DNA from: Acidobacteriota bacterium | GTDB taxonomy: Bacteria; Acidobacteriota; UBA6911 | Direction of reading: 5' to 3' | Length of the DNA: 64,000 nt | Assembly (NCBI GenBank): GCA_963664705.1 | Contig: OY761556.1 | Span: forward strand, 6,272,001 to 6,336,000 | Shown here: piece after piece, positions 1-64,000 of the stretch | Layout: every line of letters begins with the position of its first letter | How positions within the stretch are numbered: position 1 is the first letter of the stretch | Notes under the pieces: model-generated | What the model was told of the DNA's origin: nothing | Seen by the model: only the letters and a program-made list of their open reading frames with translations | Databases searched by the model: none | Made by a program: the position numbers and the translations under genes

Positions 1-131
1 TCGCTAGGGTTCGTGGGATTGGTGCCCAACCCGGAGATGCTTGATACGAGGTCTGCCTGGACGTAGTGTTGCGCAAAGACGGCCGATGGCAAAATCAGAA
101 TCGACAAAGCTAGCAGCACCTGTAACTTCAT
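1..131 (-). CDS. N-terminus of secreted TIGR03118-like protein (runs off window start)
   Basis: Manual translation MKLQVLLALSILILPSAVFAQHYVQADLVSSISG...; signal peptide, then a QHYxQxxLVS start resembling TIGR03118 proteins; GGAAGG RBS upstream. Confidence 0.6.
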   Translation of the reverse strand, partial: MKLQVLLALSILILPSAVFAQHYVQADLVSSISGLGTNPTNPS

Positions 132-798
132 ATACCTTCCAATAACTCTCATTGTACTCTTCTTCCATGTGTTGCGAGTTCCATCCCCGTGGATCTGCCG
201 CCGGTTTTACTGCCCGCTCGAGAAAACGGTTGATCCGGTTTGGAGGGATTGGACGGAAGGTCCGTTTGATGCGGGATTAGCCGGCAAATTCGGAACTCAG
301 TTTGAACTCATTTGAAACTTCATTCGGGGGGGTGGGTTTTACAATCGAAGTTGGAGGGATAAAGCCAGCCTGGCAAAGGGACAGAGGCGGGCGGGCATAC
401 CGACCTGAGACGGACGCCTGCGATGACGGATTACCGCGTGACCTCCCTGTTTATTGAGGTCCGCATTGGCCTGGTATGCTTCTGATATGCCGTGAATGTC
501 GGCTGGACTTTTGTGCGCAGTGTTTTTCCGCGTCGTCTCATACTGAATAGAGTAAGAAGGCCTTATTGGGTTACGGGACGGCCATCAATAAATCAGTTCC
601 AGGGGAGAACAAGTGTGCAAACGTTTCGGGGGCAGATGATAGCTTGATGTTAACTCTGCGGCAGGTCCCGGTCAACCGCATGTGTGCGCGTCCGCTCAAG
701 AAAAGCCTATCAAAAGCGCATATGGCCGCGAGCTGTTATGCTTGACCTGCGCCGCGATCCCGATTCTAATCAGGCAAATAAACCAGGAGACCAAAGCC

Positions 799-1293
799 AT
801 GCGACTGAATCTTGCGGTGCTTATCGCAATACTTGTCACGCCCATGGGCGTAAATGCTCAAGCGAATCTGGGTGCCTATGAAGACCGTATCGCGGTCGAG
901 GATGTGATGGCGCGTTATGTATGGGCGGTGGATTCCCTCGATCCGGAAGGCTATGTCGCGGTGTTTACCGAAGATGCCATCATTGATTCGAACGGCAGCA
1001 TCAGCAAAGGACACGAGGAGATTCGCAAGATTGTTACAGGCCTCATTCAGCGTCGCGACGACAACAAGGCGAAAGGACTGCCGGCCTCGAATCTGCACCA
1101 CGTGATCAGCAATGTGCGCATCAGCTTTCAGAAACCGGGCGAGGCCTTGCACCTGTCGTACTGGCAGACTGTGATTCGCGACAAGGACGGCAAAATGACT
1201 GCGGCCGCAATGGGTCGCTCCGAAGACCAACTCGTCAAGCGCAATGGCAAGTGGTTGATTCAGTCGCGCAAGCTGACGGTCTTCTCTGACTAA
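799..1293 (+). CDS. Secreted SnoaL-like / NTF2-family protein
   Basis: AGGAG RBS before ATG 799; EDRIAVEDVMARY..D, FTEDA, HHVISN and terminal GKWLIQSR motifs. Confidence 0.8.
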   Translation: MRLNLAVLIAILVTPMGVNAQANLGAYEDRIAVEDVMARYVWAVDSLDPEGYVAVFTEDAIIDSNGSISKGHEEIRKIVTGLIQRRDDNKAKGLPASNLHHVISNVRISFQKPGEALHLSYWQTVIRDKDGKMTAAAMGRSEDQLVKRNGKWLIQSRKLTVFSD

Positions 1294-1299
1294 TTCGTA

Positions 1300-1671
1300 T
1301 TCTTTCGCCCCTGCCGGGGCTTGTTCATTCTATGGTCGCGAACCAGGGGTTCGCTGCGCTCACCCCTGTCTATTCTCTGTCGGGCCTCCGGCCCTTATAA
1401 ATCGGAGCCAAGCAAACAAGCCAGCTTTCGGCATAATTTGAAATATATGGTTACTGATTCGGTCAAGCCAGCGCCGGAGCGCCGGCTCGTGGCGTAATTC
1501 GAAATATGGAGTTGCTGATTCGATTAAGCCAGCGCCGGAGGCGCGCCAGCCCGTAGCCAGGGGTGAGCGCAGCGAACCCCTGGAAAAAGATCCGGAATGA
1601 TGGAGCCCCGGGCAGGGGCGAAAGAATGGTTTCTCAACACAAGAGTTGTTGGAGGTGCCTTCAGGGAACCC
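1300..1671. repeat. REP/BIME-like composite element, copy A
   Basis: ~100-bp inverted arms (TCTTTCGCCCC...CCAGGGGTTCGCTGCGCTCACCCCTG and its complement) around two internal ~60-bp tandem units; closely similar to 11629-12002. Confidence 0.85.
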
Positions 1672-1972
1672 GTCTCGGTGCCGGCAATAACCGGCAAGGG
1701 TTGTTGATCGACGACAACATAACAAAGACAACGATTATCGATCCTATAAATGTCGCCAATCGCCGGCTTGCGGAAAAATGGGTGATGCCGAGCAGGTGCA
1801 AATTCCCGCCCCTGTGGCGGAGCATTGGGGCCAAAATGAAGCCAGTCTGATTGGCAGTTATTATGAAGAATTTTTTGCAACTCCTCTTAAAATCACTCAA
1901 AGTTCCGATTACAGGATCCGAAATGAGGCTGTCAAAGCCTTGGGTGATCTGGGGCTGAGTTTTTCGCTCCAG

Positions 1973-1992
1973 CCTCAGACAATTTTCAGATT
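1973..1992 (+). promoter_or_regulatory. Candidate OmpR-family direct-repeat box
   Basis: TCAGA at 1975 and 1986 (11-bp period); same pattern at 4065/4076. Confidence 0.5.
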
Positions 1993-2016
1993 CACAATTT
2001 AAGATAAGGTTCGACC

Positions 2017-2691
2017 ATGAGGATACTTGTCATCGAAGATGAGCGCCGGATGGCTGAACTCCTCCGGCAGGGGTTATGCGAGGAGGGACATTCTGTCACG
2101 CTCGCTGTGGACGGATCTGAGGGATTCAGTCTGGCCCAACACTGTTCCTTCGACCTAATACTCCTTGATTTAATGCTTCCGGGAATGGATGGGCTCGCGG
2201 TAGCCAAGCGGCTTCGCTCCAGAGAGAACAAGACCCCAATCCTGATGCTGACCGCGCGCGATCAAATGAAAGAGGTTATAAACGGACTCGATGCCGGCGC
2301 GGATGATTACATGACGAAGCCCTTTTCCTTCGAAGAGCTGTTTGCCAGGGTTCGCGCCGTGGCGAGGAGAGGTCCAATACCGCGGCCAGTTTCGATAGAG
2401 GCGGGTAACCTTTCACTAAACCAGTCCAGCCACGAGGTCAAAAGGGGCGGACGCACGATCGGCTTAACGCGCAAGGAATACGCGCTGCTCGAATTGCTTA
2501 TGCGCCATCCGGGCCAGGTAATCGAGCGCGAACGGATCATTGAAGGCGTTTGGGGAGTAGGGGCAGATGTTGAAAACAATACCCTCGATGCGTTTATTCG
2601 TCTTCTCCGATCCAAAATCGAGATTCCCGGCGAGTCCCAGCTCATCCGAACTGTCCGGGGCATCGGCTATCTTCTCGATTCGGAGCAATGA
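2017..2691 (+). CDS. OmpR/CusR-family response regulator
   Basis: REC domain (ILVIEDE, LLDLMLP, DDYMTKPF) plus winged helix (RTVRGIGY). Confidence 0.93.
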   Translation: MRILVIEDERRMAELLRQGLCEEGHSVTLAVDGSEGFSLAQHCSFDLILLDLMLPGMDGLAVAKRLRSRENKTPILMLTARDQMKEVINGLDAGADDYMTKPFSFEELFARVRAVARRGPIPRPVSIEAGNLSLNQSSHEVKRGGRTIGLTRKEYALLELLMRHPGQVIERERIIEGVWGVGADVENNTLDAFIRLLRSKIEIPGESQLIRTVRGIGYLLDSEQ

Positions 2692-4058
2692 TGAAGGAAA
2701 TTTCCATAAGACTTAGACTTACGATCTGGTATTCGGCCGTCCTGCTGGCTGGTCTGATCCTTTTGGGATACACGGCCTGGTTCAGCCTTCGACAGAGACT
2801 GGTGACAGAATTCGATGGGCGTATTGCGCGTCAGGCGGAGGGCTTGCGCACGGCCTTGGATTCCGAAGGGGTTGCCGATGACTTAGCCCAGCTTCGTGAG
2901 GAGGTCTCTGAATCTACCGGACAAATGCCTGTCGGGAGCGTTATCCAGATTCGAACCAAGACAGGCAAGCTGGTTTCATCCTCTATGGAATCCTGGCCGA
3001 TCACATTTTCACAGTCCGGAGCGAATGAGTTTTCAACGATCCAGCACAATAGTCGGAATTTTCGAGCGCTGAAGAACAGAATTTACTGCGCCGGGCGCCC
3101 TCTGGATCTCTTTATCGCGATCCCTTCGGATCAGATCGATGGAATGTTGCAGGCGTTTCGCGCGATTCTCTGGACGATGATCCCCGGCATGCTCGCGATA
3201 GCCGGCCTGGGAGGATGGTGGATCAGCCGGCGTGCCCTTGCGCCGGTGGATGACATCACAAATATCGCGAAATTAATCACGATGCAGAATTTATCGCAGC
3301 GGCTCACCGTTCCTCAGACCGGGGATGAACTGCAGAGAATGTCGGAAACCTGGAATGCGGTACTTACGCGACTGGAGTCTGCAGTTGAGCGAACGCGCCA
3401 ATTTACCGCCGATGCTTCCCACGAACTGCGCACGCCCGTGGCGCTGATACGAGCCACCGCAGAATTGGCGCTCAGGCGCGAGCGTAGCGCTGATGAGTAT
3501 CAGACCTCGCTTCGACAAATCCTTTTAGAGTCCGAGCGAATGACCCAACTCACAAATGACCTGCTCTTCCTGTCTGCTGCTGATGCCACTCGCTTAGACA
3601 TGCCGGTATCACCAGTGGGTTTGAATGCGCTTGTCTCCGAATCCATCAAGGAGAGTTCAGCCCTGGCTCAATCCCGGGGCATTTGCCTAAGCCTGGATCT
3701 CCATGCCGAGCAAGATCTTGTCTCCGTCAACGAGGCAGGGCTGAAGAGGCTCATGCTGATTTTCATCGATAACGCTCTGAAATTTACCCCGCCTAACGGC
3801 TCAGTTATTGTTTCAACTGCTACTGACAAAGAAGGGATTATCGTCTCGGTAAGGGACTCCGGGCCGGGAATTCAGCCCGAGGCAATCCCGCATATTTTCG
3901 AGCGCTTTTATCAAGCCGACCCTTCCCACAATGGAAATAATGGGGCCGGTCTCGGGCTTTCGATCGCGCAGATGATAGCCGTGGCACATGGATCATCGAT
4001 TCGCGTCGAGAGCGCGCCGGATGCCGGTTCCTGTTTTTCGATCACTTTAAAAAAGTAG
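2688..4058 (+). CDS. Sensor histidine kinase (CusS/CzcS-like, HAMP)
   Basis: 2 TM segments, HAMP, H-box ADASHELRTP, N-box DNALKFT, G-boxes DSGPGI and GAGLGL. Confidence 0.93.
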   Translation: MMKEISIRLRLTIWYSAVLLAGLILLGYTAWFSLRQRLVTEFDGRIARQAEGLRTALDSEGVADDLAQLREEVSESTGQMPVGSVIQIRTKTGKLVSSSMESWPITFSQSGANEFSTIQHNSRNFRALKNRIYCAGRPLDLFIAIPSDQIDGMLQAFRAILWTMIPGMLAIAGLGGWWISRRALAPVDDITNIAKLITMQNLSQRLTVPQTGDELQRMSETWNAVLTRLESAVERTRQFTADASHELRTPVALIRATAELALRRERSADEYQTSLRQILLESERMTQLTNDLLFLSAADATRLDMPVSPVGLNALVSESIKESSALAQSRGICLSLDLHAEQDLVSVNEAGLKRLMLIFIDNALKFTPPNGSVIVSTATDKEGIIVSVRDSGPGIQPEAIPHIFERFYQADPSHNGNNGAGLGLSIAQMIAVAHGSSIRVESAPDAGSCFSITLKK

Positions 4059-4061
4059 CCT

Positions 4062-4083
4062 TTTTCAGGTGCTTTTCAGATTT
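4062..4083 (+). promoter_or_regulatory. Candidate OmpR-family direct-repeat box
   Basis: TTTTCAG-N4-TTTTCAGATT upstream of the PepSY-like gene. Confidence 0.5.
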
Positions 4084-4142
4084 CGGGCGCAGGATTGCCG
4101 GATGATGCCGAATGGATACGCTCTCACGATAAAGGAGGAATC

Positions 4143-4586
4143 ATGAAATGCGCGCTTGTCCTTTGCATAGGTTTCTTCCTGACGACAATGTGCATGGCCG
4201 CCGCGAAGAAAGTTCAACTGAAAGATCTGCCACCGCCGGTTCAGAAATCCGTTCAGGATCTGATCAAGGGCGCGGAACTGAAAAGCCTTTTACGGGAGGA
4301 AGCGAACGGGAAGACCGCCTATGAAGTCGAGACGATCAAAAATAGGAAAACCCGTGATGCCCGGATTGATGGATCTGGAACCGTTCTGGAGATCGAGGAG
4401 GAAGCGACTCTCGATCAAATCCCAGAACCCGCCAGGGCAGCCATCCGGAAGGCGGTTGCCAACGGGAAAGTCAGAAAGATGGAAATCGTTACAAAGGGTA
4501 ACTCAAAGACCTACGAGGCTGCCATTACGAAAAACGGAAAGAGCTCGGAGATTATTGTTAATGCGGACGGGTCGCCCGTGAAGTGA
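4143..4586 (+). CDS. Secreted PepSY-like (two-repeat) protein
   Basis: AAGGAGG RBS, signal peptide, two LP.PV/IP.PA...YE(V/A)...DGS repeats. Confidence 0.75.
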   Translation: MKCALVLCIGFFLTTMCMAAAKKVQLKDLPPPVQKSVQDLIKGAELKSLLREEANGKTAYEVETIKNRKTRDARIDGSGTVLEIEEEATLDQIPEPARAAIRKAVANGKVRKMEIVTKGNSKTYEAAITKNGKSSEIIVNADGSPVK

Positions 4587-4653
4587 ACCCGATCCATGCG
4601 GTAATCTTTTAGGGGAGACCAATGATTCCAGGATCTCAGGATAGGAGGATGTA

Positions 4654-5706
4654 ATGAATATTAGACCTTATCTTAGCGTTGTCGCTATTGCCATGTTCCT
4701 TTCACTTCTGCCGGCGTCCGATTCCCTGGCTGCGGAATCCCAGTATCGATTCATTGCCAAGATCGACGCGGGCGGCGAAGGCGGATGGGATTATGCTTCC
4801 GTGGATTCAGCTGGCCGCAGACTTTACGTTACTCATGGGACCAAGATCGTGGTTATCGATATGGACAAAAACGCCATCGTAGGCGAGATCACTGATACTC
4901 CCGGAGTCCACGGCTTTGCAATAGCCCCTGAAATGGGCTTGGGTTTCTCGAGCAATGGAGCGGAAAACAAGGCAAGCATTGTGGATTTGAAGACGCTTCG
5001 GACCAAGTTAAAGGTTGATACTGGCGCAAACCCGGACGCCATTCTCTATGATCCCGGCAGTAAGGAAGTTTATGTATTCAACGGCCGAGGCAACTCCGCT
5101 ACGGTTTTTGAAGCTGCTTCAGGGAAAATAATCGCCACCATTCCTCTGCCAGGCAAACCGGAATTCGCCCAGGTGGATGTGAAAGTCGGTCGCATATACG
5201 TCAATATTGAGGACAAAAATGAAGTGGTGGTCATCGATACAAGGACCCACTCGGTTGCCGCAACCTGGCCGATTGCCCCCGGCGAAGGCGCATCCGGGAT
5301 GGCGATTGATCTCGCGACCCACCGACTTTTTCTTGGCGCCGAAAAGCTGATGGTGGTGATGGACAGCACTTCCGGCAAGGTTGTCACGACTGTTCCGATC
5401 GGTCCCGGAGTCGATGCAAACTCCTTTGACCCGGAAACAAAACTGGCATTTGCATCCTGCGGTGGGGACGGAACCGTAACCATCGCACATGAGGATAGTC
5501 CAGACAAACTGAGAGTCATCCAGGTGCTCCAGACAGCAAGAGCCGCCCGGACAATGACTCTCGATCCAAAAACTCACAGAATCTACCTGGCAGCGGCAGA
5601 TTATGAAGCAACAGCCGCACAACCCGCTCCCGGACAGAGGCCGACGAGGCCCAAGATGGTTCCGAACTCTTTCCGTATTCTTGTTTATGGTTCCGAGAGC
5701 AAATAG
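4654..5706 (+). CDS. Secreted YncE/YVTN-type beta-propeller protein
   Basis: GGEGGWDY, GVHG, NPDAILYDP, ARTMTLDP motifs; signal peptide. Confidence 0.85.
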   Translation: MNIRPYLSVVAIAMFLSLLPASDSLAAESQYRFIAKIDAGGEGGWDYASVDSAGRRLYVTHGTKIVVIDMDKNAIVGEITDTPGVHGFAIAPEMGLGFSSNGAENKASIVDLKTLRTKLKVDTGANPDAILYDPGSKEVYVFNGRGNSATVFEAASGKIIATIPLPGKPEFAQVDVKVGRIYVNIEDKNEVVVIDTRTHSVAATWPIAPGEGASGMAIDLATHRLFLGAEKLMVVMDSTSGKVVTTVPIGPGVDANSFDPETKLAFASCGGDGTVTIAHEDSPDKLRVIQVLQTARAARTMTLDPKTHRIYLAAADYEATAAQPAPGQRPTRPKMVPNSFRILVYGSESK

Positions 5707-5784
5707 CAGTCCGAGCCAGGCAAAGCATGTGCTCCGCCTGGCTCCAAACCACAATTCCTGACCTGATCCCATCCGGGTAATCCT

Positions 5785-7095
5785 ATGGCTAAAAAATTTC
5801 TTGCACGCTGGGCGCCTCTGCTGGTGACTATATTCCTGTTGCCGGCTGCGGCGCTGAAGGGGCAGCAATCAACGGTCACAATCGACATAAAGACCGCTCT
5901 GGAACAGGCCCGCAGATATAGCCCACAGTTTCAATCGGCTTCACTGGCCGTCGATCTCGCCCGCGTCGACCGATACATTACAAAAACGGCTTTCTATCCG
6001 TCTGTAAACTACTTCAATCAATACATCTACACTCAGGGCAACGGAACTTCGTCCGGAGTCTTTATCTCTAATGACGGCATACACGTTTACAACAGCCAGG
6101 CGCAAGTGCACCAGGAGGTGTATACGCCGGCCCGGATGGCAGAATACCGTCGTGCAATTGTGGGAGAGGCCGTCGCTGCAGCCAAGAGGGATGTCGCGCT
6201 GCGCGGCATCATTTCGGCTGTATTTCAGAATTACTATGGAATCGTGGTTGCGCAGAGGCATCTGGCCAATGCGCAGCAGAGTCTGGATGAGGCAAAACGA
6301 TTTGTGGACATCACCCGGAAGCTCGAAGCCGGAGGTGAAGTCGCCCACGCCGATGTCGTTAAGGCACAGTTGATATTGCAGCAGCGCGAACGGGATCGCC
6401 AGGATGCACAGCTCTCAGTTGAGAAAAATAGGATTGCACTGGCCGCCCTGGTTTTTCCTGATCTCGCCTCAGATTTCGTCGTAGTCGATGATCTCAATTC
6501 AACTCCGCAATTGACACCCTTTGATCAAATTCAGGCTCTGGCAAAAGAGACGAGTCCGGATCTGCGCGCGGCTCAGGCGACTCTGAATCAGGAAACGTAT
6601 GGAGTCGCAATTGCGCGCAGCGGATACCTCCCATCTCTTTCTTTGGATTACTTTTTTGGCATCAATGCAAATCACCTGGCAATTCATGACGAGGACGGCC
6701 ATAACCGGCTGGGCTCGGCAGCACAGGCAACGCTGAATATCCCGGTGTTCAACTGGTGGACCACGCGCAGCAAAATCCGACAGGCTGAACTAAAGCGCCA
6801 GCAAGCGCAACTGGATCTTGCGTTAACTCAACGGGAGTTGAACTCCAATCTGCGGAGTTCGTATCTTGAAGCCAGAACGGCACAAGCCCAGATGGATTCG
6901 CTTAAACGATCATCGGACCTGGCGGCCGAGAGCCTTCGCTTGACAAATCTGCGCTATCAAGCCGGAGAAGCGACTGTTTTGGAAGTGGTGGATGCTCAGG
7001 CCACGCTGGTCCAGGCCCGTAATGCCTATGACGACGGCCTTTCGAGATATCGAATTGCACTTGCAACGATTCAGACACTGACGGGGAATTACTGA
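5785..7095 (+). CDS. TolC-family outer membrane efflux protein
   Basis: Two OEP repeats, RYQAGEATVLEVVDAQ. Confidence 0.9.
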   Translation: MAKKFLARWAPLLVTIFLLPAAALKGQQSTVTIDIKTALEQARRYSPQFQSASLAVDLARVDRYITKTAFYPSVNYFNQYIYTQGNGTSSGVFISNDGIHVYNSQAQVHQEVYTPARMAEYRRAIVGEAVAAAKRDVALRGIISAVFQNYYGIVVAQRHLANAQQSLDEAKRFVDITRKLEAGGEVAHADVVKAQLILQQRERDRQDAQLSVEKNRIALAALVFPDLASDFVVVDDLNSTPQLTPFDQIQALAKETSPDLRAAQATLNQETYGVAIARSGYLPSLSLDYFFGINANHLAIHDEDGHNRLGSAAQATLNIPVFNWWTTRSKIRQAELKRQQAQLDLALTQRELNSNLRSSYLEARTAQAQMDSLKRSSDLAAESLRLTNLRYQAGEATVLEVVDAQATLVQARNAYDDGLSRYRIALATIQTLTGNY

Positions 7096-7097
7096 CC

Positions 7098-8354
7098 ATG
7101 CCAACCTATAAAATACATCTCCCAATTCTGTTGACGGGCTGCGTCCTGCTCGTCATTGCACAGGCCTGTTCAAGGCCGGAAGAGAAGGAGTCGGAGCCGG
7201 TTGTGCCGGTTCAGACGATCGCGGTTCAAAAGGGATTGGTTAGCCGGATCATTCGCGCGCAGGCGATCCTGCACCCGGTCAACCAGGCGGCAATAACCCC
7301 GAAGATAAGTGCACCGATCAAACAGTTCTATGTGAACCGTGGCGATCGCGTTCGCAAAGGTCAGCTGCTTGCAGAATTGGAAAACCGGGATTTATCTGCC
7401 GCGGCCGTGGAAGCGAAGGGGAATTACGACCAGGCTGCCGCGAACTTGCGGCATACAACGGCGGCAGCATTGCCGGATGAAATCGCAAAATCCCAGGGAG
7501 ATGTCAGGTCGAACAAAGAAGCTCTTGATGCGGCCCGGAAAGTGTATGAGAGCCGGAAGAAGCTATTCGACGAGGGGGCTATTCCGCGCAAACAACTGGA
7601 TGAGGCGCAGGTTGCCTATATCCAGGCGCGCACCCTGAATGAGGTTGCGCAGAAACATCTGGAATCCCTCCAGCAATCAGGGAAGGAAGCACAGACAAAG
7701 GCCGCCCAGGCTCAGGTGGAGGCGGCCCGGGGTCGCCAGGATGCTGCTGCAGCTCAACTGCAATATTCAAAAATCTACAGCCCCATTGACGGGGTTGTGG
7801 CCGATAGGCCGCTCTACGCCGGTGAAATGACCAGTTCAGGTGCGCCGCTCCTTACGGTTATGGATGTTTCGAGCATCATAGCGCGAGCCAGTGTCCCAAT
7901 AGACGAACTCCATTCTATAAAGGTGGGAGATGATGCCACGATCACTGCGGCCGATGGTTCGGTTGAGAGGGCGAAGGTTGTTGTTGTCAGTCCTGCTTTG
8001 GAGCCCAACAGTACAACGGCGGAAGTCTGGATCCAGGGACGGAACTCCGGGGCGCATCTGCATCCCGGTGCAACGGTTCAGGTCGCAATCGTGGCCGAAA
8101 CAATAAAGGATGCGCTTGTGATTCCCGTTGCCGCCCTCCTGCCTTCCCAGGAAAGCGCGGGAGATATGGTGCTTGTGGCAGGCCCGGATTCTCTGGCGCA
8201 CATACGGAAAATCGATGTGGGCATCCGGGAATCTGACAAGGTTCAGATTCTGAAAGGCCTTTCTCAGGGCGAACAGGTGATCACGGTGGGTGGATTCGGG
8301 CTTCAGGATAAGACAAAGGTGAAGGTCGGAACCGGAGCAACCAAAGAAGAATAA
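7098..8354 (+). CDS. RND periplasmic adaptor (membrane fusion protein)
   Basis: VNRGDRVRKGQLL and IYSPIDGVV lipoyl-like halves flanking a coiled coil. Confidence 0.9.
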   Translation: MPTYKIHLPILLTGCVLLVIAQACSRPEEKESEPVVPVQTIAVQKGLVSRIIRAQAILHPVNQAAITPKISAPIKQFYVNRGDRVRKGQLLAELENRDLSAAAVEAKGNYDQAAANLRHTTAAALPDEIAKSQGDVRSNKEALDAARKVYESRKKLFDEGAIPRKQLDEAQVAYIQARTLNEVAQKHLESLQQSGKEAQTKAAQAQVEAARGRQDAAAAQLQYSKIYSPIDGVVADRPLYAGEMTSSGAPLLTVMDVSSIIARASVPIDELHSIKVGDDATITAADGSVERAKVVVVSPALEPNSTTAEVWIQGRNSGAHLHPGATVQVAIVAETIKDALVIPVAALLPSQESAGDMVLVAGPDSLAHIRKIDVGIRESDKVQILKGLSQGEQVITVGGFGLQDKTKVKVGTGATKEE

Positions 8355-8376
8355 AGGTATTCACTGGAGCGCGGAG

Positions 8377-11300
8377 ATGCCAACGGAACATTGGAGTGCG
8401 CGTCACTCGAAGCCGATCATTTTTCTTATCCTGACCTGCGTTGGAGTCGGGATCTATCTCGCTTTTTCAATTCCTATAGCGGTTTTTCCGTCAACGGATT
8501 TTCCTCGTATCATAGTCGGAGTGGATAACGGAGTTGCGCCGATTGATCAGATGCTTGTGACGGTGACCCGGCCAATCGAAGAGGCCTTGAACACCGTTCC
8601 GGGGCTTGAGCGCATTCGATCCCTGACGAGCCGCGGCACCGCCGAAGTGAATCTCTTTTTTGACTGGAATGTCGATATGTTCCAGACTCTGAACCTGGTC
8701 AATGCGGCCGTTGCGGAAGCGCGCTCGTCCCTGCCTTCCACGGCCAAAGTTGCCGCGAATCGGCTGACCTTTGCGGCCTTTCCGATTATGGGCTACAGTC
8801 TGACATCAAAGACGGTGCCGCAAACGGAATTGTGGGAACGCGCAACTTACGACTTGAGGCCACGGCTGAACCGGTTGAGCGGCGTGTCCACGGTCGTCGT
8901 CCAGGGTGGACAGGAACCCGAATTCGAGATCAAGCCGGATCCGGCAAAACTTGTTCAAGCCACGGTTACCATTCCTTCGCTTCTGGAGGCCGTTCGCCGT
9001 TCCAATATGATCGATTCGCCCGGGATGATGGAGAGCACGCATGAATTGGTTCTGGGTCTGGTAAGCGGGCAGGCCAGGAATGCGACGGAGATTTCGGATA
9101 TTGTCGTAAAAACCACTCCTGCCGGCATCCCCATTCGAATCGGCGACATTGCGACGGTTCAAGCGTCTTACAAGCCTGTGTACACGATCGTGACCGCCAA
9201 TGCTCAGCCGGCCGTATTGTTGAACGTCTATCGCCAGCCGCAGGGAAACACGGTGAGGATTGCCGATGAAGTGCATAAGGAAATCGATCAGATACGCAAA
9301 ACCCTTCCCCGTGGAATAGCTCTCGAATCCTGGTATGACCAGTCGGAAATCGTGCAGGATTCCATAAAGAGCGTCCGCGATGCAATTCTCATCGGGCTCA
9401 TTCTGGCTTCACTGATCATGGTTCTTTTTCTGCGAGACTGGGGAACGTCTCTCGTCGCCGGCCTGGTCATTCCGGCCACGGTGGCGTTGACCTTCATTGC
9501 CTTGAGAGCTGTTGGCGAAAGCTTCAATTTGATGACTCTCGGAGGTCTGGCTGCTGCAGTCGGTCTTGTCATTGATGACGCGATCGTGGTTGTGGAAAAC
9601 ATTATCATGCATCGCGACTCCGGGCAGAGCAGGGGAGAAGCGGTCCGCAGCGCTCTGAGCGAGATCACAACTCCACTCGTGGGATCGACCTTGACTCCGA
9701 TTGTGGTTTTCCTTCCCCTGGTTTCCATTACGGGCGTGACAGGCGTTTTCTTCCGTTCACTGGCTCTGACGGTCGGGATGGCTCTTTTGACATCCCTTGC
9801 GTTGGCGCTTTCCTGGACTCCGACACTAAGTCATTTTCTGATCCGGGACCGGCGCGCGACGGAGCCTTCCGGCGCGCCGGTTCTGCGGGGGCATGGTGTG
9901 CGGTCAGGATTCATGACGCAGCTCGCCGGAATTTATGGGAAGACGTTGCGAGTGACCTTGCGGCACCCGATTGTGACAGCGCTCATGTGCGTGCTTCTAA
10001 TTGTCGCTTCCTTTGTATGCTATCGTGCCCTCGGATCCGACCTGCTGCCGAGTATGGATGAAGGCGGCTTCATCCTGGATTACCTGATGCCTGCCGGATC
10101 GTCCCTCGCTGAGACGAACCGGGTGCTGTCGCAAATCGAAGTGATGCTGAAAAACATTCCGGAAGTGGAAAGTACCTCGCGTCGCACGGGATTGCAACTG
10201 GGCCTCGCGGCTGTGACAGAAGCGAACACGGGCGACTTTGCTGTCCGGCTCAAAAAGGATCGGAACCGAGGCGTGGATGAAATTGAAACGGAACTGCGCG
10301 AGAAAATCGGCAGGCAGTTCCCGATGCTGCAGGTTGAATTTGTCCAATTGTTGCAGGATATGATCGGAGATTTGACAAGTGCGCCGGAGCCGATCGAAAT
10401 CAGGCTCTTCAGCCAGGATCAGGTATTGCTGAGGGAATGGGCGCCGAAGGTCGCAGAGGAGATCAGAAAGACGGACGGGATTGTCGACATTTTGAATGGC
10501 ATCGATAACACGATCAGCGGGCCAGCCACCCTCTTCCAGGTCGACCCGACCGTTGCCACAAGAGCCGGTTTCAGCCCTGAGGAGATTGAACTGGATGCCA
10601 GCGCCATCATGCAGGGAGAGCCCGCTCCAACACCGGTGGTGGTCAATGAGCGAGCCTACACAATTCGGGTTCGATTCCCCGAGTCGACGCGATCTTCACT
10701 GCAATCAATGCTCAACACCGTGCTGGGGAGTTCAACCGGGCAGAAAGCGACTCTAGGATCATTATCCCGGGTCGTAAAGATACCGGGCCAGACCGAGATC
10801 CGGCGAGACAACCTACAGCCTGATGTCGCTGTTACGGCAAGATTGGAAGGCGTTGATCTGGGGAGCGCCATCACGGCTGTGAGGTCTGCCATTGCAAAGT
10901 TGCATCTGCCGCCGGCTATCCGCGTGGAATACGGCGGTGCATACGAGGAACAACAGCATTCCTTCCGCGACCTTGTTGTTGTTCTGATATTTGCTGTGGT
11001 GCTTGTATTCATCGTTCTGCTCTTTGAATTTGGAGACTTTGCTGCGCCACTTGCCATTCTCTCCTCCGCGCTTCTCTCAACGTCCGGAGTGTTTGTGGCA
11101 CTTCTTGTGACAGGCAAGACCTTCAATATCTCTTCGTTCATGGGACTGATCATGGTGATCGGAATTGTGGCAAAGAACGGGATTCTTCTGCTCGATGCAG
11201 ACAAGAAGTTCAGAAAGGAAGGGATGAGCGCAGAAGAGGCGATGATTGCGGCCGGCGAACGACGGCTGCGTCCCATCATGATGACCGCCCTGGCAACTAT

Positions 11301-11451
11301 TGCCGGGATGATTCCACTGTCACTCGCAATCGGCGCGGGATCGCAGATGCTTCAGCCTCTGGCCATCGCCGTAATAGGAGGGATTACGGCTTCCATGTTG
11401 CTCTCGCTAATTGTGACCCCGGCAGTGAACTATTACAGCACTCGTCATTGA
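8377..11451 (+). CDS. RND permease (AcrB/CusA family)
   Basis: 1024 aa; VGLVIDDAIVVVEN, KNGILL, RLRPIMMT. Confidence 0.93.
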   Translation: MPTEHWSARHSKPIIFLILTCVGVGIYLAFSIPIAVFPSTDFPRIIVGVDNGVAPIDQMLVTVTRPIEEALNTVPGLERIRSLTSRGTAEVNLFFDWNVDMFQTLNLVNAAVAEARSSLPSTAKVAANRLTFAAFPIMGYSLTSKTVPQTELWERATYDLRPRLNRLSGVSTVVVQGGQEPEFEIKPDPAKLVQATVTIPSLLEAVRRSNMIDSPGMMESTHELVLGLVSGQARNATEISDIVVKTTPAGIPIRIGDIATVQASYKPVYTIVTANAQPAVLLNVYRQPQGNTVRIADEVHKEIDQIRKTLPRGIALESWYDQSEIVQDSIKSVRDAILIGLILASLIMVLFLRDWGTSLVAGLVIPATVALTFIALRAVGESFNLMTLGGLAAAVGLVIDDAIVVVENIIMHRDSGQSRGEAVRSALSEITTPLVGSTLTPIVVFLPLVSITGVTGVFFRSLALTVGMALLTSLALALSWTPTLSHFLIRDRRATEPSGAPVLRGHGVRSGFMTQLAGIYGKTLRVTLRHPIVTALMCVLLIVASFVCYRALGSDLLPSMDEGGFILDYLMPAGSSLAETNRVLSQIEVMLKNIPEVESTSRRTGLQLGLAAVTEANTGDFAVRLKKDRNRGVDEIETELREKIGRQFPMLQVEFVQLLQDMIGDLTSAPEPIEIRLFSQDQVLLREWAPKVAEEIRKTDGIVDILNGIDNTISGPATLFQVDPTVATRAGFSPEEIELDASAIMQGEPAPTPVVVNERAYTIRVRFPESTRSSLQSMLNTVLGSSTGQKATLGSLSRVVKIPGQTEIRRDNLQPDVAVTARLEGVDLGSAITAVRSAIAKLHLPPAIRVEYGGAYEEQQHSFRDLVVVLIFAVVLVFIVLLFEFGDFAAPLAILSSALLSTSGVFVALLVTGKTFNISSFMGLIMVIGIVAKNGILLLDADKKFRKEGMSAEEAMIAAGERRLRPIMMTALATIAGMIPLSLAIGAGSQMLQPLAIAVIGGITASMLLSLIVTPAVNYYSTRH

Positions 11452-11628
11452 CCGGACTTATTGTCGAAGGTTTGAGGTGGACTACACGATCCCCTTCGGC
11501 ATTATCTTTTCGATCCTGTTCGCCGGCCCCGGAGAACAGGGTGTACAGCGCGTTCGCTTGATCTTCGCTGACGGGCGTGAGCACCCGGAGTAGGTGCACT
11601 GGACTGTCCGGTGGTTGAATCAAAAATC

Positions 11629-12002
11629 TTCTTTCGCCCCCTGCCGGGGCTCTTTTTCGCGCTTATCTCCACCAGGGGTTCGCTGCGCTCACCCCTGGCT
11701 ATTCCCTGCCGGGCCTCCGGCCCTTATAAATCGGAGCCAAGCAAACGCGCAAGCTCGCGGCATAATTCGAAATATGTGGTTACTGACTGGGTCAAGTAGT
11801 CAGCGCGGAGCGCCGGCTTGCGGCGTAATTTGAAACATATGGTTGCTGATTCGGTAAAATCAGCGCCGGAGGCGCGCCGGCCAGTAGCCAGGGGTGAGCG
11901 CAGCGAACCCCTGGAAAAAGATCCGGAATGATGGAGCCCCGGGCAGGGGCGAAAGAATGGTTCCTCAACACAAGAGCCGTTGGCGGTGCCTTCAGGGAAC
12001 CC
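11629..12002. repeat. REP/BIME-like composite element, copy B
   Basis: Same architecture and orientation as 1300-1671; both end in GGTGCCTTCAGGGAACCC. Confidence 0.85.
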
Positions 12003-12074
12003 TTCATCTTGAACTTCTTTACCCTGAGTGATTCAGTGCCTTTTACTGCGAAAACCATCTCCTGCCTATTCAGA

Positions 12075-15000
12075 TTATAGTTCCGCTTCTGCCCGCTCCT
12101 TTGGCTCAAAGAAGCCATAGAGCGACGGCAGCACCACGAGTGTCAGGAATGTAGATGTCAGCAGCCCGCCCACCACCACCGTGGCAAGCGGCCGTTGTAC
12201 CTCTGACCCGGGACCGGTCGCATAAAGCATCGGGATCAGGCTGAAAATTGCGATGGAAGCCGTCATCAGCACCGGTCGTAGCCTGTCCTGGCTTCCTCTG
12301 ACAACAGCCTCCCGGATCGGCATCCCTTCCTGACGGAGCTGCGCGATGTGCGAGACAAGCACCACTCCGTTCAGAACCGCAACCCCGAACAGCACGATAA
12401 ATCCGACCGAAGCCGGCACGGACAAATATAGTCCCGAGAGGTACAGCGCAAACACGCCGCCTATGAGCGCAAACGGCAGGTTGAAGATTACCAGCATTGC
12501 CAGCTTTATCGATCGGAAGGTCACGAAAAGGAGAAGCAATATCAGGGCTACCGCGATGGGTCCGACAATCATCAGCCGGGCCATTGCGCGCTGCTGGTTT
12601 TCAAACTGTCCGCCCCAGGTCGTGAAATATCCCGACGGCAGAGATACATGATTTTTGATGGCTTCCCTGGCTTCCGCCACATACGTTCCGATGTCCCTGT
12701 CGCGAATATTGATTTCGACGCCGATGCGCCGCAGCCCGTTCTCTCTGCTGACCTGCACCGGACCTTGAATCACTCTGATATCCGCCAACTGACTCAAGGG
12801 CATGTTGTACCCGTCGCGAGTCGGAACCAGCGTGTTGCCTATGGTTGCCGCAGAGTTCCTGTATTCGCCGGGATAGCGGACGACTACTTCGAAGGCCCGA
12901 TTCTCTTCATACAGCCTGGTAGCGGATTTGCCGCCGACCGACATCTCGATTATGTGCAGCACATCGCGCACATTCACGCCATGGCGCGCGATTTTAAGCC
13001 GGTCGATATTGATGGCAAGGTAAGGCTGACCATCGATGCGTTCCACCACAAGATCCGCCGTGCCTCTGATTTTTCCCAGCACGGCGCCAATCTGTTCCGC
13101 TTTGGTTTTGAGAACCTCCATGTCGTCGCCAAACAGCTTCACGATCAGCTGCGCTCGAGTTCCGGCCACGAGTTCGTCTATGCGGCATTGTATGGGCTGA
13201 CTGAAGCTGAATGCCATGCCCGGAATATCGGAGAGCGCTACCCTCATTTTTTCCGTCATCTCATCCCGGTCCTTCGCCGTTTTCCACTCGGCGCGCGGCT
13301 TGAAGATTCCGGTAAAGCCGGTTTTATCGACGCCCCTGGCCTCGAGAGCGATACCTGTCTGCCCGGTCCTTGAAATGACAGTGGTCAGCTCGGGGAATTG
13401 TTGAAGTTTTTTCTCGACCAGGCCGGTGATATCGAGAGCTTTGGACAGTGAAATTCCCGGCAGGAGCTGCACATCCATATCGAATGCGCCTTCATCCATG
13501 ATCGGGATGAACTCCGTTCCGAGGCGCTTCACCACGAAGATGGAAGCGATCAATGCGAGACAGGCAATCGAGATTACGAATGCCTTCCTCTTCAGTGCCC
13601 AGGCAAGAAGTGGGCTGTACACAGCTCTAGCCGCGCGCATAATGGGGCTCTCCTTTTCCGGCCCCGGTCTCAGCACCATCCCGCACAGCACAGGAATGAC
13701 AAAAATAGACAACAGCAGTGAGGCCAGGAGCGCAATCGCCACTGTGAGCGCCAGCGGCCCGAACATCTTTCCTTCGAGCCCCTGAAGGGAAAGGATGGGA
13801 AGGAAAGTAGTGGCAATGATCAGCTCGCCGAAAATGCTTGGTTTCCGGACTTCCAGCACGGCTTTCAGCACGGTCGAGAGTTTGTGTGCGCTGCCGCCCT
13901 GTTCGCTGAGATGACGCTGCACATTCTCGACCTGGATAATTGTTGCATCGATAATCATGCCGATCGAAATTGCCAGGCCGCCCAGTGACATCAGGTTGGC
14001 GTCCAGACCGATCTGTTTCATGACAATGAATGTGAGAAACAGCGAAAGAGGCAGCGCGAGAATTACAACGATGGCTCCGCGCACACTTCGGAGCATTAGA
14101 TAAAGAATGATTATGACCAGGATCGAGCCTTCCAGTAACGCTCTCGTTACGGTCCCAACGCTGCTGGAGACGATTCCCGATCGGTCGTAATAGGGAACAA
14201 TTTTGGTGCCGGAAGGAAGGATGTTGTTTTCGTTGATCTCCTTCACCTTGTCTTTTATACGTTCGACTACTTCCCGGCCGTTCTCGCCTTTGAGCATCAT
14301 CACGATGCCGCCTACCGCTTCGCCTTTCCCATTCAGAAGAGCCGCTCCTTGCCTGACGGCTTCCCCGACCTGAACATTGGCAACATCCCGAACGCAGACA
14401 GGGGTTCCTTCCCGGGCGGTAAGGACGATATTCCGGAGATCATCTTCCGACTTTAAAAGGCCGATGCCGCGCACGATGTATTGCTCGTCGAACCGGTCGA
14501 GAACGTTTCCTCCGGCATTCTCGTTGTTCTGCTCGATCGCGCGATACACGTCATCGAGCGAGAGGCTATAGGCAATCAGCTTTTCCGGATTGACCAGGAC
14601 CTGGTACTGCTTGAAATACCCGCCAAAGGAATTAATTTCATTGACGCCTGCGACGCTCTTCAAGAGCGGCGTCACTGTCCACTCCTGGAGTGTGCGCAGA
14701 TCTGTCAGGTACTTGGTTCTTTGCCCCGGGTCTGACGGCTCTTTTCCTTCAAGTGTGTATTGATAGATTTCGCCCATGGCGGTTGCGATCGGTCCCATGC
14801 TGATCGACACCGATTCGGGCACATTCCCCTTGGCCTCTTCAAGCCGCTGAAACACCAGTTGACGAGCAAAGTAGATATCGACCTTGTCCTTGAAAACGAT
14901 CGTTACAACCGATAGCCCGAATTTGGTGACAGACCTCATTTGAACCACATCGGGCAGCCCTCTCATGGCGTTTTCAATGGGATAGGTGACAAAGCGCTCT

Positions 15001-15182
15001 ATCTCCAGGGCCGATAATCCCGGTGCCGTGCTCAGGATCTCAACCTGAACATTTGTCACATCCGGGAAGGCGTCGATGGGAAGGTTCATGCAGGAGTAAA
15101 CACCGAAAGCTACAAGAACCAGCAATCCCAGGATGACGAAATTCCTGTATTTCAGCGTCCAGGCAATAATCGCTTCAAGCAT
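12075..15182 (-). CDS. czcA: CusA/CzcA-family heavy-metal RND permease
   Basis: LPIDAFPDVTNVQV, NLMSLGGLAI, RLRPVLMTA, GSEVQRPLATVV. Confidence 0.88.
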   Translation of the reverse strand: MLEAIIAWTLKYRNFVILGLLVLVAFGVYSCMNLPIDAFPDVTNVQVEILSTAPGLSALEIERFVTYPIENAMRGLPDVVQMRSVTKFGLSVVTIVFKDKVDIYFARQLVFQRLEEAKGNVPESVSISMGPIATAMGEIYQYTLEGKEPSDPGQRTKYLTDLRTLQEWTVTPLLKSVAGVNEINSFGGYFKQYQVLVNPEKLIAYSLSLDDVYRAIEQNNENAGGNVLDRFDEQYIVRGIGLLKSEDDLRNIVLTAREGTPVCVRDVANVQVGEAVRQGAALLNGKGEAVGGIVMMLKGENGREVVERIKDKVKEINENNILPSGTKIVPYYDRSGIVSSSVGTVTRALLEGSILVIIILYLMLRSVRGAIVVILALPLSLFLTFIVMKQIGLDANLMSLGGLAISIGMIIDATIIQVENVQRHLSEQGGSAHKLSTVLKAVLEVRKPSIFGELIIATTFLPILSLQGLEGKMFGPLALTVAIALLASLLLSIFVIPVLCGMVLRPGPEKESPIMRAARAVYSPLLAWALKRKAFVISIACLALIASIFVVKRLGTEFIPIMDEGAFDMDVQLLPGISLSKALDITGLVEKKLQQFPELTTVISRTGQTGIALEARGVDKTGFTGIFKPRAEWKTAKDRDEMTEKMRVALSDIPGMAFSFSQPIQCRIDELVAGTRAQLIVKLFGDDMEVLKTKAEQIGAVLGKIRGTADLVVERIDGQPYLAINIDRLKIARHGVNVRDVLHIIEMSVGGKSATRLYEENRAFEVVVRYPGEYRNSAATIGNTLVPTRDGYNMPLSQLADIRVIQGPVQVSRENGLRRIGVEINIRDRDIGTYVAEAREAIKNHVSLPSGYFTTWGGQFENQQRAMARLMIVGPIAVALILLLLFVTFRSIKLAMLVIFNLPFALIGGVFALYLSGLYLSVPASVGFIVLFGVAVLNGVVLVSHIAQLRQEGMPIREAVVRGSQDRLRPVLMTASIAIFSLIPMLYATGPGSEVQRPLATVVVGGLLTSTFLTLVVLPSLYGFFEPKERAEAEL

Positions 15183-15205
15183 CTCTCATTCCTCGCTCTT
15201 GATCA

Positions 15206-16480
15206 CTATTCATTCTCGCCGATAAGATCTCGGAGAAACGCGGTCTTGACCACAAAACTTCCCTGGGTCGCGACCGGATCCCCGGCTTTAAGCCCGGACC
15301 GGATTTCCGTATATCCTCCACTCGCCAGCCCCGTCTGAACCTCTTGTTTTCTAAACTCCTTCTCGGAATTCCGGATGAACACGACCGGCTTCCCGTCAAT
15401 CTGCTGAATAGCGGAATCGGGCACAGCCAGGACGGAATTGCCTCGATCAACGGGGATTTCAACCGTGGCGAACATCTCCAGCTTCAGCATGCCACTGCTG
15501 TTCTCGACGAGGCACCGCACCTTGGCAGTGCGAGTCTTCGGTTCGATGATATCGGCGACATAGGTGATTTTGCCCGGAAACACTTTCCCGGGGTACGACG
15601 CCACGCGCACCTGGACGGCCTTGCCGGTTTGGACATGCGCGAGGTCTTTTTCGAAAACATCCGCCAGCACCCAGAGCGAGGACATATCGGTGATGGCCAG
15701 GAGCTCGGTAGATGGCTCGACAACTTCACCTACTGAAGCGTGGTAGTTTGTGACGATTCCGGAGGATGGTGCCTTTAGGACGCTATGCGAAATACTGTGG
15801 CCTGAACCTTGTTTTGCCGCAAGATTGGCCAGGTCGTAATCGGTCCATCCGAAACGATGTATTTGTTCCACTATTTTGGCGACGGTGGCCCGGGTGCCGG
15901 CCGCTTTGGCTTCCGCATCCTTGTATTCGGCTTCGCGGAGGTCATAGGCTGTGCGGGCTATTGCGCCTACCTTCAGCATTTCCTTGCCCCGGTCAAGGAT
16001 GGTCTTCTTTATTTCGAGATCCGTCAGGCTCCTCTGCAGCTCGGCCTGGGCCGTTTGATACTCGCCAATCGCCAGCCCCAGTTCAATATTGTCGTATTCG
16101 ACGAGCGGATCTCCTTTGGAAACGCGGTCTCCCAAATGAACATAAGATGTCTCGATCAGACCTCGGGCCAGCGGGCGAATGTGCGCGACCCTTAGCGGAT
16201 CCTCGCTGACGGTGCCGGTCGCGGAAAGCGTATCGCGAAGATTGTGAAGCCCGGCTGTTTCCACCGCGATCCCGACCTCCTTTTGGGACTCAGGCGTTAT
16301 CTGCACCGTGTCCGGGGACGCCTCTGAAGGTTTTTCCGATTTGACGGGGGCGCCGGCTGCCGGAGGCGTTGAATTCGTGCCTCTCGGAAAGAAAAAGACG
16401 CCAATAGCGAGACCTGCCATCAGCGCCACGAACGCAATTCCGGCAATTGTCCAATTCTGCTTCTTTGTGCCTGGTTCCAT
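15206..16480 (-). CDS. czcB: CzcB/CusB-family periplasmic adaptor
   Basis: N-terminal TM, LWVLADVFEKDL, KTRTAKVR, VPDSAIQ. Confidence 0.82.
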   Translation of the reverse strand: MEPGTKKQNWTIAGIAFVALMAGLAIGVFFFPRGTNSTPPAAGAPVKSEKPSEASPDTVQITPESQKEVGIAVETAGLHNLRDTLSATGTVSEDPLRVAHIRPLARGLIETSYVHLGDRVSKGDPLVEYDNIELGLAIGEYQTAQAELQRSLTDLEIKKTILDRGKEMLKVGAIARTAYDLREAEYKDAEAKAAGTRATVAKIVEQIHRFGWTDYDLANLAAKQGSGHSISHSVLKAPSSGIVTNYHASVGEVVEPSTELLAITDMSSLWVLADVFEKDLAHVQTGKAVQVRVASYPGKVFPGKITYVADIIEPKTRTAKVRCLVENSSGMLKLEMFATVEIPVDRGNSVLAVPDSAIQQIDGKPVVFIRNSEKEFRKQEVQTGLASGGYTEIRSGLKAGDPVATQGSFVVKTAFLRDLIGENE

Positions 16481-17809
16481 TTATTGGTCTCCTAACGCAA
16501 TCGAACTTGATAATTCGTAGAGGCTGATGCGTTCATCAAAGAGTGCCTGGTTGTAAATGCGCAGCGCGTCGCGATAGGTTCTTTGCGCGTCGAGAAAATC
16601 GATGAGAGTCGCTCCACCGAGGTTATAGGATTGCTGGGTGACCTGGCTGGCTTCCTCGGCTCTCTTGAGTTGTTGCGTTCGGATGTATTCGACCCGCTGC
16701 CGATTTACTTCAACGGCATTGTGAGCCTTCTGGACATCGAGCTGAACGTCCTTCTGCACCGCGGACACGAGATACCCGGCGCGCGCTTTCTCCGCGTCCG
16801 CCCGCATGATTTCGCCCTCGTTGCGATTGAAGATTTTCAGCGGGACCGTAACGCCAAAAACGATGGCATTGTCGGTAAGGTTCCTTTTGTAGCCTCCTCC
16901 CACCGTAATATTGGGCGACCGGAGCGCCCGCTGCAGCCTGGTTTCCGTATCCGCGCGTTTTTGTTCCTCAACCCGCGCGGCGATATCCGGTCTCTGTTTC
17001 AGCGCCATCTGAACCAATTCACCCAGAGGCGCTCGCGGCGGCAAACCCGGTTCGAGATTCTGATGATCCACCGGCAGTGCGCCGGTGACTTCAATATCCC
17101 GCGAAAGATCGGGTGCATTCAGCAGGGCAAGCAATGAGCTTTTGGCATTGCGCAATGCCAGGTCGGCCTGAAAAACATCGTCCTGGAACTTCAGTTTTTC
17201 CACCTCGATTCGATTCAAATCGAGGGCCGAGATATCTCCTTCTCTGTAGCGCACGCGGTTTAGCGAGATTGTGCGGTCCACCTGGTCCAGGATCAGTTTC
17301 GCTGCCTCAAGATTGGACTTTGCCAGGATGGTCTGGAAGAAGGCTTGCTCGACCTGAAACCGCATTAGGCGCCGCTGATCCTGGTACGCGAGTTTTTGGG
17401 CCTCCACTGTGCGGCTCGCGGCTTCCGTGCGCAATTGTCGCCGTCCTCCCCTCTCAATTTCGTAGTCAACTCGGGAGGTGATTTCCTGGACATCAAAAAA
17501 TGGACCCGGGTGTGTGCTGAGAGGATAATCTTCGAATTGAAGGCTGAATGCCGGGTTGAGCCGCTTGCCCGCGGCAACTTTATCCCCTTCGGCAGCCTGG
17601 ATTTCGTTCTTTGCCGCTGCCAGGATTGGATTGCGGTCGATTGCCAGGCGAACGGCATTCTCCAGCGTCAAGGCGGATGGAATATCCGGCGCCTGTCCTT
17701 GTGCCTGTATGCGTGCCGCGCCTACGACAATAAAAAAGCAAAGGAATGCTCGCGCCCGCGAGCCGAGGACTGGCATATGCAACTCTCCAAAATAGTGGTT
17801 GTGTTCCAT
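16481..17809 (-). CDS. czcC: CzcC-like outer membrane efflux protein
   Basis: OEP repeats, PLKIFNRNEG, LIDFLDAQRT. Confidence 0.8.
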   Translation of the reverse strand: MEHNHYFGELHMPVLGSRARAFLCFFIVVGAARIQAQGQAPDIPSALTLENAVRLAIDRNPILAAAKNEIQAAEGDKVAAGKRLNPAFSLQFEDYPLSTHPGPFFDVQEITSRVDYEIERGGRRQLRTEAASRTVEAQKLAYQDQRRLMRFQVEQAFFQTILAKSNLEAAKLILDQVDRTISLNRVRYREGDISALDLNRIEVEKLKFQDDVFQADLALRNAKSSLLALLNAPDLSRDIEVTGALPVDHQNLEPGLPPRAPLGELVQMALKQRPDIAARVEEQKRADTETRLQRALRSPNITVGGGYKRNLTDNAIVFGVTVPLKIFNRNEGEIMRADAEKARAGYLVSAVQKDVQLDVQKAHNAVEVNRQRVEYIRTQQLKRAEEASQVTQQSYNLGGATLIDFLDAQRTYRDALRIYNQALFDERISLYELSSSIALGDQ

Positions 17810-17889
17810 GATGTTTAATCAAAAGGTAATTGCTCCAGCTTAGCCGGAGCCAGGCTAGACTGTTTGGGAATCGGAATTAGAAGGGCGAA

Positions 17890-18321
17890 TTAGCAACGGA
17901 GAGGGACAGAGGCAGAAGCAGGGATTGGCGAATCGGTCCTCCCGGGCACTCCCGATCGGCAGGGCGAAGAGGAGTCTTTAGCAGGCAGGCATGTGGCAAG
18001 GCATTCCGCATCGACCTGGCCGGATGTCACGAATTTTGCCAATTGCGGGAGCGCACCACTTTCATTCGCGCCGAGCAATAGATCGGTACAATTGTTGCAG
18101 CCGTCCGATTTGTAGTATTCGCCACCCTGGGAATTGCCGGGTTGGGCGGGCATTACGGAAGTAAGGCAGCACGGGGCATTGATATCTTCTATCGCAACAT
18201 GGTTCCCGGGCGCGATACAAAGCACTGAGGGTGAGCTTGGAAACAGCAGCAACGCAATGATCAAGAGACTCAATGCACAGCTCGCGTTCTTGCCGGTCAA
18301 TCCTCTGAACCCTTGTTTCAT
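17890..18321 (-). CDS. Cys-rich exported/membrane hypothetical protein upstream of czcC
   Basis: Hydrophobic N-terminus; VLCxxxGxHVAIE, CC, CxxCxD, C-terminal LRC. Confidence 0.6.
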   Translation of the reverse strand: MKQGFRGLTGKNASCALSLLIIALLLFPSSPSVLCIAPGNHVAIEDINAPCCLTSVMPAQPGNSQGGEYYKSDGCNNCTDLLLGANESGALPQLAKFVTSGQVDAECLATCLPAKDSSSPCRSGVPGRTDSPIPASASVPLRC

Positions 18322-18645
18322 GCCCTGTTCCTTACCATAACATCGTACGGGATGCCGTCCTCCACTGCAAAGGGAAAATCCTCCGCAGTTTTTGCTCGCA
18401 ACGGCTGCGGAGATAAATGGGCTGTTCTCCGCAACAATCTTTTCCTGTGTCTCACTCCCAAGGAAAGGGCTTATTTAGAAATGGCTGTATATTGCTTCCA
18501 CGAAGAATTATTGGACGAATCACATATGAACACGCCAATTAGAGTGCTAGCCCGATAGGGACTACTTGACATTAATCTGCATCGCATAGGACCGTTGATT
18601 ATCAGACTTTCCTATTCTAACGGATAATCCAAGGAGGTACGTGCC

Positions 18646-19062
18646 ATGAAAAAGGTTCTACTGGTCCTATGGGTTTTGATGTTCATGAGCATTGCGTTTG
18701 GGCAGGAAATAAAAAAAGGGACTTTGGTTGGAGTTCACATCTTTAGTGATGTCAAACTGGCTCCTGGCGTTACGATGGAGCAGTTCGTCGGCGCCTATAA
18801 CAAACTCATCCCAGTCTGGGAGAAGGCGCTTGGTAACTGGAAGTTCTATCCGATAAAACGCCTTCGCGGCGACAAAGCTCCCACGTATGGGATAATGATA
18901 GTCGTTCCTTCGGAGAAGGAACGGAACAAATATTACAACGCGGATGGAAGTGACAGTGATCTGAGGAAGGCGGTCACTAAGAGTACCGAACAGGCTGATA
19001 AGGAATTAGCCAAGCTGGGAACCATTCCCAGGGACAGTTATATCGATTGGTTGGTCTATTAG
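18646..19062 (+). CDS. Secreted hypothetical protein
   Basis: AAGGAGG RBS, signal peptide, 138 aa. Confidence 0.75.
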   Translation: MKKVLLVLWVLMFMSIAFGQEIKKGTLVGVHIFSDVKLAPGVTMEQFVGAYNKLIPVWEKALGNWKFYPIKRLRGDKAPTYGIMIVVPSEKERNKYYNADGSDSDLRKAVTKSTEQADKELAKLGTIPRDSYIDWLVY

Positions 19063-19367
19063 TGTGAGTTGACAGCCTGCAGTGCTTGGTTTGCTCGTAG
19101 GTCCCAGCGATTCTGCCCATAATAGAACCCTGGGAAAGGTCTCCTTGCTACATCGGACGGGCTAGGAAAGAACTCTTTACTGATAGCAAATGGAAGTAAA
19201 GCATTCTTTCCTGGCGATTCCTGCCTCGGTTCCGTTCTCCAAAACAAAATGACTAAAGGCATCACGAGGCATATCGTTGAAGCCCGGGCATAAAATATGT
19301 TTGACAAAAACTTCCGCTGTTAACACAATTTATTTAATGTTGAATTAGCTGCTATTCAATAGACGTT

Positions 19368-19423
19368 CCGGGTCCTGAAGGATATTCCTCAGGAGGCATT
19401 TGCGGTTGGTCGGGCCGCCATCC
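19368..19423 (+). ncRNA. nhaA-I-like (Li+/Na+-sensing class) riboswitch candidate, copy 1
   Basis: CCGGGTCCTG-hairpin-CAGGAGG...GGTTGGTCGGGCCGCCATCC; second covarying copy at 22063-22118; match to the motif consensus is from memory. Confidence 0.6.
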
Positions 19424-19730
19424 GAAGAATCATTCATTGCTTAGGGAATCGGTTATTTCATTGAATGACGATTCTGGTATTACCAAAATGATTTCTACGG
19501 ATGGTTTTCATCTCGGATATGACAGGCACTGCAGATTTGTTAAGCGATTCCCCTCGCGCGTCCATTTCTGCATATGCTTTCAATCTCAATGCTGGCTGTG
19601 AGATCACCCTCCCCCATCTGGTCAGAAATCTGAGCCTTCCATTTAAGCCTGTTTATGTACCGTCTGAATTGTCGATTTTCGAGGCAAATCAACCCGTGCC
19701 GTTGCATTGATTGTCTATTCGGAGTTGACG

Positions 19731-21965
19731 ATGCGTTTATCCCTTCGCTTTATTATTCCGCTGGTCATTGCTCTGGCAGTGATTGCGTATGCTGTTGTAC
19801 CTCTGGTCGACCAACTGACAGTCAAGTGGTTCGTACGTGACCTCGACATGCGGTCGGCCCTGATTTCAAATACCATTCAAGATCAGATCCAGGAATTCAT
19901 CCGCAATGGGACCCAGGCAAAGCTTGTGCCCTTCTTCACCAAAATCACTCAGGATGAGCGGCTTTATGCAGTGGGTTTTTGTGACAGTTCGCAGAGACTG
20001 TTGGCAACTCAAACATATCCTCAGGATCTTGCCTGTGCGCAGCTCGATGGAGTCCTTGCCAGTGGAAATCCCCTGTTATCCAGCGTCAATGGCCCTCTTC
20101 ACGTATCGATTCACAAAATAGAGGGCGATGGAGAAATCCTCGGCAGGCTGGTTTTGGTTCATGACATGAGCTTTATCCAGCGCAGGACGAACGAAACAAA
20201 GCGCTATCTCTACTTTCTTTTCATCGGAATCGTGACGATTGTTTCGCTTATTACCGTCATCATTGCGCAGCTAAGCTGGCGCGGCTGGATACAGGGTGCG
20301 CGTGCGCTATTGCGTGGCGAAGGACTCTTGCGTCCCGCGGTTAAGGTCAATCTGCCGGAATTGCGGCCATTGGCCCGAGATCTCCGCGTCCTCCTTCGCG
20401 ATCTGAAAGCGGAGCACAGACCTCGCGACGAAAGCCAGGTGACCTGGTCCCCGGAAGCGCTGAAACGGATTCTGCACGAGGATTTGCGCGGTGAGGATGT
20501 CATTGTGGTATCCAACCGCGAGCCGTACATCCATGTGCGTCACGAAACTATCGTGGAGGTACAGCGCCCTGCGAGCGGGCTGGTCACCGCGTTGGAACCG
20601 GTGATGCGGGCCTGCTCCGGCGTATGGATCGCGCACGGCAGCGGTTCAGCCGACCTTGAAGTGGCAGATCGCAATGGGCATGTGGCCGTACCACCCGAAA
20701 ATCCTGCTTATCAGCTAAGGAGGCTCTGGCTAAGCAAAGAAGAGGAGCTTGGCTATTATTACGGTTTTGCCAATGAGGGATTGTGGCCTCTTTGCCACAT
20801 TGCTCACGTCCGTCCGACCTTCCGTTCCGGCGATTGGAATCACTATGCGGCCGTTAACCGCAAATTTGCCCGGGCGGTTCGAGAAGAATCCAAGACCGAT
20901 GAGCCCATCGTCATCGTTCAGGATTATCATTTTGCCCTCCTGCCGCGCATGATTCGCGAAATGCTGCCACTGGCCACGATCATTACTTTCTGGCATATTC
21001 CCTGGCCGAATCCCGAAGCGTTTGCCATTTGTCCTTGGCGAGCAGAGCTGCTTGATGGGCTATTGGGCAGCAGTATTCTCGGTTTTCACACCCAGTTCCA
21101 CTGTAACAATTTTCTGGACACGGTCGATCGTCATCTGGAGGCGCGGGTAGATAGAGAGCTGTTTACAGTCCATTATCGCGGACAACCCACTGCCGTAAAT
21201 CGTTACCCCATCTCCATTGAATGGCCACCATCGGCGGAATTGCTGAAACGAAGCACGGAGGAGTGCCGCCATAGCGTGCATCTGCGGCATCGGCTCCCCC
21301 AAAGCTGCGCCGTAGGCATCGGTGTGGATCGGCTCGATTACACAAAGGGAATCATCGAGAGGTTCAACGCTATAGAAAGGCTGCTCGAAATGGAACCCGG
21401 GTTGCTGGGCAAGTTTTGTTTCATCCAGATAGCAGCGCCTTCACGCTCCAGCATCGAGCAGTATCAGCAGCTTGAGGTTCAGGTTCGGACTCTGGCAAAC
21501 CGCATTAATACCCGATTTGCAGCGAGCGACTTCCCGCCAATTCTACTCAAGGTGGAGCATCACGATCCTCACGAGGTGTACGAATACTATCGTGCGGCGG
21601 ATATATGCTGTGTGAGCAGCCTGCATGACGGCATGAATCTTGTGGCAAAAGAGTATATCGCTTCGCACGAAGATGAGCGGGGAGTGCTCATCCTGAGCCA
21701 ATTTGCTGGAGCATCGCGAGAATTGCCGGAGGCGCTGATTGTCAATCCATATGATGTAGACCAGTGTGCCGCGGCCTTCCACCTTGCTTTGACTATGTCC
21801 CCATCGGAGCAGCGCGATCGGATGCGTATCATGCGAGGTCTTATTCAGGAATTTAACGTCTATCGCTGGGCTGGTCGCATGCTCCTGGATGCGGCCAACA
21901 TGCGCAGAAGACGGCACTTGATCGTCAGCAATGAGAAGGCACAACGACATGAATCGCCGGAGTGA
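19731..21965 (+). CDS. otsA: Trehalose-6-phosphate synthase (GT20) with N-terminal 2-TM/periplasmic extension
   Basis: VSNREP, SGLVTAL, QDYHF, FWHIPWP, GVDRLDYTKG, DGMNLVAKE. Confidence 0.9.
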   Translation: MRLSLRFIIPLVIALAVIAYAVVPLVDQLTVKWFVRDLDMRSALISNTIQDQIQEFIRNGTQAKLVPFFTKITQDERLYAVGFCDSSQRLLATQTYPQDLACAQLDGVLASGNPLLSSVNGPLHVSIHKIEGDGEILGRLVLVHDMSFIQRRTNETKRYLYFLFIGIVTIVSLITVIIAQLSWRGWIQGARALLRGEGLLRPAVKVNLPELRPLARDLRVLLRDLKAEHRPRDESQVTWSPEALKRILHEDLRGEDVIVVSNREPYIHVRHETIVEVQRPASGLVTALEPVMRACSGVWIAHGSGSADLEVADRNGHVAVPPENPAYQLRRLWLSKEEELGYYYGFANEGLWPLCHIAHVRPTFRSGDWNHYAAVNRKFARAVREESKTDEPIVIVQDYHFALLPRMIREMLPLATIITFWHIPWPNPEAFAICPWRAELLDGLLGSSILGFHTQFHCNNFLDTVDRHLEARVDRELFTVHYRGQPTAVNRYPISIEWPPSAELLKRSTEECRHSVHLRHRLPQSCAVGIGVDRLDYTKGIIERFNAIERLLEMEPGLLGKFCFIQIAAPSRSSIEQYQQLEVQVRTLANRINTRFAASDFPPILLKVEHHDPHEVYEYYRAADICCVSSLHDGMNLVAKEYIASHEDERGVLILSQFAGASRELPEALIVNPYDVDQCAAAFHLALTMSPSEQRDRMRIMRGLIQEFNVYRWAGRMLLDAANMRRRRHLIVSNEKAQRHESPE

Positions 21966-22062
21966 TGCTTATAAAAACAGCGGAGCAGGCAAACGGTCAA
22001 CGGAAGAGTGAATTTGTCTCCTGTGCCCACAATAACTGCTAGAATAGGAGAGCTGGGAATTA

Positions 22063-22118
22063 CCGGGTCCTGGGGAATTTCCTCCAGGAGGGAATTGGGG
22101 TTGGTCGGGCCGCCATCC
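22063..22118 (+). ncRNA. nhaA-I-like riboswitch candidate, copy 2
   Basis: Same motif as 19368-19423 with A-U to G-C compensatory change; extended -10 TGCTAGAAT at 22037-22045; upstream of a cation/H+ antiporter. Confidence 0.65.
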
Positions 22119-22391
22119 AGAATAGCTTCTCGGACGGAGAAGTTCCATGGATGGCCAATTGGCACCTCACCGGTGGTACCAGGATTCGAAATTACCGATT
22201 CATCCGGCTGGTTTCATCCTTTTTCGCATCATCGTTCGGGATAAAGTTGCACGCCTTACCACATGCCTAAGAAGTTCCAGTCTTAAGCTACTTCTTCGTA
22301 AGATTAACCAAATCCTTTTTCAGCCAGGCCAAAATATCGGTTTACGGTGGCCTCTTTTGCATGGAGGCAGTGATCCGTATAGGAGGTTGGT

Positions 22392-22565
22392 ATGTCAGTA
22401 GACAAAATGGTTGTTATCGTACTGGCAGCATTGTTTTTCGGCGGCGTACTTCTCCTCGTGTTAAAGAACCGTCAAAGCAAGGGGGAGGAGGTTCCGCCCT
22501 CATCCGTTCCGGCCAGCCCTGAAAAAGATGAAACTGTTTCGCCGTCGCGAGCGAAATCCAAATAG
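22392..22565 (+). CDS. 57-aa single-pass membrane protein (absent from ORF track)
   Basis: AGGAGG RBS; MSVDKMVVIVLAALFFGGVLLLVLKNRQSK...; stops 3 nt before the antiporter ORF. Confidence 0.7.
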   Translation: MSVDKMVVIVLAALFFGGVLLLVLKNRQSKGEEVPPSSVPASPEKDETVSPSRAKSK

Positions 22566-22568
22566 GTA

Positions 22569-23963
22569 GTGCCGGCAGCGAAAATAGTCCTTGCCTGGAG
22601 AGAGTTTGTGACACTAAACCGCATATTGCTGCTGACATTTTTCTCCGCCCTTTTTGGCTGTGAGAAGGCCGTTGCTTCCGATGCATCCGGGCATTCCGAT
22701 CCAATCGCCCCGGCTCTTCTTGCAATCTTCGTTGTGCTGCTTGCGGCGAAACTGGGAGGCGAGCTCTTTGAGCGGCTGTCCATGCCTGCCGTACTGGGCG
22801 AGCTTATCGCAGGAATAGTTTTGGGTAATATCGTCCTGGTCAATCCCTCCTGGGATTTTCTGGAGCCCCTGCGCGCGACTCCTATCCAGGCAAACTGGGC
22901 TTTGATTGTAGATAGCCTTGCCCGGCTTGGAGTGATCATTCTTCTCTTCGAGGTTGGGCTCGAGTCGACAGTGGGAGGCATGATGAAGGTCGGGAAGTCC
23001 GCCCTTCTTGTTGCCGTGCTGGGTGTAATCGCGCCCTTCATCCTCGGATACGCGGCTAGTTGGATATTCATAAAGGAACTTCCATCCGCACTTGCGGAAA
23101 CCGTGCCTGGACTCAGCCTAAGCTATGTTCATTTATTTATGGGTGCAGTCCTCTGTGCCACCAGTGTCGGAATTACGGCCAGGGTATTTAAGGATCTGGG
23201 CAAGCTCCAGACAAATGAGGCTCAGATAATTCTCGGTGCCGCTGTTATAGATGACGTGCTCGGGCTTGTAATTCTTGCGGTTGTATCGGGTATCGTCTCC
23301 GCGGCGGAATCAGGTCGGGCTCTGGATATAGGTTCAGTCCTTCGCCTGGTAGGAGTGGCCGTACTTTTCCTTGGCGGATCATTGGGTATTGGCGGATTCC
23401 TCGTCCCGAGAATTATGGGACAACTCGCAAAATTGCGAACAGGCGGGATGATGATTGTCTCCGCGTTGTTGTTCTGTTTAGGGATGGCCTATTTAGCAGA
23501 TTGGGTGGGGCTGGCTCCAATCGTCGGTGCCTTTGCCGCCGGTCTGCTTCTTGAGGAAGTTCATTTTCGCAAATTCCGCGAGGACATTGAAATCGAGCAC
23601 CTCATTCAGCCTATCTCCGCTTTTCTCGTGCCCATCTTTTTTGTGCTAATGGGCATTCAGGTCCACCTGGAAACGTTTGCTCAGCTCTCAGTTCTTGGAG
23701 TCGCGGCGGGACTGACTTTCGCCGCGGTTGTTGGAAAGCAGATCTGCGCCCTTGGAGTACTGCAGCGCGGAGTCAGCAGACTGAGTGTGGGCGTTGGAAT
23801 GATTCCACGAGGTGAAGTGGGCCTGATCTTCGCTGGTGCCGGAAGGCTTTTGAAAGTGATCGATGATGCAACCTTTTCAGCCGTAGTGATAATGGTGATT
23901 GTTACCACCCTGATCACACCACCTTTGCTGAAGCTGACGCTTGCACGTCGAACCCGAAGCTAA
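22569..23963 (+). CDS. Cation:proton antiporter (CPA2/NapA-like)
   Basis: PAVLGELIAG, ATSVGITARV, AAVIDDVLG, MIPRGEVGL; start could be downstream (GTG 22608). Confidence 0.9.
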   Translation: MPAAKIVLAWREFVTLNRILLLTFFSALFGCEKAVASDASGHSDPIAPALLAIFVVLLAAKLGGELFERLSMPAVLGELIAGIVLGNIVLVNPSWDFLEPLRATPIQANWALIVDSLARLGVIILLFEVGLESTVGGMMKVGKSALLVAVLGVIAPFILGYAASWIFIKELPSALAETVPGLSLSYVHLFMGAVLCATSVGITARVFKDLGKLQTNEAQIILGAAVIDDVLGLVILAVVSGIVSAAESGRALDIGSVLRLVGVAVLFLGGSLGIGGFLVPRIMGQLAKLRTGGMMIVSALLFCLGMAYLADWVGLAPIVGAFAAGLLLEEVHFRKFREDIEIEHLIQPISAFLVPIFFVLMGIQVHLETFAQLSVLGVAAGLTFAAVVGKQICALGVLQRGVSRLSVGVGMIPRGEVGLIFAGAGRLLKVIDDATFSAVVIMVIVTTLITPPLLKLTLARRTRS

Positions 23964-24096
23964 AGGAAACAAAGAAATGATCACGAGGTTGCCTCCGCTG
24001 AGCTCCGGGCACATCTGTTTCCACAGGTTGTTCAGGCATTCTAGCTGGTGAGTTTTAGGAGCTGTGAATTGTCGGCTCGATGACTAACCTGAGATC

Positions 24097-25149
24097 TCAA
24101 GGAACGGGCGTGATGATATATCGCAACGTCTGATCGATCGCCTGCATCAGGAATATCCACACCAGGAGCGGGAAGACGTACCAGGCCACGCGGCTGAATA
24201 ATGATGGTCCGGCGATTCGTCCCGTTCGGACCGCATGATCTTCCAAAGGAGCGCCCAAAAGAGCTATTCCCAGCAGGGCGGTGAAACAGGACGCGATAAA
24301 AAATGCCAAAGCCATGGCCACTTGATTTATACCCTGGGCGCCCATCGTTACTCCGAACAGCATCTGGATGACTCCCAGCAAGGCACCCATGAGCCCGGTA
24401 GCGGCAAAAGCCATCGACAACGTCAGTCCGGAGTTTACGCCGCGCACGAAAAGCATAATTGCTATGGTCCCTCCGAGGATCAGCAGTACGGCCGGCATGA
24501 TCGCCATTAAAATCCCGACGGAGTGAAGGGGGAAGGACCACACCCAAAGCGAACAGAACAGAACATATCCGACCCAAACACCCAACCGCCAGCCCCTGCG
24601 TCCCATGGGCATTGGCTTTGATTCCGCGGTTTGAGGCAATGCAGCGTTCGGCAGCTTCCCCCGCAGTTTCCAATAGGGGACGAAGCAGATCACCGAAAGC
24701 AGGATGCCGTAGAGTGTAGGCAGCAGGTACTGGGCCAGGCCTTTTGCCAGAAGCGGTGGTTTGACAAAGCTTTCCTCTCGGAAGGATATAAAAAACATTA
24801 TCAGCTGCAGGATGCTGCGCAAAATGCCCATGATCCAAAAACTGCGGCCGGCGGTTTCCCAGAAATATGCCGAGCTTTTTATATCCGTTTCGCTGCCGTC
24901 CGATGCGAACGCATCCCTGGCCGCGCGCCGGATTTCGGCGCCCGGAAAACTGATGAGCAGCAAGGCGAATCCGCACGCCAGCACGAACAAAAATCCTGCG
25001 GGATTGAGAAGATTCGCCGGTTTTCCCGACTTGGCCACTCCCAAAGCAATGATCGCCAATACGAGGATCCATAAGGGGATCAGCAAATACTTCTTTCCTG
25101 CGCCGCGGGTTTGGAGTTGAACCGGATTCTGATCTGTCTCAGGTGACAT
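24097..25149 (-). CDS. Multi-TM membrane protein with two MotA/ExbB-like segments
   Basis: AAGGAGG RBS; two similar hydrophobic halves (PAGFLFVL...ISFP; PAVLLILGGT). Confidence 0.6.
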   Translation of the reverse strand: MSPETDQNPVQLQTRGAGKKYLLIPLWILVLAIIALGVAKSGKPANLLNPAGFLFVLACGFALLLISFPGAEIRRAARDAFASDGSETDIKSSAYFWETAGRSFWIMGILRSILQLIMFFISFREESFVKPPLLAKGLAQYLLPTLYGILLSVICFVPYWKLRGKLPNAALPQTAESKPMPMGRRGWRLGVWVGYVLFCSLWVWSFPLHSVGILMAIMPAVLLILGGTIAIMLFVRGVNSGLTLSMAFAATGLMGALLGVIQMLFGVTMGAQGINQVAMALAFFIASCFTALLGIALLGAPLEDHAVRTGRIAGPSLFSRVAWYVFPLLVWIFLMQAIDQTLRYIITPVP

Positions 25150-25175
25150 GGCACCCTCCTTTTGCTGGCCGACCC

Positions 25176-26033
25176 TTAATCAGCCTTCTGTTTTACCGCC
25201 GATGATCCGGGAGCAATCAGTTCCGGGGGAATCGGCTTATTCCATTGGAACCGCACCTCCTCGATACAGTCGCGATCCTTGCCGGTCCGGGCCGGATCCG
25301 GCGAATACTTCCTGAGTGCGGTCGGCAGATATGCTTTCGCATCCACCGAAATCTCAACCGCCATATGATCCTCCTGCCCGACGAGCAGGAACTCCCGCGG
25401 CTCGTCGCCATCCTGGCGTTCAGATTGCATGGCTCCGTACCGCCCTTTCATGTGTTGTGCCAGCGTTGCCGGATTCAAAAATTCCATGGGCGGCTGCCAT
25501 TCGGAGGGCACGTTTGTGATGGCTATTGGACGCATCGCGCCGCCCGCATTATCGGCAATTGAAATGATTCCGTTGGAGATCCACAGCGTCTGTTCCTTGC
25601 CGTTGCCGGGAGCCGCATCAACGCGAGTGACACCGTCGGTGTTCCAGCGCACGCGATATCGCGAGTTCTGCGCGCCGGCGCCTGGCTTCAGTACCGTGCA
25701 ATCCATGGATATTGCGCGATGCAGGTGGCTGGATACGGTGGTCATGGCTTTCAAACGTTCGATGGAATCTGCCAGGACACTTTGGCCTCCGGCAAGCTGC
25801 ATCAACAGGCCCAGGACCAACATGACTGCCGAGGCAAAAGCAAGGATCTCCTGGCTGAATGCCGAACACTGTCGAAACCGGCGGTCGATCCAACCCGGCT
25901 CGGCCTTACTGTGCGCCATGGCTTCCCGCGCGGCCCGCAGGATACGATCGTGCAGGTCCGGGGAAGGAGGAGCCAGCCGATACTTCTCCAGGTCTTTGGC
26001 GATGTTTTGATCCTGCTCCGCGGGATTCCTCAT
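25176..26033 (-). CDS. Putative anti-sigma factor (single TM, periplasmic C-terminal domain)
   Basis: ATGA overlap with sigma stop; PPSPDLHDRIL cytoplasmic helix, then TM. Confidence 0.65.
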   Translation of the reverse strand: MRNPAEQDQNIAKDLEKYRLAPPSPDLHDRILRAAREAMAHSKAEPGWIDRRFRQCSAFSQEILAFASAVMLVLGLLMQLAGGQSVLADSIERLKAMTTVSSHLHRAISMDCTVLKPGAGAQNSRYRVRWNTDGVTRVDAAPGNGKEQTLWISNGIISIADNAGGAMRPIAITNVPSEWQPPMEFLNPATLAQHMKGRYGAMQSERQDGDEPREFLLVGQEDHMAVEISVDAKAYLPTALRKYSPDPARTGKDRDCIEEVRFQWNKPIPPELIAPGSSAVKQKAD

Positions 26034-26575
26034 TTTGACCATCCATTCCGGCTCATGACTCGCCGCAGTCTTTCGATTCCATAGCGAAAACAACTGGCGG
26101 CCGTGTTTTCGGATATGCCCAGCAGCGCTCCTATTTCCCGAAGGGTTTTATCCCGGTAAAACTTCAGTACGAGAACCGAACGCTGCTTTTCAGGCAATTC
26201 GGCCAATTCCGAGACTAGTTTTTCGGTCCGACGTTCATCCTCCAGGGAGGGCGGTCCGGCTGGAACAAGCCAGTCGGACCATTCGGCCTGGTCTCGAACC
26301 CGTCTGTTTCGTTTGATCCGGTTCAAGGCAACGTTTCGGGCCAACTGGAACAAATACGGCTTCAGCGATCGAGCGCCGGCTACAGACATCCGTTTTCGCG
26401 CAACCATGATGAAGACCTCCTGCAAAGTATCTTCCGCATCGCTTCGCGAACAGTGGAGTGCAGAGAGATACCCCATCAAGTCCGATGCGTATTCGGACCA
26501 GATCATCTCCAAAGCAGCCGGATCATTGGCTGCGAGGCGCGATTGAATCTCGTTTGAAATGGCTTCAGGATCCAA
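26030..26575 (-). CDS. ECF RNA polymerase sigma factor
   Basis: DAEDTLQEVF (region 2), LPEKQRSVLVLK..EIGALLGIS (region 4). Confidence 0.9.
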   Translation of the reverse strand: MDPEAISNEIQSRLAANDPAALEMIWSEYASDLMGYLSALHCSRSDAEDTLQEVFIMVARKRMSVAGARSLKPYLFQLARNVALNRIKRNRRVRDQAEWSDWLVPAGPPSLEDERRTEKLVSELAELPEKQRSVLVLKFYRDKTLREIGALLGISENTAASCFRYGIERLRRVMSRNGWSK

Positions 26576-26796
26576 ATGGGGTTCTCCGCTACTTTGTTGG
26601 ATATGACAGCCAAACTTTGGAGATTTGTCTACTTATTTGCGGATTATTTGATCTTTTATTCCGGAGGGTTTTGTTTCGTGAAGGAAAAGCGTTACGGTCG
26701 CAACAAGTCCGGCATCGGCCAAGCTGACATCATCGGTCAGCTTGGCACGGCTAATAATAATGGAGCACTCAGCTTTTTCGCTTTGGCGTTTGCGGC

Positions 26797-26916
26797 CTAA
26801 GCCTCTTTATTTTGAAGCGATAATTTCTTTCGAAGCTCAAGAGTGCGTCTCCGTCTGAGGTTCTTCTTCTTGCGTTCACGATGGGTTCTGGCCCTGTCTC
26901 CATTTCTTCGTGACAT
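26797..26916 (-). CDS. 39-aa Arg/Lys-rich small protein (absent from ORF track)
   Basis: AAGGAGG RBS; MSRRNGDRARTHRERKKKNLRRRRTLELRKKLSLQNKEA. Confidence 0.6.
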   Translation of the reverse strand: MSRRNGDRARTHRERKKKNLRRRRTLELRKKLSLQNKEA

Positions 26917-27124
26917 AATTGCCTCCTTTTTGAGTCGTATACTTCTTCCAAACACGCAGCCGAATCGGCCTGGTCCGCTAAAAAATAAAAATCGCCTTCA
27001 CAACTCGGTTAAAGTCATTCAATCGTACAGCGATTATACCCTACGGGTTTCTCTATTATGGAGTGAAGCGGGCAATGCTATCCAGTTTGTTTTCTTGAAT
27101 CCGAATCATTCCTCAATTCCGCGT

Positions 27125-28552
27125 TCATCGACGTGAGCCGCGGCGATGGCGATGGGGGCGTTTGCTGCCTTGTTTCGCGGGTGCCACAACAGTGGCCGGC
27201 TGCGGTAATGGGGCGTGGAGAGTCTGCTGGTAATAATCGTCGAGCAGCATCGCGATGATGGCGGATTCCTCCTCGTTTTCGGCGAGGCTGCGGCCCAGGG
27301 GCACAAAGCGCTGGCTTCGTTCGATGAGCAATCGGTCGCGTTGGCGCAACCGCGCTTCAAGCATGGCCGTAACGCGTTCGGCGACCACCGTTTCTACATC
27401 GGCGTGAGTGGGCAACGGCCGCTCCTGCAGGGTAATGCCGAAACGTTTGACAATGCGGTCGAGGTCCATTTTCTCCAGGTCGCTGACCAGTGAGAGTGCA
27501 ACGCCGGCCGCGCCGGCACGACCCGTTCGGCCCGCGCGATGGACGTAGCCCTCGACATCCTCGGGCGGTTCATATTGGATCACGTGAGAGAGAGCCGGAA
27601 TGTCGAGGCCGCGCGCAGCCACGTCGGTTGCCACCAGGAGCCGCAGCTTTCCCTGGAGCATCCTTTCCATGATTTTCTCGCGCTGCTTTTGCGACAAATC
27701 GGCAGTCAACTCATCTGCGTCATAGCCGAAGCGCTGCAATACGGCGGACACATAATGAACCTTTGCCTTGGTGTTGCAGAAAATGATTGCAGACGCCGGG
27801 TTATCGATCTCAATCAGGCGAACGAGACCGCGATCCTTTTCCATGCCCGGCACAATACAAAAAAAGTGCTCTGTGTCGGTCACGTGCAGGTGATCGAGGC
27901 TGAGTGTTATGAATTCCGGTTCGTGAATGAATTCGTTTGCGATACGCATCACGTAGGATGGGAAAGTAGCTGAAAACATGCATGCCTGCAGCCTGCGGTT
28001 TGGCAAATAATTCCGGATCTGTTTCATGTCAGGGTAAAAACCCATGGACATCATGCGGTCGGCTTCGTCGAAAATCAGCATCTCGAGCTCATTGAGGGAG
28101 AAGGTGCGCTTGAGCAGATGATCCAGCGTGCGCCCCGGAGTGCCGACGACGATTTGTGCGCCCTGCCGGAGAGCCTCGCTTTGTGCTCCGTAGCCGACTC
28201 CGCCGTACACGATGACGGTGGAGAGTCCTGCGGCGCCGCAAAGCCGCTCAGCCTCCTGACCCACCTGCCGCGCCAGTTCGTGGGTGGGGACCAGAATGAG
28301 CGCCTGACAATGACGGCGCGCCGGATCCAGCCTTTCCAGCATGGGCAGCAGGAATGCGCCGGTCTTTCCGCTGCCGGTGCGAGCCTGGATCATGATGTTC
28401 CGCGCATCGAGCATATACGGGATGGCCCTCGCCTGAACGGGCATGAGTGTCGTCCAGCCGACGCGTGCCGCAGTTTCGCGCAAACGCTCAGGCAATTGCT
28501 CGATAGTCACATCGGGCAGCGGATTATTTACGGACATATAGGGATTCTCCAT
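27125..28552 (-). CDS. DEAD-box RNA helicase
   Basis: ARTGSGKT, PTHELA, DEAD, SAT, ARGLD, HRAGRTGR. Confidence 0.95.
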   Translation of the reverse strand: MENPYMSVNNPLPDVTIEQLPERLRETAARVGWTTLMPVQARAIPYMLDARNIMIQARTGSGKTGAFLLPMLERLDPARRHCQALILVPTHELARQVGQEAERLCGAAGLSTVIVYGGVGYGAQSEALRQGAQIVVGTPGRTLDHLLKRTFSLNELEMLIFDEADRMMSMGFYPDMKQIRNYLPNRRLQACMFSATFPSYVMRIANEFIHEPEFITLSLDHLHVTDTEHFFCIVPGMEKDRGLVRLIEIDNPASAIIFCNTKAKVHYVSAVLQRFGYDADELTADLSQKQREKIMERMLQGKLRLLVATDVAARGLDIPALSHVIQYEPPEDVEGYVHRAGRTGRAGAAGVALSLVSDLEKMDLDRIVKRFGITLQERPLPTHADVETVVAERVTAMLEARLRQRDRLLIERSQRFVPLGRSLAENEEESAIIAMLLDDYYQQTLHAPLPQPATVVAPAKQGSKRPHRHRRGSRR

Positions 28553-28959
28553 TCATTGGGCGGACGATCCTGTTATCGCGATGGATCCTTCGGGCGCATA
28601 AAGGGACCAATTGTCATCTATCTTAATAAAGGTATGGCAGAAGACCCTTTTTCGAGGGCACGGTCATGCCTCCGGTTCTGAATAGCATGAAACTGCCGGT
28701 GCCATACACCTTCCTGGCAGTTCCCGGAGCAAGACAGACCTGCCCAGGATCGAACTGACACGAAATTATACAACTATTTAGGCTTTTCCAATCATTCTGA
28801 GAAGCATTGGTTCATGTTTCCATTTTCCGAGTCTTGGATCAGCCGCCAACGATGGGAGCTTGATGGCAAGACATGCTGCCGGGAAAACTGGCCAATTTGG
28901 TTCTGTTATAGGAACAATGATATACTCTAAAAAAAAGCGCATACGTGTGGAGAGGGTCA

Positions 28960-29544
28960 ATGGCGGGGCTTTCGTCGCAGGAACTGACGCGTCTATTACT
29001 GGCCTGGCGCGAGGGAGAACAGGAAGCGCTGGACAGGCTGGTTCCTGTGGTACACCAGGAACTCCGGCGACTGGCTCATGTTTATATGCGTGGAGAGCGC
29101 AAGGATCATACGCTGCAAACCACGGCATTGATCAACGAGGCTTTTATCCGGCTCCTGGACTGCAGAAACGTCGACTGGCAGAACCGGGCGCATTTTTTTG
29201 CGATTTCGGCCCGGGTGATGCGGCGCATCCTCGTGGACTATGCCCGCTCGCGGCGCTACCTGAAGCGCGGCGGCGGAGCCGAGAAGCTCTCGCTGGATGT
29301 AAATCGCATCGCCGCAGGCGAGCGTGATCTCGATCTGGTTGAACTGGACAATGCGCTCAAAGCTCTGGGTGCAGTGGATGAGCGGAAAGGGAAGGTTGTG
29401 GAACTGCGCTACTTTGGCGGACTGAGCGTGGAGGAAACGGCCGAGGTGCTGAAAGTGTCACCAGACACTGTCATGCGCGATTGGAAGATGGCCAAAGCCT
29501 GGCTGGCTCGGCAAATGAGCAATACTTCCCAGGTAAAGCCCTAA
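28960..29544 (+). CDS. ECF sigma factor, kinase-associated (TIGR02999-like)
   Basis: HTLQTTALINEA, WQNRAHFF, VELRYFGGLS, RDWKMAKAWL. Confidence 0.9.
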   Translation: MAGLSSQELTRLLLAWREGEQEALDRLVPVVHQELRRLAHVYMRGERKDHTLQTTALINEAFIRLLDCRNVDWQNRAHFFAISARVMRRILVDYARSRRYLKRGGGAEKLSLDVNRIAAGERDLDLVELDNALKALGAVDERKGKVVELRYFGGLSVEETAEVLKVSPDTVMRDWKMAKAWLARQMSNTSQVKP

Positions 29545-32312
29545 TGCCGGACAATTGGAAACAGATATCCGGACTCTATCATGCAGCGCTGGAACTGCCC
29601 GAGAGTGAGCGCGCCGCTTTTCTGGAGGCCTGTGGCGCAGATGCTGATGTGCGGCGGGAAGTGGCCTCGCTCCTGGCAAACGAGAGCAAGGCGGACGGCT
29701 TGCTGGAAATGCCGCCGCTGCAGGTGGCCGCTAAAATGATGGCGAAGGAAGGCCTTTCTCTTCTCAATTCTCCGGAATTTATTGGGACGACAATGATACC
29801 TCCGGCGCAAGTGGCTTCCGGGATGATGCTGGGACCCTACAAGATCGAAGAGCAGATTGGCCGGGGCGGCATGGGCGAGGTGTGGAAGGCCAGCGACACG
29901 CGATTGTGGCGCAGCGTCGCAATTAAGACAGCGCATGCGCAATTTTCGGATCGCTTCGAGCGGGAATCCCGCGCCATCGCGGCGCTGAATCATCCGCATA
30001 TTTGCGCCCTCTACGATGTCGGCCCCAATTTCCTGGTGATGGAGTTGCTCGAAGGCGAAACACTGGCCGCGCGGCTGAAGAAGGGTAAGCTGCCCATCGC
30101 CGAAACGCTGCAATACGGAGCGGAGATCGCCGGGGCCCTGGCGGAGGCGCATGAGAAAGGTGTCATCCATAGAGACCTGAAGCCGGGCAACGTCATGCTG
30201 ACGAAGAACGGTGCGAAGGTCCTGGACTTCGGACTGGCGAAATCAATTTCGGATGAACCTCTGCCCACTTCCAAGGCTGTGATGGGCACGCCGGCCTACA
30301 TGGCTCCGGAACAGCGCTATGGCAGGGATTGCGATGCGCGCACCGATCTTTTCGCGCTGGGTCTGCTGCTTTACGAGATGGCGACCGGCACGTGTGCCGC
30401 GCCGGGAGTAGCGCTGAAGCTGAAACCGCTGCCGGAGAGATTGGCGCACGTAATCGAGCGCTGCCTGGCAACCGAGCCGGATAAGCGTTGGCAGCTGGCT
30501 GCGGATGTGTCCGCCGAACTTGCGAGGGCAAGAGAAGATTTCACGCGCCTTAAGCCTGGATGGAGTCCCCTGTCCGGCATTCCGACCAGGTATGCGGTGG
30601 GAATTGCCGCAATATTTTTGGTGCTCATCACAAGCGGCGTGTTCTGGTGGAAACAGGCGCAGGCCAAGCCGCTTACCGATAAAGACGTGCTGGTGCTGTC
30701 CGATTTCACCAACAACACCGGAGACCCGGTGTTTAACGGAGCGCTCCGCCAGGCACTGGCCTTCGAGCTGGAACAATCGCCGTTCCTGAAGATCATGGAC
30801 GACCAGCAGGTGAGCCAGACACTCCAACTGATGGGCCGTCCCGCCGGTCAGCAGATCACCAACGATATCGCGCATGAGATCTGCATACGAGCAGGGGAGA
30901 AAGCCACCATTGGAGGGTCGATCACCGTCCTGACCAAAGCCTACCAGATTGAGCTGCAAGCCATTAACTGCCAGACCGGCGCAACGCTGGCCCGCGAGCA
31001 GGGGGAGGCGGTAGACAAGGATCACGTACTCAAAGCTCTGGGGCAGGCCGCCAGGGGGATGAGAGCGAAGCTCGGGGAGACTCTAGCCTCCATCCGGAAG
31101 ACCGACCGGTACCCGGGCAATGATGAAGTCACTACCGGGTCCCTGGATGCGCTCAAAGCGTTCCAGCCTGGACAGGATCTGATGCGCCAGGGGTTGTTCC
31201 TGGAGGCGATTCCTTACTTCCAGCGTGCAATCGAGTTGGACCCCAAATTCGCCTCTGCACACCTTTTCCTGGGCATCGTGTACTCTTCCACCAGCCAGGC
31301 AACCCGCGGCAGGGAATCGTTCACGAAGGCATTCGCCCTGGCCGACCGCGTCAGTGAGCGCGAACGCCTCGTGATCTCCGCGAATTACTACCGATTTGTG
31401 ACCGGCGATTTGAACAAGGCTATCGACGCCACCAAGATGCTTGTGCGCGCCTATCCACGCATGACCGGTTTTGGGCACAACACGTTGTTTGGTATCTACT
31501 CGGCCAGAGGCGAGTACGAGAATGCCCTCGAACACGCCCTTGAACAAGCCCGCCTGGAGCCTCGGACCTGGGCGTTCCAGCTTGCCCTTATGACCGCGTA
31601 TATAAGGCTCGACCGGTTCGACGAGGCGAAGACCGTGTGGGAGCGGTCTTCATGGAAGAAACCGGATGACCCTGCGTTACACCAATTGCTTTTGGCCATC
31701 GCCTACATGCAGGACGACCAGCGGGCGCAGGAGAAGGAGCTTCAATGGTTCGCGGGCCGGCCGGCGGAATCCCAGGGCCTCCGCCAGCAATTCGTCAATG
31801 CCCTGATGCACGGGCAGCGTCGCCAGGCGAAGGAAATTAATCAGCGTGCTTACGAGGTGGGATGGCGGCAAGGTATTACCAGGGCCCAGCCCCACAATGC
31901 GCTGGTGGATGCTCTGGCAGGCGACTGCGAAGCCGCGGGCAAAGAGAGGTCAGGCTCCGTTCTGTGCATGGATGCCTCGGCGTTGCTGATTGCTCAGGAA
32001 AAGGCGGCAAAGAATCCGCCTCCGAATCCATACACGGCTGAATTGCTCTATCAGCGGGGCTTGGTCGCCCTGGCAGCCGGCAAGGGAACCGCGGCGGCGG
32101 CCGAGTTCCAGAAGATCATTGATCATAAAGGCCGGAATTGGGGAGCGCTCTATTCCCCTGCCTATCTGAGCCTGGCCCGCGCCCAAGCCAAGGCGGGCGA
32201 CACCGCAAAGGCGAGGCAAGCTTATCAGAGCTTCCTTGCACTGTGGAAGGATGCCGACAAGGATCTCCCCTTTTACATCCAGGCCAACAAAGAATTGGCG
32301 GCATTGCACTAG
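29544..32312 (+). CDS. Membrane Ser/Thr protein kinase with TPR repeats
   Basis: GRGGMGEV, HRDLKPGN, DFG, GTPAYMAPE, TM, TPR; TAATG overlap with sigma gene. Confidence 0.93.
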   Translation: MPDNWKQISGLYHAALELPESERAAFLEACGADADVRREVASLLANESKADGLLEMPPLQVAAKMMAKEGLSLLNSPEFIGTTMIPPAQVASGMMLGPYKIEEQIGRGGMGEVWKASDTRLWRSVAIKTAHAQFSDRFERESRAIAALNHPHICALYDVGPNFLVMELLEGETLAARLKKGKLPIAETLQYGAEIAGALAEAHEKGVIHRDLKPGNVMLTKNGAKVLDFGLAKSISDEPLPTSKAVMGTPAYMAPEQRYGRDCDARTDLFALGLLLYEMATGTCAAPGVALKLKPLPERLAHVIERCLATEPDKRWQLAADVSAELARAREDFTRLKPGWSPLSGIPTRYAVGIAAIFLVLITSGVFWWKQAQAKPLTDKDVLVLSDFTNNTGDPVFNGALRQALAFELEQSPFLKIMDDQQVSQTLQLMGRPAGQQITNDIAHEICIRAGEKATIGGSITVLTKAYQIELQAINCQTGATLAREQGEAVDKDHVLKALGQAARGMRAKLGETLASIRKTDRYPGNDEVTTGSLDALKAFQPGQDLMRQGLFLEAIPYFQRAIELDPKFASAHLFLGIVYSSTSQATRGRESFTKAFALADRVSERERLVISANYYRFVTGDLNKAIDATKMLVRAYPRMTGFGHNTLFGIYSARGEYENALEHALEQARLEPRTWAFQLALMTAYIRLDRFDEAKTVWERSSWKKPDDPALHQLLLAIAYMQDDQRAQEKELQWFAGRPAESQGLRQQFVNALMHGQRRQAKEINQRAYEVGWRQGITRAQPHNALVDALAGDCEAAGKERSGSVLCMDASALLIAQEKAAKNPPPNPYTAELLYQRGLVALAAGKGTAAAAEFQKIIDHKGRNWGALYSPAYLSLARAQAKAGDTAKARQAYQSFLALWKDADKDLPFYIQANKELAALH

Positions 32313-32343
32313 TTCCTCACGGATTCGCATCCTCAGCGCTGAC

Positions 32344-32875
32344 AACAGCCCCTGACTTGACCGATTTAGTAACCATATCTTTCGGGAGATACAACAACCT
32401 GCCCCGCTATTCATGGGCATTTTAGAAATTAGGACCTTGATTTTCTCCTCACCCGATCAAATCAGCGGTAAGCAAAGCGCCGAAGGCGCGGAAGCAAGTA
32501 GCCAGGGGTTCGCTGCGCTCACCCCTGTCCATTTTCTATCGGGCCTCCGGCCCTTATGGATCGGGAACCGCGCATTGACGCAAACCGGGCACTTCCTCCA
32601 ATACAACCTGAACTTATTGAGCCAAGTTTTTTTCTAAGAATTGGATGACAGCGCCCTGGGCCTACCTGTTTGCCGCACGCAGAGCGCGATAGGAACCGCG
32701 AGCCCGCATGAACAGCCCCTGACTGACCGATTTAGTAACCATATCTTTCGGGAGATATAACAACCTGCCCCGCTATTCATGGGCATTTTAGAAATTAGGA
32801 CCTTGATTTTCTCCTCAACCGATCAAATCAGCGGTACGCAAAGCGCCGAAGGCGCGGAAGCAAGTAGCCAGGGGT
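32344..32875. repeat. ~165-bp direct repeat (32344-32509 and 32711-32875), each running into a REP palindrome
   Basis: Near-identical AACAGCCCCTGAC...GCAAGTAGCCAGGGGT with a few substitutions. Confidence 0.9.
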
Positions 32876-32938
32876 GAGCGAAGCGAACCCCTGGAATGAG
32901 ATCGGCAATGATGGAGCCCCGGCCAGGGGCGAAAGATG

Positions 32939-33048
32939 TATATCGAAAAATAGAAAAGCGTACAAACGGAGGGGAAATATTCCCGGAGGAATATAGGTAG
33001 TTTCTTAAAGAATAGGGGATGAAGCTAGATAAAAGGTATCTTGGGTAA
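32939..33048 (+). pseudogene. Decayed C-terminus of IS200/REP-associated tyrosine transposase (TnpA/RAYT)
   Basis: YIEK*K, frameshift, then FPEEYR*FLKE*GMKLDKRYLG*; resembles the YI.NQ..HH...F.EEY..FL...GI..D.RYL tail; lies between inverted REP arms. Confidence 0.55.
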
Positions 33049-33224
33049 GTGCTTTCTTTCGCCCCGCTGGGGCTCGTTCAATCTGCAATCGAGTTCCAGG
33101 GGTTCGCTGCGCTCACCCCTGGCTGATATGGAGTGATCGGTCAAGTACAATCAATCCGTTCCTTGTTCGTTCATTTTGGTTTTCTTCGGTTCATAAATAA
33201 ATCAGCCAGTAAAAAGAACAGGGG

Positions 33225-33400
33225 ATCGAGTTGGCAACAGCGACGATAATCAATCTGATATTCGCGGGTCGATAAGCACGCATGACAACTGATTCATCGG
33301 GAGCGGCCTCACTCTACTTCCGTGGATTCTGGTTTCCCATACCAACATAGCCAGGTCGAGGTTTCTCCTTTCGAAGCCTGGAACTCGATCTCCTGTTCCG
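33225..33400 (-). ncRNA. Bridge/seek RNA candidate downstream of the transposase (ends approximate)
   Basis: Segments matching left target (33348-33355), right target (33314-33321) and donor junction (33254-33261). Confidence 0.7.
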
Positions 33401-33470
33401 TTCACTAACCGAATGTTTCCGTTATTAATCCATTGAAGAACAAAATAGCTGCAAGAGCTGGTGCCTTATG

Positions 33471-34565
33471 TCATGCAACACGACCGATAGCCCAGATAAA
33501 TCCTGCCAATTCTCGACTTACCGCAACCGCGATCTTTTGTCTTTCTTTCCCTCGGTTGAGCATGCGTCGGAATTTTTGATTCAATCGCTTATCGCAACGT
33601 TGTGCAATCTCGATAACTTCTGCCGGCAAACACTCTCGTCGTTTCTTGAGAGTTTTGCCAGCTACTGAAGAATGACGGTAGTGCCAGGCGCTTTCGATCA
33701 GCACCCTACGTAGGTGGCTGTTTCCCGTTTTGGTTATCCTTCCCCGTCTTTCAAGTTCACCTGAGCTGCTTTCCGAAGGCACCACCCCAATAGCGGCCAT
33801 AAACGAAGGCGCATCAACGAACCGTCTTAAATCGAGCGCTTCTGCGATAATCGTCATCGCCGTCAGAACCTGAACGCCTTTTAGCGCCATCAAATAGCTG
33901 ACTCGCTTTTGATAGTTCGGCTGTTTTGCAACTTCCTCGATTTTTCCCTGGAATGTTTTCAACCGCTCCGTCTGTTGCTCAAGCGCCTGTCGATATTCCT
34001 CCAGTACTGTTTGATCCCCATCATCCTCAAACACAAGGCTCTTAATCCACTTTAGGTGCCCAAGCGACCAGTTCTTGCCCTGCGGATATTTCAATCCACG
34101 TCGCATCAGAAACCGTGCTAATCGATGCCGTGCTCGCTGCTGGTCTTCCAATGCGTCTTCTCGCGCACGCACCAGATCTCGCAGACTTTCCTGTTCTTTT
34201 TGCGGGATCACAATACATGTTAGTTCTCCCGCTCGGTACAATTTGCCCAAGGCTTTCGCATCCAGCTTATCCGTTTTTACTTTTTTCCCCGCTCGTCTCG
34301 GAGTCAACGAAGGGGCCGCAACCTCACAAGAAATCCCATGTTTGGCCAAATAGCGCTGCAAATAGTATCCATTAACGCCCGCTTCGTAGACGCACCGTAC
34401 ATCATCTTCAAATGCCCTTAGCTTTTTCGCTAACCGACCCAGCCCCGTACTGTCGTTTGATACAACAAGTTCTTCTCGAGGGTTACTTTCCTGCCCGCGA
34501 AAAATTGCGACGTTTATCTTTTTTGCTGAATCATCCATCCCTACCCAAGTGATACAATCTGCCAT
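33471..34565 (-). CDS. IS110-family DEDD transposase/recombinase
   Basis: WVGMD, YEAG, KTDKLDA, VPSESSSG, ITKTGNSHLRR, AVSREL; GAGGAG RBS before ATG 34565. Confidence 0.95.
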   Translation of the reverse strand: MADCITWVGMDDSAKKINVAIFRGQESNPREELVVSNDSTGLGRLAKKLRAFEDDVRCVYEAGVNGYYLQRYLAKHGISCEVAAPSLTPRRAGKKVKTDKLDAKALGKLYRAGELTCIVIPQKEQESLRDLVRAREDALEDQQRARHRLARFLMRRGLKYPQGKNWSLGHLKWIKSLVFEDDGDQTVLEEYRQALEQQTERLKTFQGKIEEVAKQPNYQKRVSYLMALKGVQVLTAMTIIAEALDLRRFVDAPSFMAAIGVVPSESSSGELERRGRITKTGNSHLRRVLIESAWHYRHSSVAGKTLKKRRECLPAEVIEIAQRCDKRLNQKFRRMLNRGKERQKIAVAVSRELAGFIWAIGRVA

Positions 34566-34702
34566 GATCGGTCTCCTCATGTTTTATGGCTCTGCAGCTT
34601 CGTCACCACGACTTCAGCTGTAACCCACGATATTACATGCTAGAGACCGATCACTCCATTATGTCTACTTTCTATCGGGCCTCCGGCCCTTACACATTTT
34701 TA

Positions 34703-34973
34703 TTTCATTGCGTGCCAGTTTTTTAATCGCATTCCCGCTTTAGTTCTTAGTCGGAAATTTATCGATCAAATGCCGCGGTGGTAAAGCTGCAGGCCCAACC
34801 GGACAGTATTCGTATGCTGGGCTTGTTTTCGCTGGTGTTTTATCGAAAGCAAAAGGCAAAGGAGAGAAAGTTATGTCCAAAAAGAGAAGACTCAATATTC
34901 GATCCCTGTTGGGAATGCTTCCCCTGTCCTTTATTGGGCTCGCGTTGCTTAATTGCGCACAACCGGTGAGCGC
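34703..34973 (+). repeat. Duplicated leader + RBS + signal-peptide cassette, copy 1
   Basis: Ungapped alignment with 37224-37494 (offset 2521). Confidence 0.9.
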
Positions 34974-36972
34974 GAAGGTGACAAAGATCTCTATTACGTC
35001 CACGGAGTCGCCGACCTTCAGTGGCACGAGTTTCGGCTCCGTCGGACAATATGAGCGCATCCAGGGTACCATTACCGGCGAAGTGGATCCCACGAATCCT
35101 CAGAATGCTGTGATCACGGACATTGCCAATGCTCCGCGAAATTCCCACGGTATGGTCGGTTATACGTCCGATTTCCAGATCATTCGTCCGGTTGATCTTG
35201 CCAAAGGCAACCACCGCGTACTGTTCGACCTTCCCAACCGCGGCGTGCCCTACGCTCTCAACCTCTTCAATAACGGATCAGGCAATTTTAAGGGCGCGGC
35301 GGGGAACCCGGGTAACGGCTTCCTTATGACCCAAGGGTACACCCTGGTCCAGGTAGCCTGGGACATTGCCGCTCCGCAAACAGCTAGCACTTTTGCCGTG
35401 AACTTTCCCATCGCCATGCACCCTGACGGCTCGGCCATTACGGGAATCGTGCTCGAGGAATTCGTAATCGACAAAAGCGGAACGCCTGCCTCCATGCCGC
35501 TGACCTACGCGGCCGCGACGGCCGACAAGTCCCAGGCGACCCTTACGGTACGAGAGAACTACGAGGACACTCCGATAGTGATTTCGCCGGGCGGCTGGGA
35601 TTACGCCAACGCGGCACTCACCTCGGTAAAGCTCACTTCCGGCGCCTTCGGCGGGTCCGGTTCCTTCGGGCCTACGGCGCTTTACGAATTCACTTACACC
35701 GCCAAAAACCCGGTCATTGCCGGGCTTGGTTTTGCCGTGTTGCGCGATTTCTCCAGTTTCCTGCGGAACGCACAGAATGACGATATCGGCACTGCCAATC
35801 CAGTTGCCGGAGATGTGCAGTCCATCTACACCTCCTGTTTTTCACAGCCCTGCCGCATGATGCATGATTTCGTGCTGCTCGGGTTCAATGAAGCCGAATA
35901 CCTCCACAATAAGAACGGCAAGGGCGGCGCCGGAAACCAGCACGAAAAGGTCTTCGATGGCGTCCTCAATTGGGTCGGTGGCGGCAATGGCATTTACATG
36001 AACTATCGTTTTGCGCTGACGGCCAAGACACACCGCCAGCATATCGGGCGCTGGTATCCCGAGTTTCAGTTCCCATGGGCCAACCACATCACCCATGATC
36101 CCATTACGCAGCAGACTGCCGGACGGCTCGTGGCCTGCAGCAGGACCCATACCTGTCCTGAGATCATTGAGCTTAACTCAGAGAATGAGTACTGGGCCAA
36201 GGGAGGCTCACTGCTGACCACTGACACGGAAGGCAACGATCTCCAGCTCAACAATACGCCAAACGTCCGCTACTATCTGATGTCGAGTTTGCCGCATGTT
36301 GCAGCGACCGCTGCCGGCATTTGCCAGCAGCCCCAGAATCCGCTAACCGCGGGACCGGTGCTGCGGGCCCTCCTCGTGGATATGGACGAGTGGGTCACCG
36401 GCGGAACACCGCCGCCCGACAACCGCGTGCCGCAGCGCGACGACGGGACGCTTGTGCCATCGCTGCCGCAGTCGGGCGTGGGCTTCCCAGGCATCCCTGG
36501 AGTCAACTACACCGGCATTCTTCACGCGGGCGATCTATTCGATTACGGACAGCAATTTGACGCGGGGATCCTCAGCCTGCTGCCGCCGGTCGATCGTGGC
36601 ACCCCCTATCCTGTTTTCGTTCCCAAGACGGATGATGATGGCAACAACATCGCCGGAATTCGCTTGCCTGAAGTCTCCGTCCCGCTGGCGACTTATACCG
36701 GCTGGGCTCTGCGCGCGTCTGCCTCTGGAAATCCTGTCCCCATCATTGATGGCTGCGACGCGTACGGTCAGAAGATCCCATTCCGGAAAACCATGACCGA
36801 CCGACTCGCCGCGGGAGATCCACGCCTGTCTCTTCAGGAACGTTATGCCGATCATGCAACCTATGTGAACCTGGTCACACAGGCCGCCCGGCAACTCCAG
36901 GCCCAGCGCCTTCTGCTGGATATGGACGTACAGGCATACATAGCCGCGGCCATGTCCGCTGCCGTACCATAA
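34873..36972 (+). CDS. Secreted alpha/beta-hydrolase-domain protein (Abhydrolase_10-like)
   Basis: VGQYE, GEVDP, PNRG, GLGFA.LRD, SENEYW, DDDGN..AGIRLP, DPRLSLQERY. Confidence 0.8.
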   Translation: MSKKRRLNIRSLLGMLPLSFIGLALLNCAQPVSAKVTKISITSTESPTFSGTSFGSVGQYERIQGTITGEVDPTNPQNAVITDIANAPRNSHGMVGYTSDFQIIRPVDLAKGNHRVLFDLPNRGVPYALNLFNNGSGNFKGAAGNPGNGFLMTQGYTLVQVAWDIAAPQTASTFAVNFPIAMHPDGSAITGIVLEEFVIDKSGTPASMPLTYAAATADKSQATLTVRENYEDTPIVISPGGWDYANAALTSVKLTSGAFGGSGSFGPTALYEFTYTAKNPVIAGLGFAVLRDFSSFLRNAQNDDIGTANPVAGDVQSIYTSCFSQPCRMMHDFVLLGFNEAEYLHNKNGKGGAGNQHEKVFDGVLNWVGGGNGIYMNYRFALTAKTHRQHIGRWYPEFQFPWANHITHDPITQQTAGRLVACSRTHTCPEIIELNSENEYWAKGGSLLTTDTEGNDLQLNNTPNVRYYLMSSLPHVAATAAGICQQPQNPLTAGPVLRALLVDMDEWVTGGTPPPDNRVPQRDDGTLVPSLPQSGVGFPGIPGVNYTGILHAGDLFDYGQQFDAGILSLLPPVDRGTPYPVFVPKTDDDGNNIAGIRLPEVSVPLATYTGWALRASASGNPVPIIDGCDAYGQKIPFRKTMTDRLAAGDPRLSLQERYADHATYVNLVTQAARQLQAQRLLLDMDVQAYIAAAMSAAVP

Positions 36973-36984
36973 GCGGGGATCCAT

Positions 36985-37019
36985 CAGGCTGGGCGGCCAA
37001 ACAATGGGCTGCCCGGCCT
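36985..37019 (+). terminator. GC-rich hairpin after the stop codon
   Basis: AGGCTGGGCGGCC-N8-GGCTGCCCGGCCT; no clear U-tract. Confidence 0.4.
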
Positions 37020-37223
37020 CTGCCGAGCCCTTGAGCGGCGCCGGCATAAAAAGGCAATTAGCAGTCGAAGGCGTAATGGTTTCCCGACGGCTGATCTGTT
37101 TCAAAAGCCCTGATTGAAAGTTCAGCATCTATCCGTCATCAACAAATCTCCAAACCCGCAATCACAATTTGTATTCCTTCTTTCAAGCATTCCGGATGAT
37201 GGAGCCGCCGAATGGCATTTTCC

Positions 37224-37494
37224 TTTCATTGTGTGCCATTTTTTTGATCGCCTTCCCGCATTAGTTCACAGTCGGAAATTGAAAGATCAAATACCGCAGC
37301 GGTGAAGCTGCAGGCCCAACCGGACGGTATTCGTGTGCTGGGCTCGTTTTCGCCGGTGTTTTATCAAAAGCTAAAGGCAAAGGAGAGTAAGTTATGTCCA
37401 AAAAGAGAAGGCTGAATATTCGATCCCTGTTGGGAATGCTGCCGCTGTCCTTTATTGGGCTCGCGTTGCTTAATTGCGCACAACCGTTGAGCGC
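37224..37494 (+). repeat. Duplicated leader + RBS + signal-peptide cassette, copy 2
   Basis: Encodes the same first 31 aa MSKKRRLNIRSLLGMLPLSFIGLALLNCAQP. Confidence 0.9.
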
Positions 37495-39526
37495 AGGCGT
37501 GACAACGAGTGAGCCGTCAGTATCACCTATAGCGCCGTGCAATGTTTCGACGTTTGCGACGTTAACCTCTCCTGAGGGGAATCTGGTGATCGATTCTGCG
37601 GCGATACGGTCCGCGAATTCAACTGGGGTAAATCCCAACGTCGAGTTTTGCCGACTCAAGGCTCACATCCATACCGCCAACACGCATGCTGCGAGTGAGA
37701 CCGATAAGGAAATCCAGATTGAGATTCGGCTTCCTTATAGCTCAAATCGCAGATATCTACAGTATGGGGGGACCGCCTATGACGGAAGTATTGGCGGAAG
37801 CCAGTATGCGCCGCTCAGTGGATTTGCGAGCTCTCTATTCAATACCGATGTTCCCACCTACAATACGGGTTCTGCGCCACTTGCCGCTGTGCCTCTGCCT
37901 GTTCAGCCGCTGAACCGCGGGTTTACTATTGCGGCGACCGACTCAGGGCATGTCGGCGCAACCAATGCCGATTCCAGCTACTTAAACCACCCGAATGGGC
38001 GGGATCGTTATACCAATTTTGCTTACCGGGCAAGACATCTCCTGGCTGTCACCGCCAAAAGTGCAATGGCCTTGTATTATGGTCAAGCACCTCTTTACTC
38101 CTATCATGCCGGCAACTCGGCGGGAGGACGACATGGACTGATTGAGGCGAACCGCTATCCGAATGAATTCAACGGAGTACTCGCGATAACCATTGGCGCC
38201 ACAGAAGGCGTTCGGCCGGCATGGCTTCGAAATATGCAAAAGCAGTTCCCGGTTGATACCGCTCATCCGGTGATTCCATTTAGTGCTGCAACGACTCCCA
38301 GCGCCCTGCTCGCAGCACTGGGTAACGCCACAATGGAAAAGTGTGATGCACAGGACGGTCTTGCCGATGGATTTCTTTCTGATCCGGCAACCTGTAACTT
38401 TGATATCGATACGGCCGGTATTTCGTGCCCGGATGACATTGCCGGATCCACCTGCTTGACGGCTGCGCAAAGAGAAGTCCTCAAGAGTCTCTACAGCCCG
38501 ACCATTCTAAATGGAACAACGGTCTACCCAAGCTTTCTGCCTGGCTATCAAGGGGATCCCGCGCTCGAATTTGGGAATCGATTCACGGGCAATAACGCCT
38601 CAACTTTACCGTCTCAGTACAACCTTTTTGATGGCGTCGCCAAGTATTTTTTCTTCGGGGATGTAGCGCGCACGATTTGGAATATCGACCTGGAGAATCC
38701 GGCGGATATGGATGCGTTTTTCAGCGCAATAACCCCGGCAGGCTTTGATCAAAGATTGCAATTAATCACGCCGGATCTGTCCGCCTTCAGAGCGAACGGC
38801 GGCAAATTGATTCTCTTCCATTCACTCATGGATCCGCTGTTATCGCCAATGTCCACGCTCGAGTTTTATCAACAGATGGCGGAGGTTTCCGGTGGTTTGA
38901 ATGCCACTCGCGAATTCGCTCGACTATTCCTGGTCCCGGGAATCGGACACATCGGTCGTCCGACCGCCGCTGGGGCGTACGGCCCGCTGGACTATCTGGC
39001 AGCACTTGAAGATTGGGTTGAGCGGGGGATTGCGCCTGAAACGCTGACGGGAGCGAACCCTCAGAATGCTGCCATGACTCGTCCTTTCTGCGCCTATCCG
39101 TTCAAAGCCGTCTACACAGGCGCTCCTGGGGATATCGGTGCAATGAATGTGGCTAGTAACTTTGGGTGTCGTTTCTATGATTTCGGCGGTTTTTTGAGCC
39201 CGGTGGATAACCTTCCGGCGGTCAATGAAGTGAAAGCGGGACAGGCGGTGCCCGTAAAATTCAGCCTGGGTGGTGATTGGGGGCTGAATATTTTCGCGGA
39301 AGGTTTTCCAATGACGGAACAAATCGCCTGTAATTCCGGCGCTCCGGCGGACAACAGCCAGGCAGCCGTAACCGCAGGGTCGACGCAGCTGAAATATGAT
39401 GCTGCCACTCATAAATACACCTACGTGTGGAAGACTGACAAAAGCTGGCAGCCAGGCACGTGCAGACAGTTGATCATGAGATTGAACGAAGGTACGACGC
39501 TGCGAGCGAACTTCAAGCTGAAGTAA
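37394..39526 (+). CDS. Tannase/feruloyl-esterase-family hydrolase with C-terminal PxKF domain
   Basis: ATDSGH, GNSAGGR, CDAQDGLADG, PDLSAFRANGGKLI, RLFLVPG.GH; tail GQAVPVKFSL...YVWKT. Confidence 0.88.
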   Translation: MSKKRRLNIRSLLGMLPLSFIGLALLNCAQPLSAGVTTSEPSVSPIAPCNVSTFATLTSPEGNLVIDSAAIRSANSTGVNPNVEFCRLKAHIHTANTHAASETDKEIQIEIRLPYSSNRRYLQYGGTAYDGSIGGSQYAPLSGFASSLFNTDVPTYNTGSAPLAAVPLPVQPLNRGFTIAATDSGHVGATNADSSYLNHPNGRDRYTNFAYRARHLLAVTAKSAMALYYGQAPLYSYHAGNSAGGRHGLIEANRYPNEFNGVLAITIGATEGVRPAWLRNMQKQFPVDTAHPVIPFSAATTPSALLAALGNATMEKCDAQDGLADGFLSDPATCNFDIDTAGISCPDDIAGSTCLTAAQREVLKSLYSPTILNGTTVYPSFLPGYQGDPALEFGNRFTGNNASTLPSQYNLFDGVAKYFFFGDVARTIWNIDLENPADMDAFFSAITPAGFDQRLQLITPDLSAFRANGGKLILFHSLMDPLLSPMSTLEFYQQMAEVSGGLNATREFARLFLVPGIGHIGRPTAAGAYGPLDYLAALEDWVERGIAPETLTGANPQNAAMTRPFCAYPFKAVYTGAPGDIGAMNVASNFGCRFYDFGGFLSPVDNLPAVNEVKAGQAVPVKFSLGGDWGLNIFAEGFPMTEQIACNSGAPADNSQAAVTAGSTQLKYDAATHKYTYVWKTDKSWQPGTCRQLIMRLNEGTTLRANFKLK

Positions 39527-39572
39527 ATGACAGCTGGCTGCGTCCTGCCCTTGCGTGCGCATGCTACGTCGA

Positions 39573-39616
39573 CGGTGGAAGTGCGCGGCTCCACGCGGGC
39601 GCCGCGCACTTCACCG
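39573..39616. terminator. Long hairpin between convergent genes
   Basis: CGGTGGAAGTGCGCGGC...GCCGCGCACTTCACCG. Confidence 0.5.
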
Positions 39617-39882
39617 GAGGCGTAGAGTCCCGTTTGTGATCTACTCCGCCTTTGGGGCGTCCACATAAGAGAAGCGATTCGGGCATAATTACACCATACG
39701 CTCCCTGTAAATTAGGGTGTACATTGACAAATTGCGGGTGAGCACGAATGGAAGGCATCGGCTTGCTCATGCAGGAAGGATGAATTTACGGGAAAATACT
39801 TGCTTCGCCGACAGCTGAGCGAACTTGCATCAGTATGAACAGAGCTTCTGGCGGAGGTCTCAGCCTCACTGGTGACCACTCA

Positions 39883-41547
39883 TCAGGGTTCCCAGCGGAG
39901 GCAGCCTCGTTGGAGCGCGGTGACTTCCACCGATTCCAGCATCACATTAAAGCCAGTCGATAGATCCACCTCTCGGGTGCCGGTGAGTCGACGGATTTCG
40001 TGTTCGAAACGCACAGGGTTACATCGATGAAGGACTTTCCAATAGTCCATGATTGCTTCGCGTCGCAGCTTTAGAAGAGTGTTAGTAGGAAGGCGGTCAT
40101 GCTTGTCCCGGTTGACCCTTGGATCGGCAGGGAGCAGGTTCCAAAGATCGTTGTTGTGCCAGAGCGAAAATGGCAGTACATGATCGACATCGAAACTTCG
40201 GCTTAGTGTCTTGCCTGTCCAGACGCATACCTTGGAGTCGAGGTCCTGGTAAGCCCGCCTTGCATCTTGGACGTTACGTTCGTAAACGGGCGCGCGCAGT
40301 AATCGATCGATGACCTCGCTTGGACTAACTGTCTTTCTGGAAATTTCAGCGGTCAACTCTCCCCAACGCAAAATCAGAGCATCCTGAATCCAGTGCCCTG
40401 AAAGGCACAGTTCGCGCCAGATATCCCCGCTGACAATCATTCGGCGGCGGTCATTTTCATAGGAGAAGAGTTGTCCGCCCCGTGAAGATCGACCCGCATG
40501 CGTGACGGGACCTTCCTTGATAACGGGGATCAGTTTATTGAATGCAGCCTTGACGAGCTCTCTTTGCTGCCCATTTAAGGAATCATTTCGGAGGGCAATT
40601 GCGAATCCATCCAGGCCGCCCGATCGACTGAATGCTGTGATCAGTTCCTCAAGCTGACGACGAAACCCGATGCGCAGGTGGCCGCCGGCACTTTCCCCAC
40701 GAATCTGGGGAATGAAGGATGAGGAGTCCTCAAAAAGAGGCCAATAGTAATAGATCCAGCGTTCGGCAATATCGTGCACGGGCACGGAGACACGGCCATC
40801 CGGTAGCCATTCAGCAAGATGAAAGTTTGTTTGCGCAATGTCGCAAAGAGCGCGGAAGAGGGCGAGCTTGTATGTTGCCACCTTCCGGTCCCTATTCAGT
40901 ACGCCCTCGATTCGATCAATGGGGCGGAGCGCCTGATCTGAACGGAGTTCAAAGAGCAAAGTCGTCCAGCTGATTCCTGATCTGCCGAGACTGTCGGTGT
41001 CTATCCATGTACCGATGCGCTGGAATCCGAGGCGTTCGAAAAGAAGCTCGAGTTCCTCGGGGACCAGTTGCGTAAAGAGCCTGCCGCCTTCGTCGCGTCT
41101 CGATGCGTCAATTCCGGGACGGTCCTTGGGAATCGACAATAACAAGCGGCCGTTCGCCTTCAGCAAATTGCGAATATCAAAAGCGGCATCGAATTGCTGT
41201 TCACGCGGAATGTGCTGGAAAACTGCGCAGCACAGGATGCCATCGAATTTGCGTCCAATTCGGCCAGCCAGGTCCGGTAATGCTCCAGCCCAAATCCGAC
41301 CCGCAAGGCCTGGTGTCTGCAGCGCAAGCTCCCGCAGCCTAAGGCTCGGTTCCGCGCCATAAGCTTCATACTTCTCACTGATCAGAATGTCCATGTCCCG
41401 ACCTGAGCCCGCGCCTATGTCGAGAATTTCTGAACCTGGCGGAAATGCAACTTTGAAGTACTTCGCCGGACCACTATTAGTTCTCGAATAAGTGGCGAAG
41501 AGCTCATCGCTGTGGTCGTCGTAGTACTGAATTGTTTTGGGATCCAT
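39883..41547 (-). CDS. Class I SAM methyltransferase - HNH endonuclease fusion
   Basis: ILDIGAGSGRD at N-terminus; ATYKLAL; CVWTG..DVDHVLPFSLWHNNDLWNLLPA..VN. Confidence 0.85.
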   Translation of the reverse strand: MDPKTIQYYDDHSDELFATYSRTNSGPAKYFKVAFPPGSEILDIGAGSGRDMDILISEKYEAYGAEPSLRLRELALQTPGLAGRIWAGALPDLAGRIGRKFDGILCCAVFQHIPREQQFDAAFDIRNLLKANGRLLLSIPKDRPGIDASRRDEGGRLFTQLVPEELELLFERLGFQRIGTWIDTDSLGRSGISWTTLLFELRSDQALRPIDRIEGVLNRDRKVATYKLALFRALCDIAQTNFHLAEWLPDGRVSVPVHDIAERWIYYYWPLFEDSSSFIPQIRGESAGGHLRIGFRRQLEELITAFSRSGGLDGFAIALRNDSLNGQQRELVKAAFNKLIPVIKEGPVTHAGRSSRGGQLFSYENDRRRMIVSGDIWRELCLSGHWIQDALILRWGELTAEISRKTVSPSEVIDRLLRAPVYERNVQDARRAYQDLDSKVCVWTGKTLSRSFDVDHVLPFSLWHNNDLWNLLPADPRVNRDKHDRLPTNTLLKLRREAIMDYWKVLHRCNPVRFEHEIRRLTGTREVDLSTGFNVMLESVEVTALQRGCLRWEP

Positions 41548-41668
41548 TGGACAGTCATTGTAAAGCCGGCCTGCAAAATGAGGTAGAAAAATGGATGTTC
41601 AGCCCAGAAGGAGATTGAGCACGGCGACATGATCGTCGTAGGATAAAGGCATTCAGAGCGAGACAACA

Positions 41669-42076
41669 ATGCCCGGACACATTCACGTTACATGTGCCAT
41701 CATCCGCCGCCGCGGCTATGTTCTTGCGGCCCGGAGAAGCTCCACCATGAGCATGCCGCTCAAGTGGGAATTTCCTGGCGGGAAGATTCACGAAGGTGAA
41801 ACTCTCGAAGAATGCCTGCGCCGTGAACTGATCGAAGAATTGGGCATAAAAACGCGAATAGGCCCGGCGCTGCCGCCGACAACTCACCAATACCCGGATT
41901 TCATGATTACTCTGTACCCTTTCATTTGTGTCATAGAATCCGGAGATCCGATAACGCACGAGCATGCCGAAGTTGCATGGCTTAGACCGGACGAGCTTCC
42001 TCTTCTGGATTGGGCGGATGCTGACCGTCCGGTGGTGAAGTCGTTCCTGGCAATGCAATCTGAGGATTCTGAATGA
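41669..42076 (+). CDS. NUDIX (MutT/NudG-like) dNTP pyrophosphohydrolase
   Basis: WEFPGGKIHEGETLEECLRRELIEELG Nudix box. Confidence 0.92.
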   Translation: MPGHIHVTCAIIRRRGYVLAARRSSTMSMPLKWEFPGGKIHEGETLEECLRRELIEELGIKTRIGPALPPTTHQYPDFMITLYPFICVIESGDPITHEHAEVAWLRPDELPLLDWADADRPVVKSFLAMQSEDSE

Positions 42077-42252
42077 CCCGTCCTCTGCACCATGGAATTT
42101 ACGAGGCTCTGCTGGACCGTGACCTGAAAGAGGCGCTGGAACGCCATCCCGAGCTTCGATCTGTCCTGGGGAAAATCGATTTCGAAGAGCAGCCGGCGCG
42201 CTATGCCGCTTTTCTTGCTGTGGTCATTGAACGACCCGTTGCGAGATGCTGA
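42073..42252 (+). pseudogene. Truncated N-terminus, probably of a PLD-helicase-DUF3427 protein
   Basis: ATGA overlap with NUDIX gene; GIYEALLDRDLKEALERHPELRSVLGKIDFEEQPARYAAF, stop after 59 aa; family assignment from memory. Confidence 0.5.
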
Positions 42253-42705
42253 AATAACGTCAGTACAACAGCTGACATATACACTCACGCCTCCGAGGCC
42301 TTGGAGCGGGAATCTGTTGCTGCCTTGGAACGATCCATTTTCGGAAGCTGTGCGCGATTCGGAACCGCGAACAAGAATTTAGTGAATTCACATTTTGTAA
42401 TGAAAGGTCCCAAGTGCTTCCGACTTGCTCGATTTTAAGTGTTTGCGCGATTGGACCATGAGTAAATCTCTGCAGTGCCGATAAGATTCAGGAATACAAT
42501 ATGGATCCATACTTTCTCGGACAAGGCCATAACATTCAGATTCTCGAGCCGTATAAACTTACTGGGAACGCCAACGCGCTGCCGGGATAGCGTGGCCGAG
42601 GCCTTTTCTCTGTGGAAACACATGATGGTCTCACATCCGGAGATCAGCGATCAGGTCGAAAGCTGATAGGTTAGATTGCATTCTTACCACGAGTAGAGGG
42701 TCTCA

Positions 42706-43158
42706 ATGCTCAAGTTCCGGTCGGCAGGATGTAAATGGTGGAACAAGCCCCTTGTCCTATTCAAAGGCCGCCCCCTTCCCGCTGAGCTGGCAATTTTGTC
42801 ATTAGAGATGGGTTCCGATGAGTTGGGGGCCTGGCTTAACTCAAGGGGTACTAAATCCGGAGTTGTCGATCTGCTCACTGCAGAGTTGGACAGCTCATAT
42901 CGAACACAAAGAATACAACTTCCTGCTTTTGTCTCAAGCATTCTGGCAAATTTATACGATGTAGCTCAAGTTGCAAAGGGTTGTCCCGATCTCGTGATTT
43001 GGAACCCTCTTGCGTCTGTAGTTCGGCTCGTTGAGGTCAAGTGTCCGCATTGGGACAAACCGAGTGCTGAGCAAGAGCAGTTCTTGTGCACTGCCAAGTC
43101 TGTAGGCGTAAATGCAAAAATTGTGGAGTGGGAATTGAGCATCGGCAAAAGCACTTAG
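42706..43158 (+). CDS. VRR-NUC (PD-(D/E)XK) nuclease domain protein
   Basis: GCPDL...LVEVK.P..DKPSAEQ. Confidence 0.75.
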   Translation: MLKFRSAGCKWWNKPLVLFKGRPLPAELAILSLEMGSDELGAWLNSRGTKSGVVDLLTAELDSSYRTQRIQLPAFVSSILANLYDVAQVAKGCPDLVIWNPLASVVRLVEVKCPHWDKPSAEQEQFLCTAKSVGVNAKIVEWELSIGKST

Positions 43159-43199
43159 GCATGCACGACGGCTCGTTACCGGGGGTATGGGAGGATTCA

Positions 43200-43613
43200 A
43201 TGCGGAAGCTCATTGTACTGTCGATTGTCGGCGTCCTTCTTTTAGCAGGCTGCAGTTTAGTTCAGACCGGGTCCAGTTCGGCGGACCAAGAGATCGCGGA
43301 TGCCTTTGCCAATCACCAGAGTGGCGTGCTGGTATCTGGCTCGGGTGTTGTCGATCGAGTCCTCTCGGATGACACGGAAGGTGCGCGTCACCAGCGTTTC
43401 ATCTTGCGTCTTGGGTCTGGCCAGACGCTGCTGATAGCTCACAACATTGATATTGCGCCCCGGGTCAGCGGGTTGTCCGTGGGCGATTTGGTCGAGTTCA
43501 GCGGGCAGTATGAGTGGAATGACAAGGGCGGCGTCGTCCACTGGACGCATCATGATCCCAGCGGCCATCATCAAGCAGGGTGGCTTAAACACGGGAGCGA
43601 AACTTACCAGTAG
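43200..43613 (+). CDS. DUF3465-like lipoprotein
   Basis: Lipobox LLLAGC; DD..G.RHQRFI, AHNID.APR, HWTHHDP. Confidence 0.8.
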   Translation: MRKLIVLSIVGVLLLAGCSLVQTGSSSADQEIADAFANHQSGVLVSGSGVVDRVLSDDTEGARHQRFILRLGSGQTLLIAHNIDIAPRVSGLSVGDLVEFSGQYEWNDKGGVVHWTHHDPSGHHQAGWLKHGSETYQ

Positions 43614-43786
43614 TCGCGGCCTGCAATTGCCTACACTCTTGAAGATGATTAGGCAAGATGAAATAACTCAGGACTTTGGGGGCAACGGCTCTATCTTCTT
43701 TCGAAAATTGGCCTTTGATCGCATTTTGCCACTCTTATCGATCAGGGATTTGTGGAAAGGCTTCGGAAATTGCGTAGTAGTGTCAC

Positions 43787-44119
43787 CTACGCGACCTCTT
43801 TCACTTTTGACGACTTGGACCTTCTCGTTTGGGGTTCAATGGACAGTTTTAATCCCATGGCCTGCAGCAACATCAAGATGCTCTTGATTTCCGGATTGCC
43901 ATTTTTGGAAAGCATTTTGTAAAGGCTTTCCCGGTTCAGCTTGGATTTCCGAGAAAGTGCGGTCATGCCCCCGCGAGCCTCCGCCACATTCCGCAAGGCC
44001 AGAAGGAACAGTTCACGATCGCCTTCTTCTATTGCAGCATTCAAATACGCAGCAGCTTCACGGGGATCCTTAAGAGCTTCAATAAGGTCCTCCTGATAGG
44101 TGGTGATCTTCTTACTCAT
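43787..44119 (-). CDS. Addiction-module antidote (HigA-like, TIGR02684-type HTH)
   Basis: AAAYLNAA, ALRNVAEARGGM, LNRESLYKMLS..GNP. Confidence 0.88.
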   Translation of the reverse strand: MSKKITTYQEDLIEALKDPREAAAYLNAAIEEGDRELFLLALRNVAEARGGMTALSRKSKLNRESLYKMLSKNGNPEIKSILMLLQAMGLKLSIEPQTRRSKSSKVKEVA

Positions 44120-44453
44120 CGCTGCTTCTCCTTTTATAGCCCTGCCAATAAACCTTCGCTTGTGCGATGTCCTTCTTTTGGGATGATTTATCTCCGCCCA
44201 GCAAAAGCAGAACAACTGTTTTCTGCTTCAAACCGTAATACACGCGATATCCTGGTCCATAATCGATCTTCAGTTCATAGACGCCCTCTCCCACAGAACG
44301 ATTTTTGCCGAGATTACCAAGGCGAACCCTGTCGAGCCTGATTCTAATCTTCTGCCGCGCCGTAATGTCCTTGAGGTCGTCCAACCACTCCTTGAACGGC
44401 TTCCCGTCCTTCTCCGTCAGATAATAGGATATCGTGTAGGGGTAATTATCTAC
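44112..44453 (-). CDS. RelE/HigB-like addiction-module toxin (start codon doubtful)
   Basis: PFKEWL, GNLG...VGEGVYELKIDYGPGYRVYY, LLLGGDKSSQKKDI; expected start position reads GTA. Confidence 0.8.
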   Translation of the reverse strand, partial: VDNYPYTISYYLTEKDGKPFKEWLDDLKDITARQKIRIRLDRVRLGNLGKNRSVGEGVYELKIDYGPGYRVYYGLKQKTVVLLLLGGDKSSQKKDIAQAKVYWQGYKRRSSDE

Positions 44454-44455
44454 GA

Positions 44456-44487
44456 GCCTATTTGTAGCATAAAAGCTACAAATAGGC
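44456..44487. promoter_or_regulatory. Toxin-antitoxin operator palindrome
   Basis: Perfect 13-bp IR GCCTATTTGTAGC-N6-GCTACAAATAGGC. Confidence 0.7.
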
Positions 44488-44670
44488 AGCAGTCTTTGGA
44501 ATGGCTGCAAGACTCAGAAATCCAAGGCGCACCTTCTGGCTGCACGCGGTGTTTTCGCTGGATAGCCAAACGAAGGGGTTCAACTGATAACAAATGTAAA
44601 AGTGTGGACAGATTGTCTCACTGGAGGGGTTCACCCCATACCTATGTGTCCGGGATGGACCAATGTGATT

Positions 44671-44716
44671 TGGTAGCGACGGGTGGAATCGAACCACCGA
44701 CCTTGGGGTTATGAAT
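44671..44716 (-). tRNA. 3' fragment of tRNA-Met(CAT); att site, not a complete gene
   Basis: ATTCATAACCCCAAGGTCGGTGGTTCGATTCCACCCGTCGCTACCA; anticodon loop, T-arm and CCA present, no 5' half. Confidence 0.8.
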
Positions 44717-45372
44717 TTGGGTTTAAAATGCCCCGTCCTTCTTTCTCAATGATTTACGGGCACTTACGTATACGGTTTTCCCCCCTGTTCTGGGATATTC
44801 TGTTCGCGATCTGTTCGCGGTCCCGTTCCCAAGATGCAAATGGATTTCAATGAAGATATTTTCTCGGTAATCGTGAATCAAGTCCTCGATACTTCTTAGC
44901 ATAAGTTTCAAGTGAATTAGCACTGAGAACTAAGGTCCACCAACTCAGATATATCTTAGGTAAATCGCTAAGAATGGATTTTTTGATAACAAAATTCCAT
45001 AGCAAAGCAATTATTCTTTACCAACTTTGGTCCGTTTGACTCTGGGCTACCTTGTTCATTATCCACGTTAAAAGGATATCGCTGCTACTCTAGGCCCAGG
45101 CTTGGTAGAATTCCCACCCTCGAGCACATGCGGGATTTATATTCCCTAGGATAGGATCTGAGTTGAAAACGAGCGTGCCCAATGGCTTAAAGGCCACCTC
45201 GCTCGGAGAATATACCTACGAAAACTTGTGATATAGTAAGCGCCCGTGACTGAACGCACACCCAAAACACTTGAGTTGACATACTACAAGCTGCAAAGGA
45301 GAATCCATTTTGAAAATTGGTTTTCTGTTTCTTCCAATCGGCTGAATATGCCAAATATCTAGAGGAGCATGG

Positions 45373-46524
45373 ATGATGAGAAGAATGTTATTGGCGGTGT
45401 TCTTCACGTTCCTTCTATTTGCTGGTCTGTTTGGCTGCCGCCGAATGCAAAAACAACCTAGCATTCAGATCGGAGCGATCCTCAGCCTCACAGGCCGTGG
45501 CAGCCAGTATGGAAAAGCCTCACTTCAGGGCATTCAAGTGGCGGTGGATGAGATGAATAAAGCCGGAGGCGTTCACGGTCACAAGATAGAACTTATTGTC
45601 GAGAATTCCCTGTCCGAAGCAAAGAACGCAGTCGCCTCCTACCAAAAACTCCTTGATGTGGACAAGGTCTGCGCAGTTATAGGTCCTATACTGAGTGACG
45701 AGGTCCTTGCGGTCGCCCCTGAAGCCAACCGGCGAAAAGTCCTGATTATCGCGCCGGCTGCGGGCACCGACAAGATCGCAACGGCAGGTCCATGGGTATT
45801 CAGAAATCGCGAGAGCGCCAATCTTCAGTCTGTAGAGATTGCGGACTTTCTTTTAAAAAAGCAACAACCGCTCCGCCTTGGCATTCTCTTTTCCATGACT
45901 GCTAACGCCATTTCCTATAAGGACGCTCTGTTGGAGGCCCTTGGTGCAAGGAAGAACATGGTGATGGTCCAGGAATCCTTTGCTGAGGGGCAGACCGACT
46001 TTAAGACTATTCTTGCAAAGCTTAAAAAAGCCAACCCAACTCATGTTTTTGTCGCAGGCCTTGCCCCGGAAATTGCGCGAGTGTTAGTACAAGCCGGGGA
46101 GACCCGCCTCGATACAAAATGGCTTTCTACTGCGGGCGCCCACGATCAGAAACTCCTAGAAATTGCAGGTGCATCAGCTGAAGGACTGGTCTTCGGCTTG
46201 CCCGTTCTTAATGCAGCAGATCCTGCTTCTCCTGCGGGGAAATTAGATTCTGAATTGAAGCGACGATTCAAGTCTAGCCTTGACATGTTTTCAGCCAACG
46301 CATATGACGCGGTCCACCTCCTTGCCCGGGCCGCCACATTGTCAGGATCCGAACCAGACCAGATTCGCAAGGGCCTACTACAGATCAAAAATTTCCCTGG
46401 TGCTGGAGGCAATACGACCTTCATCACTCCTGGAACAGTCATTAAACCAATTACATTAATGCAAGTTCGCAACGGGGTGTTCGCGCCCTACTTTGTCGAA
46501 ACAAAAATGCCTCGACTGAAATAA
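45373..46524 (+). CDS. LivJ/LivK-family ABC substrate-binding lipoprotein
   Basis: Lipobox GLFGC; IGAILSLTG, N.AGGV.G, AVIGP, WVFRN, AYDAV. Confidence 0.88.
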   Translation: MMRRMLLAVFFTFLLFAGLFGCRRMQKQPSIQIGAILSLTGRGSQYGKASLQGIQVAVDEMNKAGGVHGHKIELIVENSLSEAKNAVASYQKLLDVDKVCAVIGPILSDEVLAVAPEANRRKVLIIAPAAGTDKIATAGPWVFRNRESANLQSVEIADFLLKKQQPLRLGILFSMTANAISYKDALLEALGARKNMVMVQESFAEGQTDFKTILAKLKKANPTHVFVAGLAPEIARVLVQAGETRLDTKWLSTAGAHDQKLLEIAGASAEGLVFGLPVLNAADPASPAGKLDSELKRRFKSSLDMFSANAYDAVHLLARAATLSGSEPDQIRKGLLQIKNFPGAGGNTTFITPGTVIKPITLMQVRNGVFAPYFVETKMPRLK

Positions 46525-46535
46525 AGGTTCGCCTA

Positions 46536-48821
46536 ATGCCCAATAATCCACCAGAACTCGAAGCCTTTCGTCTCGCATGCTGGAACCAGGTCGAACGTTT
46601 TCCTCTCTTAGTGCCTCCGAATGAGCAAATCGAAGCAGTGTCAAAGGATCCCAGAACGCTCCGTGCTCAAGTGGCGCGATTACAGAGCTTCCTTCAAGAA
46701 TCAGCGAGCGAGCTGTTATACAAAACAACGTCATCCATTCAAGCCTTCATGCAACAGCGCATCCCTGGATTTGGCCTTAATGTTGGCTTAGTCTCTACAA
46801 TGCAGATGGCCGGCCCAGCCGTATCAGACCGAGGAATACCTGTATATCAATTCCTTATTGGTGCGGACGATATGTGGAACGCATACTTATCACACAAGTG
46901 TGATGGTGCTGTTCCGTTGGATAGGATTAAGGGCAAACTCGCCGACGGGGTTGCATTGCCCCAACGCCTATTTGGACACAGAAACGCGACAGGAGCGCTC
47001 TTGTCGCCAAACCCACCAGCGGAAATAGATCCCCAAAGACGTGTGGCTATTCCGTATGAACACTCAGCCGGAGGTATCGCCGGCACGGGAAATAAGTTCG
47101 TGTCCTCCTATCCTTGGGCACTTGTATCACCTCTTTCCTTTCCAATGCTATACGCATTAATCCCACGTAATAACACCCCGCTTGGGTTTCTGCAGATGCA
47201 CATCGAACTCCCCGGCATTCCTGATTCGGACAAGTACGCAGGTCACGAACAGGCATGGCTTCGCATCTACAATCCATCAGCCGCTTGGGCTATAGACATG
47301 GCTGCTTTCTTGGCCGCCTTCTGCAATATTCTCTTGGCGCCGGTGCTTGACAGAACAATTTTGCTTCGTGACCACGCAATGCACTCAATCGAAACACGAT
47401 TTTGTTTTCCAGATGACTTTCGAGAAGCCGTCCACCTTCGGGACGAAGATGTACCATGGAATCCCGATACGTACGGTGGTTCAAAATGGGTTCAACAGAT
47501 CGCCCATCTGCACAGTCTCTGGCGAGAACCGACCTTTCCGCCCGCCGAATTGGCCAAGAACCTGATTGACCTTTTCTGGTCGGAGGATACATGGCGTGGC
47601 CTTCCTCCCTTTGACAAACGCAGTGAAGCCGAAAAACTCCTCTTTTGGAGTGAGAAATACAGGGACCACCTCGTACACATTTTGAAAGTATTTCTCATTG
47701 GGGAGAGAATTATTCGAGAGATACACCATGGCAGCGTCTATGCGCGCTCTGTAATTGATAATACTCAACTCTGCGACGACGTGACAACACCGCTCGAAGC
47801 TTTTGAGTTTCAATGGATGCTTGCAGCGACAGTACACGACTATTCACTGCCGTATGAACTTCTTCCAGGTCTGCAAAAATCGTACTGGCGCGAATTCGTG
47901 ATTCCGGGAGACTCTAACGGGGACACTGAAGAGGATCCTGCAACACGCGATCTGGAGGCGATGCAGTTTGGTCTCACGCTTGCCGATAGAGTTCTCCGAC
48001 AGCATCTGGTTGTTAGCCTCTGGCAGTTGCTGCATTCAGAGGTAACGCCGCAAGGGCAGGAGTCATATCCTGCATATTGCCACCTTCATACATTGGGAAA
48101 GTCCGGAAAGAATATTGGCTATCCCAGGTTCTTGAGTTACTTTCTGGAGAATGGCGATCATGGCATTGCGAGTGCACTTTGGTTTTTACATCTCACAATG
48201 CTTGATAAAAAGGATGACGGCACGATTATCGGGCTTCATTCGCCAAACGGGCAAGAAACAGAAGCACGTTGCAGACAGTCAATCGCAGTTGCCAGGGCGT
48301 GCTATTTCCATAACCTTGCGACAAAGCGAGTTAAGAATGATGACAACGGGGCTGGCGAACCGATATTTGCGGGCAACCTCTTTGGCCCATTCGAAAAGGA
48401 TCCTTTGGCCTATCTTCTTCTTCTTTGCGATTTTCTCCAGGATGAAGGTCGAGACGAGAGTACCGCGCAACAATCGGATTCCACAAACGGATGGGGTAAG
48501 CGTCCATTTGGTCACGTAACGAAGGTCGAATGGTGCGACGGCTTTCTAGAAATTTATGTCGAATACGTATGGGTTCAGCGTGCGAAAAACGGGAAACCTC
48601 CTAAGAGGGTAATTTTCGGCGAGGACGGCTGCCAGAAGAAGGAAGGTGTGAAGTGCCATCGTCGTCAACAGACCGAATCGAAGAAACCAAATTGCTGGTT
48701 TCATGACTGCAAGGAGCGTGCCGAAATTGCCAAGGCTTTCGACCTTCTTGCTGCACGTCTTGCCGGCTTGCCTGTCAAAATTTACCTTGCCCATGAGAAG
48801 AAAGGGGCAATTGAACTGTGA
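46536..48821 (+). CDS. 761-aa uncharacterised protein with HD-superfamily-like domain
   Basis: YRDHLVH, WMLAATVHD, DHGIASA, FHN, LLLCDFLQDEGR; unassigned N-terminal ~350 aa; Cys/His-rich tail. Confidence 0.65.
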   Translation: MPNNPPELEAFRLACWNQVERFPLLVPPNEQIEAVSKDPRTLRAQVARLQSFLQESASELLYKTTSSIQAFMQQRIPGFGLNVGLVSTMQMAGPAVSDRGIPVYQFLIGADDMWNAYLSHKCDGAVPLDRIKGKLADGVALPQRLFGHRNATGALLSPNPPAEIDPQRRVAIPYEHSAGGIAGTGNKFVSSYPWALVSPLSFPMLYALIPRNNTPLGFLQMHIELPGIPDSDKYAGHEQAWLRIYNPSAAWAIDMAAFLAAFCNILLAPVLDRTILLRDHAMHSIETRFCFPDDFREAVHLRDEDVPWNPDTYGGSKWVQQIAHLHSLWREPTFPPAELAKNLIDLFWSEDTWRGLPPFDKRSEAEKLLFWSEKYRDHLVHILKVFLIGERIIREIHHGSVYARSVIDNTQLCDDVTTPLEAFEFQWMLAATVHDYSLPYELLPGLQKSYWREFVIPGDSNGDTEEDPATRDLEAMQFGLTLADRVLRQHLVVSLWQLLHSEVTPQGQESYPAYCHLHTLGKSGKNIGYPRFLSYFLENGDHGIASALWFLHLTMLDKKDDGTIIGLHSPNGQETEARCRQSIAVARACYFHNLATKRVKNDDNGAGEPIFAGNLFGPFEKDPLAYLLLLCDFLQDEGRDESTAQQSDSTNGWGKRPFGHVTKVEWCDGFLEIYVEYVWVQRAKNGKPPKRVIFGEDGCQKKEGVKCHRRQQTESKKPNCWFHDCKERAEIAKAFDLLAARLAGLPVKIYLAHEKKGAIEL

Positions 48822-50251
48822 GTAATGCTGAAATGAGAGGAATTGCGCTTGTTGAACCATCGAGTGGCCTCGGCGGCTGCTATACCTTCGCTGGCCACAA
48901 TGAATTTGAGCCACTGGGTCTTGAATATGTTGCGGCTTCTTTAAGAGCGGCAGGTCGCAAAGTATCAATACTCCGCCAAGGGACTGATAGTCCAGAGGAG
49001 ATCGCGTCGAAATTGCTAAACCTGAACCCTAGCGCGATTGGGCTATCAGTAATGACACACGCCGCAGAGTCGGCGTTTTCCATTGCTGCAATGATTAAGC
49101 AAAGCGACTCCACGATCCCTATAATTGCGGGTGGCTATCATCCTTCAGGAGACTCGGAATTTGCTCTGTTAACAGGTATTGACTACGTCGTTGCCGGCGA
49201 AGGAGAGCAGACTTTTAGGCACCTCCTCGATACTCTGGACGCATCAAGAGACCCAAGCTCCGTTCCTGGTCTGCGATTCTCGCGTGCCGGAGCAATTGTT
49301 GATACCGGATCCGCACCTCGCATCGCGGACCTTGATAAGATCCCCTTCCCCGTGCGATCAGAGGAGGTCCTCACAAATGCACGAATGCACGGCCTCATGT
49401 CTCCGCCTCCGAGTCAGCAACGAGCAGTCGCCGTCGTCTTGGGGAGTCGTGGATGCCCCCATGCCTGCACGTTCTGCTGTAGTCCCTCATTATGGGGAAG
49501 GCAAGTATACTTCCGCTCGGCACCGAATGTACTTGCAGAGATAGACGACCTTGTCCAACGGTTCCAAACAAATGCACTTTTCTTTTCTGACCTAACATTC
49601 AACGTAAACAATCGGCACCTTCAGAACCTCTGTAACCATCTGGCAGCCTATAAGGCTATGCCGCGTTGGTATTCAATGTGTACGACAACAGGCCTGGATA
49701 TTGAGACATTGCGGATTATGTGCGCCGGCGGTTGCAGCAAGATAGGATTCGGCGTTGAGTCGCTGTCGGAAGATTCTCTGCATAACATCGGTAAAGGCAA
49801 AATGTCTATCAACGGCGAACTGGAGGCAACATTAGCCGCTTGCGATTCGCTAGGCATTCTTACAAAAGGCTACCTGATAATCGGATATCCGTGGGAAACG
49901 GAGTCATCACTAGAACAATTCAAGAAATCTATTTTGTGCTTTCCCATGGATGAAATTCGTATTTCATTTTTTACCCCTTTCCCCGGAAGTATGGCTTTTG
50001 AGCAATATCGTAACAGCTTGATTACTAAGGATTGGTCGAAGTTCAATGCCATTCGGGACATTGTCGTACGTAACGAAAACAACGTGACCCCCGAAAGGTT
50101 GAAGGCGTTCAGACAAGAGGCGTTTCGTGCCTTCTATGGATCTTCTGCCTACCAGGTCCGTGTTCGAGCCAAGATCCAACGTCATCCCGAATTGGGCGCT
50201 TCCTTCGAGGAGTTCTTTGCCTTTCTGAAGGCAGGAGGGGTACTGTCCTAG
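48818..50251 (+). CDS. Cobalamin-binding radical SAM enzyme
   Basis: PLGLEYVAASL, IAGGYHPS, GEGE, SRGCPHACTFC, GFGVES, IIGYPWET, TPFPGS. Confidence 0.92.
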   Translation: MSNAEMRGIALVEPSSGLGGCYTFAGHNEFEPLGLEYVAASLRAAGRKVSILRQGTDSPEEIASKLLNLNPSAIGLSVMTHAAESAFSIAAMIKQSDSTIPIIAGGYHPSGDSEFALLTGIDYVVAGEGEQTFRHLLDTLDASRDPSSVPGLRFSRAGAIVDTGSAPRIADLDKIPFPVRSEEVLTNARMHGLMSPPPSQQRAVAVVLGSRGCPHACTFCCSPSLWGRQVYFRSAPNVLAEIDDLVQRFQTNALFFSDLTFNVNNRHLQNLCNHLAAYKAMPRWYSMCTTTGLDIETLRIMCAGGCSKIGFGVESLSEDSLHNIGKGKMSINGELEATLAACDSLGILTKGYLIIGYPWETESSLEQFKKSILCFPMDEIRISFFTPFPGSMAFEQYRNSLITKDWSKFNAIRDIVVRNENNVTPERLKAFRQEAFRAFYGSSAYQVRVRAKIQRHPELGASFEEFFAFLKAGGVLS

Positions 50252-50276
50252 TCTCCTAATCCTGTGTGGAGGCCAA

Positions 50277-51152
50277 GTGTTACAGGTTTTAGCTAACGGT
50301 TGTGCAGCTGGCGCCCGCATACTCCTTGTTGCGGTCGGTTTCTATTTGATCTTCCGCGTTGCCCGCTTTATTCACCTTGCGCATGCTTTCTTCATCACGG
50401 CCGGCGCATACCTTGCTTATACACTTCATAGGCAGGCCGGTTTGTCCTTTCTGCCTGCAATTTTCTTGGCAGTTGTTGCCTGCGGCGTCCTAGGCGGGGT
50501 CGTCGAGGCTATCATCTACAGACCTTCAAGAAAAACGGCCTCATCGCTGGTCTTGTTATTATTATCTTTGGGCCTGTACATTGCTGGTCAAAACATTGTA
50601 TCGCTTCTCTTTGGGGATGCGCCACTTGTTATCAGGCAATGGGAACCACCCACAACGTACACAATGGGCTCTGTCACGGTCACACTAAGCCAGGTCAGCA
50701 CCATCCTGGTCGCAATTGTCCTTGCATTTTGTCTAGGGGTGTTTATTCAGAAAACACGTACTGGCCGCACGCTTAAGGCGGTTGGCTCTAACATGTCATT
50801 GGCGCAGGTTTCAGGAATCCGTGTGGAGGCCACGGTCCTACTTGCTTTTGTTATCGGTTCTGCTTTTGCTGCAACCGCTGGTATTCTCGCATGCCTTGAA
50901 GTAGATGCTACACCGTCAATGGGGCTGAGCATGTTGATGCTCAGTCTGGTTGCGGTGATTGCCGGTTGGCCGCGAGGTCTCCTTGGTATTTCGGCAGTCT
51001 CGCTGATTTTGGGTGTTCTACAACACATTGTCGCGTATTACTGCGGCTCACAGTGGCAAGATACTATTGCTTTTGCGTTTCTAACAGTGGTGTTTCTTCT
51101 TCGGGGAAGGCGTGAAAGCGCGATCTTCGGGGTTGCAGCGGCAAGCAGGTGA
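50277..51152 (+). CDS. livH: Branched-chain-amino-acid-type ABC permease (LivH-like)
   Basis: AVGFYLIF, HLAH, TRTGRTLKAV..N..LAQVSGI. Confidence 0.8.
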   Translation: MLQVLANGCAAGARILLVAVGFYLIFRVARFIHLAHAFFITAGAYLAYTLHRQAGLSFLPAIFLAVVACGVLGGVVEAIIYRPSRKTASSLVLLLLSLGLYIAGQNIVSLLFGDAPLVIRQWEPPTTYTMGSVTVTLSQVSTILVAIVLAFCLGVFIQKTRTGRTLKAVGSNMSLAQVSGIRVEATVLLAFVIGSAFAATAGILACLEVDATPSMGLSMLMLSLVAVIAGWPRGLLGISAVSLILGVLQHIVAYYCGSQWQDTIAFAFLTVVFLLRGRRESAIFGVAAASR

Positions 51153-51159
51153 AATTCAA

Positions 51160-52047
51160 ATGGATTACATCCTTCATATCGTAGTGTTCATTTTTCTGTA
51201 TTGGGCACTTGCTACGTCTCTCAATCTGGTTGTTGGCTATACTGGTATTCTTTCCATTGGTCACGCTGCATTCTATGGTGTCGGTGCCTATACTGCTGCG
51301 CTTATGTCTCTGCACCTCAAGACTTCGTTTCTGATCAACTTGCTTTGTGCGGCATTGGTGTGTTCCATACTCGGAGTCTTTATTGGCAGGCCTACTCTCA
51401 GATTAAGCAACAATAATTTCGTTGTCGCTTCATTCGCTTTTCAAATCATTACGTTTAACATTCTTAATAACTGGATGCCCGTAACCGGGGGGGCCATTGG
51501 CCTCCCCGGAATTCCTCTTCCATCAATACTTGAACTGACGATTACCTCCCGGTTGGGCTTTGCAGCGCTGTCCGGTATCTTTGCCTTTATTGTATGGTGC
51601 TTTGTGGTATTCCTGGTTCGGTCGCCCATAGGTCGAATCCTACAGGCAACACGCGAAGACGAAGTGTTTGCGGCAGCAATGGGCAAGAATGTTGCCCGGT
51701 ATAAACTACTTGCCTTCGTGATTGGTGCAGTGATTGCCGGCTGTGCTGGCGTTATCTATGCTTATTTTATCAGATACATCGATCCGAGCAGTTTTACACT
51801 GATGGAATCCATCTTCATCCTATCGATGGTGGTCTTAGGCGGAGCCGGCAGCATTTGTGGGCCCATTATAGGAGCAACCATTTTTGTAATAATGCCGGAG
51901 ATCTTGCGGTTTGTGGGGCTGCCCAACGCTGTGGCAGCCAATCTGCGGCAGACACTCTATGGCATCATTCTAGTGACATTTATACTCATCCGTCCACATG
52001 GAATCATGGGGCGATATGGATTTGGAAAGGAGCGCCTGGGTCGATGA
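51160..52047 (+). CDS. livM: ABC permease (LivM-like)
   Basis: LNLVVGYTGILSIGHAAFYGVGAY, SPIGR...ATREDE, VLGG.GS. Confidence 0.85.
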   Translation: MDYILHIVVFIFLYWALATSLNLVVGYTGILSIGHAAFYGVGAYTAALMSLHLKTSFLINLLCAALVCSILGVFIGRPTLRLSNNNFVVASFAFQIITFNILNNWMPVTGGAIGLPGIPLPSILELTITSRLGFAALSGIFAFIVWCFVVFLVRSPIGRILQATREDEVFAAAMGKNVARYKLLAFVIGAVIAGCAGVIYAYFIRYIDPSSFTLMESIFILSMVVLGGAGSICGPIIGATIFVIMPEILRFVGLPNAVAANLRQTLYGIILVTFILIRPHGIMGRYGFGKERLGR

Positions 52048-52799
52048 CGCCTCTCGTTGAGATTACGGCTCTCACCATGCACTTCGATGGTGTCACTGCC
52101 TTGGATGATTTTTCGTGTACTATAGAACAAAGGGAGATCCTCGGCTTGATGGGCCCCAATGGGGCCGGAAAAACTACTCTCCTCAACGTTCTCACTGGCC
52201 TACATACTCCCGACAGAGGAAACGTAACCTTCAAAGGCAAAAATGTCATCGGTCGCCAAGTTCACGAGATCGCACGCCTCGGAGTTGCGCGAACTTTCCA
52301 GAACCTACGCCTCATTCGCCATCTCACGGTTCTGCAGAATGTACTTCTTTGCTTTCAGAATCAACCAGGCGAGCATCTATACGACCTCTTCTTGAAACAC
52401 GGCACCTGTCTTTTACATGAACGGAGAAACCAAGAAAGTGCCAGAACCATTCTGTCGAGAGTCGGACTAGTGCAATCTCAAAATACTCTGGCAGACGACC
52501 TTTCTTATGGCCAACAGAAACTCCTGAGCTTGGCTTGCTGCATCGCCACGGACGCCGAACTTCTGCTGTTGGATGAACCGGTTGCAGGCATCGCCCCAGG
52601 ATTTATAGAAACCATTCTGACCGTCATCCAAGAGTTGTCTAAAGAAGGCAGGTCGGTGCTCGTCGTAGAGCATAACGTTGAGGCTCTGAATCGAATTTGC
52701 CGCCGAGTTATCTTTATGGATGCGGGACGCCAACTCTGCGAAGGAACTCCAACCGAGGTTTTTAACGATCAAAGGATCGTCGAGTCCTATCTCGACTGA
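52044..52799 (+). CDS. livG: ABC ATPase (LivG-like)
   Basis: GPNGAGKTT, ARTFQ, LSYGQQK, LLLLDEP. Confidence 0.88.
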   Translation: MTPLVEITALTMHFDGVTALDDFSCTIEQREILGLMGPNGAGKTTLLNVLTGLHTPDRGNVTFKGKNVIGRQVHEIARLGVARTFQNLRLIRHLTVLQNVLLCFQNQPGEHLYDLFLKHGTCLLHERRNQESARTILSRVGLVQSQNTLADDLSYGQQKLLSLACCIATDAELLLLDEPVAGIAPGFIETILTVIQELSKEGRSVLVVEHNVEALNRICRRVIFMDAGRQLCEGTPTEVFNDQRIVESYLD

Positions 52800-52807
52800 C
52801 AACAATT

Positions 52808-53509
52808 ATGCTCGCAATTAGACAGATGGACTCGGGATACGGCAAAAGGCAGGTGCTTTATGGCCTCTCGCTCAGGATCCAACCGGGCGAGATCGTCGCG
52901 CTAATTGGCCCCAATGGAGCCGGCAAATCAACTGTCCTTAAAGTCATTCACGGCCTGTTACCAGTTTGGGCCGGCGAAGTTTTGTTTGAAGGGATTGGCC
53001 TGGACCGCACCGGCCCCGCTATTCGAGTGGCAAAAGGCATTACTTTTGTGCCACAAGGAAACCGTGTTTTTGGGGATCTCTCCGTCAGGGAGAATTTGGA
53101 GATGGGTGGGGCTCAACTTCCAAAGGAGCTGATCCAAGATCGTATGGAAGAAGCCTTGCAGTTCTTCCCAGCTTTGTGCGATCGCCAACAAACTATTGCC
53201 GGATCCCTTTCAGGCGGAGAACAACAGATGCTTGCTCTCGGTCGTGCCCTTATGACTCGGCCCAAACTCCTGTTGCTGGACGAACCATCCTTAGGTCTAT
53301 CCCCAAATATCAGTTCCCAGGTTTTCGAAAAAATAGCGGACATCAACCGAGAGACAGGCTCCGCTATTTTGATTGTCGAACAGAAAGTTCGTGAAGTTCT
53401 CCTCATTGCGGAACGTATCTACTCTCTAAAGCTCGGGAAGGTCTTCTATGATGGAGGTGCGCAGCCATTGCGGGATGATAATGAACTCCTAAAACGCCTC
53501 TTTCTCTGA
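52808..53509 (+). CDS. livF: ABC ATPase (LivF-like)
   Basis: GPNGAGKST, LSGGEQQML, LLDEPSLGL. Confidence 0.9.
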   Translation: MLAIRQMDSGYGKRQVLYGLSLRIQPGEIVALIGPNGAGKSTVLKVIHGLLPVWAGEVLFEGIGLDRTGPAIRVAKGITFVPQGNRVFGDLSVRENLEMGGAQLPKELIQDRMEEALQFFPALCDRQQTIAGSLSGGEQQMLALGRALMTRPKLLLLDEPSLGLSPNISSQVFEKIADINRETGSAILIVEQKVREVLLIAERIYSLKLGKVFYDGGAQPLRDDNELLKRLFL

Positions 53510-53758
53510 GGGGAGGTAATGCCTGCAGATATGCCTGATGCCGCGTATTGATCCATTCCGGCATGCTTCATAGACATTGTGTCTCCGAACCACCAGCTTT
53601 GATAGGCGGTACTTGAGCCAAGTCCGTTGTCTGTAATTCAACAATCTGACATTTTGTAAAATATCAGCACTAACTCCTTTGTTTACTTGACAGACATCTA
53701 TCATTATTTTACGATATAGCAACTCTGATATCAAAACGTCAAATCAGAAAGGCCCAAA

Positions 53759-54346
53759 ATGAGCAAATTGTTCATGTCAGAACAAGACATCAAAACTCTC
53801 ATGACTCTGGCCAAAAAAGATCCGCGAGATTATGCGCTCTTAAAACTGATGGCCTCCACCGGGCTCCGCGTCAGCGACATTGTGCGCCTTCGTCGAGATC
53901 AGATGATTGACAGCGACGGCCTGGTTGTAAGAGCAGTTCGAATCAAAATGGAAAAAACTGATCGCTGGATCGATCGCTCTCTTCGAGAGGATGCCCGAGA
54001 GGCTGTCCGAGAATATCTTGCTGCCAGGCATGATTTGCATCCCTGGCTATTTATCAGTCAATCCCGCAGAACAAAATTCGTTGTACCGGGTCCCCTAACC
54101 CGATCGGCAACGCACCAGATCGTAAAAAAATATTTGGCAATGATCTATCCGGCCAGCTTAATCCAGGGGACCGCAACGCATGTGCTTCGCCGGTCAGTCG
54201 CCAAGCTGATCAATCGGAAGACCGGCAGGATCGAAACTGCACAGGAGTGGCTAGGGCACACCAGCACGGCGCATACGCGGGCTTATATTGATGCGGAAGA
54301 TTACCGAGAGAAGGCAAACGGCGTGGTTGCAGGGTTGGACATTTAG
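53759..54346 (+). CDS. Minimal tyrosine recombinase (catalytic domain only)
   Basis: TGLRVSD, HVLRRS, LGH, AY catalytic set in 195 aa. Confidence 0.88.
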   Translation: MSKLFMSEQDIKTLMTLAKKDPRDYALLKLMASTGLRVSDIVRLRRDQMIDSDGLVVRAVRIKMEKTDRWIDRSLREDAREAVREYLAARHDLHPWLFISQSRRTKFVVPGPLTRSATHQIVKKYLAMIYPASLIQGTATHVLRRSVAKLINRKTGRIETAQEWLGHTSTAHTRAYIDAEDYREKANGVVAGLDI

Positions 54347-54483
54347 CCTGAATGCTGACTCAGGTCACGTCGTGACAAATAATTCATCCTGTTTGTAACC
54401 ATGCGGCACTTGGGATCTAAAATCCCATCTCGTCCCTCGTTATAACGCCAGTTCTCCAAAGAGTGCCCCAGACCGGAGAATGG

Positions 54484-55209
54484 CTACGGCTGAATAGGGG
54501 CTTTCGTCTTCAGCTGAACTACCATGGTATTCCAGAATTCGCGTGCAACGCGAAAATATTCCCTCAAATCCTGCGGAGTGACGAAGAAATCCTGGCCTGC
54601 GAGCGGCAGACGCGTGGGCAGCTTTTCGGAAAACATTTTGATTTCTTCGCCGCGAATACAGGGGGCGACGAACATGTCGGGGCGTACCAAATAAAGTTTT
54701 GAACTTGCTGCGCCGTCGTCAGCATGTTTCACGGTGTCCGCGACGAGCCGCAGCTCATCTATTTTGGGGAATATCGAAAACTGGCGGCATTCGATTCCCA
54801 ATAGCTCTTTTATCCTCGCGAACGCCTGCTTTATGGTTAAGGGCCGGTTACTGGAGTCTGTCGGCTTGATCAGTTCGTTCGAGCAGAAAGCGATTAGTTG
54901 CTGCTCGAGAAGATGGAAAAGAGTTACAACCATTGAATTCAGGACGATCTGCTGAACCGAGGTCATTGCCTCGAAATAGGCGATGCCTGCATCTTGCGCC
55001 TGCTCGGCCAGATCATCTATGTCAATTTCATCAGTTCCAGGGAGATTGCCAAGGCGATCGTACTCGGATTGGCATGCCGTCTCCGCTTCCTTCCCAATCT
55101 GCTCGAAGGACGGGAGCAATTTCTTAAATATGCCACTCTCGAGTATGTCGAGCTGCCAAAGAAACACCTTGCCAATGTACGAGGCATAGAACTGCGCATT
55201 ATGGATCAT
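54484..55209 (-). CDS. Hypothetical protein, possibly HEPN-like
   Basis: Helical; LFHLLEQQL and ELRLVADTVKH motifs. Confidence 0.55.
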   Translation of the reverse strand: MIHNAQFYASYIGKVFLWQLDILESGIFKKLLPSFEQIGKEAETACQSEYDRLGNLPGTDEIDIDDLAEQAQDAGIAYFEAMTSVQQIVLNSMVVTLFHLLEQQLIAFCSNELIKPTDSSNRPLTIKQAFARIKELLGIECRQFSIFPKIDELRLVADTVKHADDGAASSKLYLVRPDMFVAPCIRGEEIKMFSEKLPTRLPLAGQDFFVTPQDLREYFRVAREFWNTMVVQLKTKAPIQP

Positions 55210-55731
55210 TTTTAGAGTGCAAACCTTTTTGAATTTCTATCCTATATCTGCAAAGCCATTTAAGGCAATGCCCATTACACTATCGTTCGCGGACTGGAGT
55301 GCTGAAGACGCGAATTTCCCTTTCGTGTATAGAGCGGTCTTGATATACAAGAACCTATTTGGGTTTCGTTGGAAACTATTCCAGGCGGCCAACCACAATA
55401 GTTGTCCGGCATACTAATCAATGTCAGCTCCGATGCTGGATTCACTCAACCCATAATCCAATCGTATAATTTTGACCCAAGAACATTCGGGTCCGAATTC
55501 CAGGAGGGGGGGTAGGGTCCGGGGTTGGCCCTCTCGCATTGTATAGGGGGTCCCAATCGCTGGTTCCACCTGGGATAAAAATCTACTCATCCCACCTTTT
55601 GTTGCAAAATGTAACTAAAGATGACTTTCCAAATGAAACGGGTTTTGGCTGCCGCGCTGAGGCTCCACTAAGAGATAAAAGTTTTACAATTCGCCGGCTA
55701 ATTTGCCGGCGAAAGTGTATAGTATCCCACT

Positions 55732-56538
55732 ATGGTGGGTATGCTACATATGCTGGATCTTCCGATAAACGAAAGTGATAAAAAGCGGCTAAGCGAAGAT
55801 GGGTTTCGATGGGGTGCGATTGGCACGCACACCAGCCGGACCATCATGCTCGACGAGCTTGGAGCGGTACTTGCCAAGTGTTCACCCACGGCAATGCGCG
55901 ACGAGTATCTCTTGGCAATACATGAAGACAACTGCCTGGGAAAGCGTACCACAGCAACGCGGAAGCTTTCCAGCCAGCGACTTTCGGAGTTGTACTCACT
56001 CGACTCAAAGGTACCTCTGTTCCGCATCATGCGAAGGTTCTGGTATGCAGACCGCGATGGACAAGCAATTCTTGCGATATTGCTGGCCCTTGCGCGCGAT
56101 CCGTTATTAAGAATCAGCGCCCCTCCCGTGCTCCGGATGCGCCCTGGTGAAGAGCTTTCAAGACAGCAGATTACCGATGCGCTCAGCCGTGCGGTTGGCA
56201 GCCGCCTCAGCGATAGTACGCTCGATAAGGTTGTTAGGAACGCGGCCTCTTCCTGGACACAATCGGGACATCTGAAAGGCAGGGGAAGAAAAATCAGGCA
56301 GAGTGTCACTCCAACGGCCGTAACGACAGCTTACGCCCTCCTGCTGGGCTACCTCATGGGCATGCGCGGCATGGTTCTCTTCGAGTCATTATGGGCTCAG
56401 GTGCTCGACGCCCCTGTGCCCGAACTTATAAATCTCGCAATGGATGCCCGACGGCTAGGATTCCTGGACATGAGCCAATCGGGAGGCGTGATTTCTGTTG
56501 ATTTCTCGCGGCTCCTGGCGCAAGACGAAAGGCGGTAG
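55732..56538 (+). CDS. brxA: BREX BrxA-like protein
   Basis: First gene of the operon before brxB/brxC; GTHTSRTIML, NCLGK.T, SSWTQSGHL; assignment mainly positional. Confidence 0.65.
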   Translation: MVGMLHMLDLPINESDKKRLSEDGFRWGAIGTHTSRTIMLDELGAVLAKCSPTAMRDEYLLAIHEDNCLGKRTTATRKLSSQRLSELYSLDSKVPLFRIMRRFWYADRDGQAILAILLALARDPLLRISAPPVLRMRPGEELSRQQITDALSRAVGSRLSDSTLDKVVRNAASSWTQSGHLKGRGRKIRQSVTPTAVTTAYALLLGYLMGMRGMVLFESLWAQVLDAPVPELINLAMDARRLGFLDMSQSGGVISVDFSRLLAQDERR

Positions 56539-56542
56539 ATCA

Positions 56543-57103
56543 ATGGGAAGGATCGAAGAACTGGCCACTCGATACCGCGGACACATCGCCGCACCATGGC
56601 AACGTAACCTCGCTGGAGATCAGAAGGCAATTTTTGTAGTGTATCCGAAAGCAGATGAGCGAAAGCTGCGAGCGCGGATGGAGCTTTTCGAAATGGCCAC
56701 TACATCAGCCGGGCACCGCTGGCGGCCACTTGATCTGACCGGCACCTTTGCGCGATGGATGGCTGAAACCACATACCGCGATATCTACTTCGAGGAACCG
56801 GAAACGCTGTCGATGAAGCTGCGCAGTGACTTTGTGCAGTACGCGGCTGGTAGGCTTCGCGAGGCGTTAACGGCTGAGGGGGTAGATGATGATACCGTAG
56901 TGGCAGTACAGGGCGTCGCAGGCCTCTTCGGCTTCACCCGTGTTTCGCTGGTGCTCAAGGAAGTGGTGAAGGACATTCGTGGCCGGCTGGTAGTGTTTTT
57001 CCCCGGCGAGTATGAGGACAACATCTATCGACTGTTGGATGCACGTGACGGCTGGAACTATCTGGCTGTGCCGATCACGCTCCATAACGGGGTGCACGAC
57101 TGA
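56543..57103 (+). CDS. brxB: BREX BrxB (DUF1788)
   Basis: FVVYP..E, LVVFFPGEY, YRLLD, NYLA. Confidence 0.85.
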   Translation: MGRIEELATRYRGHIAAPWQRNLAGDQKAIFVVYPKADERKLRARMELFEMATTSAGHRWRPLDLTGTFARWMAETTYRDIYFEEPETLSMKLRSDFVQYAAGRLREALTAEGVDDDTVVAVQGVAGLFGFTRVSLVLKEVVKDIRGRLVVFFPGEYEDNIYRLLDARDGWNYLAVPITLHNGVHD

Positions 57104-60100
57104 TGAAAAACAAACAACTATTCCAACGAGATCCCGCTGTATCCAAGCTGTTGAATGACGGAGTTGCTGCTGTACGCGAAGCAGCGAGTGCCAAGGAAAT
57201 CGAGACGCTCCGGTATGAGCTTGAGCACTTTGTGTGCGAAGGCCAGTACGAGGATGGCTTGGTTCGCATACTGGAATCCTATCTCGGGAATGTTAGCTCG
57301 ACGACACAGCCGGCAGCATGGGTAAGCGGTTTTTACGGCAGTGGAAAATCTCATTTGCTCAAGATGTTTCGCCATTTATGGGTAGATTCTCGTTTCGACG
57401 ACGGTTCGACAGCCCGTGGTTTAGCGCGGCTCCCTCAGGAAGTTCAGGATCTGCTGCGCGAACTTGACACGCTAGGCAAGCGCAGCGGCGGCTTGCACGC
57501 AGCGTCGGGGACACTTCCCTCAGGCGGAGGCGAGAGCGTTCGACTAGCCGTGTTGAGTATCGTTTTTTCTTCCAAAAACCTGCCGGAAGCACTGCCGCAG
57601 GCACAGTTCTGTATGTGGCTCCAGAAGAATAACTTCCTCGACAGTGTGAAGTCGGCAGTAAAAGCTGCAGGCAAGGAATTTTATAGTGAACTGCACGACC
57701 TTTACGTCAGTCCGATTCTTGCCCAAGCCGTTCTCGATGCCGATCCCAGCTTCGCTGCCGACCTTAAAACGGCTCGCGCTGCGCTGCGAACTCAATTCCC
57801 AGTGGTCGAAGATATTTCAACAACTGAGTTTATCCGGATGGCCCGCGAGGTGCTCTCGGTTGATGGCCAAATTCCCTGCAGTGTTATTGTGCTGGATGAA
57901 ATCCAGCTTTTCATTGCCGGCGATCCGGTGCGGTCCACGGACGTACAGGAAGTAGCAGAGGCACTGTGCAAGCAACTTGATAGTCGGGTACTCCTGATCG
58001 GAGCCGGGCAACAGGCGCTGGCGGCGCAGGACCAGTTGCTTCAACGTCTCACTGGCCGATTCACTATACCGGTGGAATTGTCTGATTCCGATGTAGAAAC
58101 AGTTACTCGACGCGTGGTGCTTTCGAAAAAGGCAGACAAAAAGAAGGCTATTGAGGATACGATGAATGCCCATGCTGGTGAAATTAACCGCCAGCTTGTC
58201 GGTACACGCATCGCCGCATGTGCGGAAGACCGCGATATAGTTGTGGATGATTACCCATTATTGCCAGTTCGCAGGCGATTCTGGGAGCATGTACTACGCG
58301 CAGTGGATGTACCCGGTACGGCAAGTCAGCTTCGTACACAACTGAAGATTGTCCATGAGGCAGTGCGGCAGACGGCTGAGGCAGACTTAGGCACCGTAGT
58401 TGCTGCTGATTTCATCTTTGAGCAGATCAGCCCGGACTTACGAAAGACCGGAATCCTGCTCCGTGAAATAGATGAAACGATTCGCAATCTCGATGATGGC
58501 ACGCCCGATGGCCGACTTGCCCAAAGGCTGTGCGGCCTGATTTTCCTGATTCGTAAGCTGCCGCTGGAAGCTGTTGCCGACATTGGCGTCCGTGCGACTC
58601 CAGAGATGCTGGCTGACCTGATGGTAGCTGATTTGGCTAATGATGGGACGGAACTTCGAAAACACATCCCGCGCATCCTCAAGCTTCTTGCAGATCCGCC
58701 GGCCGAATCGGAACGGCCATCTTGGCTACGTAAGGCCATGCAGGACAAAGGTGCGCTGCTGATCGAGATCGAGGGCGAATACAGCCTTCAAACTCGTGAG
58801 AGCAGCGAGTGGGACCGCGAATTCCGCAATCGCCAGACGCGACTGAACAGCGACCTTACTTTTATTACAAGCAAGCGTGGCTCACTCATTAGCGCATGCT
58901 GTGGCGAGTTGCTCAAGAGCATCAAGCTCGCGCAGGGCAAGTGCAAGGAGCCGCGGAAGCTGCTGATACATTTTGGCAGTGAAGCTCCATCGGCTGGTGG
59001 AACAGACATTCCGGTGTGGATCCGCGACGGATGGGGCGAGAAGGCAAGCACTGTTGTGAACGATGCTCGTGCCGCCGGAAGTGATAGCCCTATCATCTAC
59101 ATCTATATTGAAAAGGCGAGTGCCGATGACCTTCAGAAGACGATCGCAGAATATGAAGCCGCGAAATCCACACTAGACTTCAAAGGTACTCCCACCACTC
59201 CCGAAGGGCGCGAGGCTCGTGATGCCATGGCTACACGGATGGCATCAGCCGAAGCGTCTCGTAACCAGATCGTTAAGGATGTTATAGACCGAGCCAAAGT
59301 CTTTCAGGGCGGCGGTGGTGAGCGTTTCGAGTTGAGTCTCACTGCTAAGGTGGAATCGGCTGCGCTGGCATCGCTCGATCGATTATTTCCCAACTTCAAG
59401 AGTGCGGACGACAGCCGCTGGACTAATGTTATCAACCGCGCCAAGAATGGTGATGAAGCAGCTCTATCTGCTGTGGACTGGACTGACGCTCCGGATAAGC
59501 ACCCCGTTTGTGCGGCCGTGCTTTCGGAGATCGGTTCGGGTAAACGTGGCAAAGATATCCGCGACGCTTTCGAAATCAGCCCATACGGTTGGCCCCGTGA
59601 TGCCGTGGATGGCGCACTAATAATGCTGCACACAACCGGGCACATCCGCGCTGTCCATAAGGGGATGACCCTTTCACAGGGGCAGCTCGACCAGGCGAAG
59701 ATTTCCGTTACTGACTTTCGCGCGGAGACAGCCACAATTAATGCCAAGGATAGAATTAAGCTCCGCAAATTATTCCAAACGGCAGGAGTGGACTGCAAAC
59801 CTAACGAGGAAACCGCTAAGGCACCCGTCTTTCTGGCGCGTCTTATTGAACTGGCAGACTCCATTGGCGGTGAGCCGCCAATGCCAGTGCGCCCTGGGAC
59901 TGGGTATCTCGATATGCTCCGCGGTTTTGGTGGTGTTGAGCAATTGGTTGAAATCCTTAAAGCCCACGACATGCTTGCCGAGCAAACGAAGAACTGGGGT
60001 AAGCTCTCCGAACTCGCTGGCAAGCGCAAGCCCGCCTGGGTCATGCTCAATACCCTGCTCAAACACGCCGACGCCATGCCCGGAGCTGATGAACTCCGCA

Positions 60101-60600
60101 AGCAGGCCGATGCCGTGAAGTCGGAGCGCCGATTGCTAGATACCAGTGACCCTGTGCCCGATATCCGCAAAGCCGCAACAGATGCACTTCGCACGGCCGT
60201 AACCGCCGCGCACGGTGAATACGAGAGGTCTTATAACGAACAGATGGTCAGCTTCACAACCAGCGACAACTGGAAGAAGCTCACAGATGTACAGCGAAAG
60301 CAAATTCTCTCGGATGAAGATATAGAAGAGCTACCCGTATTGTCCGTCGGAAGCGAAGCAGATCTTATCCGTGCATTGGATGGAATTGCCCTGCCTAATT
60401 GGAAGACCAAGATTGATGCGCTGCCTCAGCAGTTTGCTCGCGCAGCAATGGCTGCTGCCAGGCTTTTAGAGCCGAAGACGCAGAATGTTCATCTCAAGAG
60501 CGGAACTCTTAAGACCGAAGCAGAGGTCAAAACGTGGCTCATGGAAACTGAGAAAGCATTGATAGAGCGGTTGCAGAGAGGCCCTCTAGTCATTAACTAA
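57103..60600 (+). CDS. brxC: BREX P-loop ATPase BrxC
   Basis: WVSGFYGSGKSH Walker A, VLDEIQ Walker B, GRF...LSD.DVE.V, PYGWP. Confidence 0.92.
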   Translation: MKNKQLFQRDPAVSKLLNDGVAAVREAASAKEIETLRYELEHFVCEGQYEDGLVRILESYLGNVSSTTQPAAWVSGFYGSGKSHLLKMFRHLWVDSRFDDGSTARGLARLPQEVQDLLRELDTLGKRSGGLHAASGTLPSGGGESVRLAVLSIVFSSKNLPEALPQAQFCMWLQKNNFLDSVKSAVKAAGKEFYSELHDLYVSPILAQAVLDADPSFAADLKTARAALRTQFPVVEDISTTEFIRMAREVLSVDGQIPCSVIVLDEIQLFIAGDPVRSTDVQEVAEALCKQLDSRVLLIGAGQQALAAQDQLLQRLTGRFTIPVELSDSDVETVTRRVVLSKKADKKKAIEDTMNAHAGEINRQLVGTRIAACAEDRDIVVDDYPLLPVRRRFWEHVLRAVDVPGTASQLRTQLKIVHEAVRQTAEADLGTVVAADFIFEQISPDLRKTGILLREIDETIRNLDDGTPDGRLAQRLCGLIFLIRKLPLEAVADIGVRATPEMLADLMVADLANDGTELRKHIPRILKLLADPPAESERPSWLRKAMQDKGALLIEIEGEYSLQTRESSEWDREFRNRQTRLNSDLTFITSKRGSLISACCGELLKSIKLAQGKCKEPRKLLIHFGSEAPSAGGTDIPVWIRDGWGEKASTVVNDARAAGSDSPIIYIYIEKASADDLQKTIAEYEAAKSTLDFKGTPTTPEGREARDAMATRMASAEASRNQIVKDVIDRAKVFQGGGGERFELSLTAKVESAALASLDRLFPNFKSADDSRWTNVINRAKNGDEAALSAVDWTDAPDKHPVCAAVLSEIGSGKRGKDIRDAFEISPYGWPRDAVDGALIMLHTTGHIRAVHKGMTLSQGQLDQAKISVTDFRAETATINAKDRIKLRKLFQTAGVDCKPNEETAKAPVFLARLIELADSIGGEPPMPVRPGTGYLDMLRGFGGVEQLVEILKAHDMLAEQTKNWGKLSELAGKRKPAWVMLNTLLKHADAMPGADELRKQADAVKSERRLLDTSDPVPDIRKAATDALRTAVTAAHGEYERSYNEQMVSFTTSDNWKKLTDVQRKQILSDEDIEELPVLSVGSEADLIRALDGIALPNWKTKIDALPQQFARAAMAAARLLEPKTQNVHLKSGTLKTEAEVKTWLMETEKALIERLQRGPLVIN

Positions 60601-60610
60601 TTTTGGAGCA

Positions 60611-61657
60611 GTGCAACTGATGGAGAATAGCCAAAAGAAGATATTCATAAGTCATGCCACTGTGGACAAAGAGCTTGCAGATAAATTGATTGAGCTTCTA
60701 GCTACGGGTTGTGACATAAGCCCCAACGATATCCTTTGCACCTCTGAATCGGGGATGGGTGTCCCCATTGGGAATTCGAATTTCATCGAGTATTTGCAGA
60801 AGCAGATGCAGAATCCGGCTTTGGTCGTTTTACTCTTGAGCCAGAATTATTTTGCTAGTCCATTCTGTTTATGTGAGTTGGGAGCGACTTGGGGACTAAT
60901 GCTTCCGATCTTCCCGTTGGTTGTACCACCAGTTAATAAAGCAAATCTTAAGGCGACTCTGCTAGTTACCCAAGCCGGTTATGTGAACGATGTGGAAAGC
61001 CTTCATGAGCTAAGAGATAGGATAAGAGATGACCTCGGAAAATCAGTTGCTACGGCATCGTGGGATGTAAAGGCTAAAAAATTTGTTAAAACGATAGATT
61101 CTATTATCGATTCCTTGCCAACACCTTCAATGGTCTCTAAGGAAAAAATGACAGCCTTGTCTGAGAAATATGATGAAGCAGTTCAAGTAATCGAAGGCAA
61201 AGAAGATGAGATTGAACAGCTCAGGAAACAGATCAACGATTTGGAAAAACTTAAAGACAAGAAACAGGTGAGATTAGTTCGTCAGAAATACTCAACTAAA
61301 GATGAAGAGTTCTCATTGCTTTGTGAAGAAGCGAGTGCGGCAGTTGAAGCATTGGGCTTGGCAACGCGTATTGCTCTGTTCTATGAACAGCGCAATGAGT
61401 CCTATGTTCCAGATGACATAGAAAATAGAGATGCTGTGAATGGAGCATTGGCAATTCAGGAAATTGACCATAATGAGGGCTATTTTTATCCAAACCATAA
61501 TCACCCTCGTGTCCGCAAGGCGCAGAGTGCTCTTAATGAACTGCAAAAATTTATCGAAAAAAATGGGAAATTCGTTGAGGAGCTTGAGGACGAACACAAC
61601 TTTCCCATGAATACAGGAAATAAAGAATTTTGGCGCAAATATCTATCCAGAATTTGA
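60611..61657 (+). CDS. TIR-domain protein with coiled coil and unknown C-terminal domain
   Basis: KIFISHA..DK, LLSQNYFASPFCLCELGA; alternative start ATG 60620. Confidence 0.85.
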   Translation: MQLMENSQKKIFISHATVDKELADKLIELLATGCDISPNDILCTSESGMGVPIGNSNFIEYLQKQMQNPALVVLLLSQNYFASPFCLCELGATWGLMLPIFPLVVPPVNKANLKATLLVTQAGYVNDVESLHELRDRIRDDLGKSVATASWDVKAKKFVKTIDSIIDSLPTPSMVSKEKMTALSEKYDEAVQVIEGKEDEIEQLRKQINDLEKLKDKKQVRLVRQKYSTKDEEFSLLCEEASAAVEALGLATRIALFYEQRNESYVPDDIENRDAVNGALAIQEIDHNEGYFYPNHNHPRVRKAQSALNELQKFIEKNGKFVEELEDEHNFPMNTGNKEFWRKYLSRI

Positions 61658-61664
61658 GATTTTT

Positions 61665-64000
61665 ATGCCGACACTAGCAAGCGATCTACGGAATAAGTTG
61701 GAACGCGTGGTCATTGAGGGGCGTGAAGCGGCAGAGAAGGGTGCTCGTGCGGCACTCGAAGCACTGGCGATCCACCATCACGAACCATATCTGCACATGA
61801 GTCCAGAGCTTCGCAAATTGCGCAGCCAACTTCGCGCTCGGGCGCGGCAACTTGGTGACCGACAGGATACCGCTGGAAGGATGACAATCGACCACATCGT
61901 CGCTGAGTGCGCTTATGAGCACTGGCACCGTATGCTGTTCGCTCGATTCCTGGCTGAAAACGGACTCTTGATCGAGCCGCATGAGAATATGTCCATCAGC
62001 TTGGCCGAGGCCGAGGAATTGGCAAAGGAAGATGGCGTTGATGTATGGATCTTTGTTTCCCGATGTGCCCAGCGAATGCTGCCGCAGATATTCCGACCGG
62101 ACGATCCGTTGCTTCAAATTTCTTTCGCAATAGAACATTTGCTTAAACTTGAGAATTTATTGGATTCCTTACCTAGTGCTGTCTTCACCGCTTCCGATGC
62201 ACTTGGATGGGTTTACCAGTTTTGGCAGAGTAAAAAGAAAGATCAGGTCAACCGCTCTGAGGTCAAGATCGGCGCGGATGAGATTGCTGCGGTGACGCAG
62301 CTATTCACTGAACCGTACATGGTAAAGTTCCTGCTTGACAACACCCTCGGTGCTTGGTGGGCAGGAAAGAAACTCTCCTTAGAGGAATCAAGCAGTGAGA
62401 AAACAGAAGATGAACTACGTCGCAGACTCTCACTGCCTGGCGTGGACTGGGAATATCTTCGTTTTGTTCGTGACGTGAATGGAGAGAACGAGATGTGGCG
62501 CCCCGCTGCTGGTACATTTGAGGGCTGGCCGAGAGTCACCGCGGAAATAAAAGTACTGGATCCATGTTGTGGATCCGGTCACTTCCTGGTTGCGGCCCTG
62601 CAACATCTCGTGCCGATTCGCATAGCAGAAGAAGGTTTGTCGGCAAGAGACGCGATTGATTCCGTGCTACGCGACAACATCTATGGCCTTGAGATCGATG
62701 AACGGTGTTGCCAAATTTCCGCATTCGCCTTGGCACTCGCCGCTTGGATCTACCCCGGCGCAGGCGGTTATCGAAAGTTGCCTGACCTAAACATCGCGCA
62801 TACCGGCATAGCAGCTGGCGGTACTCGCGACCAGTGGATGCGCATTCTCGAAGGTCATGGCAATCTTGAGCTTCGCTTCTTCTTCGGACAGCTCTATGAC
62901 CTCTTCCTTAAAGCCCCAACACTTGGATCGCTTATCAATCCTAACCGATTCCTTGGCAGCGGCATGCTCAATCGAAAGGGCATGGAAAAACTTCTACAAC
63001 ATCTTAAAAATGCCATGGCCGAAGACCCCAATGCTGGCCCTGAAAAGCATGAGATGGGTATCACCGCCCAGGGTTTAGCCAAAGCTGCTGAATTATTGGC
63101 TGATCGTTATACGTTGGTTGTGACCAATGTGCCGTACCTTGGCAGGGGTAAACAGGATGACATCCTTAGAGCGCACCTTGAGATCCAATATCCTCAGGGG
63201 AAAGCCGACCTTGCTACTGCGTTTATTTTGCGTTGCTTGGAATTTTGCAGTAAAGATGGCTCTATTGTATTGGTTACCCCGATGAACTGGTTTTTCCTCA
63301 CTACATACACCAAACTTCGAGAGGCGCTGCTCTATCATCGAGAATGGAACATTATAGCGCGGCTAGGGCCTGGCGCGTTCGAAACAATAACAGGTCACGT
63401 AGTAAACGTTGCATTGTTTACCCTGTCTGCCGCCACACCTGCTGACGATCACGCGATAGCTGGTTTGGATGTTTCTAGTGTCAAACGGCCTGACGAAAAA
63501 GCGGCTTTGCTTCGCGGGGACCAACCCATCGAGGTCGTCAGCGTTCTCCAATCTGAACAGCTCAAGAATCCCGATGCAGCAATTACCCTGACAACGAGTG
63601 CTGCCCATAGCTACCTCAGTGAATATGCCGATGGTCTTGTCGGAATTCTTAACGGAGACTGCGAGCGCTTTGAGCGAGTTTTCTGGGAAGTACCCGAACG
63701 AAGGCCACGTTGGGAGTTCGAACAATCAACCATTGATAGTACCTGTTTATACGGTGGGCGCCAGAAGATCATCTTGTGGGATAACGGTGATGGGGAATTG
63801 CGTGCGTTTGCTCATGAAGTTCGTGAACGGCTTCATAATGCTGATTACCGCGGCAATGAGGCTTGGGGAAAGCGGGGAGTCGCAGTCAAGCAGATGGGTT
63901 CGCTGCCTGTCACTCTTTATGATGGAGACAAATTTGATACTAATGTAGCAGTCATCCTTCCCAAGGATCATGCCATGTTGCTTCCGATCTGGGCTTTTTG
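61665..64000 (+). CDS. pglX: BREX adenine methyltransferase PglX (runs off window end; absent from ORF track)
   Basis: Manual translation MPTLASDLRNKLE..., LGWVYQFW, VTQLFTEPYMV, VLDPCCGSGHFL, VVTNVPYL. Confidence 0.9.
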   Translation, partial: MPTLASDLRNKLERVVIEGREAAEKGARAALEALAIHHHEPYLHMSPELRKLRSQLRARARQLGDRQDTAGRMTIDHIVAECAYEHWHRMLFARFLAENGLLIEPHENMSISLAEAEELAKEDGVDVWIFVSRCAQRMLPQIFRPDDPLLQISFAIEHLLKLENLLDSLPSAVFTASDALGWVYQFWQSKKKDQVNRSEVKIGADEIAAVTQLFTEPYMVKFLLDNTLGAWWAGKKLSLEESSSEKTEDELRRRLSLPGVDWEYLRFVRDVNGENEMWRPAAGTFEGWPRVTAEIKVLDPCCGSGHFLVAALQHLVPIRIAEEGLSARDAIDSVLRDNIYGLEIDERCCQISAFALALAAWIYPGAGGYRKLPDLNIAHTGIAAGGTRDQWMRILEGHGNLELRFFFGQLYDLFLKAPTLGSLINPNRFLGSGMLNRKGMEKLLQHLKNAMAEDPNAGPEKHEMGITAQGLAKAAELLADRYTLVVTNVPYLGRGKQDDILRAHLEIQYPQGKADLATAFILRCLEFCSKDGSIVLVTPMNWFFLTTYTKLREALLYHREWNIIARLGPGAFETITGHVVNVALFTLSAATPADDHAIAGLDVSSVKRPDEKAALLRGDQPIEVVSVLQSEQLKNPDAAITLTTSAAHSYLSEYADGLVGILNGDCERFERVFWEVPERRPRWEFEQSTIDSTCLYGGRQKIILWDNGDGELRAFAHEVRERLHNADYRGNEAWGKRGVAVKQMGSLPVTLYDGDKFDTNVAVILPKDHAMLLPIWAF

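Follow-up and report, generated by a model that had tools for sequence, protein, structure and literature searches.

Why do the copies of one mobile element come to lie at the same base of a repeated hairpin of their host, and what directs them there? The question is raised by an IS110-type element found in a window of 64,000 nucleotides from an Acidobacteriota bacterium, which the initial annotation had read as a natural recombinase programmed by a non-coding RNA for a REP family. The analysis described here leads to an answer that is very probably correct: the locus is an intact, multi-copy IS110-family IS, and its predicted bridge RNA, which lies on the downstream side of the gene for the transposase, likely directs the recombinase to CCTGG-CT-ACTT, a word at the end of the REP that bears GTAG. 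What the sequence itself establishes are the ends, an enzyme with its five catalytic residues, 11 sites, and four guide segments together with their covariation with targets and ends; expression of the RNA, formation of a circle and catalysis we infer from IS621 and ISEc11/ISPa11. The coordinates of the features are collected in Table 1.

Table 1. Features of the element and of the interrupted host repeat (positions in the window).
Feature	Position	Strand	Basis or remark
Empty copy of the same REP (GTAG-CCAGGGG...CCCCTGG) nearby	32864..32894	+	sequence
Palindromic body of the interrupted REP, CCAGGGG-N-CCCCTGG	33096..33122	+	sequence
IS110-family element, both CT core copies (AG on the gene strand) included	33123..34666	-	genome holds 11 full copies
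Sub-terminal inverted repeat, right end, 15 bp	33128..33142	.	3 bp inside the end
-35-like TTGACC	33139..33144	-	17 bp from CATAAT once the ends join
Predicted bridge/seek RNA of about 185 nt, with a closing helix and one arm each for target and donor binding	33215..33399	-	fold and consensus
Predicted donor-loop handshake dinucleotide AU	33253..33254	-	homolog comparison
Predicted right donor guide AUAUC-AG	33255..33261	-	changes with the right end in L043, L083
Predicted left donor guide UGU-C, one core base only, degenerate further out	33284..33287	-	homolog alignment, IS621 template
Predicted target-loop handshake dinucleotide AG	33312..33313	-	first base is the first base of the left end
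Predicted right target guide AAGU-AG	33314..33319	-	sequence match and homologs
Predicted left target guide CCUGG-CU	33349..33355	-	sequence match and homologs
Bridge recombinase/transposase of 364 aa, starting at the ATG that follows AGGAGA	33471..34565	-	369 aa if started at the upstream ATG, 34580
Sub-terminal inverted repeat, left end, 15 bp	34645..34659	.	7 bp inside the end, core counted
-10-like CATAAT, left end	34658..34663	-	half of the predicted circle-junction promoter
Rest of the interrupted repeat: AC of the other-strand GTAG tag, then second small hairpin	34667..34690	+	sequence

The element has a length of 1,542 bp, to which a second CT core is to be added, and the extent first given to it stands as to its ends but holds both cores. 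The core occupies 33123-33124 in one junction, CACCCCTGG-CT-GATATGG, and 34665-34666 in the other, CCATTATGT-CT-ACTTTC; both junctions bear out the restored target CCCCTGG-CT-ACTTTC and the donor junction TATGT-CT-GATAT of the initial annotation. A CT core is present at both ends, the target is not duplicated beyond it, and the orientation in the target is identical in all 11 full copies. The two 15-bp sub-terminal inverted repeats are perfect and leave end extensions of 7 bp (left) and 3 bp (right), the spacing outside the inverted repeats that the accessible part of PMC11187229 gives for IS1111-type elements. Joining of the ends would create the arrangement TTGACC-17-CATAAT, a predicted circle-junction promoter, in a junction that would read ...CCATATC-AG-ACATAATGG. 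A hexamer starting with TTG occurs at the -35 position in 31/31 homologous ends, and TTGAC in 29 of them; a simple scan of 33050-33520 yielded neither a stand-alone promoter nor a terminator on the gene strand. The end-to-end joint of a circle was absent from three contig sets, these being assemblies that drop rare forms. Joints skipping the 1,542 bases are present in the contigs; they are indistinguishable from other empty REP copies and hence were not used as evidence of excision.

The recombinase consists of an N-terminal DEDD RuvC-like domain and a C-terminal Tnp domain with a G..P....SG serine, detected as PF01548 (3.8e-16) and PF02371 (1.2e-18) in Pfam and by NF033542 in NCBIfam (206.7 bits, cut-off 140). 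Its residues D11, E61, D99, D102 and S268 align with the catalytic set of IS621 (D11/E60/D102/D105/S241), and the element is a member of the broad IS110 family. The nearest named enzymes are those of ISSso6 (38% identity) and ISEc45 (36%), while identity to five proteins of the IS4321 branch (IS4321, ISSaen1, ISShdy1, ISPsy16, IS5708) is about 25%. A tree of 25 rows, which does not include IS1111 and ISEc11 themselves and whose deep branch order has a support of 88/76, groups the recombinase with ISSso6 and ISEc45 (100/100) and places the IS4321-type proteins on a separate branch (100/99). The label IS110/IS1111 initially given to the element was therefore right for the ends, the position of the RNA and the guide order, but not for the enzyme. 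End extensions, a long downstream non-coding region (346 bp, against about 100 bp upstream of the gene), the strand order of the guides and the predicted end-joining promoter are those of IS1111 elements, whose enzymes form a tight, full-length-related clade of 330-350 aa; the present enzyme, with 364-369 aa, is on a separate branch. On these comparisons, the architecture is IS1111-type and the enzyme belongs to the ISSso6/ISEc45 branch. Some elements of the IS110 side also have a downstream non-coding region, according to the available text of PMC11187229. Literature searches by element name returned genome surveys only and no functional study of ISSso6 or ISEc45, and none of the titles returned by a search for recent ortholog work names this branch, which may still be among those studied.

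The repeat that the element interrupts consists of GTAG followed by CCAGGGG-N-CCCCTGG, with 111 arms found by pattern in the genome. It fits the definition of a GTAG-type REP, described in the part of PMC3733652 consulted as an unpaired GTAG tag plus a palindrome in many extragenic copies. A blastn search of the single-contig genome gave twelve matches to the element, 11 of them full length and 98.9-100% identical, the twelfth being a 93-bp relic of the left end. The restored site is CC(T/C)GG-CT-A in 11/11 full copies, and ten of these are inserted in one REP family at the same base, the CT core; the same holds for the relic. The guides are unchanged in 11/11 full copies, no difference between copies falling in one. 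The REP occurs in the variants CCTGG and CCCGG, and the variant that matches the guide, CCTGG, makes up 9/10 occupied versus 37/92 empty repeats (Fisher p 0.005). The eleventh copy lies off-REP, at ACCTGG-CT-ATC, which matches the guide region over ACCTGG-CT-AT and forms no hairpin (z +0.9). The initial annotation had named other copies in unrelated targets as the finding that would speak against it; once mapped, all 11 were at CC(T/C)GG-CT-A, ten in the same REP. Its claim that the recombinase is programmed for the REP family holds for these ten, but the word recognised would be only about 11 bp and one copy sits in a hairpin-free site.

The off-REP copy (G000:C1:2938671-2940214; L112:2172-3715) interrupts a frame of about 93 codons resembling RelE/YoeB/ParE, for which toxin profiles remain below cut-off and match a 40-aa piece. 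The frame precedes a gene for a 120-aa helix-turn-helix protein, a toxin-first toxin-antitoxin layout, and the junction of this copy is also present in contigs of a second sample. The relic (G000:C1:4126127-4126219; L113) retains the 93 bp of the left end in its REP, and its remainder seems to have been lost by a deletion bounded by short CCT matches, one in the REP arm and the other in the left end. Elsewhere in the genome, a Y1 HUH transposase gene of 148 aa, a candidate for the RAYT that goes with GTAG-type REPs, lies between two inverted GTAG REPs (G000:C1:1439827-1440273; L098:1408-1854) and is followed by short tandem repeats. In NCBIfam this Y1_Tnp gene matches only an IS200/IS605 model (55.8 bits, cut-off 55), and with its flanking REPs it resembles a REPtron and is likely where the repeat family comes from. 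In the composite repeat, the second small hairpin has sub-threshold matches to the Rfam motif Acido-Lenti-1 (26.3 bits, cut-off 37) at window positions 32476-32506, 32842-32872 and 34665-34690, a hint that this motif may be part of a REP-like repeat. To the left of the element there is a direct repeat of about 110 bp (window 32400-32520 and 32765-32880), each copy of which ends in a REP arm. Two neighbouring genes resembling those of secreted hydrolases (window 34873-36972 and 37394-39526) share a near-identical upstream region and first 35 codons and then diverge.

The matching words that the initial annotation had located on the minus strand were all recovered: CCTGGCTA at 33355-33348 (8/8), GGAAGTAG at 33321-33314 (7/8) and ATATCAGA at 33261-33254 (8/8). 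As guides they are correctly positioned, but two of the matched bases belong elsewhere: in CCUGGCUA the final A opens a conserved AUG scaffold, and in AUAUCAGA the final A occupies the handshake position of the donor loop, the programmable parts being shorter than the words. CCUGGCU, which pairs with the gene strand, comes before AAGUAG, that is, the top-strand match is 5' of the bottom-strand match. The order is, as had been claimed, that of IS110 bridge/seek RNAs, and the layout is that of the IS621 template, including a left donor guide that covers a single core base (PMC11208160, in its supplementary file 7). The left donor guide itself, of which no clean form had been found, does exist as UGUC (33287-33284), just before the second AUG scaffold, and covaries in relatives; the earlier remark remains true in that the match here is only 4/7, as it is in the homologous loci L082 and L083. 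The words CCTGGCT, AAGTAG and ATATCAG appeared in this order in 0/200,000 mononucleotide shuffles of the downstream non-coding region, a figure obtained with motifs picked after the fact, for which comparison of homologs is the real control. Folded as a single sequence, 33399-33215 gives a long closing helix and two arms, with z -2.0 and 7/200 shuffles as good. In the free fold the guides are paired to one another; forced opening keeps the scaffold at a cost of 6.7 kcal/mol. Both arms are kept in the consensus fold of 35 homologs, with compensatory pairs such as U-A in 18 and G-C in 16, or G-C in 19 and A-U in 15, of the 35, and within the RNA conservation is highest in the donor arm. Rfam contains no model that matches the predicted RNA, the only matches being the three sub-threshold Acido-Lenti-1 ones on the repeats.

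Homologous non-coding regions, a comparison that the initial annotation had proposed, showed guides that change with the target as well as the compensated fold described above. The set comprised 87 loci (80 plus 6 from searches, and the window), and both ends, following the pattern AG-N5-ATG...CAT-N3-AG, were found in 54. Both target guides could be placed in 50/54, L002, L030, L057 and L058 failing the scaffold pattern, and 26 distinct guide pairs were left after dropping identical pairs and four rows with short flanks. With a guide-placing pattern that uses no flank letters, but was written after viewing the homologs beside their flanks and hence is not blind, the non-core matches over the 26 pairs amounted to 112/156 for the first guide (shuffle mean 38) and 80/130 for the second (shuffle mean 47), and 0/20,000 shuffles reached either value. 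Reduction to one row per cluster left 83/100 and 59/80 at 90% identity and 64/75 and 44/60 at 70%, with 0/10,000 shuffles in each case; at 55% identity, with 7 clusters, the observed scores were reached by 5/10,000 shuffles. The homologs come from several phyla and have unrelated targets. The closest relatives are reprogrammed in step, as illustrated by L083 (guide CUGGG, flank CCCAG) and L001 (guide ACUU, flank ACTT). Because matching falls with distance from the core, to 5/26 at position -6 of the first guide and 7/26 at position -5 of the second, the programmable parts would be about 5+2 and 4+2 nt.

The core itself varies in L045, L047 and L054, where the left junction has AG and the right AC or AA, and the core letters of the first guide follow the right-junction core; by these letters, the three loci are natural cases of core reprogramming on one strand only. 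There are also misfits: the first guide matches 0/6 in L061 and 2/6 in L060 and L033, and in L010 and the L028 group (L028, L029, L032, L068) the flank is fitted only with a one-base shift of the first guide. The four copies of the L028 group lie at four different sites, which suggests that register slippage is tolerated. On the donor side, the left donor guide matches the left end at 103/140 non-core positions over 28 rows (shuffle mean 76, 0/20,000). Variants of the right end are mirrored by the right donor guide in L043 and L083, though not in L044. Behind the right target guide stands, in 26/26 pairs, the first base of the left end, two with T/T and the rest with A/A, which is the behaviour expected of a handshake guide. 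Near-identical Dehalococcoidia elements (L007-L025, L053, L055, L063) carry different guide pairs, and several of these copies are flanked by one and the same repeated sequence, as though they had inserted into a different mobile element.

The predicted handshake of the donor loop differs from that of IS621. Its base is A in 25/31 homologs, pairing with the element's own donor in 24, and it equals the target base in 6/6 of the non-A homologs. In IS621 a change to donor pairing, G166A, sharply reduced insertion, as stated in the available part of PMC11208158, and donor-loop handshake pairing has been tied to the balance of insertion and excision (PMC13626964, likewise in part). By our own count, which takes the register as shared through homology, there would be one Watson-Crick handshake pair before and one after exchange here, against one and three in IS621. 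It is conceivable, though rather doubtful, that the ISSso6/ISEc45 branch is a separate lineage combining IS1111-like ends and a downstream RNA with a two-loop bridge RNA like that of IS621, and operating on another handshake setting. The point of this proposal is that an A pairing with the donor cripples insertion of IS621, yet the present element has reached 11 copies. If true, it would provide a bridge recombinase that leans less towards insertion and excises more readily, and for which nature supplies a table of compact guides (5+2+4).

Pairing with the guide may be complemented by a second recognition layer, the REP hairpin itself, as in ISPpu10; such a layer would add to the RNA-guided reading, not replace it, and we regard it as a serious possibility that nevertheless falls short of an even chance. 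Ten of the 11 copies lie in REPs when 7.4 would be expected from equally matching empty sites (P 0.028); a cruder null based on mismatch counts (5.9 expected, P 1e-5) ignores position weights and overstates the excess. All imperfectly matched sites in use (ACAA, ACGA, ACTA, ACTC) belong to REPs, the left target word forms one of the two hairpin arms, and the accessible text of bioRxiv 10.64898/2026.03.19.712850 supplies the ISPpu10 precedent. The copy in the hairpin-free site argues against the layer, and selection would give the same excess, given that most off-REP sites lie in genes and that the lone survivor lies in the toxin-like gene of a toxin-antitoxin pair, which can probably be lost without harm. 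Moreover, the number of sites, eleven, is small, and they may not represent independent insertions.

What the donor arm contributes can be questioned too. A 4/7 left donor guide here, in L082 and in L083, and a short species of 82-96 nt as the dominant RNA of ISEc11, ISPa11 and ISKpn4 (PMC11187229, in the text available) would suit a scheme in which only the target arm acts, as a short seekRNA, while recognition of the ends falls mainly to the protein, by way of the sub-terminal repeats, and the donor arm of this element is either not needed or in decay. We consider this unlikely, since the donor arm is the RNA part with the highest conservation, its left guide covaries with the left end, its right guide changes as the right end does in L043 and L083, and the donor-loop handshake base follows the target in every non-A case. 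Far less credible still is that the matches arose by chance or from a captured piece of REP and that the protein alone picks the site. The matched words are indeed short (6-8 nt), but covariation extends across homologs of several phyla with unrelated targets, and the guides have a fixed position inside a conserved fold and an order never seen in the shuffled regions. The homolog test refutes this reading in practice.

In the RNA-guided reading, which we prefer, the element most likely excises as a circle, whose junction promoter would transcribe both the gene and the RNA. A recombinase tetramer would then read CCTGG-CT-ACTT with the target arm of the RNA and the joined ends with its donor arm, and strand exchange would take place at CT. 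Many of these traits are shared with IS621, as far as the consulted parts of PMC11208160 and PMC11208158 describe it: a DEDD plus serine active site, a CT core and a junction promoter, and, from the former, the guide order of left target guide, right target guide with handshake, left donor guide with one core base and right donor guide with handshake. IS621 also targets a REP, at the same CT of the CTAC/GTAG word, its target being reported as ATCAGGCCTAC. The element differs from IS621 in that the RNA is downstream and not upstream of the gene, the ends are inverted relative to the gene, with the left donor coming from the left end, the sub-terminal repeats are long and the guides shorter (about 5+2 and 4+2). 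The enzymes are only distantly alike (E 3e-6), and the donor-loop handshake A that here pairs with the element's own donor corresponds to the G166A change by which insertion of IS621 was reportedly lowered.

With ISPa11, ISEc11 and ISKpn4, as they appear in the available text of PMC11187229, the element shares sub-terminal repeats with 7- and 3-bp extensions, a long downstream non-coding region, a top-strand match before the bottom-strand match and a junction promoter; ISPa11 targets REPs as well. Compared with the IS1111-family seekRNA elements so described, the enzyme is longer (364-369 versus 330-350 aa) and on its separate branch, the repeats are of 15 bp instead of the usual 11-13, and the donor loop can be read as a simple two-sided one. 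The ends of ISSso6 follow the pattern found here, AG-N5-ATG...CAT-ATC-AG, and its gene has the same RNA scaffold downstream, whereas the targets and guides of ISSso6 and ISEc45 differ from those found here. ISPpu10 and ISPpu9 of Pseudomonas putida, set beside the element by published description and not by sequence, are IS110 elements in repeated, hairpin-bearing intergenic targets. For ISPpu9 a small RNA downstream of the gene is described, as is predicted here, and the contribution of the hairpin, only suggested here, is reported as demonstrated for ISPpu10 (bioRxiv 10.64898/2026.03.19.712850, in the part consulted).

The element is a well-supported new example of an RNA-guided IS110 element, the mechanism of which is already known. 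Nothing is added as mechanism, because the 2024 descriptions of IS621 and ISPa11 were already of RNA-guided insertion into REPs. The value lies in practical use: the element is a clean ortholog that has spread recently, with four guides and both handshakes assigned and with 26 natural guide-target pairs, which could therefore be used directly in an ortholog screen. It would also allow two points to be tested on a small scale: whether specificity gains from a hairpin in the target, and whether the handshake rule of IS621 holds on the ISSso6/ISEc45 branch.

Follow-up and report, generated by a model that had tools for sequence, protein, structure and literature searches.

The operon and its genomic setting

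Seven open reading frames lie on the + strand at 45373..53509 of the window (the whole stretch of DNA that was analysed, 64 kb in length). In gene order they encode a HAAT/Liv-type solute-binding protein of 383 aa (45373..46524, +; Pfam PF13458, Peripla_BP_6, E 3e-51), a 761-aa protein lacking any Pfam match in which GAF and HD domains are predicted from a structural model and motif counts (46536..48821, +), a 477-aa B12-binding radical SAM enzyme (48818..50251, +; PF02310 E 2e-23, PF04055 E 8e-16), a LivH-type permease (50277..51152, +; PF02653, BPD_transp_2, E 3e-29), a LivM-type permease (51163..52047, +; PF02653, BPD_transp_2, E 4e-43), and two ABC_tran ATPases of the LivG type (52044..52799, +; Walker A, signature, Walker B and H-loop intact) and the LivF type (52808..53509, +; Walker A, signature and Walker B intact). 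The open frame of livM begins at 51112, and its start was set from the alignment at the ATG at 51163; with this start and the livG ATG at 52044 the intergenic gaps are 11, -4, 25, 10, -4 and 8 nt, as expected from the original prediction of seven co-oriented, tightly coupled genes with gaps of 25 nt or less and two overlaps. Because no gap exceeds 25 nt there is no room for a RiPP precursor inside the operon, and a peptide-precursor reading was rejected, no + strand ORF of at least 80 aa being found between the att repeat and the first gene either.

The operon begins 657 nt inward of a 48-bp att repeat (44669..44716, -), which forms the outer boundary of a 46-kb defence island and exactly matches the 3' part of an intact tRNA-Met (genome c[6522611-6522687], matching segment 6522609-6522656). 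The operon is thus the first cargo inside a tRNA att site, as had been claimed from the sequence. Further copies of the repeat occur in the genome at 6362632 (exact) and 6401470 (92%), ARAGORN found no whole tRNA in the window, and the island integrase (genome 6361372-6362550) lies at the opposite end from the operon. A short-read contig of 45,975 bp starts within the att repeat and is identical to the window over 44687-58000, the run possibly being the window's own source; no excised-circle joint was found in the 16 kb covered by contigs, which cannot exclude one. At its other side the operon adjoins a BREX locus, with brxA starting 2,223 nt downstream of livF, close to the 2 kb originally estimated; brxA, brxB and brxC (55732..60600, +; PADLOC E 2.5e-103, 2.3e-80 and 0, respectively) stand outside the operon, and the BREX genes continue beyond the window.

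The importer and its two embedded enzymes

The binding protein, two BPD_transp_2 permeases and two ABC ATPases make up a complete HAAT/Liv-type importer by Pfam, with the same five components as the HAAT importers LivJ/K-LivHMGF and UrtABCDE and with ATPase motifs intact. Unlike those importers, the operon holds two enzymes, is patchy and island-borne, and has all five components scoring under the NCBIfam Liv and Urt cut-offs (bits versus LIV-I cut-off: LivJ/K 133/477, H 74/379, M 156/366, G 207/362, F 194/441). Among the docking-based LivJ ligand residues given in the portion of PMC6983066 covered (S79, T102, Y150 and Y202), S79 is kept in the operon's binding protein, and T102, Y150 and Y202 are replaced by G, N and L, respectively, in a low-identity pairwise alignment. 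The binding-site residues are unchanged among the four closest loci. E226 of LivJ, which we take to be a further ligand residue, is also replaced. The window's genome contains no second Liv system, and within the genus 2 of 30 genomes have LivM, these being also the two with the HD gene; together with the altered ligand residues, this bears out the view that the operon is not a housekeeping liv operon, and the residues suggest that what is imported is likely not a plain branched-chain amino acid. The original prediction had left open import or export. Binding-protein-dependent ABC systems are importers, and the N-terminal signal of the binding protein carries a lipobox-like LFGC; this putative lipoprotein points to import as the direction of transport rather than to export of a product.

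The radical SAM enzyme has a B12-binding domain ahead of its radical SAM domain, which carries a CxxxCxxC motif (C213-x3-C217-x2-C220). The enzyme belongs to an uncharacterised B12 radical SAM subfamily, and no named subfamily (BchE, HpnJ, PhpK, TsrM, TokK and others) reached its cut-off among the 25 of 29 NCBIfam matches listed (best 135 versus 481 bits). OxsB was absent among the seven PDB sequences matched at E<=0.01. Matches on plasmids were generic (<30% in the 15 of 148 records listed), and on viral contigs, where 80 loci were kept for alignment, the best segments reached 23-30%. In a random sample of 400 genomes the radical SAM profile gave one new match, located in a multi-radical-SAM cluster without Liv genes, so that the wider family is not tied to Liv transporters.

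The 761-aa protein has no match in Pfam, NCBIfam, PADLOC or PDB sequences, and the model of the whole protein has a pLDDT of 80. A GAF domain is predicted at approximately residues 1-290 (Z 12.4, rmsd 3.2, 167 residues of the model aligned to 3k2n), and a Pfam GAF match, absent here, is present in distant relatives. The C-terminal half aligns with the PPX/GppA HD region at Z 9.2-9.4 over model residues 350-751, and with class I phosphodiesterases (PDEs) at Z 8.2-8.7; for a helical domain, Z scores of 8-9 are no more than moderate. Foldseek returned nothing at E<=0.001, the best rows being PDE6/PDE2A (E 0.02-0.07). For the HD part, the nearest named Atlas cluster is HD-CE (0.91), with unnamed clusters ahead of it at 0.94-0.95. 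Seven HD residues (H378, H381, H434, D435, H542, H592 and D632) are conserved in at least 139 of the 139 or 140 rows aligned at each position, rows that were gathered by a profile that itself contains these motifs: they include the H..HD..D motif (H381 139/139, H434 140/140, D435 140/140, D632 139/139) and the two further histidines of the extended motif H..HD..H..H..D (H542 139/140, H592 139/139). The extended motif is that of two-metal HD domains (PMC8177086), and the domain is predicted to be of this type; the polynuclear motif H..HD..H..HH..D is not present, the positions flanking H592 being mostly L/I/F and N/D. Near the C-terminus lies a cluster of four cysteines (C699, C707, C720 and C725). 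The earlier description of the protein as 'HD-like' is thus sustained by the fold match (Z 9.4) and the metal motif, and was incomplete in that a GAF domain is also predicted.

The HD family, which has no name, comprises 328 clusters at E<=0.001, and no relatives were found on plasmids or on viral contigs. In the reading favoured below, the predicted HD phosphohydrolase would likely act as a nucleotide-destroying effector. Oxygenases and lyases also occur among HD proteins (PMC8177086). Since distant family members follow histidine kinases and receivers (loci L012, L014 and L015), the protein may instead be a plain signalling output; other distant relatives carry tandem GAF domains.

Recurrence, cargo exchange and defence neighbours

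A Liv-type importer, a B12 radical SAM enzyme and a member of this HD subfamily occur together, as a trio, at 10 loci, in three gene orders and at least three phyla (named records include Acidobacteriota, Planctomycetota and Desulfobacterota). This co-occurrence, which the original prediction had proposed to check, marks a conserved unit and not a chance insertion, with the radical SAM gene next to the HD gene in 10/10 loci. On the HD tree one branch separates the domains from Liv plus radical SAM loci (9/9) from four of other contexts (SH-aLRT 98). The radical SAM enzymes that accompany them in the Liv loci belong to at least two lineages remote from each other, and a third lineage is found beside an ECF transporter. 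With one HD branch and several radical SAM lineages, the pairing looks selected rather than frozen. Ranking the 400 randomly sampled genomes by the binding protein and taking 40 of the 53 matching regions gave mostly plain Liv operons, with the HD gene in none. The operon is a rare, patchy and mobile unit, and no transcription regulator or downstream catabolic gene was found in any of the 10 loci.

Among loci of the same gene order, the GAF region (30-48%) and the HD core (45-57%) share less identity with the window than do the radical SAM enzyme (67-73%), the binding protein (74-78%) and LivH (75-80%). The GAF-HD protein has diverged faster than its partners, a pattern that low constraint can also give.

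Related transporters carry other cargo. The LivM closest to that of locus L009 belongs to an operon where a RelA/SpoT enzyme occupies the enzyme slot, and another related operon holds an RdrB-like deaminase with a B12 radical SAM enzyme, indicating that the slot is swappable. Many others carry enzymes suggestive of metabolism or biosynthesis (SDR, PLP decarboxylase, polyprenyl synthase, YcaO, methyltransferases). Upstream of livH are a sigma54-type ATPase and a receiver in one locus (L165), and an ATPase and a receiver in another (L151).

The trio usually sits next to defence genes, a point that the original prediction had proposed to check: defence genes lie within about 5 kb at 7/9 trio loci with flanks versus 0/20 plain Liv operons at E<=1e-60, a threshold picked after the hits were known, and at 8/9 versus 5/20 at the looser E<=1e-12; the ORFs tested were hand-picked. 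The control is imperfect, in that plain Liv operons are housekeeping and rare mobile operons generally favour defence-rich islands. Among the trio loci, L162 adjoins kinases and a phosphatase, and L003 shows weak nuclease matches alone. The binding protein, the radical SAM enzyme and seven HD proteins were unmatched by PADLOC 2.0 models at E<=0.01.

Possible functions and relation to known systems

The layout of this gene system appears to be new, no description having been found in the literature searched; the HD-CE publication or its supplements might contain such a neighbourhood. The operon is not described in the portion of PMC4158269 covered, and its terms are absent from the main text of a BREX survey (PMC12839542). 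The GAF plus HD layout is common to the 761-aa protein and the GAF-regulated class I PDEs (PDE2/5/6); versus these and PPX/GppA, however, the protein is only ∼10-14% identical, without a PDEase_I Pfam match and without HH at the fourth ligand position. HD-CE (PF24391), the named cluster nearest to the HD part, is an HD effector of conflict loci, but here the HD domain is fused to a GAF domain and has an importer and a radical SAM enzyme as partners, and the Pfam model PF24391 matched neither the 761-aa protein nor 83 relatives.

Two further systems offer partial likenesses. In Clover, as described in the portion of PMC12265719 covered, the HD dGTPase CloA is held off by p3diT made by CloB; the likeness, in which a partner enzyme makes the small molecule that controls an HD effector, is a logical parallel only, as Clover has another HD family, a nucleotidyltransferase as partner and, in that portion, no transporter. 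A B12 radical SAM gene beside an HD gene also recalls OxsB/OxsA, the precedent for making an antiviral nucleoside (PMC9204698, PMC8177086). OxsA has the metal set H31, H66, D67 and D132 (PMC8177086), to which the 761-aa protein adds the conserved H542 and H592, giving a longer metal motif, and a GAF domain; the operon, unlike OxsB/OxsA, also has an importer attached. OxsA/YfbR was absent among the matches listed in both fold searches with the whole 761-aa model, although the fold may still be of that type. Given these differences from OxsA, and with OxsB missing from the PDB matches of the radical SAM enzyme, the oxetanocin analogy drawn in the original prediction is weak.

We tentatively favour, as a possibility short of an even chance, a system in which an imported molecule, once converted by the radical SAM enzyme, gates a nucleotide-hydrolysing effector. 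The ABC pump would import a small molecule, likely not a plain branched-chain amino acid, and the B12 radical SAM enzyme would convert it; binding of the product to the predicted GAF domain would then switch the predicted HD phosphohydrolase, which would destroy nucleotides as part of phage defence or some comparable conflict. The ligand might either arm the effector or hold it off, the latter as p3diT does in Clover.

It is unlikely, in our estimate, that the operon instead serves scavenging or catabolism without a role in conflict, importing an unusual nutrient or cofactor precursor for processing by the radical SAM enzyme, with the GAF-HD protein regulating or completing the pathway. A catabolic role is the norm for importers with embedded enzymes, and the metabolic-looking enzymes of many sister operons, the intact transport motifs and the invariant binding site of the four closest loci are all consistent with such a role. 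The lack of regulators and catabolic genes in 10/10 loci argues against it, as do the RelA/SpoT and RdrB-like cargo of sister operons, the defence neighbours at 7/9 loci and an HD protein that diverges far faster than its partners. Were it true, the operon would be a variant of enzyme-bearing importer operons.

We give a slim chance to detoxification or immunity, in which a nucleoside-like antibiotic or toxin, taken up or encountered by the module, would be inactivated by radical modification and dephosphorylation. HD phosphatases do dephosphorylate nucleoside analogues (OxsA; PMC8177086), and the patchy mobile spread and island location would fit; importing a toxin is, however, an odd route to resistance, the GAF sensor suggests a gated enzyme and not a constitutive detoxifier, and resistance-type neighbours were not seen. 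Similarly improbable is a private cell-to-cell signal of the island, made by the radical SAM enzyme from a host metabolite and re-imported by neighbours, where the GAF-HD protein would alter the level of a second messenger. The arrangement of synthase, importer and sensor-output suits this reading, as do the distant HD relatives that are kinase-receiver outputs or tandem-GAF proteins and the ATPase and receiver genes before livH in L165 and L151, yet an exporter is absent, and the binding protein and radical enzyme are conserved where a private signal should diversify them. The logic of private re-imported signals has a precedent in Rap-Phr with Opp. Least probable, despite the pairing of radical SAM and HD genes in 10/10 loci, is oxetanocin-like biosynthesis of an antiviral nucleoside moved by the ABC system, in view of the missing OxsB match (PDB sequences, E<=0.01), the two extra histidines and GAF domain of a 761-aa protein, and the importing nature of binding-protein-dependent systems.

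The gated-effector reading may extend further, and it is a distinctly unlikely yet conceivable generalization that the operon represents a class of importer-gated immune modules. In these, a dedicated clade of Liv-type pumps would take up an outside cue (released, for example, from infected or stressed neighbours), from which a B12 radical SAM enzyme would make a new second messenger. The response would come from an exchangeable effector directed at nucleotides: the GAF-HD protein here, and RelA/SpoT or an RdrB-like deaminase elsewhere.

If this generalization is true, bacterial immunity would here be under the control of a small molecule taken up from outside, and the radical chemistry and the HD enzyme family would both be new. 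The defence systems known to us sense infection inside the cell; an importer fixed in a defence system would put the trigger, or the brake, outside the cell, a point relevant to the question of whether bacteria warn one another. Irrespective of its role, the operon's radical SAM subfamily, HD family and altered-pocket binding protein provide three handles on one small molecule.

Recurrence of the three-part operon

The operon at window 45373..53509 (+) consists, as originally predicted, of seven co-oriented, tightly coupled genes (gaps of 11, -4, 25, 10, -4 and 8 nt), encoding a solute-binding protein (SBP), a 761-aa HD-like protein, a B12 radical SAM enzyme (rSAM) and LivH, LivM, LivG and LivF. 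Pfam placed the SBP among the type I periplasmic binding proteins and assigned B12-binding and radical SAM domains to the rSAM enzyme, HAAT permease domains to LivH and LivM and ATPase domains to LivG and LivF; the 761-aa protein had no match. The expected co-occurrence of its homologues with Liv genes elsewhere was confirmed: importer, rSAM and HD-like protein occur together in 10 loci including the window (L003/L005 counted once, L008/L017 once). In an HD alignment search, rSAM and Liv genes adjoined the HD gene in all three metagenome loci (two near-identical) and in six of 10 genome loci; in the other four the HD protein is distant (21-22%) and Liv genes are absent, three following a histidine kinase and one lying near DISARM-like helicases. 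Another trio locus, L162, was recovered by a LivM search blind to HD. In the host's genus the HD gene and LivM are confined to two of 30 genomes, the same pair for both; a relative in this genus points to Acidobacteriota as the probable phylum of the host. Locus L014 (5885-13613), one of the three that follow a histidine kinase, encodes a B12 radical SAM enzyme, a histidine kinase, a distant HD protein, an ECF ATPase and CbiQ, pairing radical SAM and HD with a different importer type (ECF).

The order SBP-HD-rSAM-livH is found in the window, L004 (SBP end identified by eye), L006, L007 and genome G024, with L003 cut before HD; L009, L011 and L162 have SBP-rSAM-HD, and L010 has HD-rSAM-SBP-livH. 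An IS256 transposase sits at the expected livG place in L006, and the L007 SBP carries a one-base frameshift. A quick HD-core tree of 52 rows (L014, P0041 and P0078, without the cutting motif, were dropped) placed the nine Liv-linked rows on one side of a branch and four others on the other (SH-aLRT 98), while the rSAM enzymes beside them split into separate lineages in a FastTree phylogeny with long branches: the window type, the type shared by L009, L011 and L162, and that of L014. In the same-order loci, identity to the window proteins was 30-48% for GAF, 45-57% for the HD core, 67-73% for radical SAM, 74-78% for SBP and 75-80% for LivH, making the GAF-HD protein the fastest-diverging operon member. 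In three related operons (L009 12146-12538, L155, L160) livH and livM are separated by an extra gene; in L009 it encodes a four-helix protein of the 23S rRNA intervening-sequence type, and the L155 and L160 copies start with near-identical sequence.

Judged by gene content, the trio is a robust new gene system: its parts are known folds, its HD family is unnamed, and no description of the layout was found in the mostly open-access literature searched.

Other cargo, island and defence neighbourhood

In a LivM tree, nine of 10 cargo-bearing operons clustered away from most plain operons, joined by a single short-contig row (93/86, not starred). The profile built from this cluster matched in 4/300, 7/300 and 10/208 further genomes, and the 22 regions obtained comprised 11 with enzymes or regulators in or beside the operon, seven fragmentary and four apparently ordinary. 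From these gene arrangements, the enzyme slot on related Liv transporters is swappable. At L115 5932-13308 (G130:C42), whose LivM is sister to that of L009, the genes are SBP, a RelA/SpoT-domain protein, a thioesterase and livHMGF; other cargo includes a SPASM radical SAM enzyme with a methyltransferase (L149), a methyltransferase fusion of 903 aa that, judged by eye, has a calcineurin-like N-terminus (L157), a phosphoesterase of calcineurin type (L151), YcaO (L152), a polyprenyl synthase (L153) and a PLP decarboxylase (L150). At L114/L171 (G454:C35) a KAP NTPase, HTH, B12 radical SAM enzyme, 803-aa P-loop protein, RdrB-like adenosine deaminase and membrane protein precede SBP-livHMGF, giving the same group of transporters a RADAR-like cassette. 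In two genomes (L105 4045-9664, L149 1-4335) a co-oriented module of DNA methylase, HSP90-like ATPase/kinase and receiver-like genes abuts the Liv cassette.

The proposed location at a tRNA attachment site also held. No whole tRNA was found in the window; the repeat at 44669-44716 (6316669 in the host genome, G000) reproduces 48 bp from the 3' part of tRNA-Met exactly. It recurs in G000 at 6362632, 6401470 (92%) and 6522609 (intact gene, 6522611-6522687), so that three islands lie in tandem, spanning ~206 kb in all. Of these, the outermost spans 46 kb and carries the operon at its outer end, with the integrase at the opposite end; it also contains BREX, genes resembling McrBC, and a short Argonaute system. 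Within BREX, a TIR/SpbK-like gene (window 60611-61657) separates brxC from pglX, and HEC-01AB together with an AIPR gene (L001 4140-7712) is inserted between pglX and pglZ; the short prokaryotic Argonaute and its REase-TIR-APAZ-type partner lie at L001 17296-18819 and L002 3785-5617 (G000 6350296-6353617). A 45,975-bp short-read contig beginning in the repeat confirmed the sequence (its run may be the window's source), and fragments matching at 99% or more are present in a second study. Between livF and brxA is a 195-aa tyrosine recombinase, catalytic domain only (53759-54346). Left of the repeat, 39883-44510 holds mobile-type genes (a methyltransferase-HNH fusion, a VRR-NUC nuclease and a Gp49/HI1420 toxin-antitoxin pair). 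Among them, 42256-42452 is an 85% copy of a 208-nt stretch (G000 6362410-6362617) from the integrase end of the island; no tRNA repeat comes after it, and it is possibly a remnant of an older related element. Two nhaA-I RNA motifs lie at window 19370-19423 and 22065-22118.

Within ~5 kb, seven of nine trio loci with flanks had PADLOC matches at E<=1e-60 and none of the 20 plain Liv loci did (p = 2e-5, Fisher's one-sided test); at E<=1e-12 the counts were eight of nine and five of 20 (p = 0.002). With a strict cut chosen afterwards and housekeeping operons as a lenient control, this enrichment near defence loci shows island residence rather than defence function. The plain loci were 20 chosen from 62 fetched regions (126 ORFs); L004, without flank, was left out, and the L010 methylase ends 5.05 kb away. 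The genes beside the seven loci were BREX; IetS; a DruE-like helicase with PDC-M41B; Hma with a type II methylase; and two type II and one type I R-M systems.

The enzymes and the importer

Scoring of 7,999 candidates gave only six close relatives of the 761-aa protein; its family profile matched 328 clusters at E<=0.001, of which 14 reached 1e-30. The core domain is unnamed above Pfam cut-off in all 7 + 76 relatives scanned; among the 76, seven have GAF domains and one a nucleotidyltransferase. An AlphaFold model (24 sequences, pLDDT 80, pTM 0.80) had no Foldseek match at E<=0.001, the best rows above that value being GAF-containing PDE6/PDE2A and lone GAF domains. In a wide fold search of the model, residues 5-284 matched GAF (Z 12.4, rmsd 3.2, 167 aligned) and residues 352-751 the PPX/GppA HD region (Z 9.4, rmsd 3.8, 163 aligned); class I PDEs, YhaM and an HD-GYP protein scored Z 8.2-8.7. 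The HD-like assignment is kept for a predicted HD part, to which a predicted GAF domain is added, with HD scores too middling to fix the subfamily. In the Atlas, the HD part lay nearest unnamed clusters (0.94-0.95), then HD-CE (0.91), and the whole protein reached only 0.81, to GAF-PDEs.

R376, H378, H381, H434, D435, H542, H592, D632 and R639 are conserved in 139 or 140 of 140 aligned rows, themselves selected by a profile holding the same motifs. Two-metal HD sites are marked by the extended H..HD..H..H..D pattern, which the family shows; it lacks the HH pair found in described multinuclear phosphodiesterases (PMC8177086). Four C-terminal cysteines (20/21, 21/21, 19/19 and 13/19 in the near family) form a possible zinc site. 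The host genome holds a second, distant HD-family member (L106 9329-16071; G000 5731329-5738071), oriented divergently to the genes for a GAF histidine kinase and a receiver-metallo-beta-lactamase protein.

The rSAM enzyme carries the B12 domain and the cysteines C213, C217 and C220, and falls below every listed NCBIfam cut-off. The original prediction likened the rSAM-HD pair to OxsB/OxsA; OxsB, whose role is outlined in PMC9204698, was absent from the seven PDB matches of the rSAM enzyme, so the analogy is not supported on that side, and oxetanocin-like synthesis is the least probable function considered. ATPase motifs of the LivG/LivF-type proteins are intact. LivJ ligand residues include S79, T102, Y150 and Y202 (PMC6983066). 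Aligned to LivJ (1z15), the SBP keeps S79 and has G, N and L at the other three positions; its pocket segments are near-identical across the four closest loci. It has A at the position of E226, which we take to be a further LivJ ligand residue. No second Liv system was found in G000, and N-terminal hydropathy gave no signal peptide for the rSAM enzyme or GAF-HD protein.

Proposed function

A lipoprotein binding protein means import, and a GAF domain, by binding a small molecule, gates the enzyme to which it is attached. We tentatively favour the simplest chain that gives each of the three fixed parts a role: the pump would import a small molecule, the radical SAM enzyme would convert it, the product would bind the GAF domain and the HD domain would hydrolyse a nucleotide. 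Scavenging of the imported molecule is unlikely, though a serious rival; detoxification and private signalling are both improbable, to the same degree. The conserved pump and radical enzyme beside a fast-changing GAF-HD protein suggest that the ligand is constant and the effector exposed to diversifying pressure, which would follow the logic of Clover (PMC12265719).
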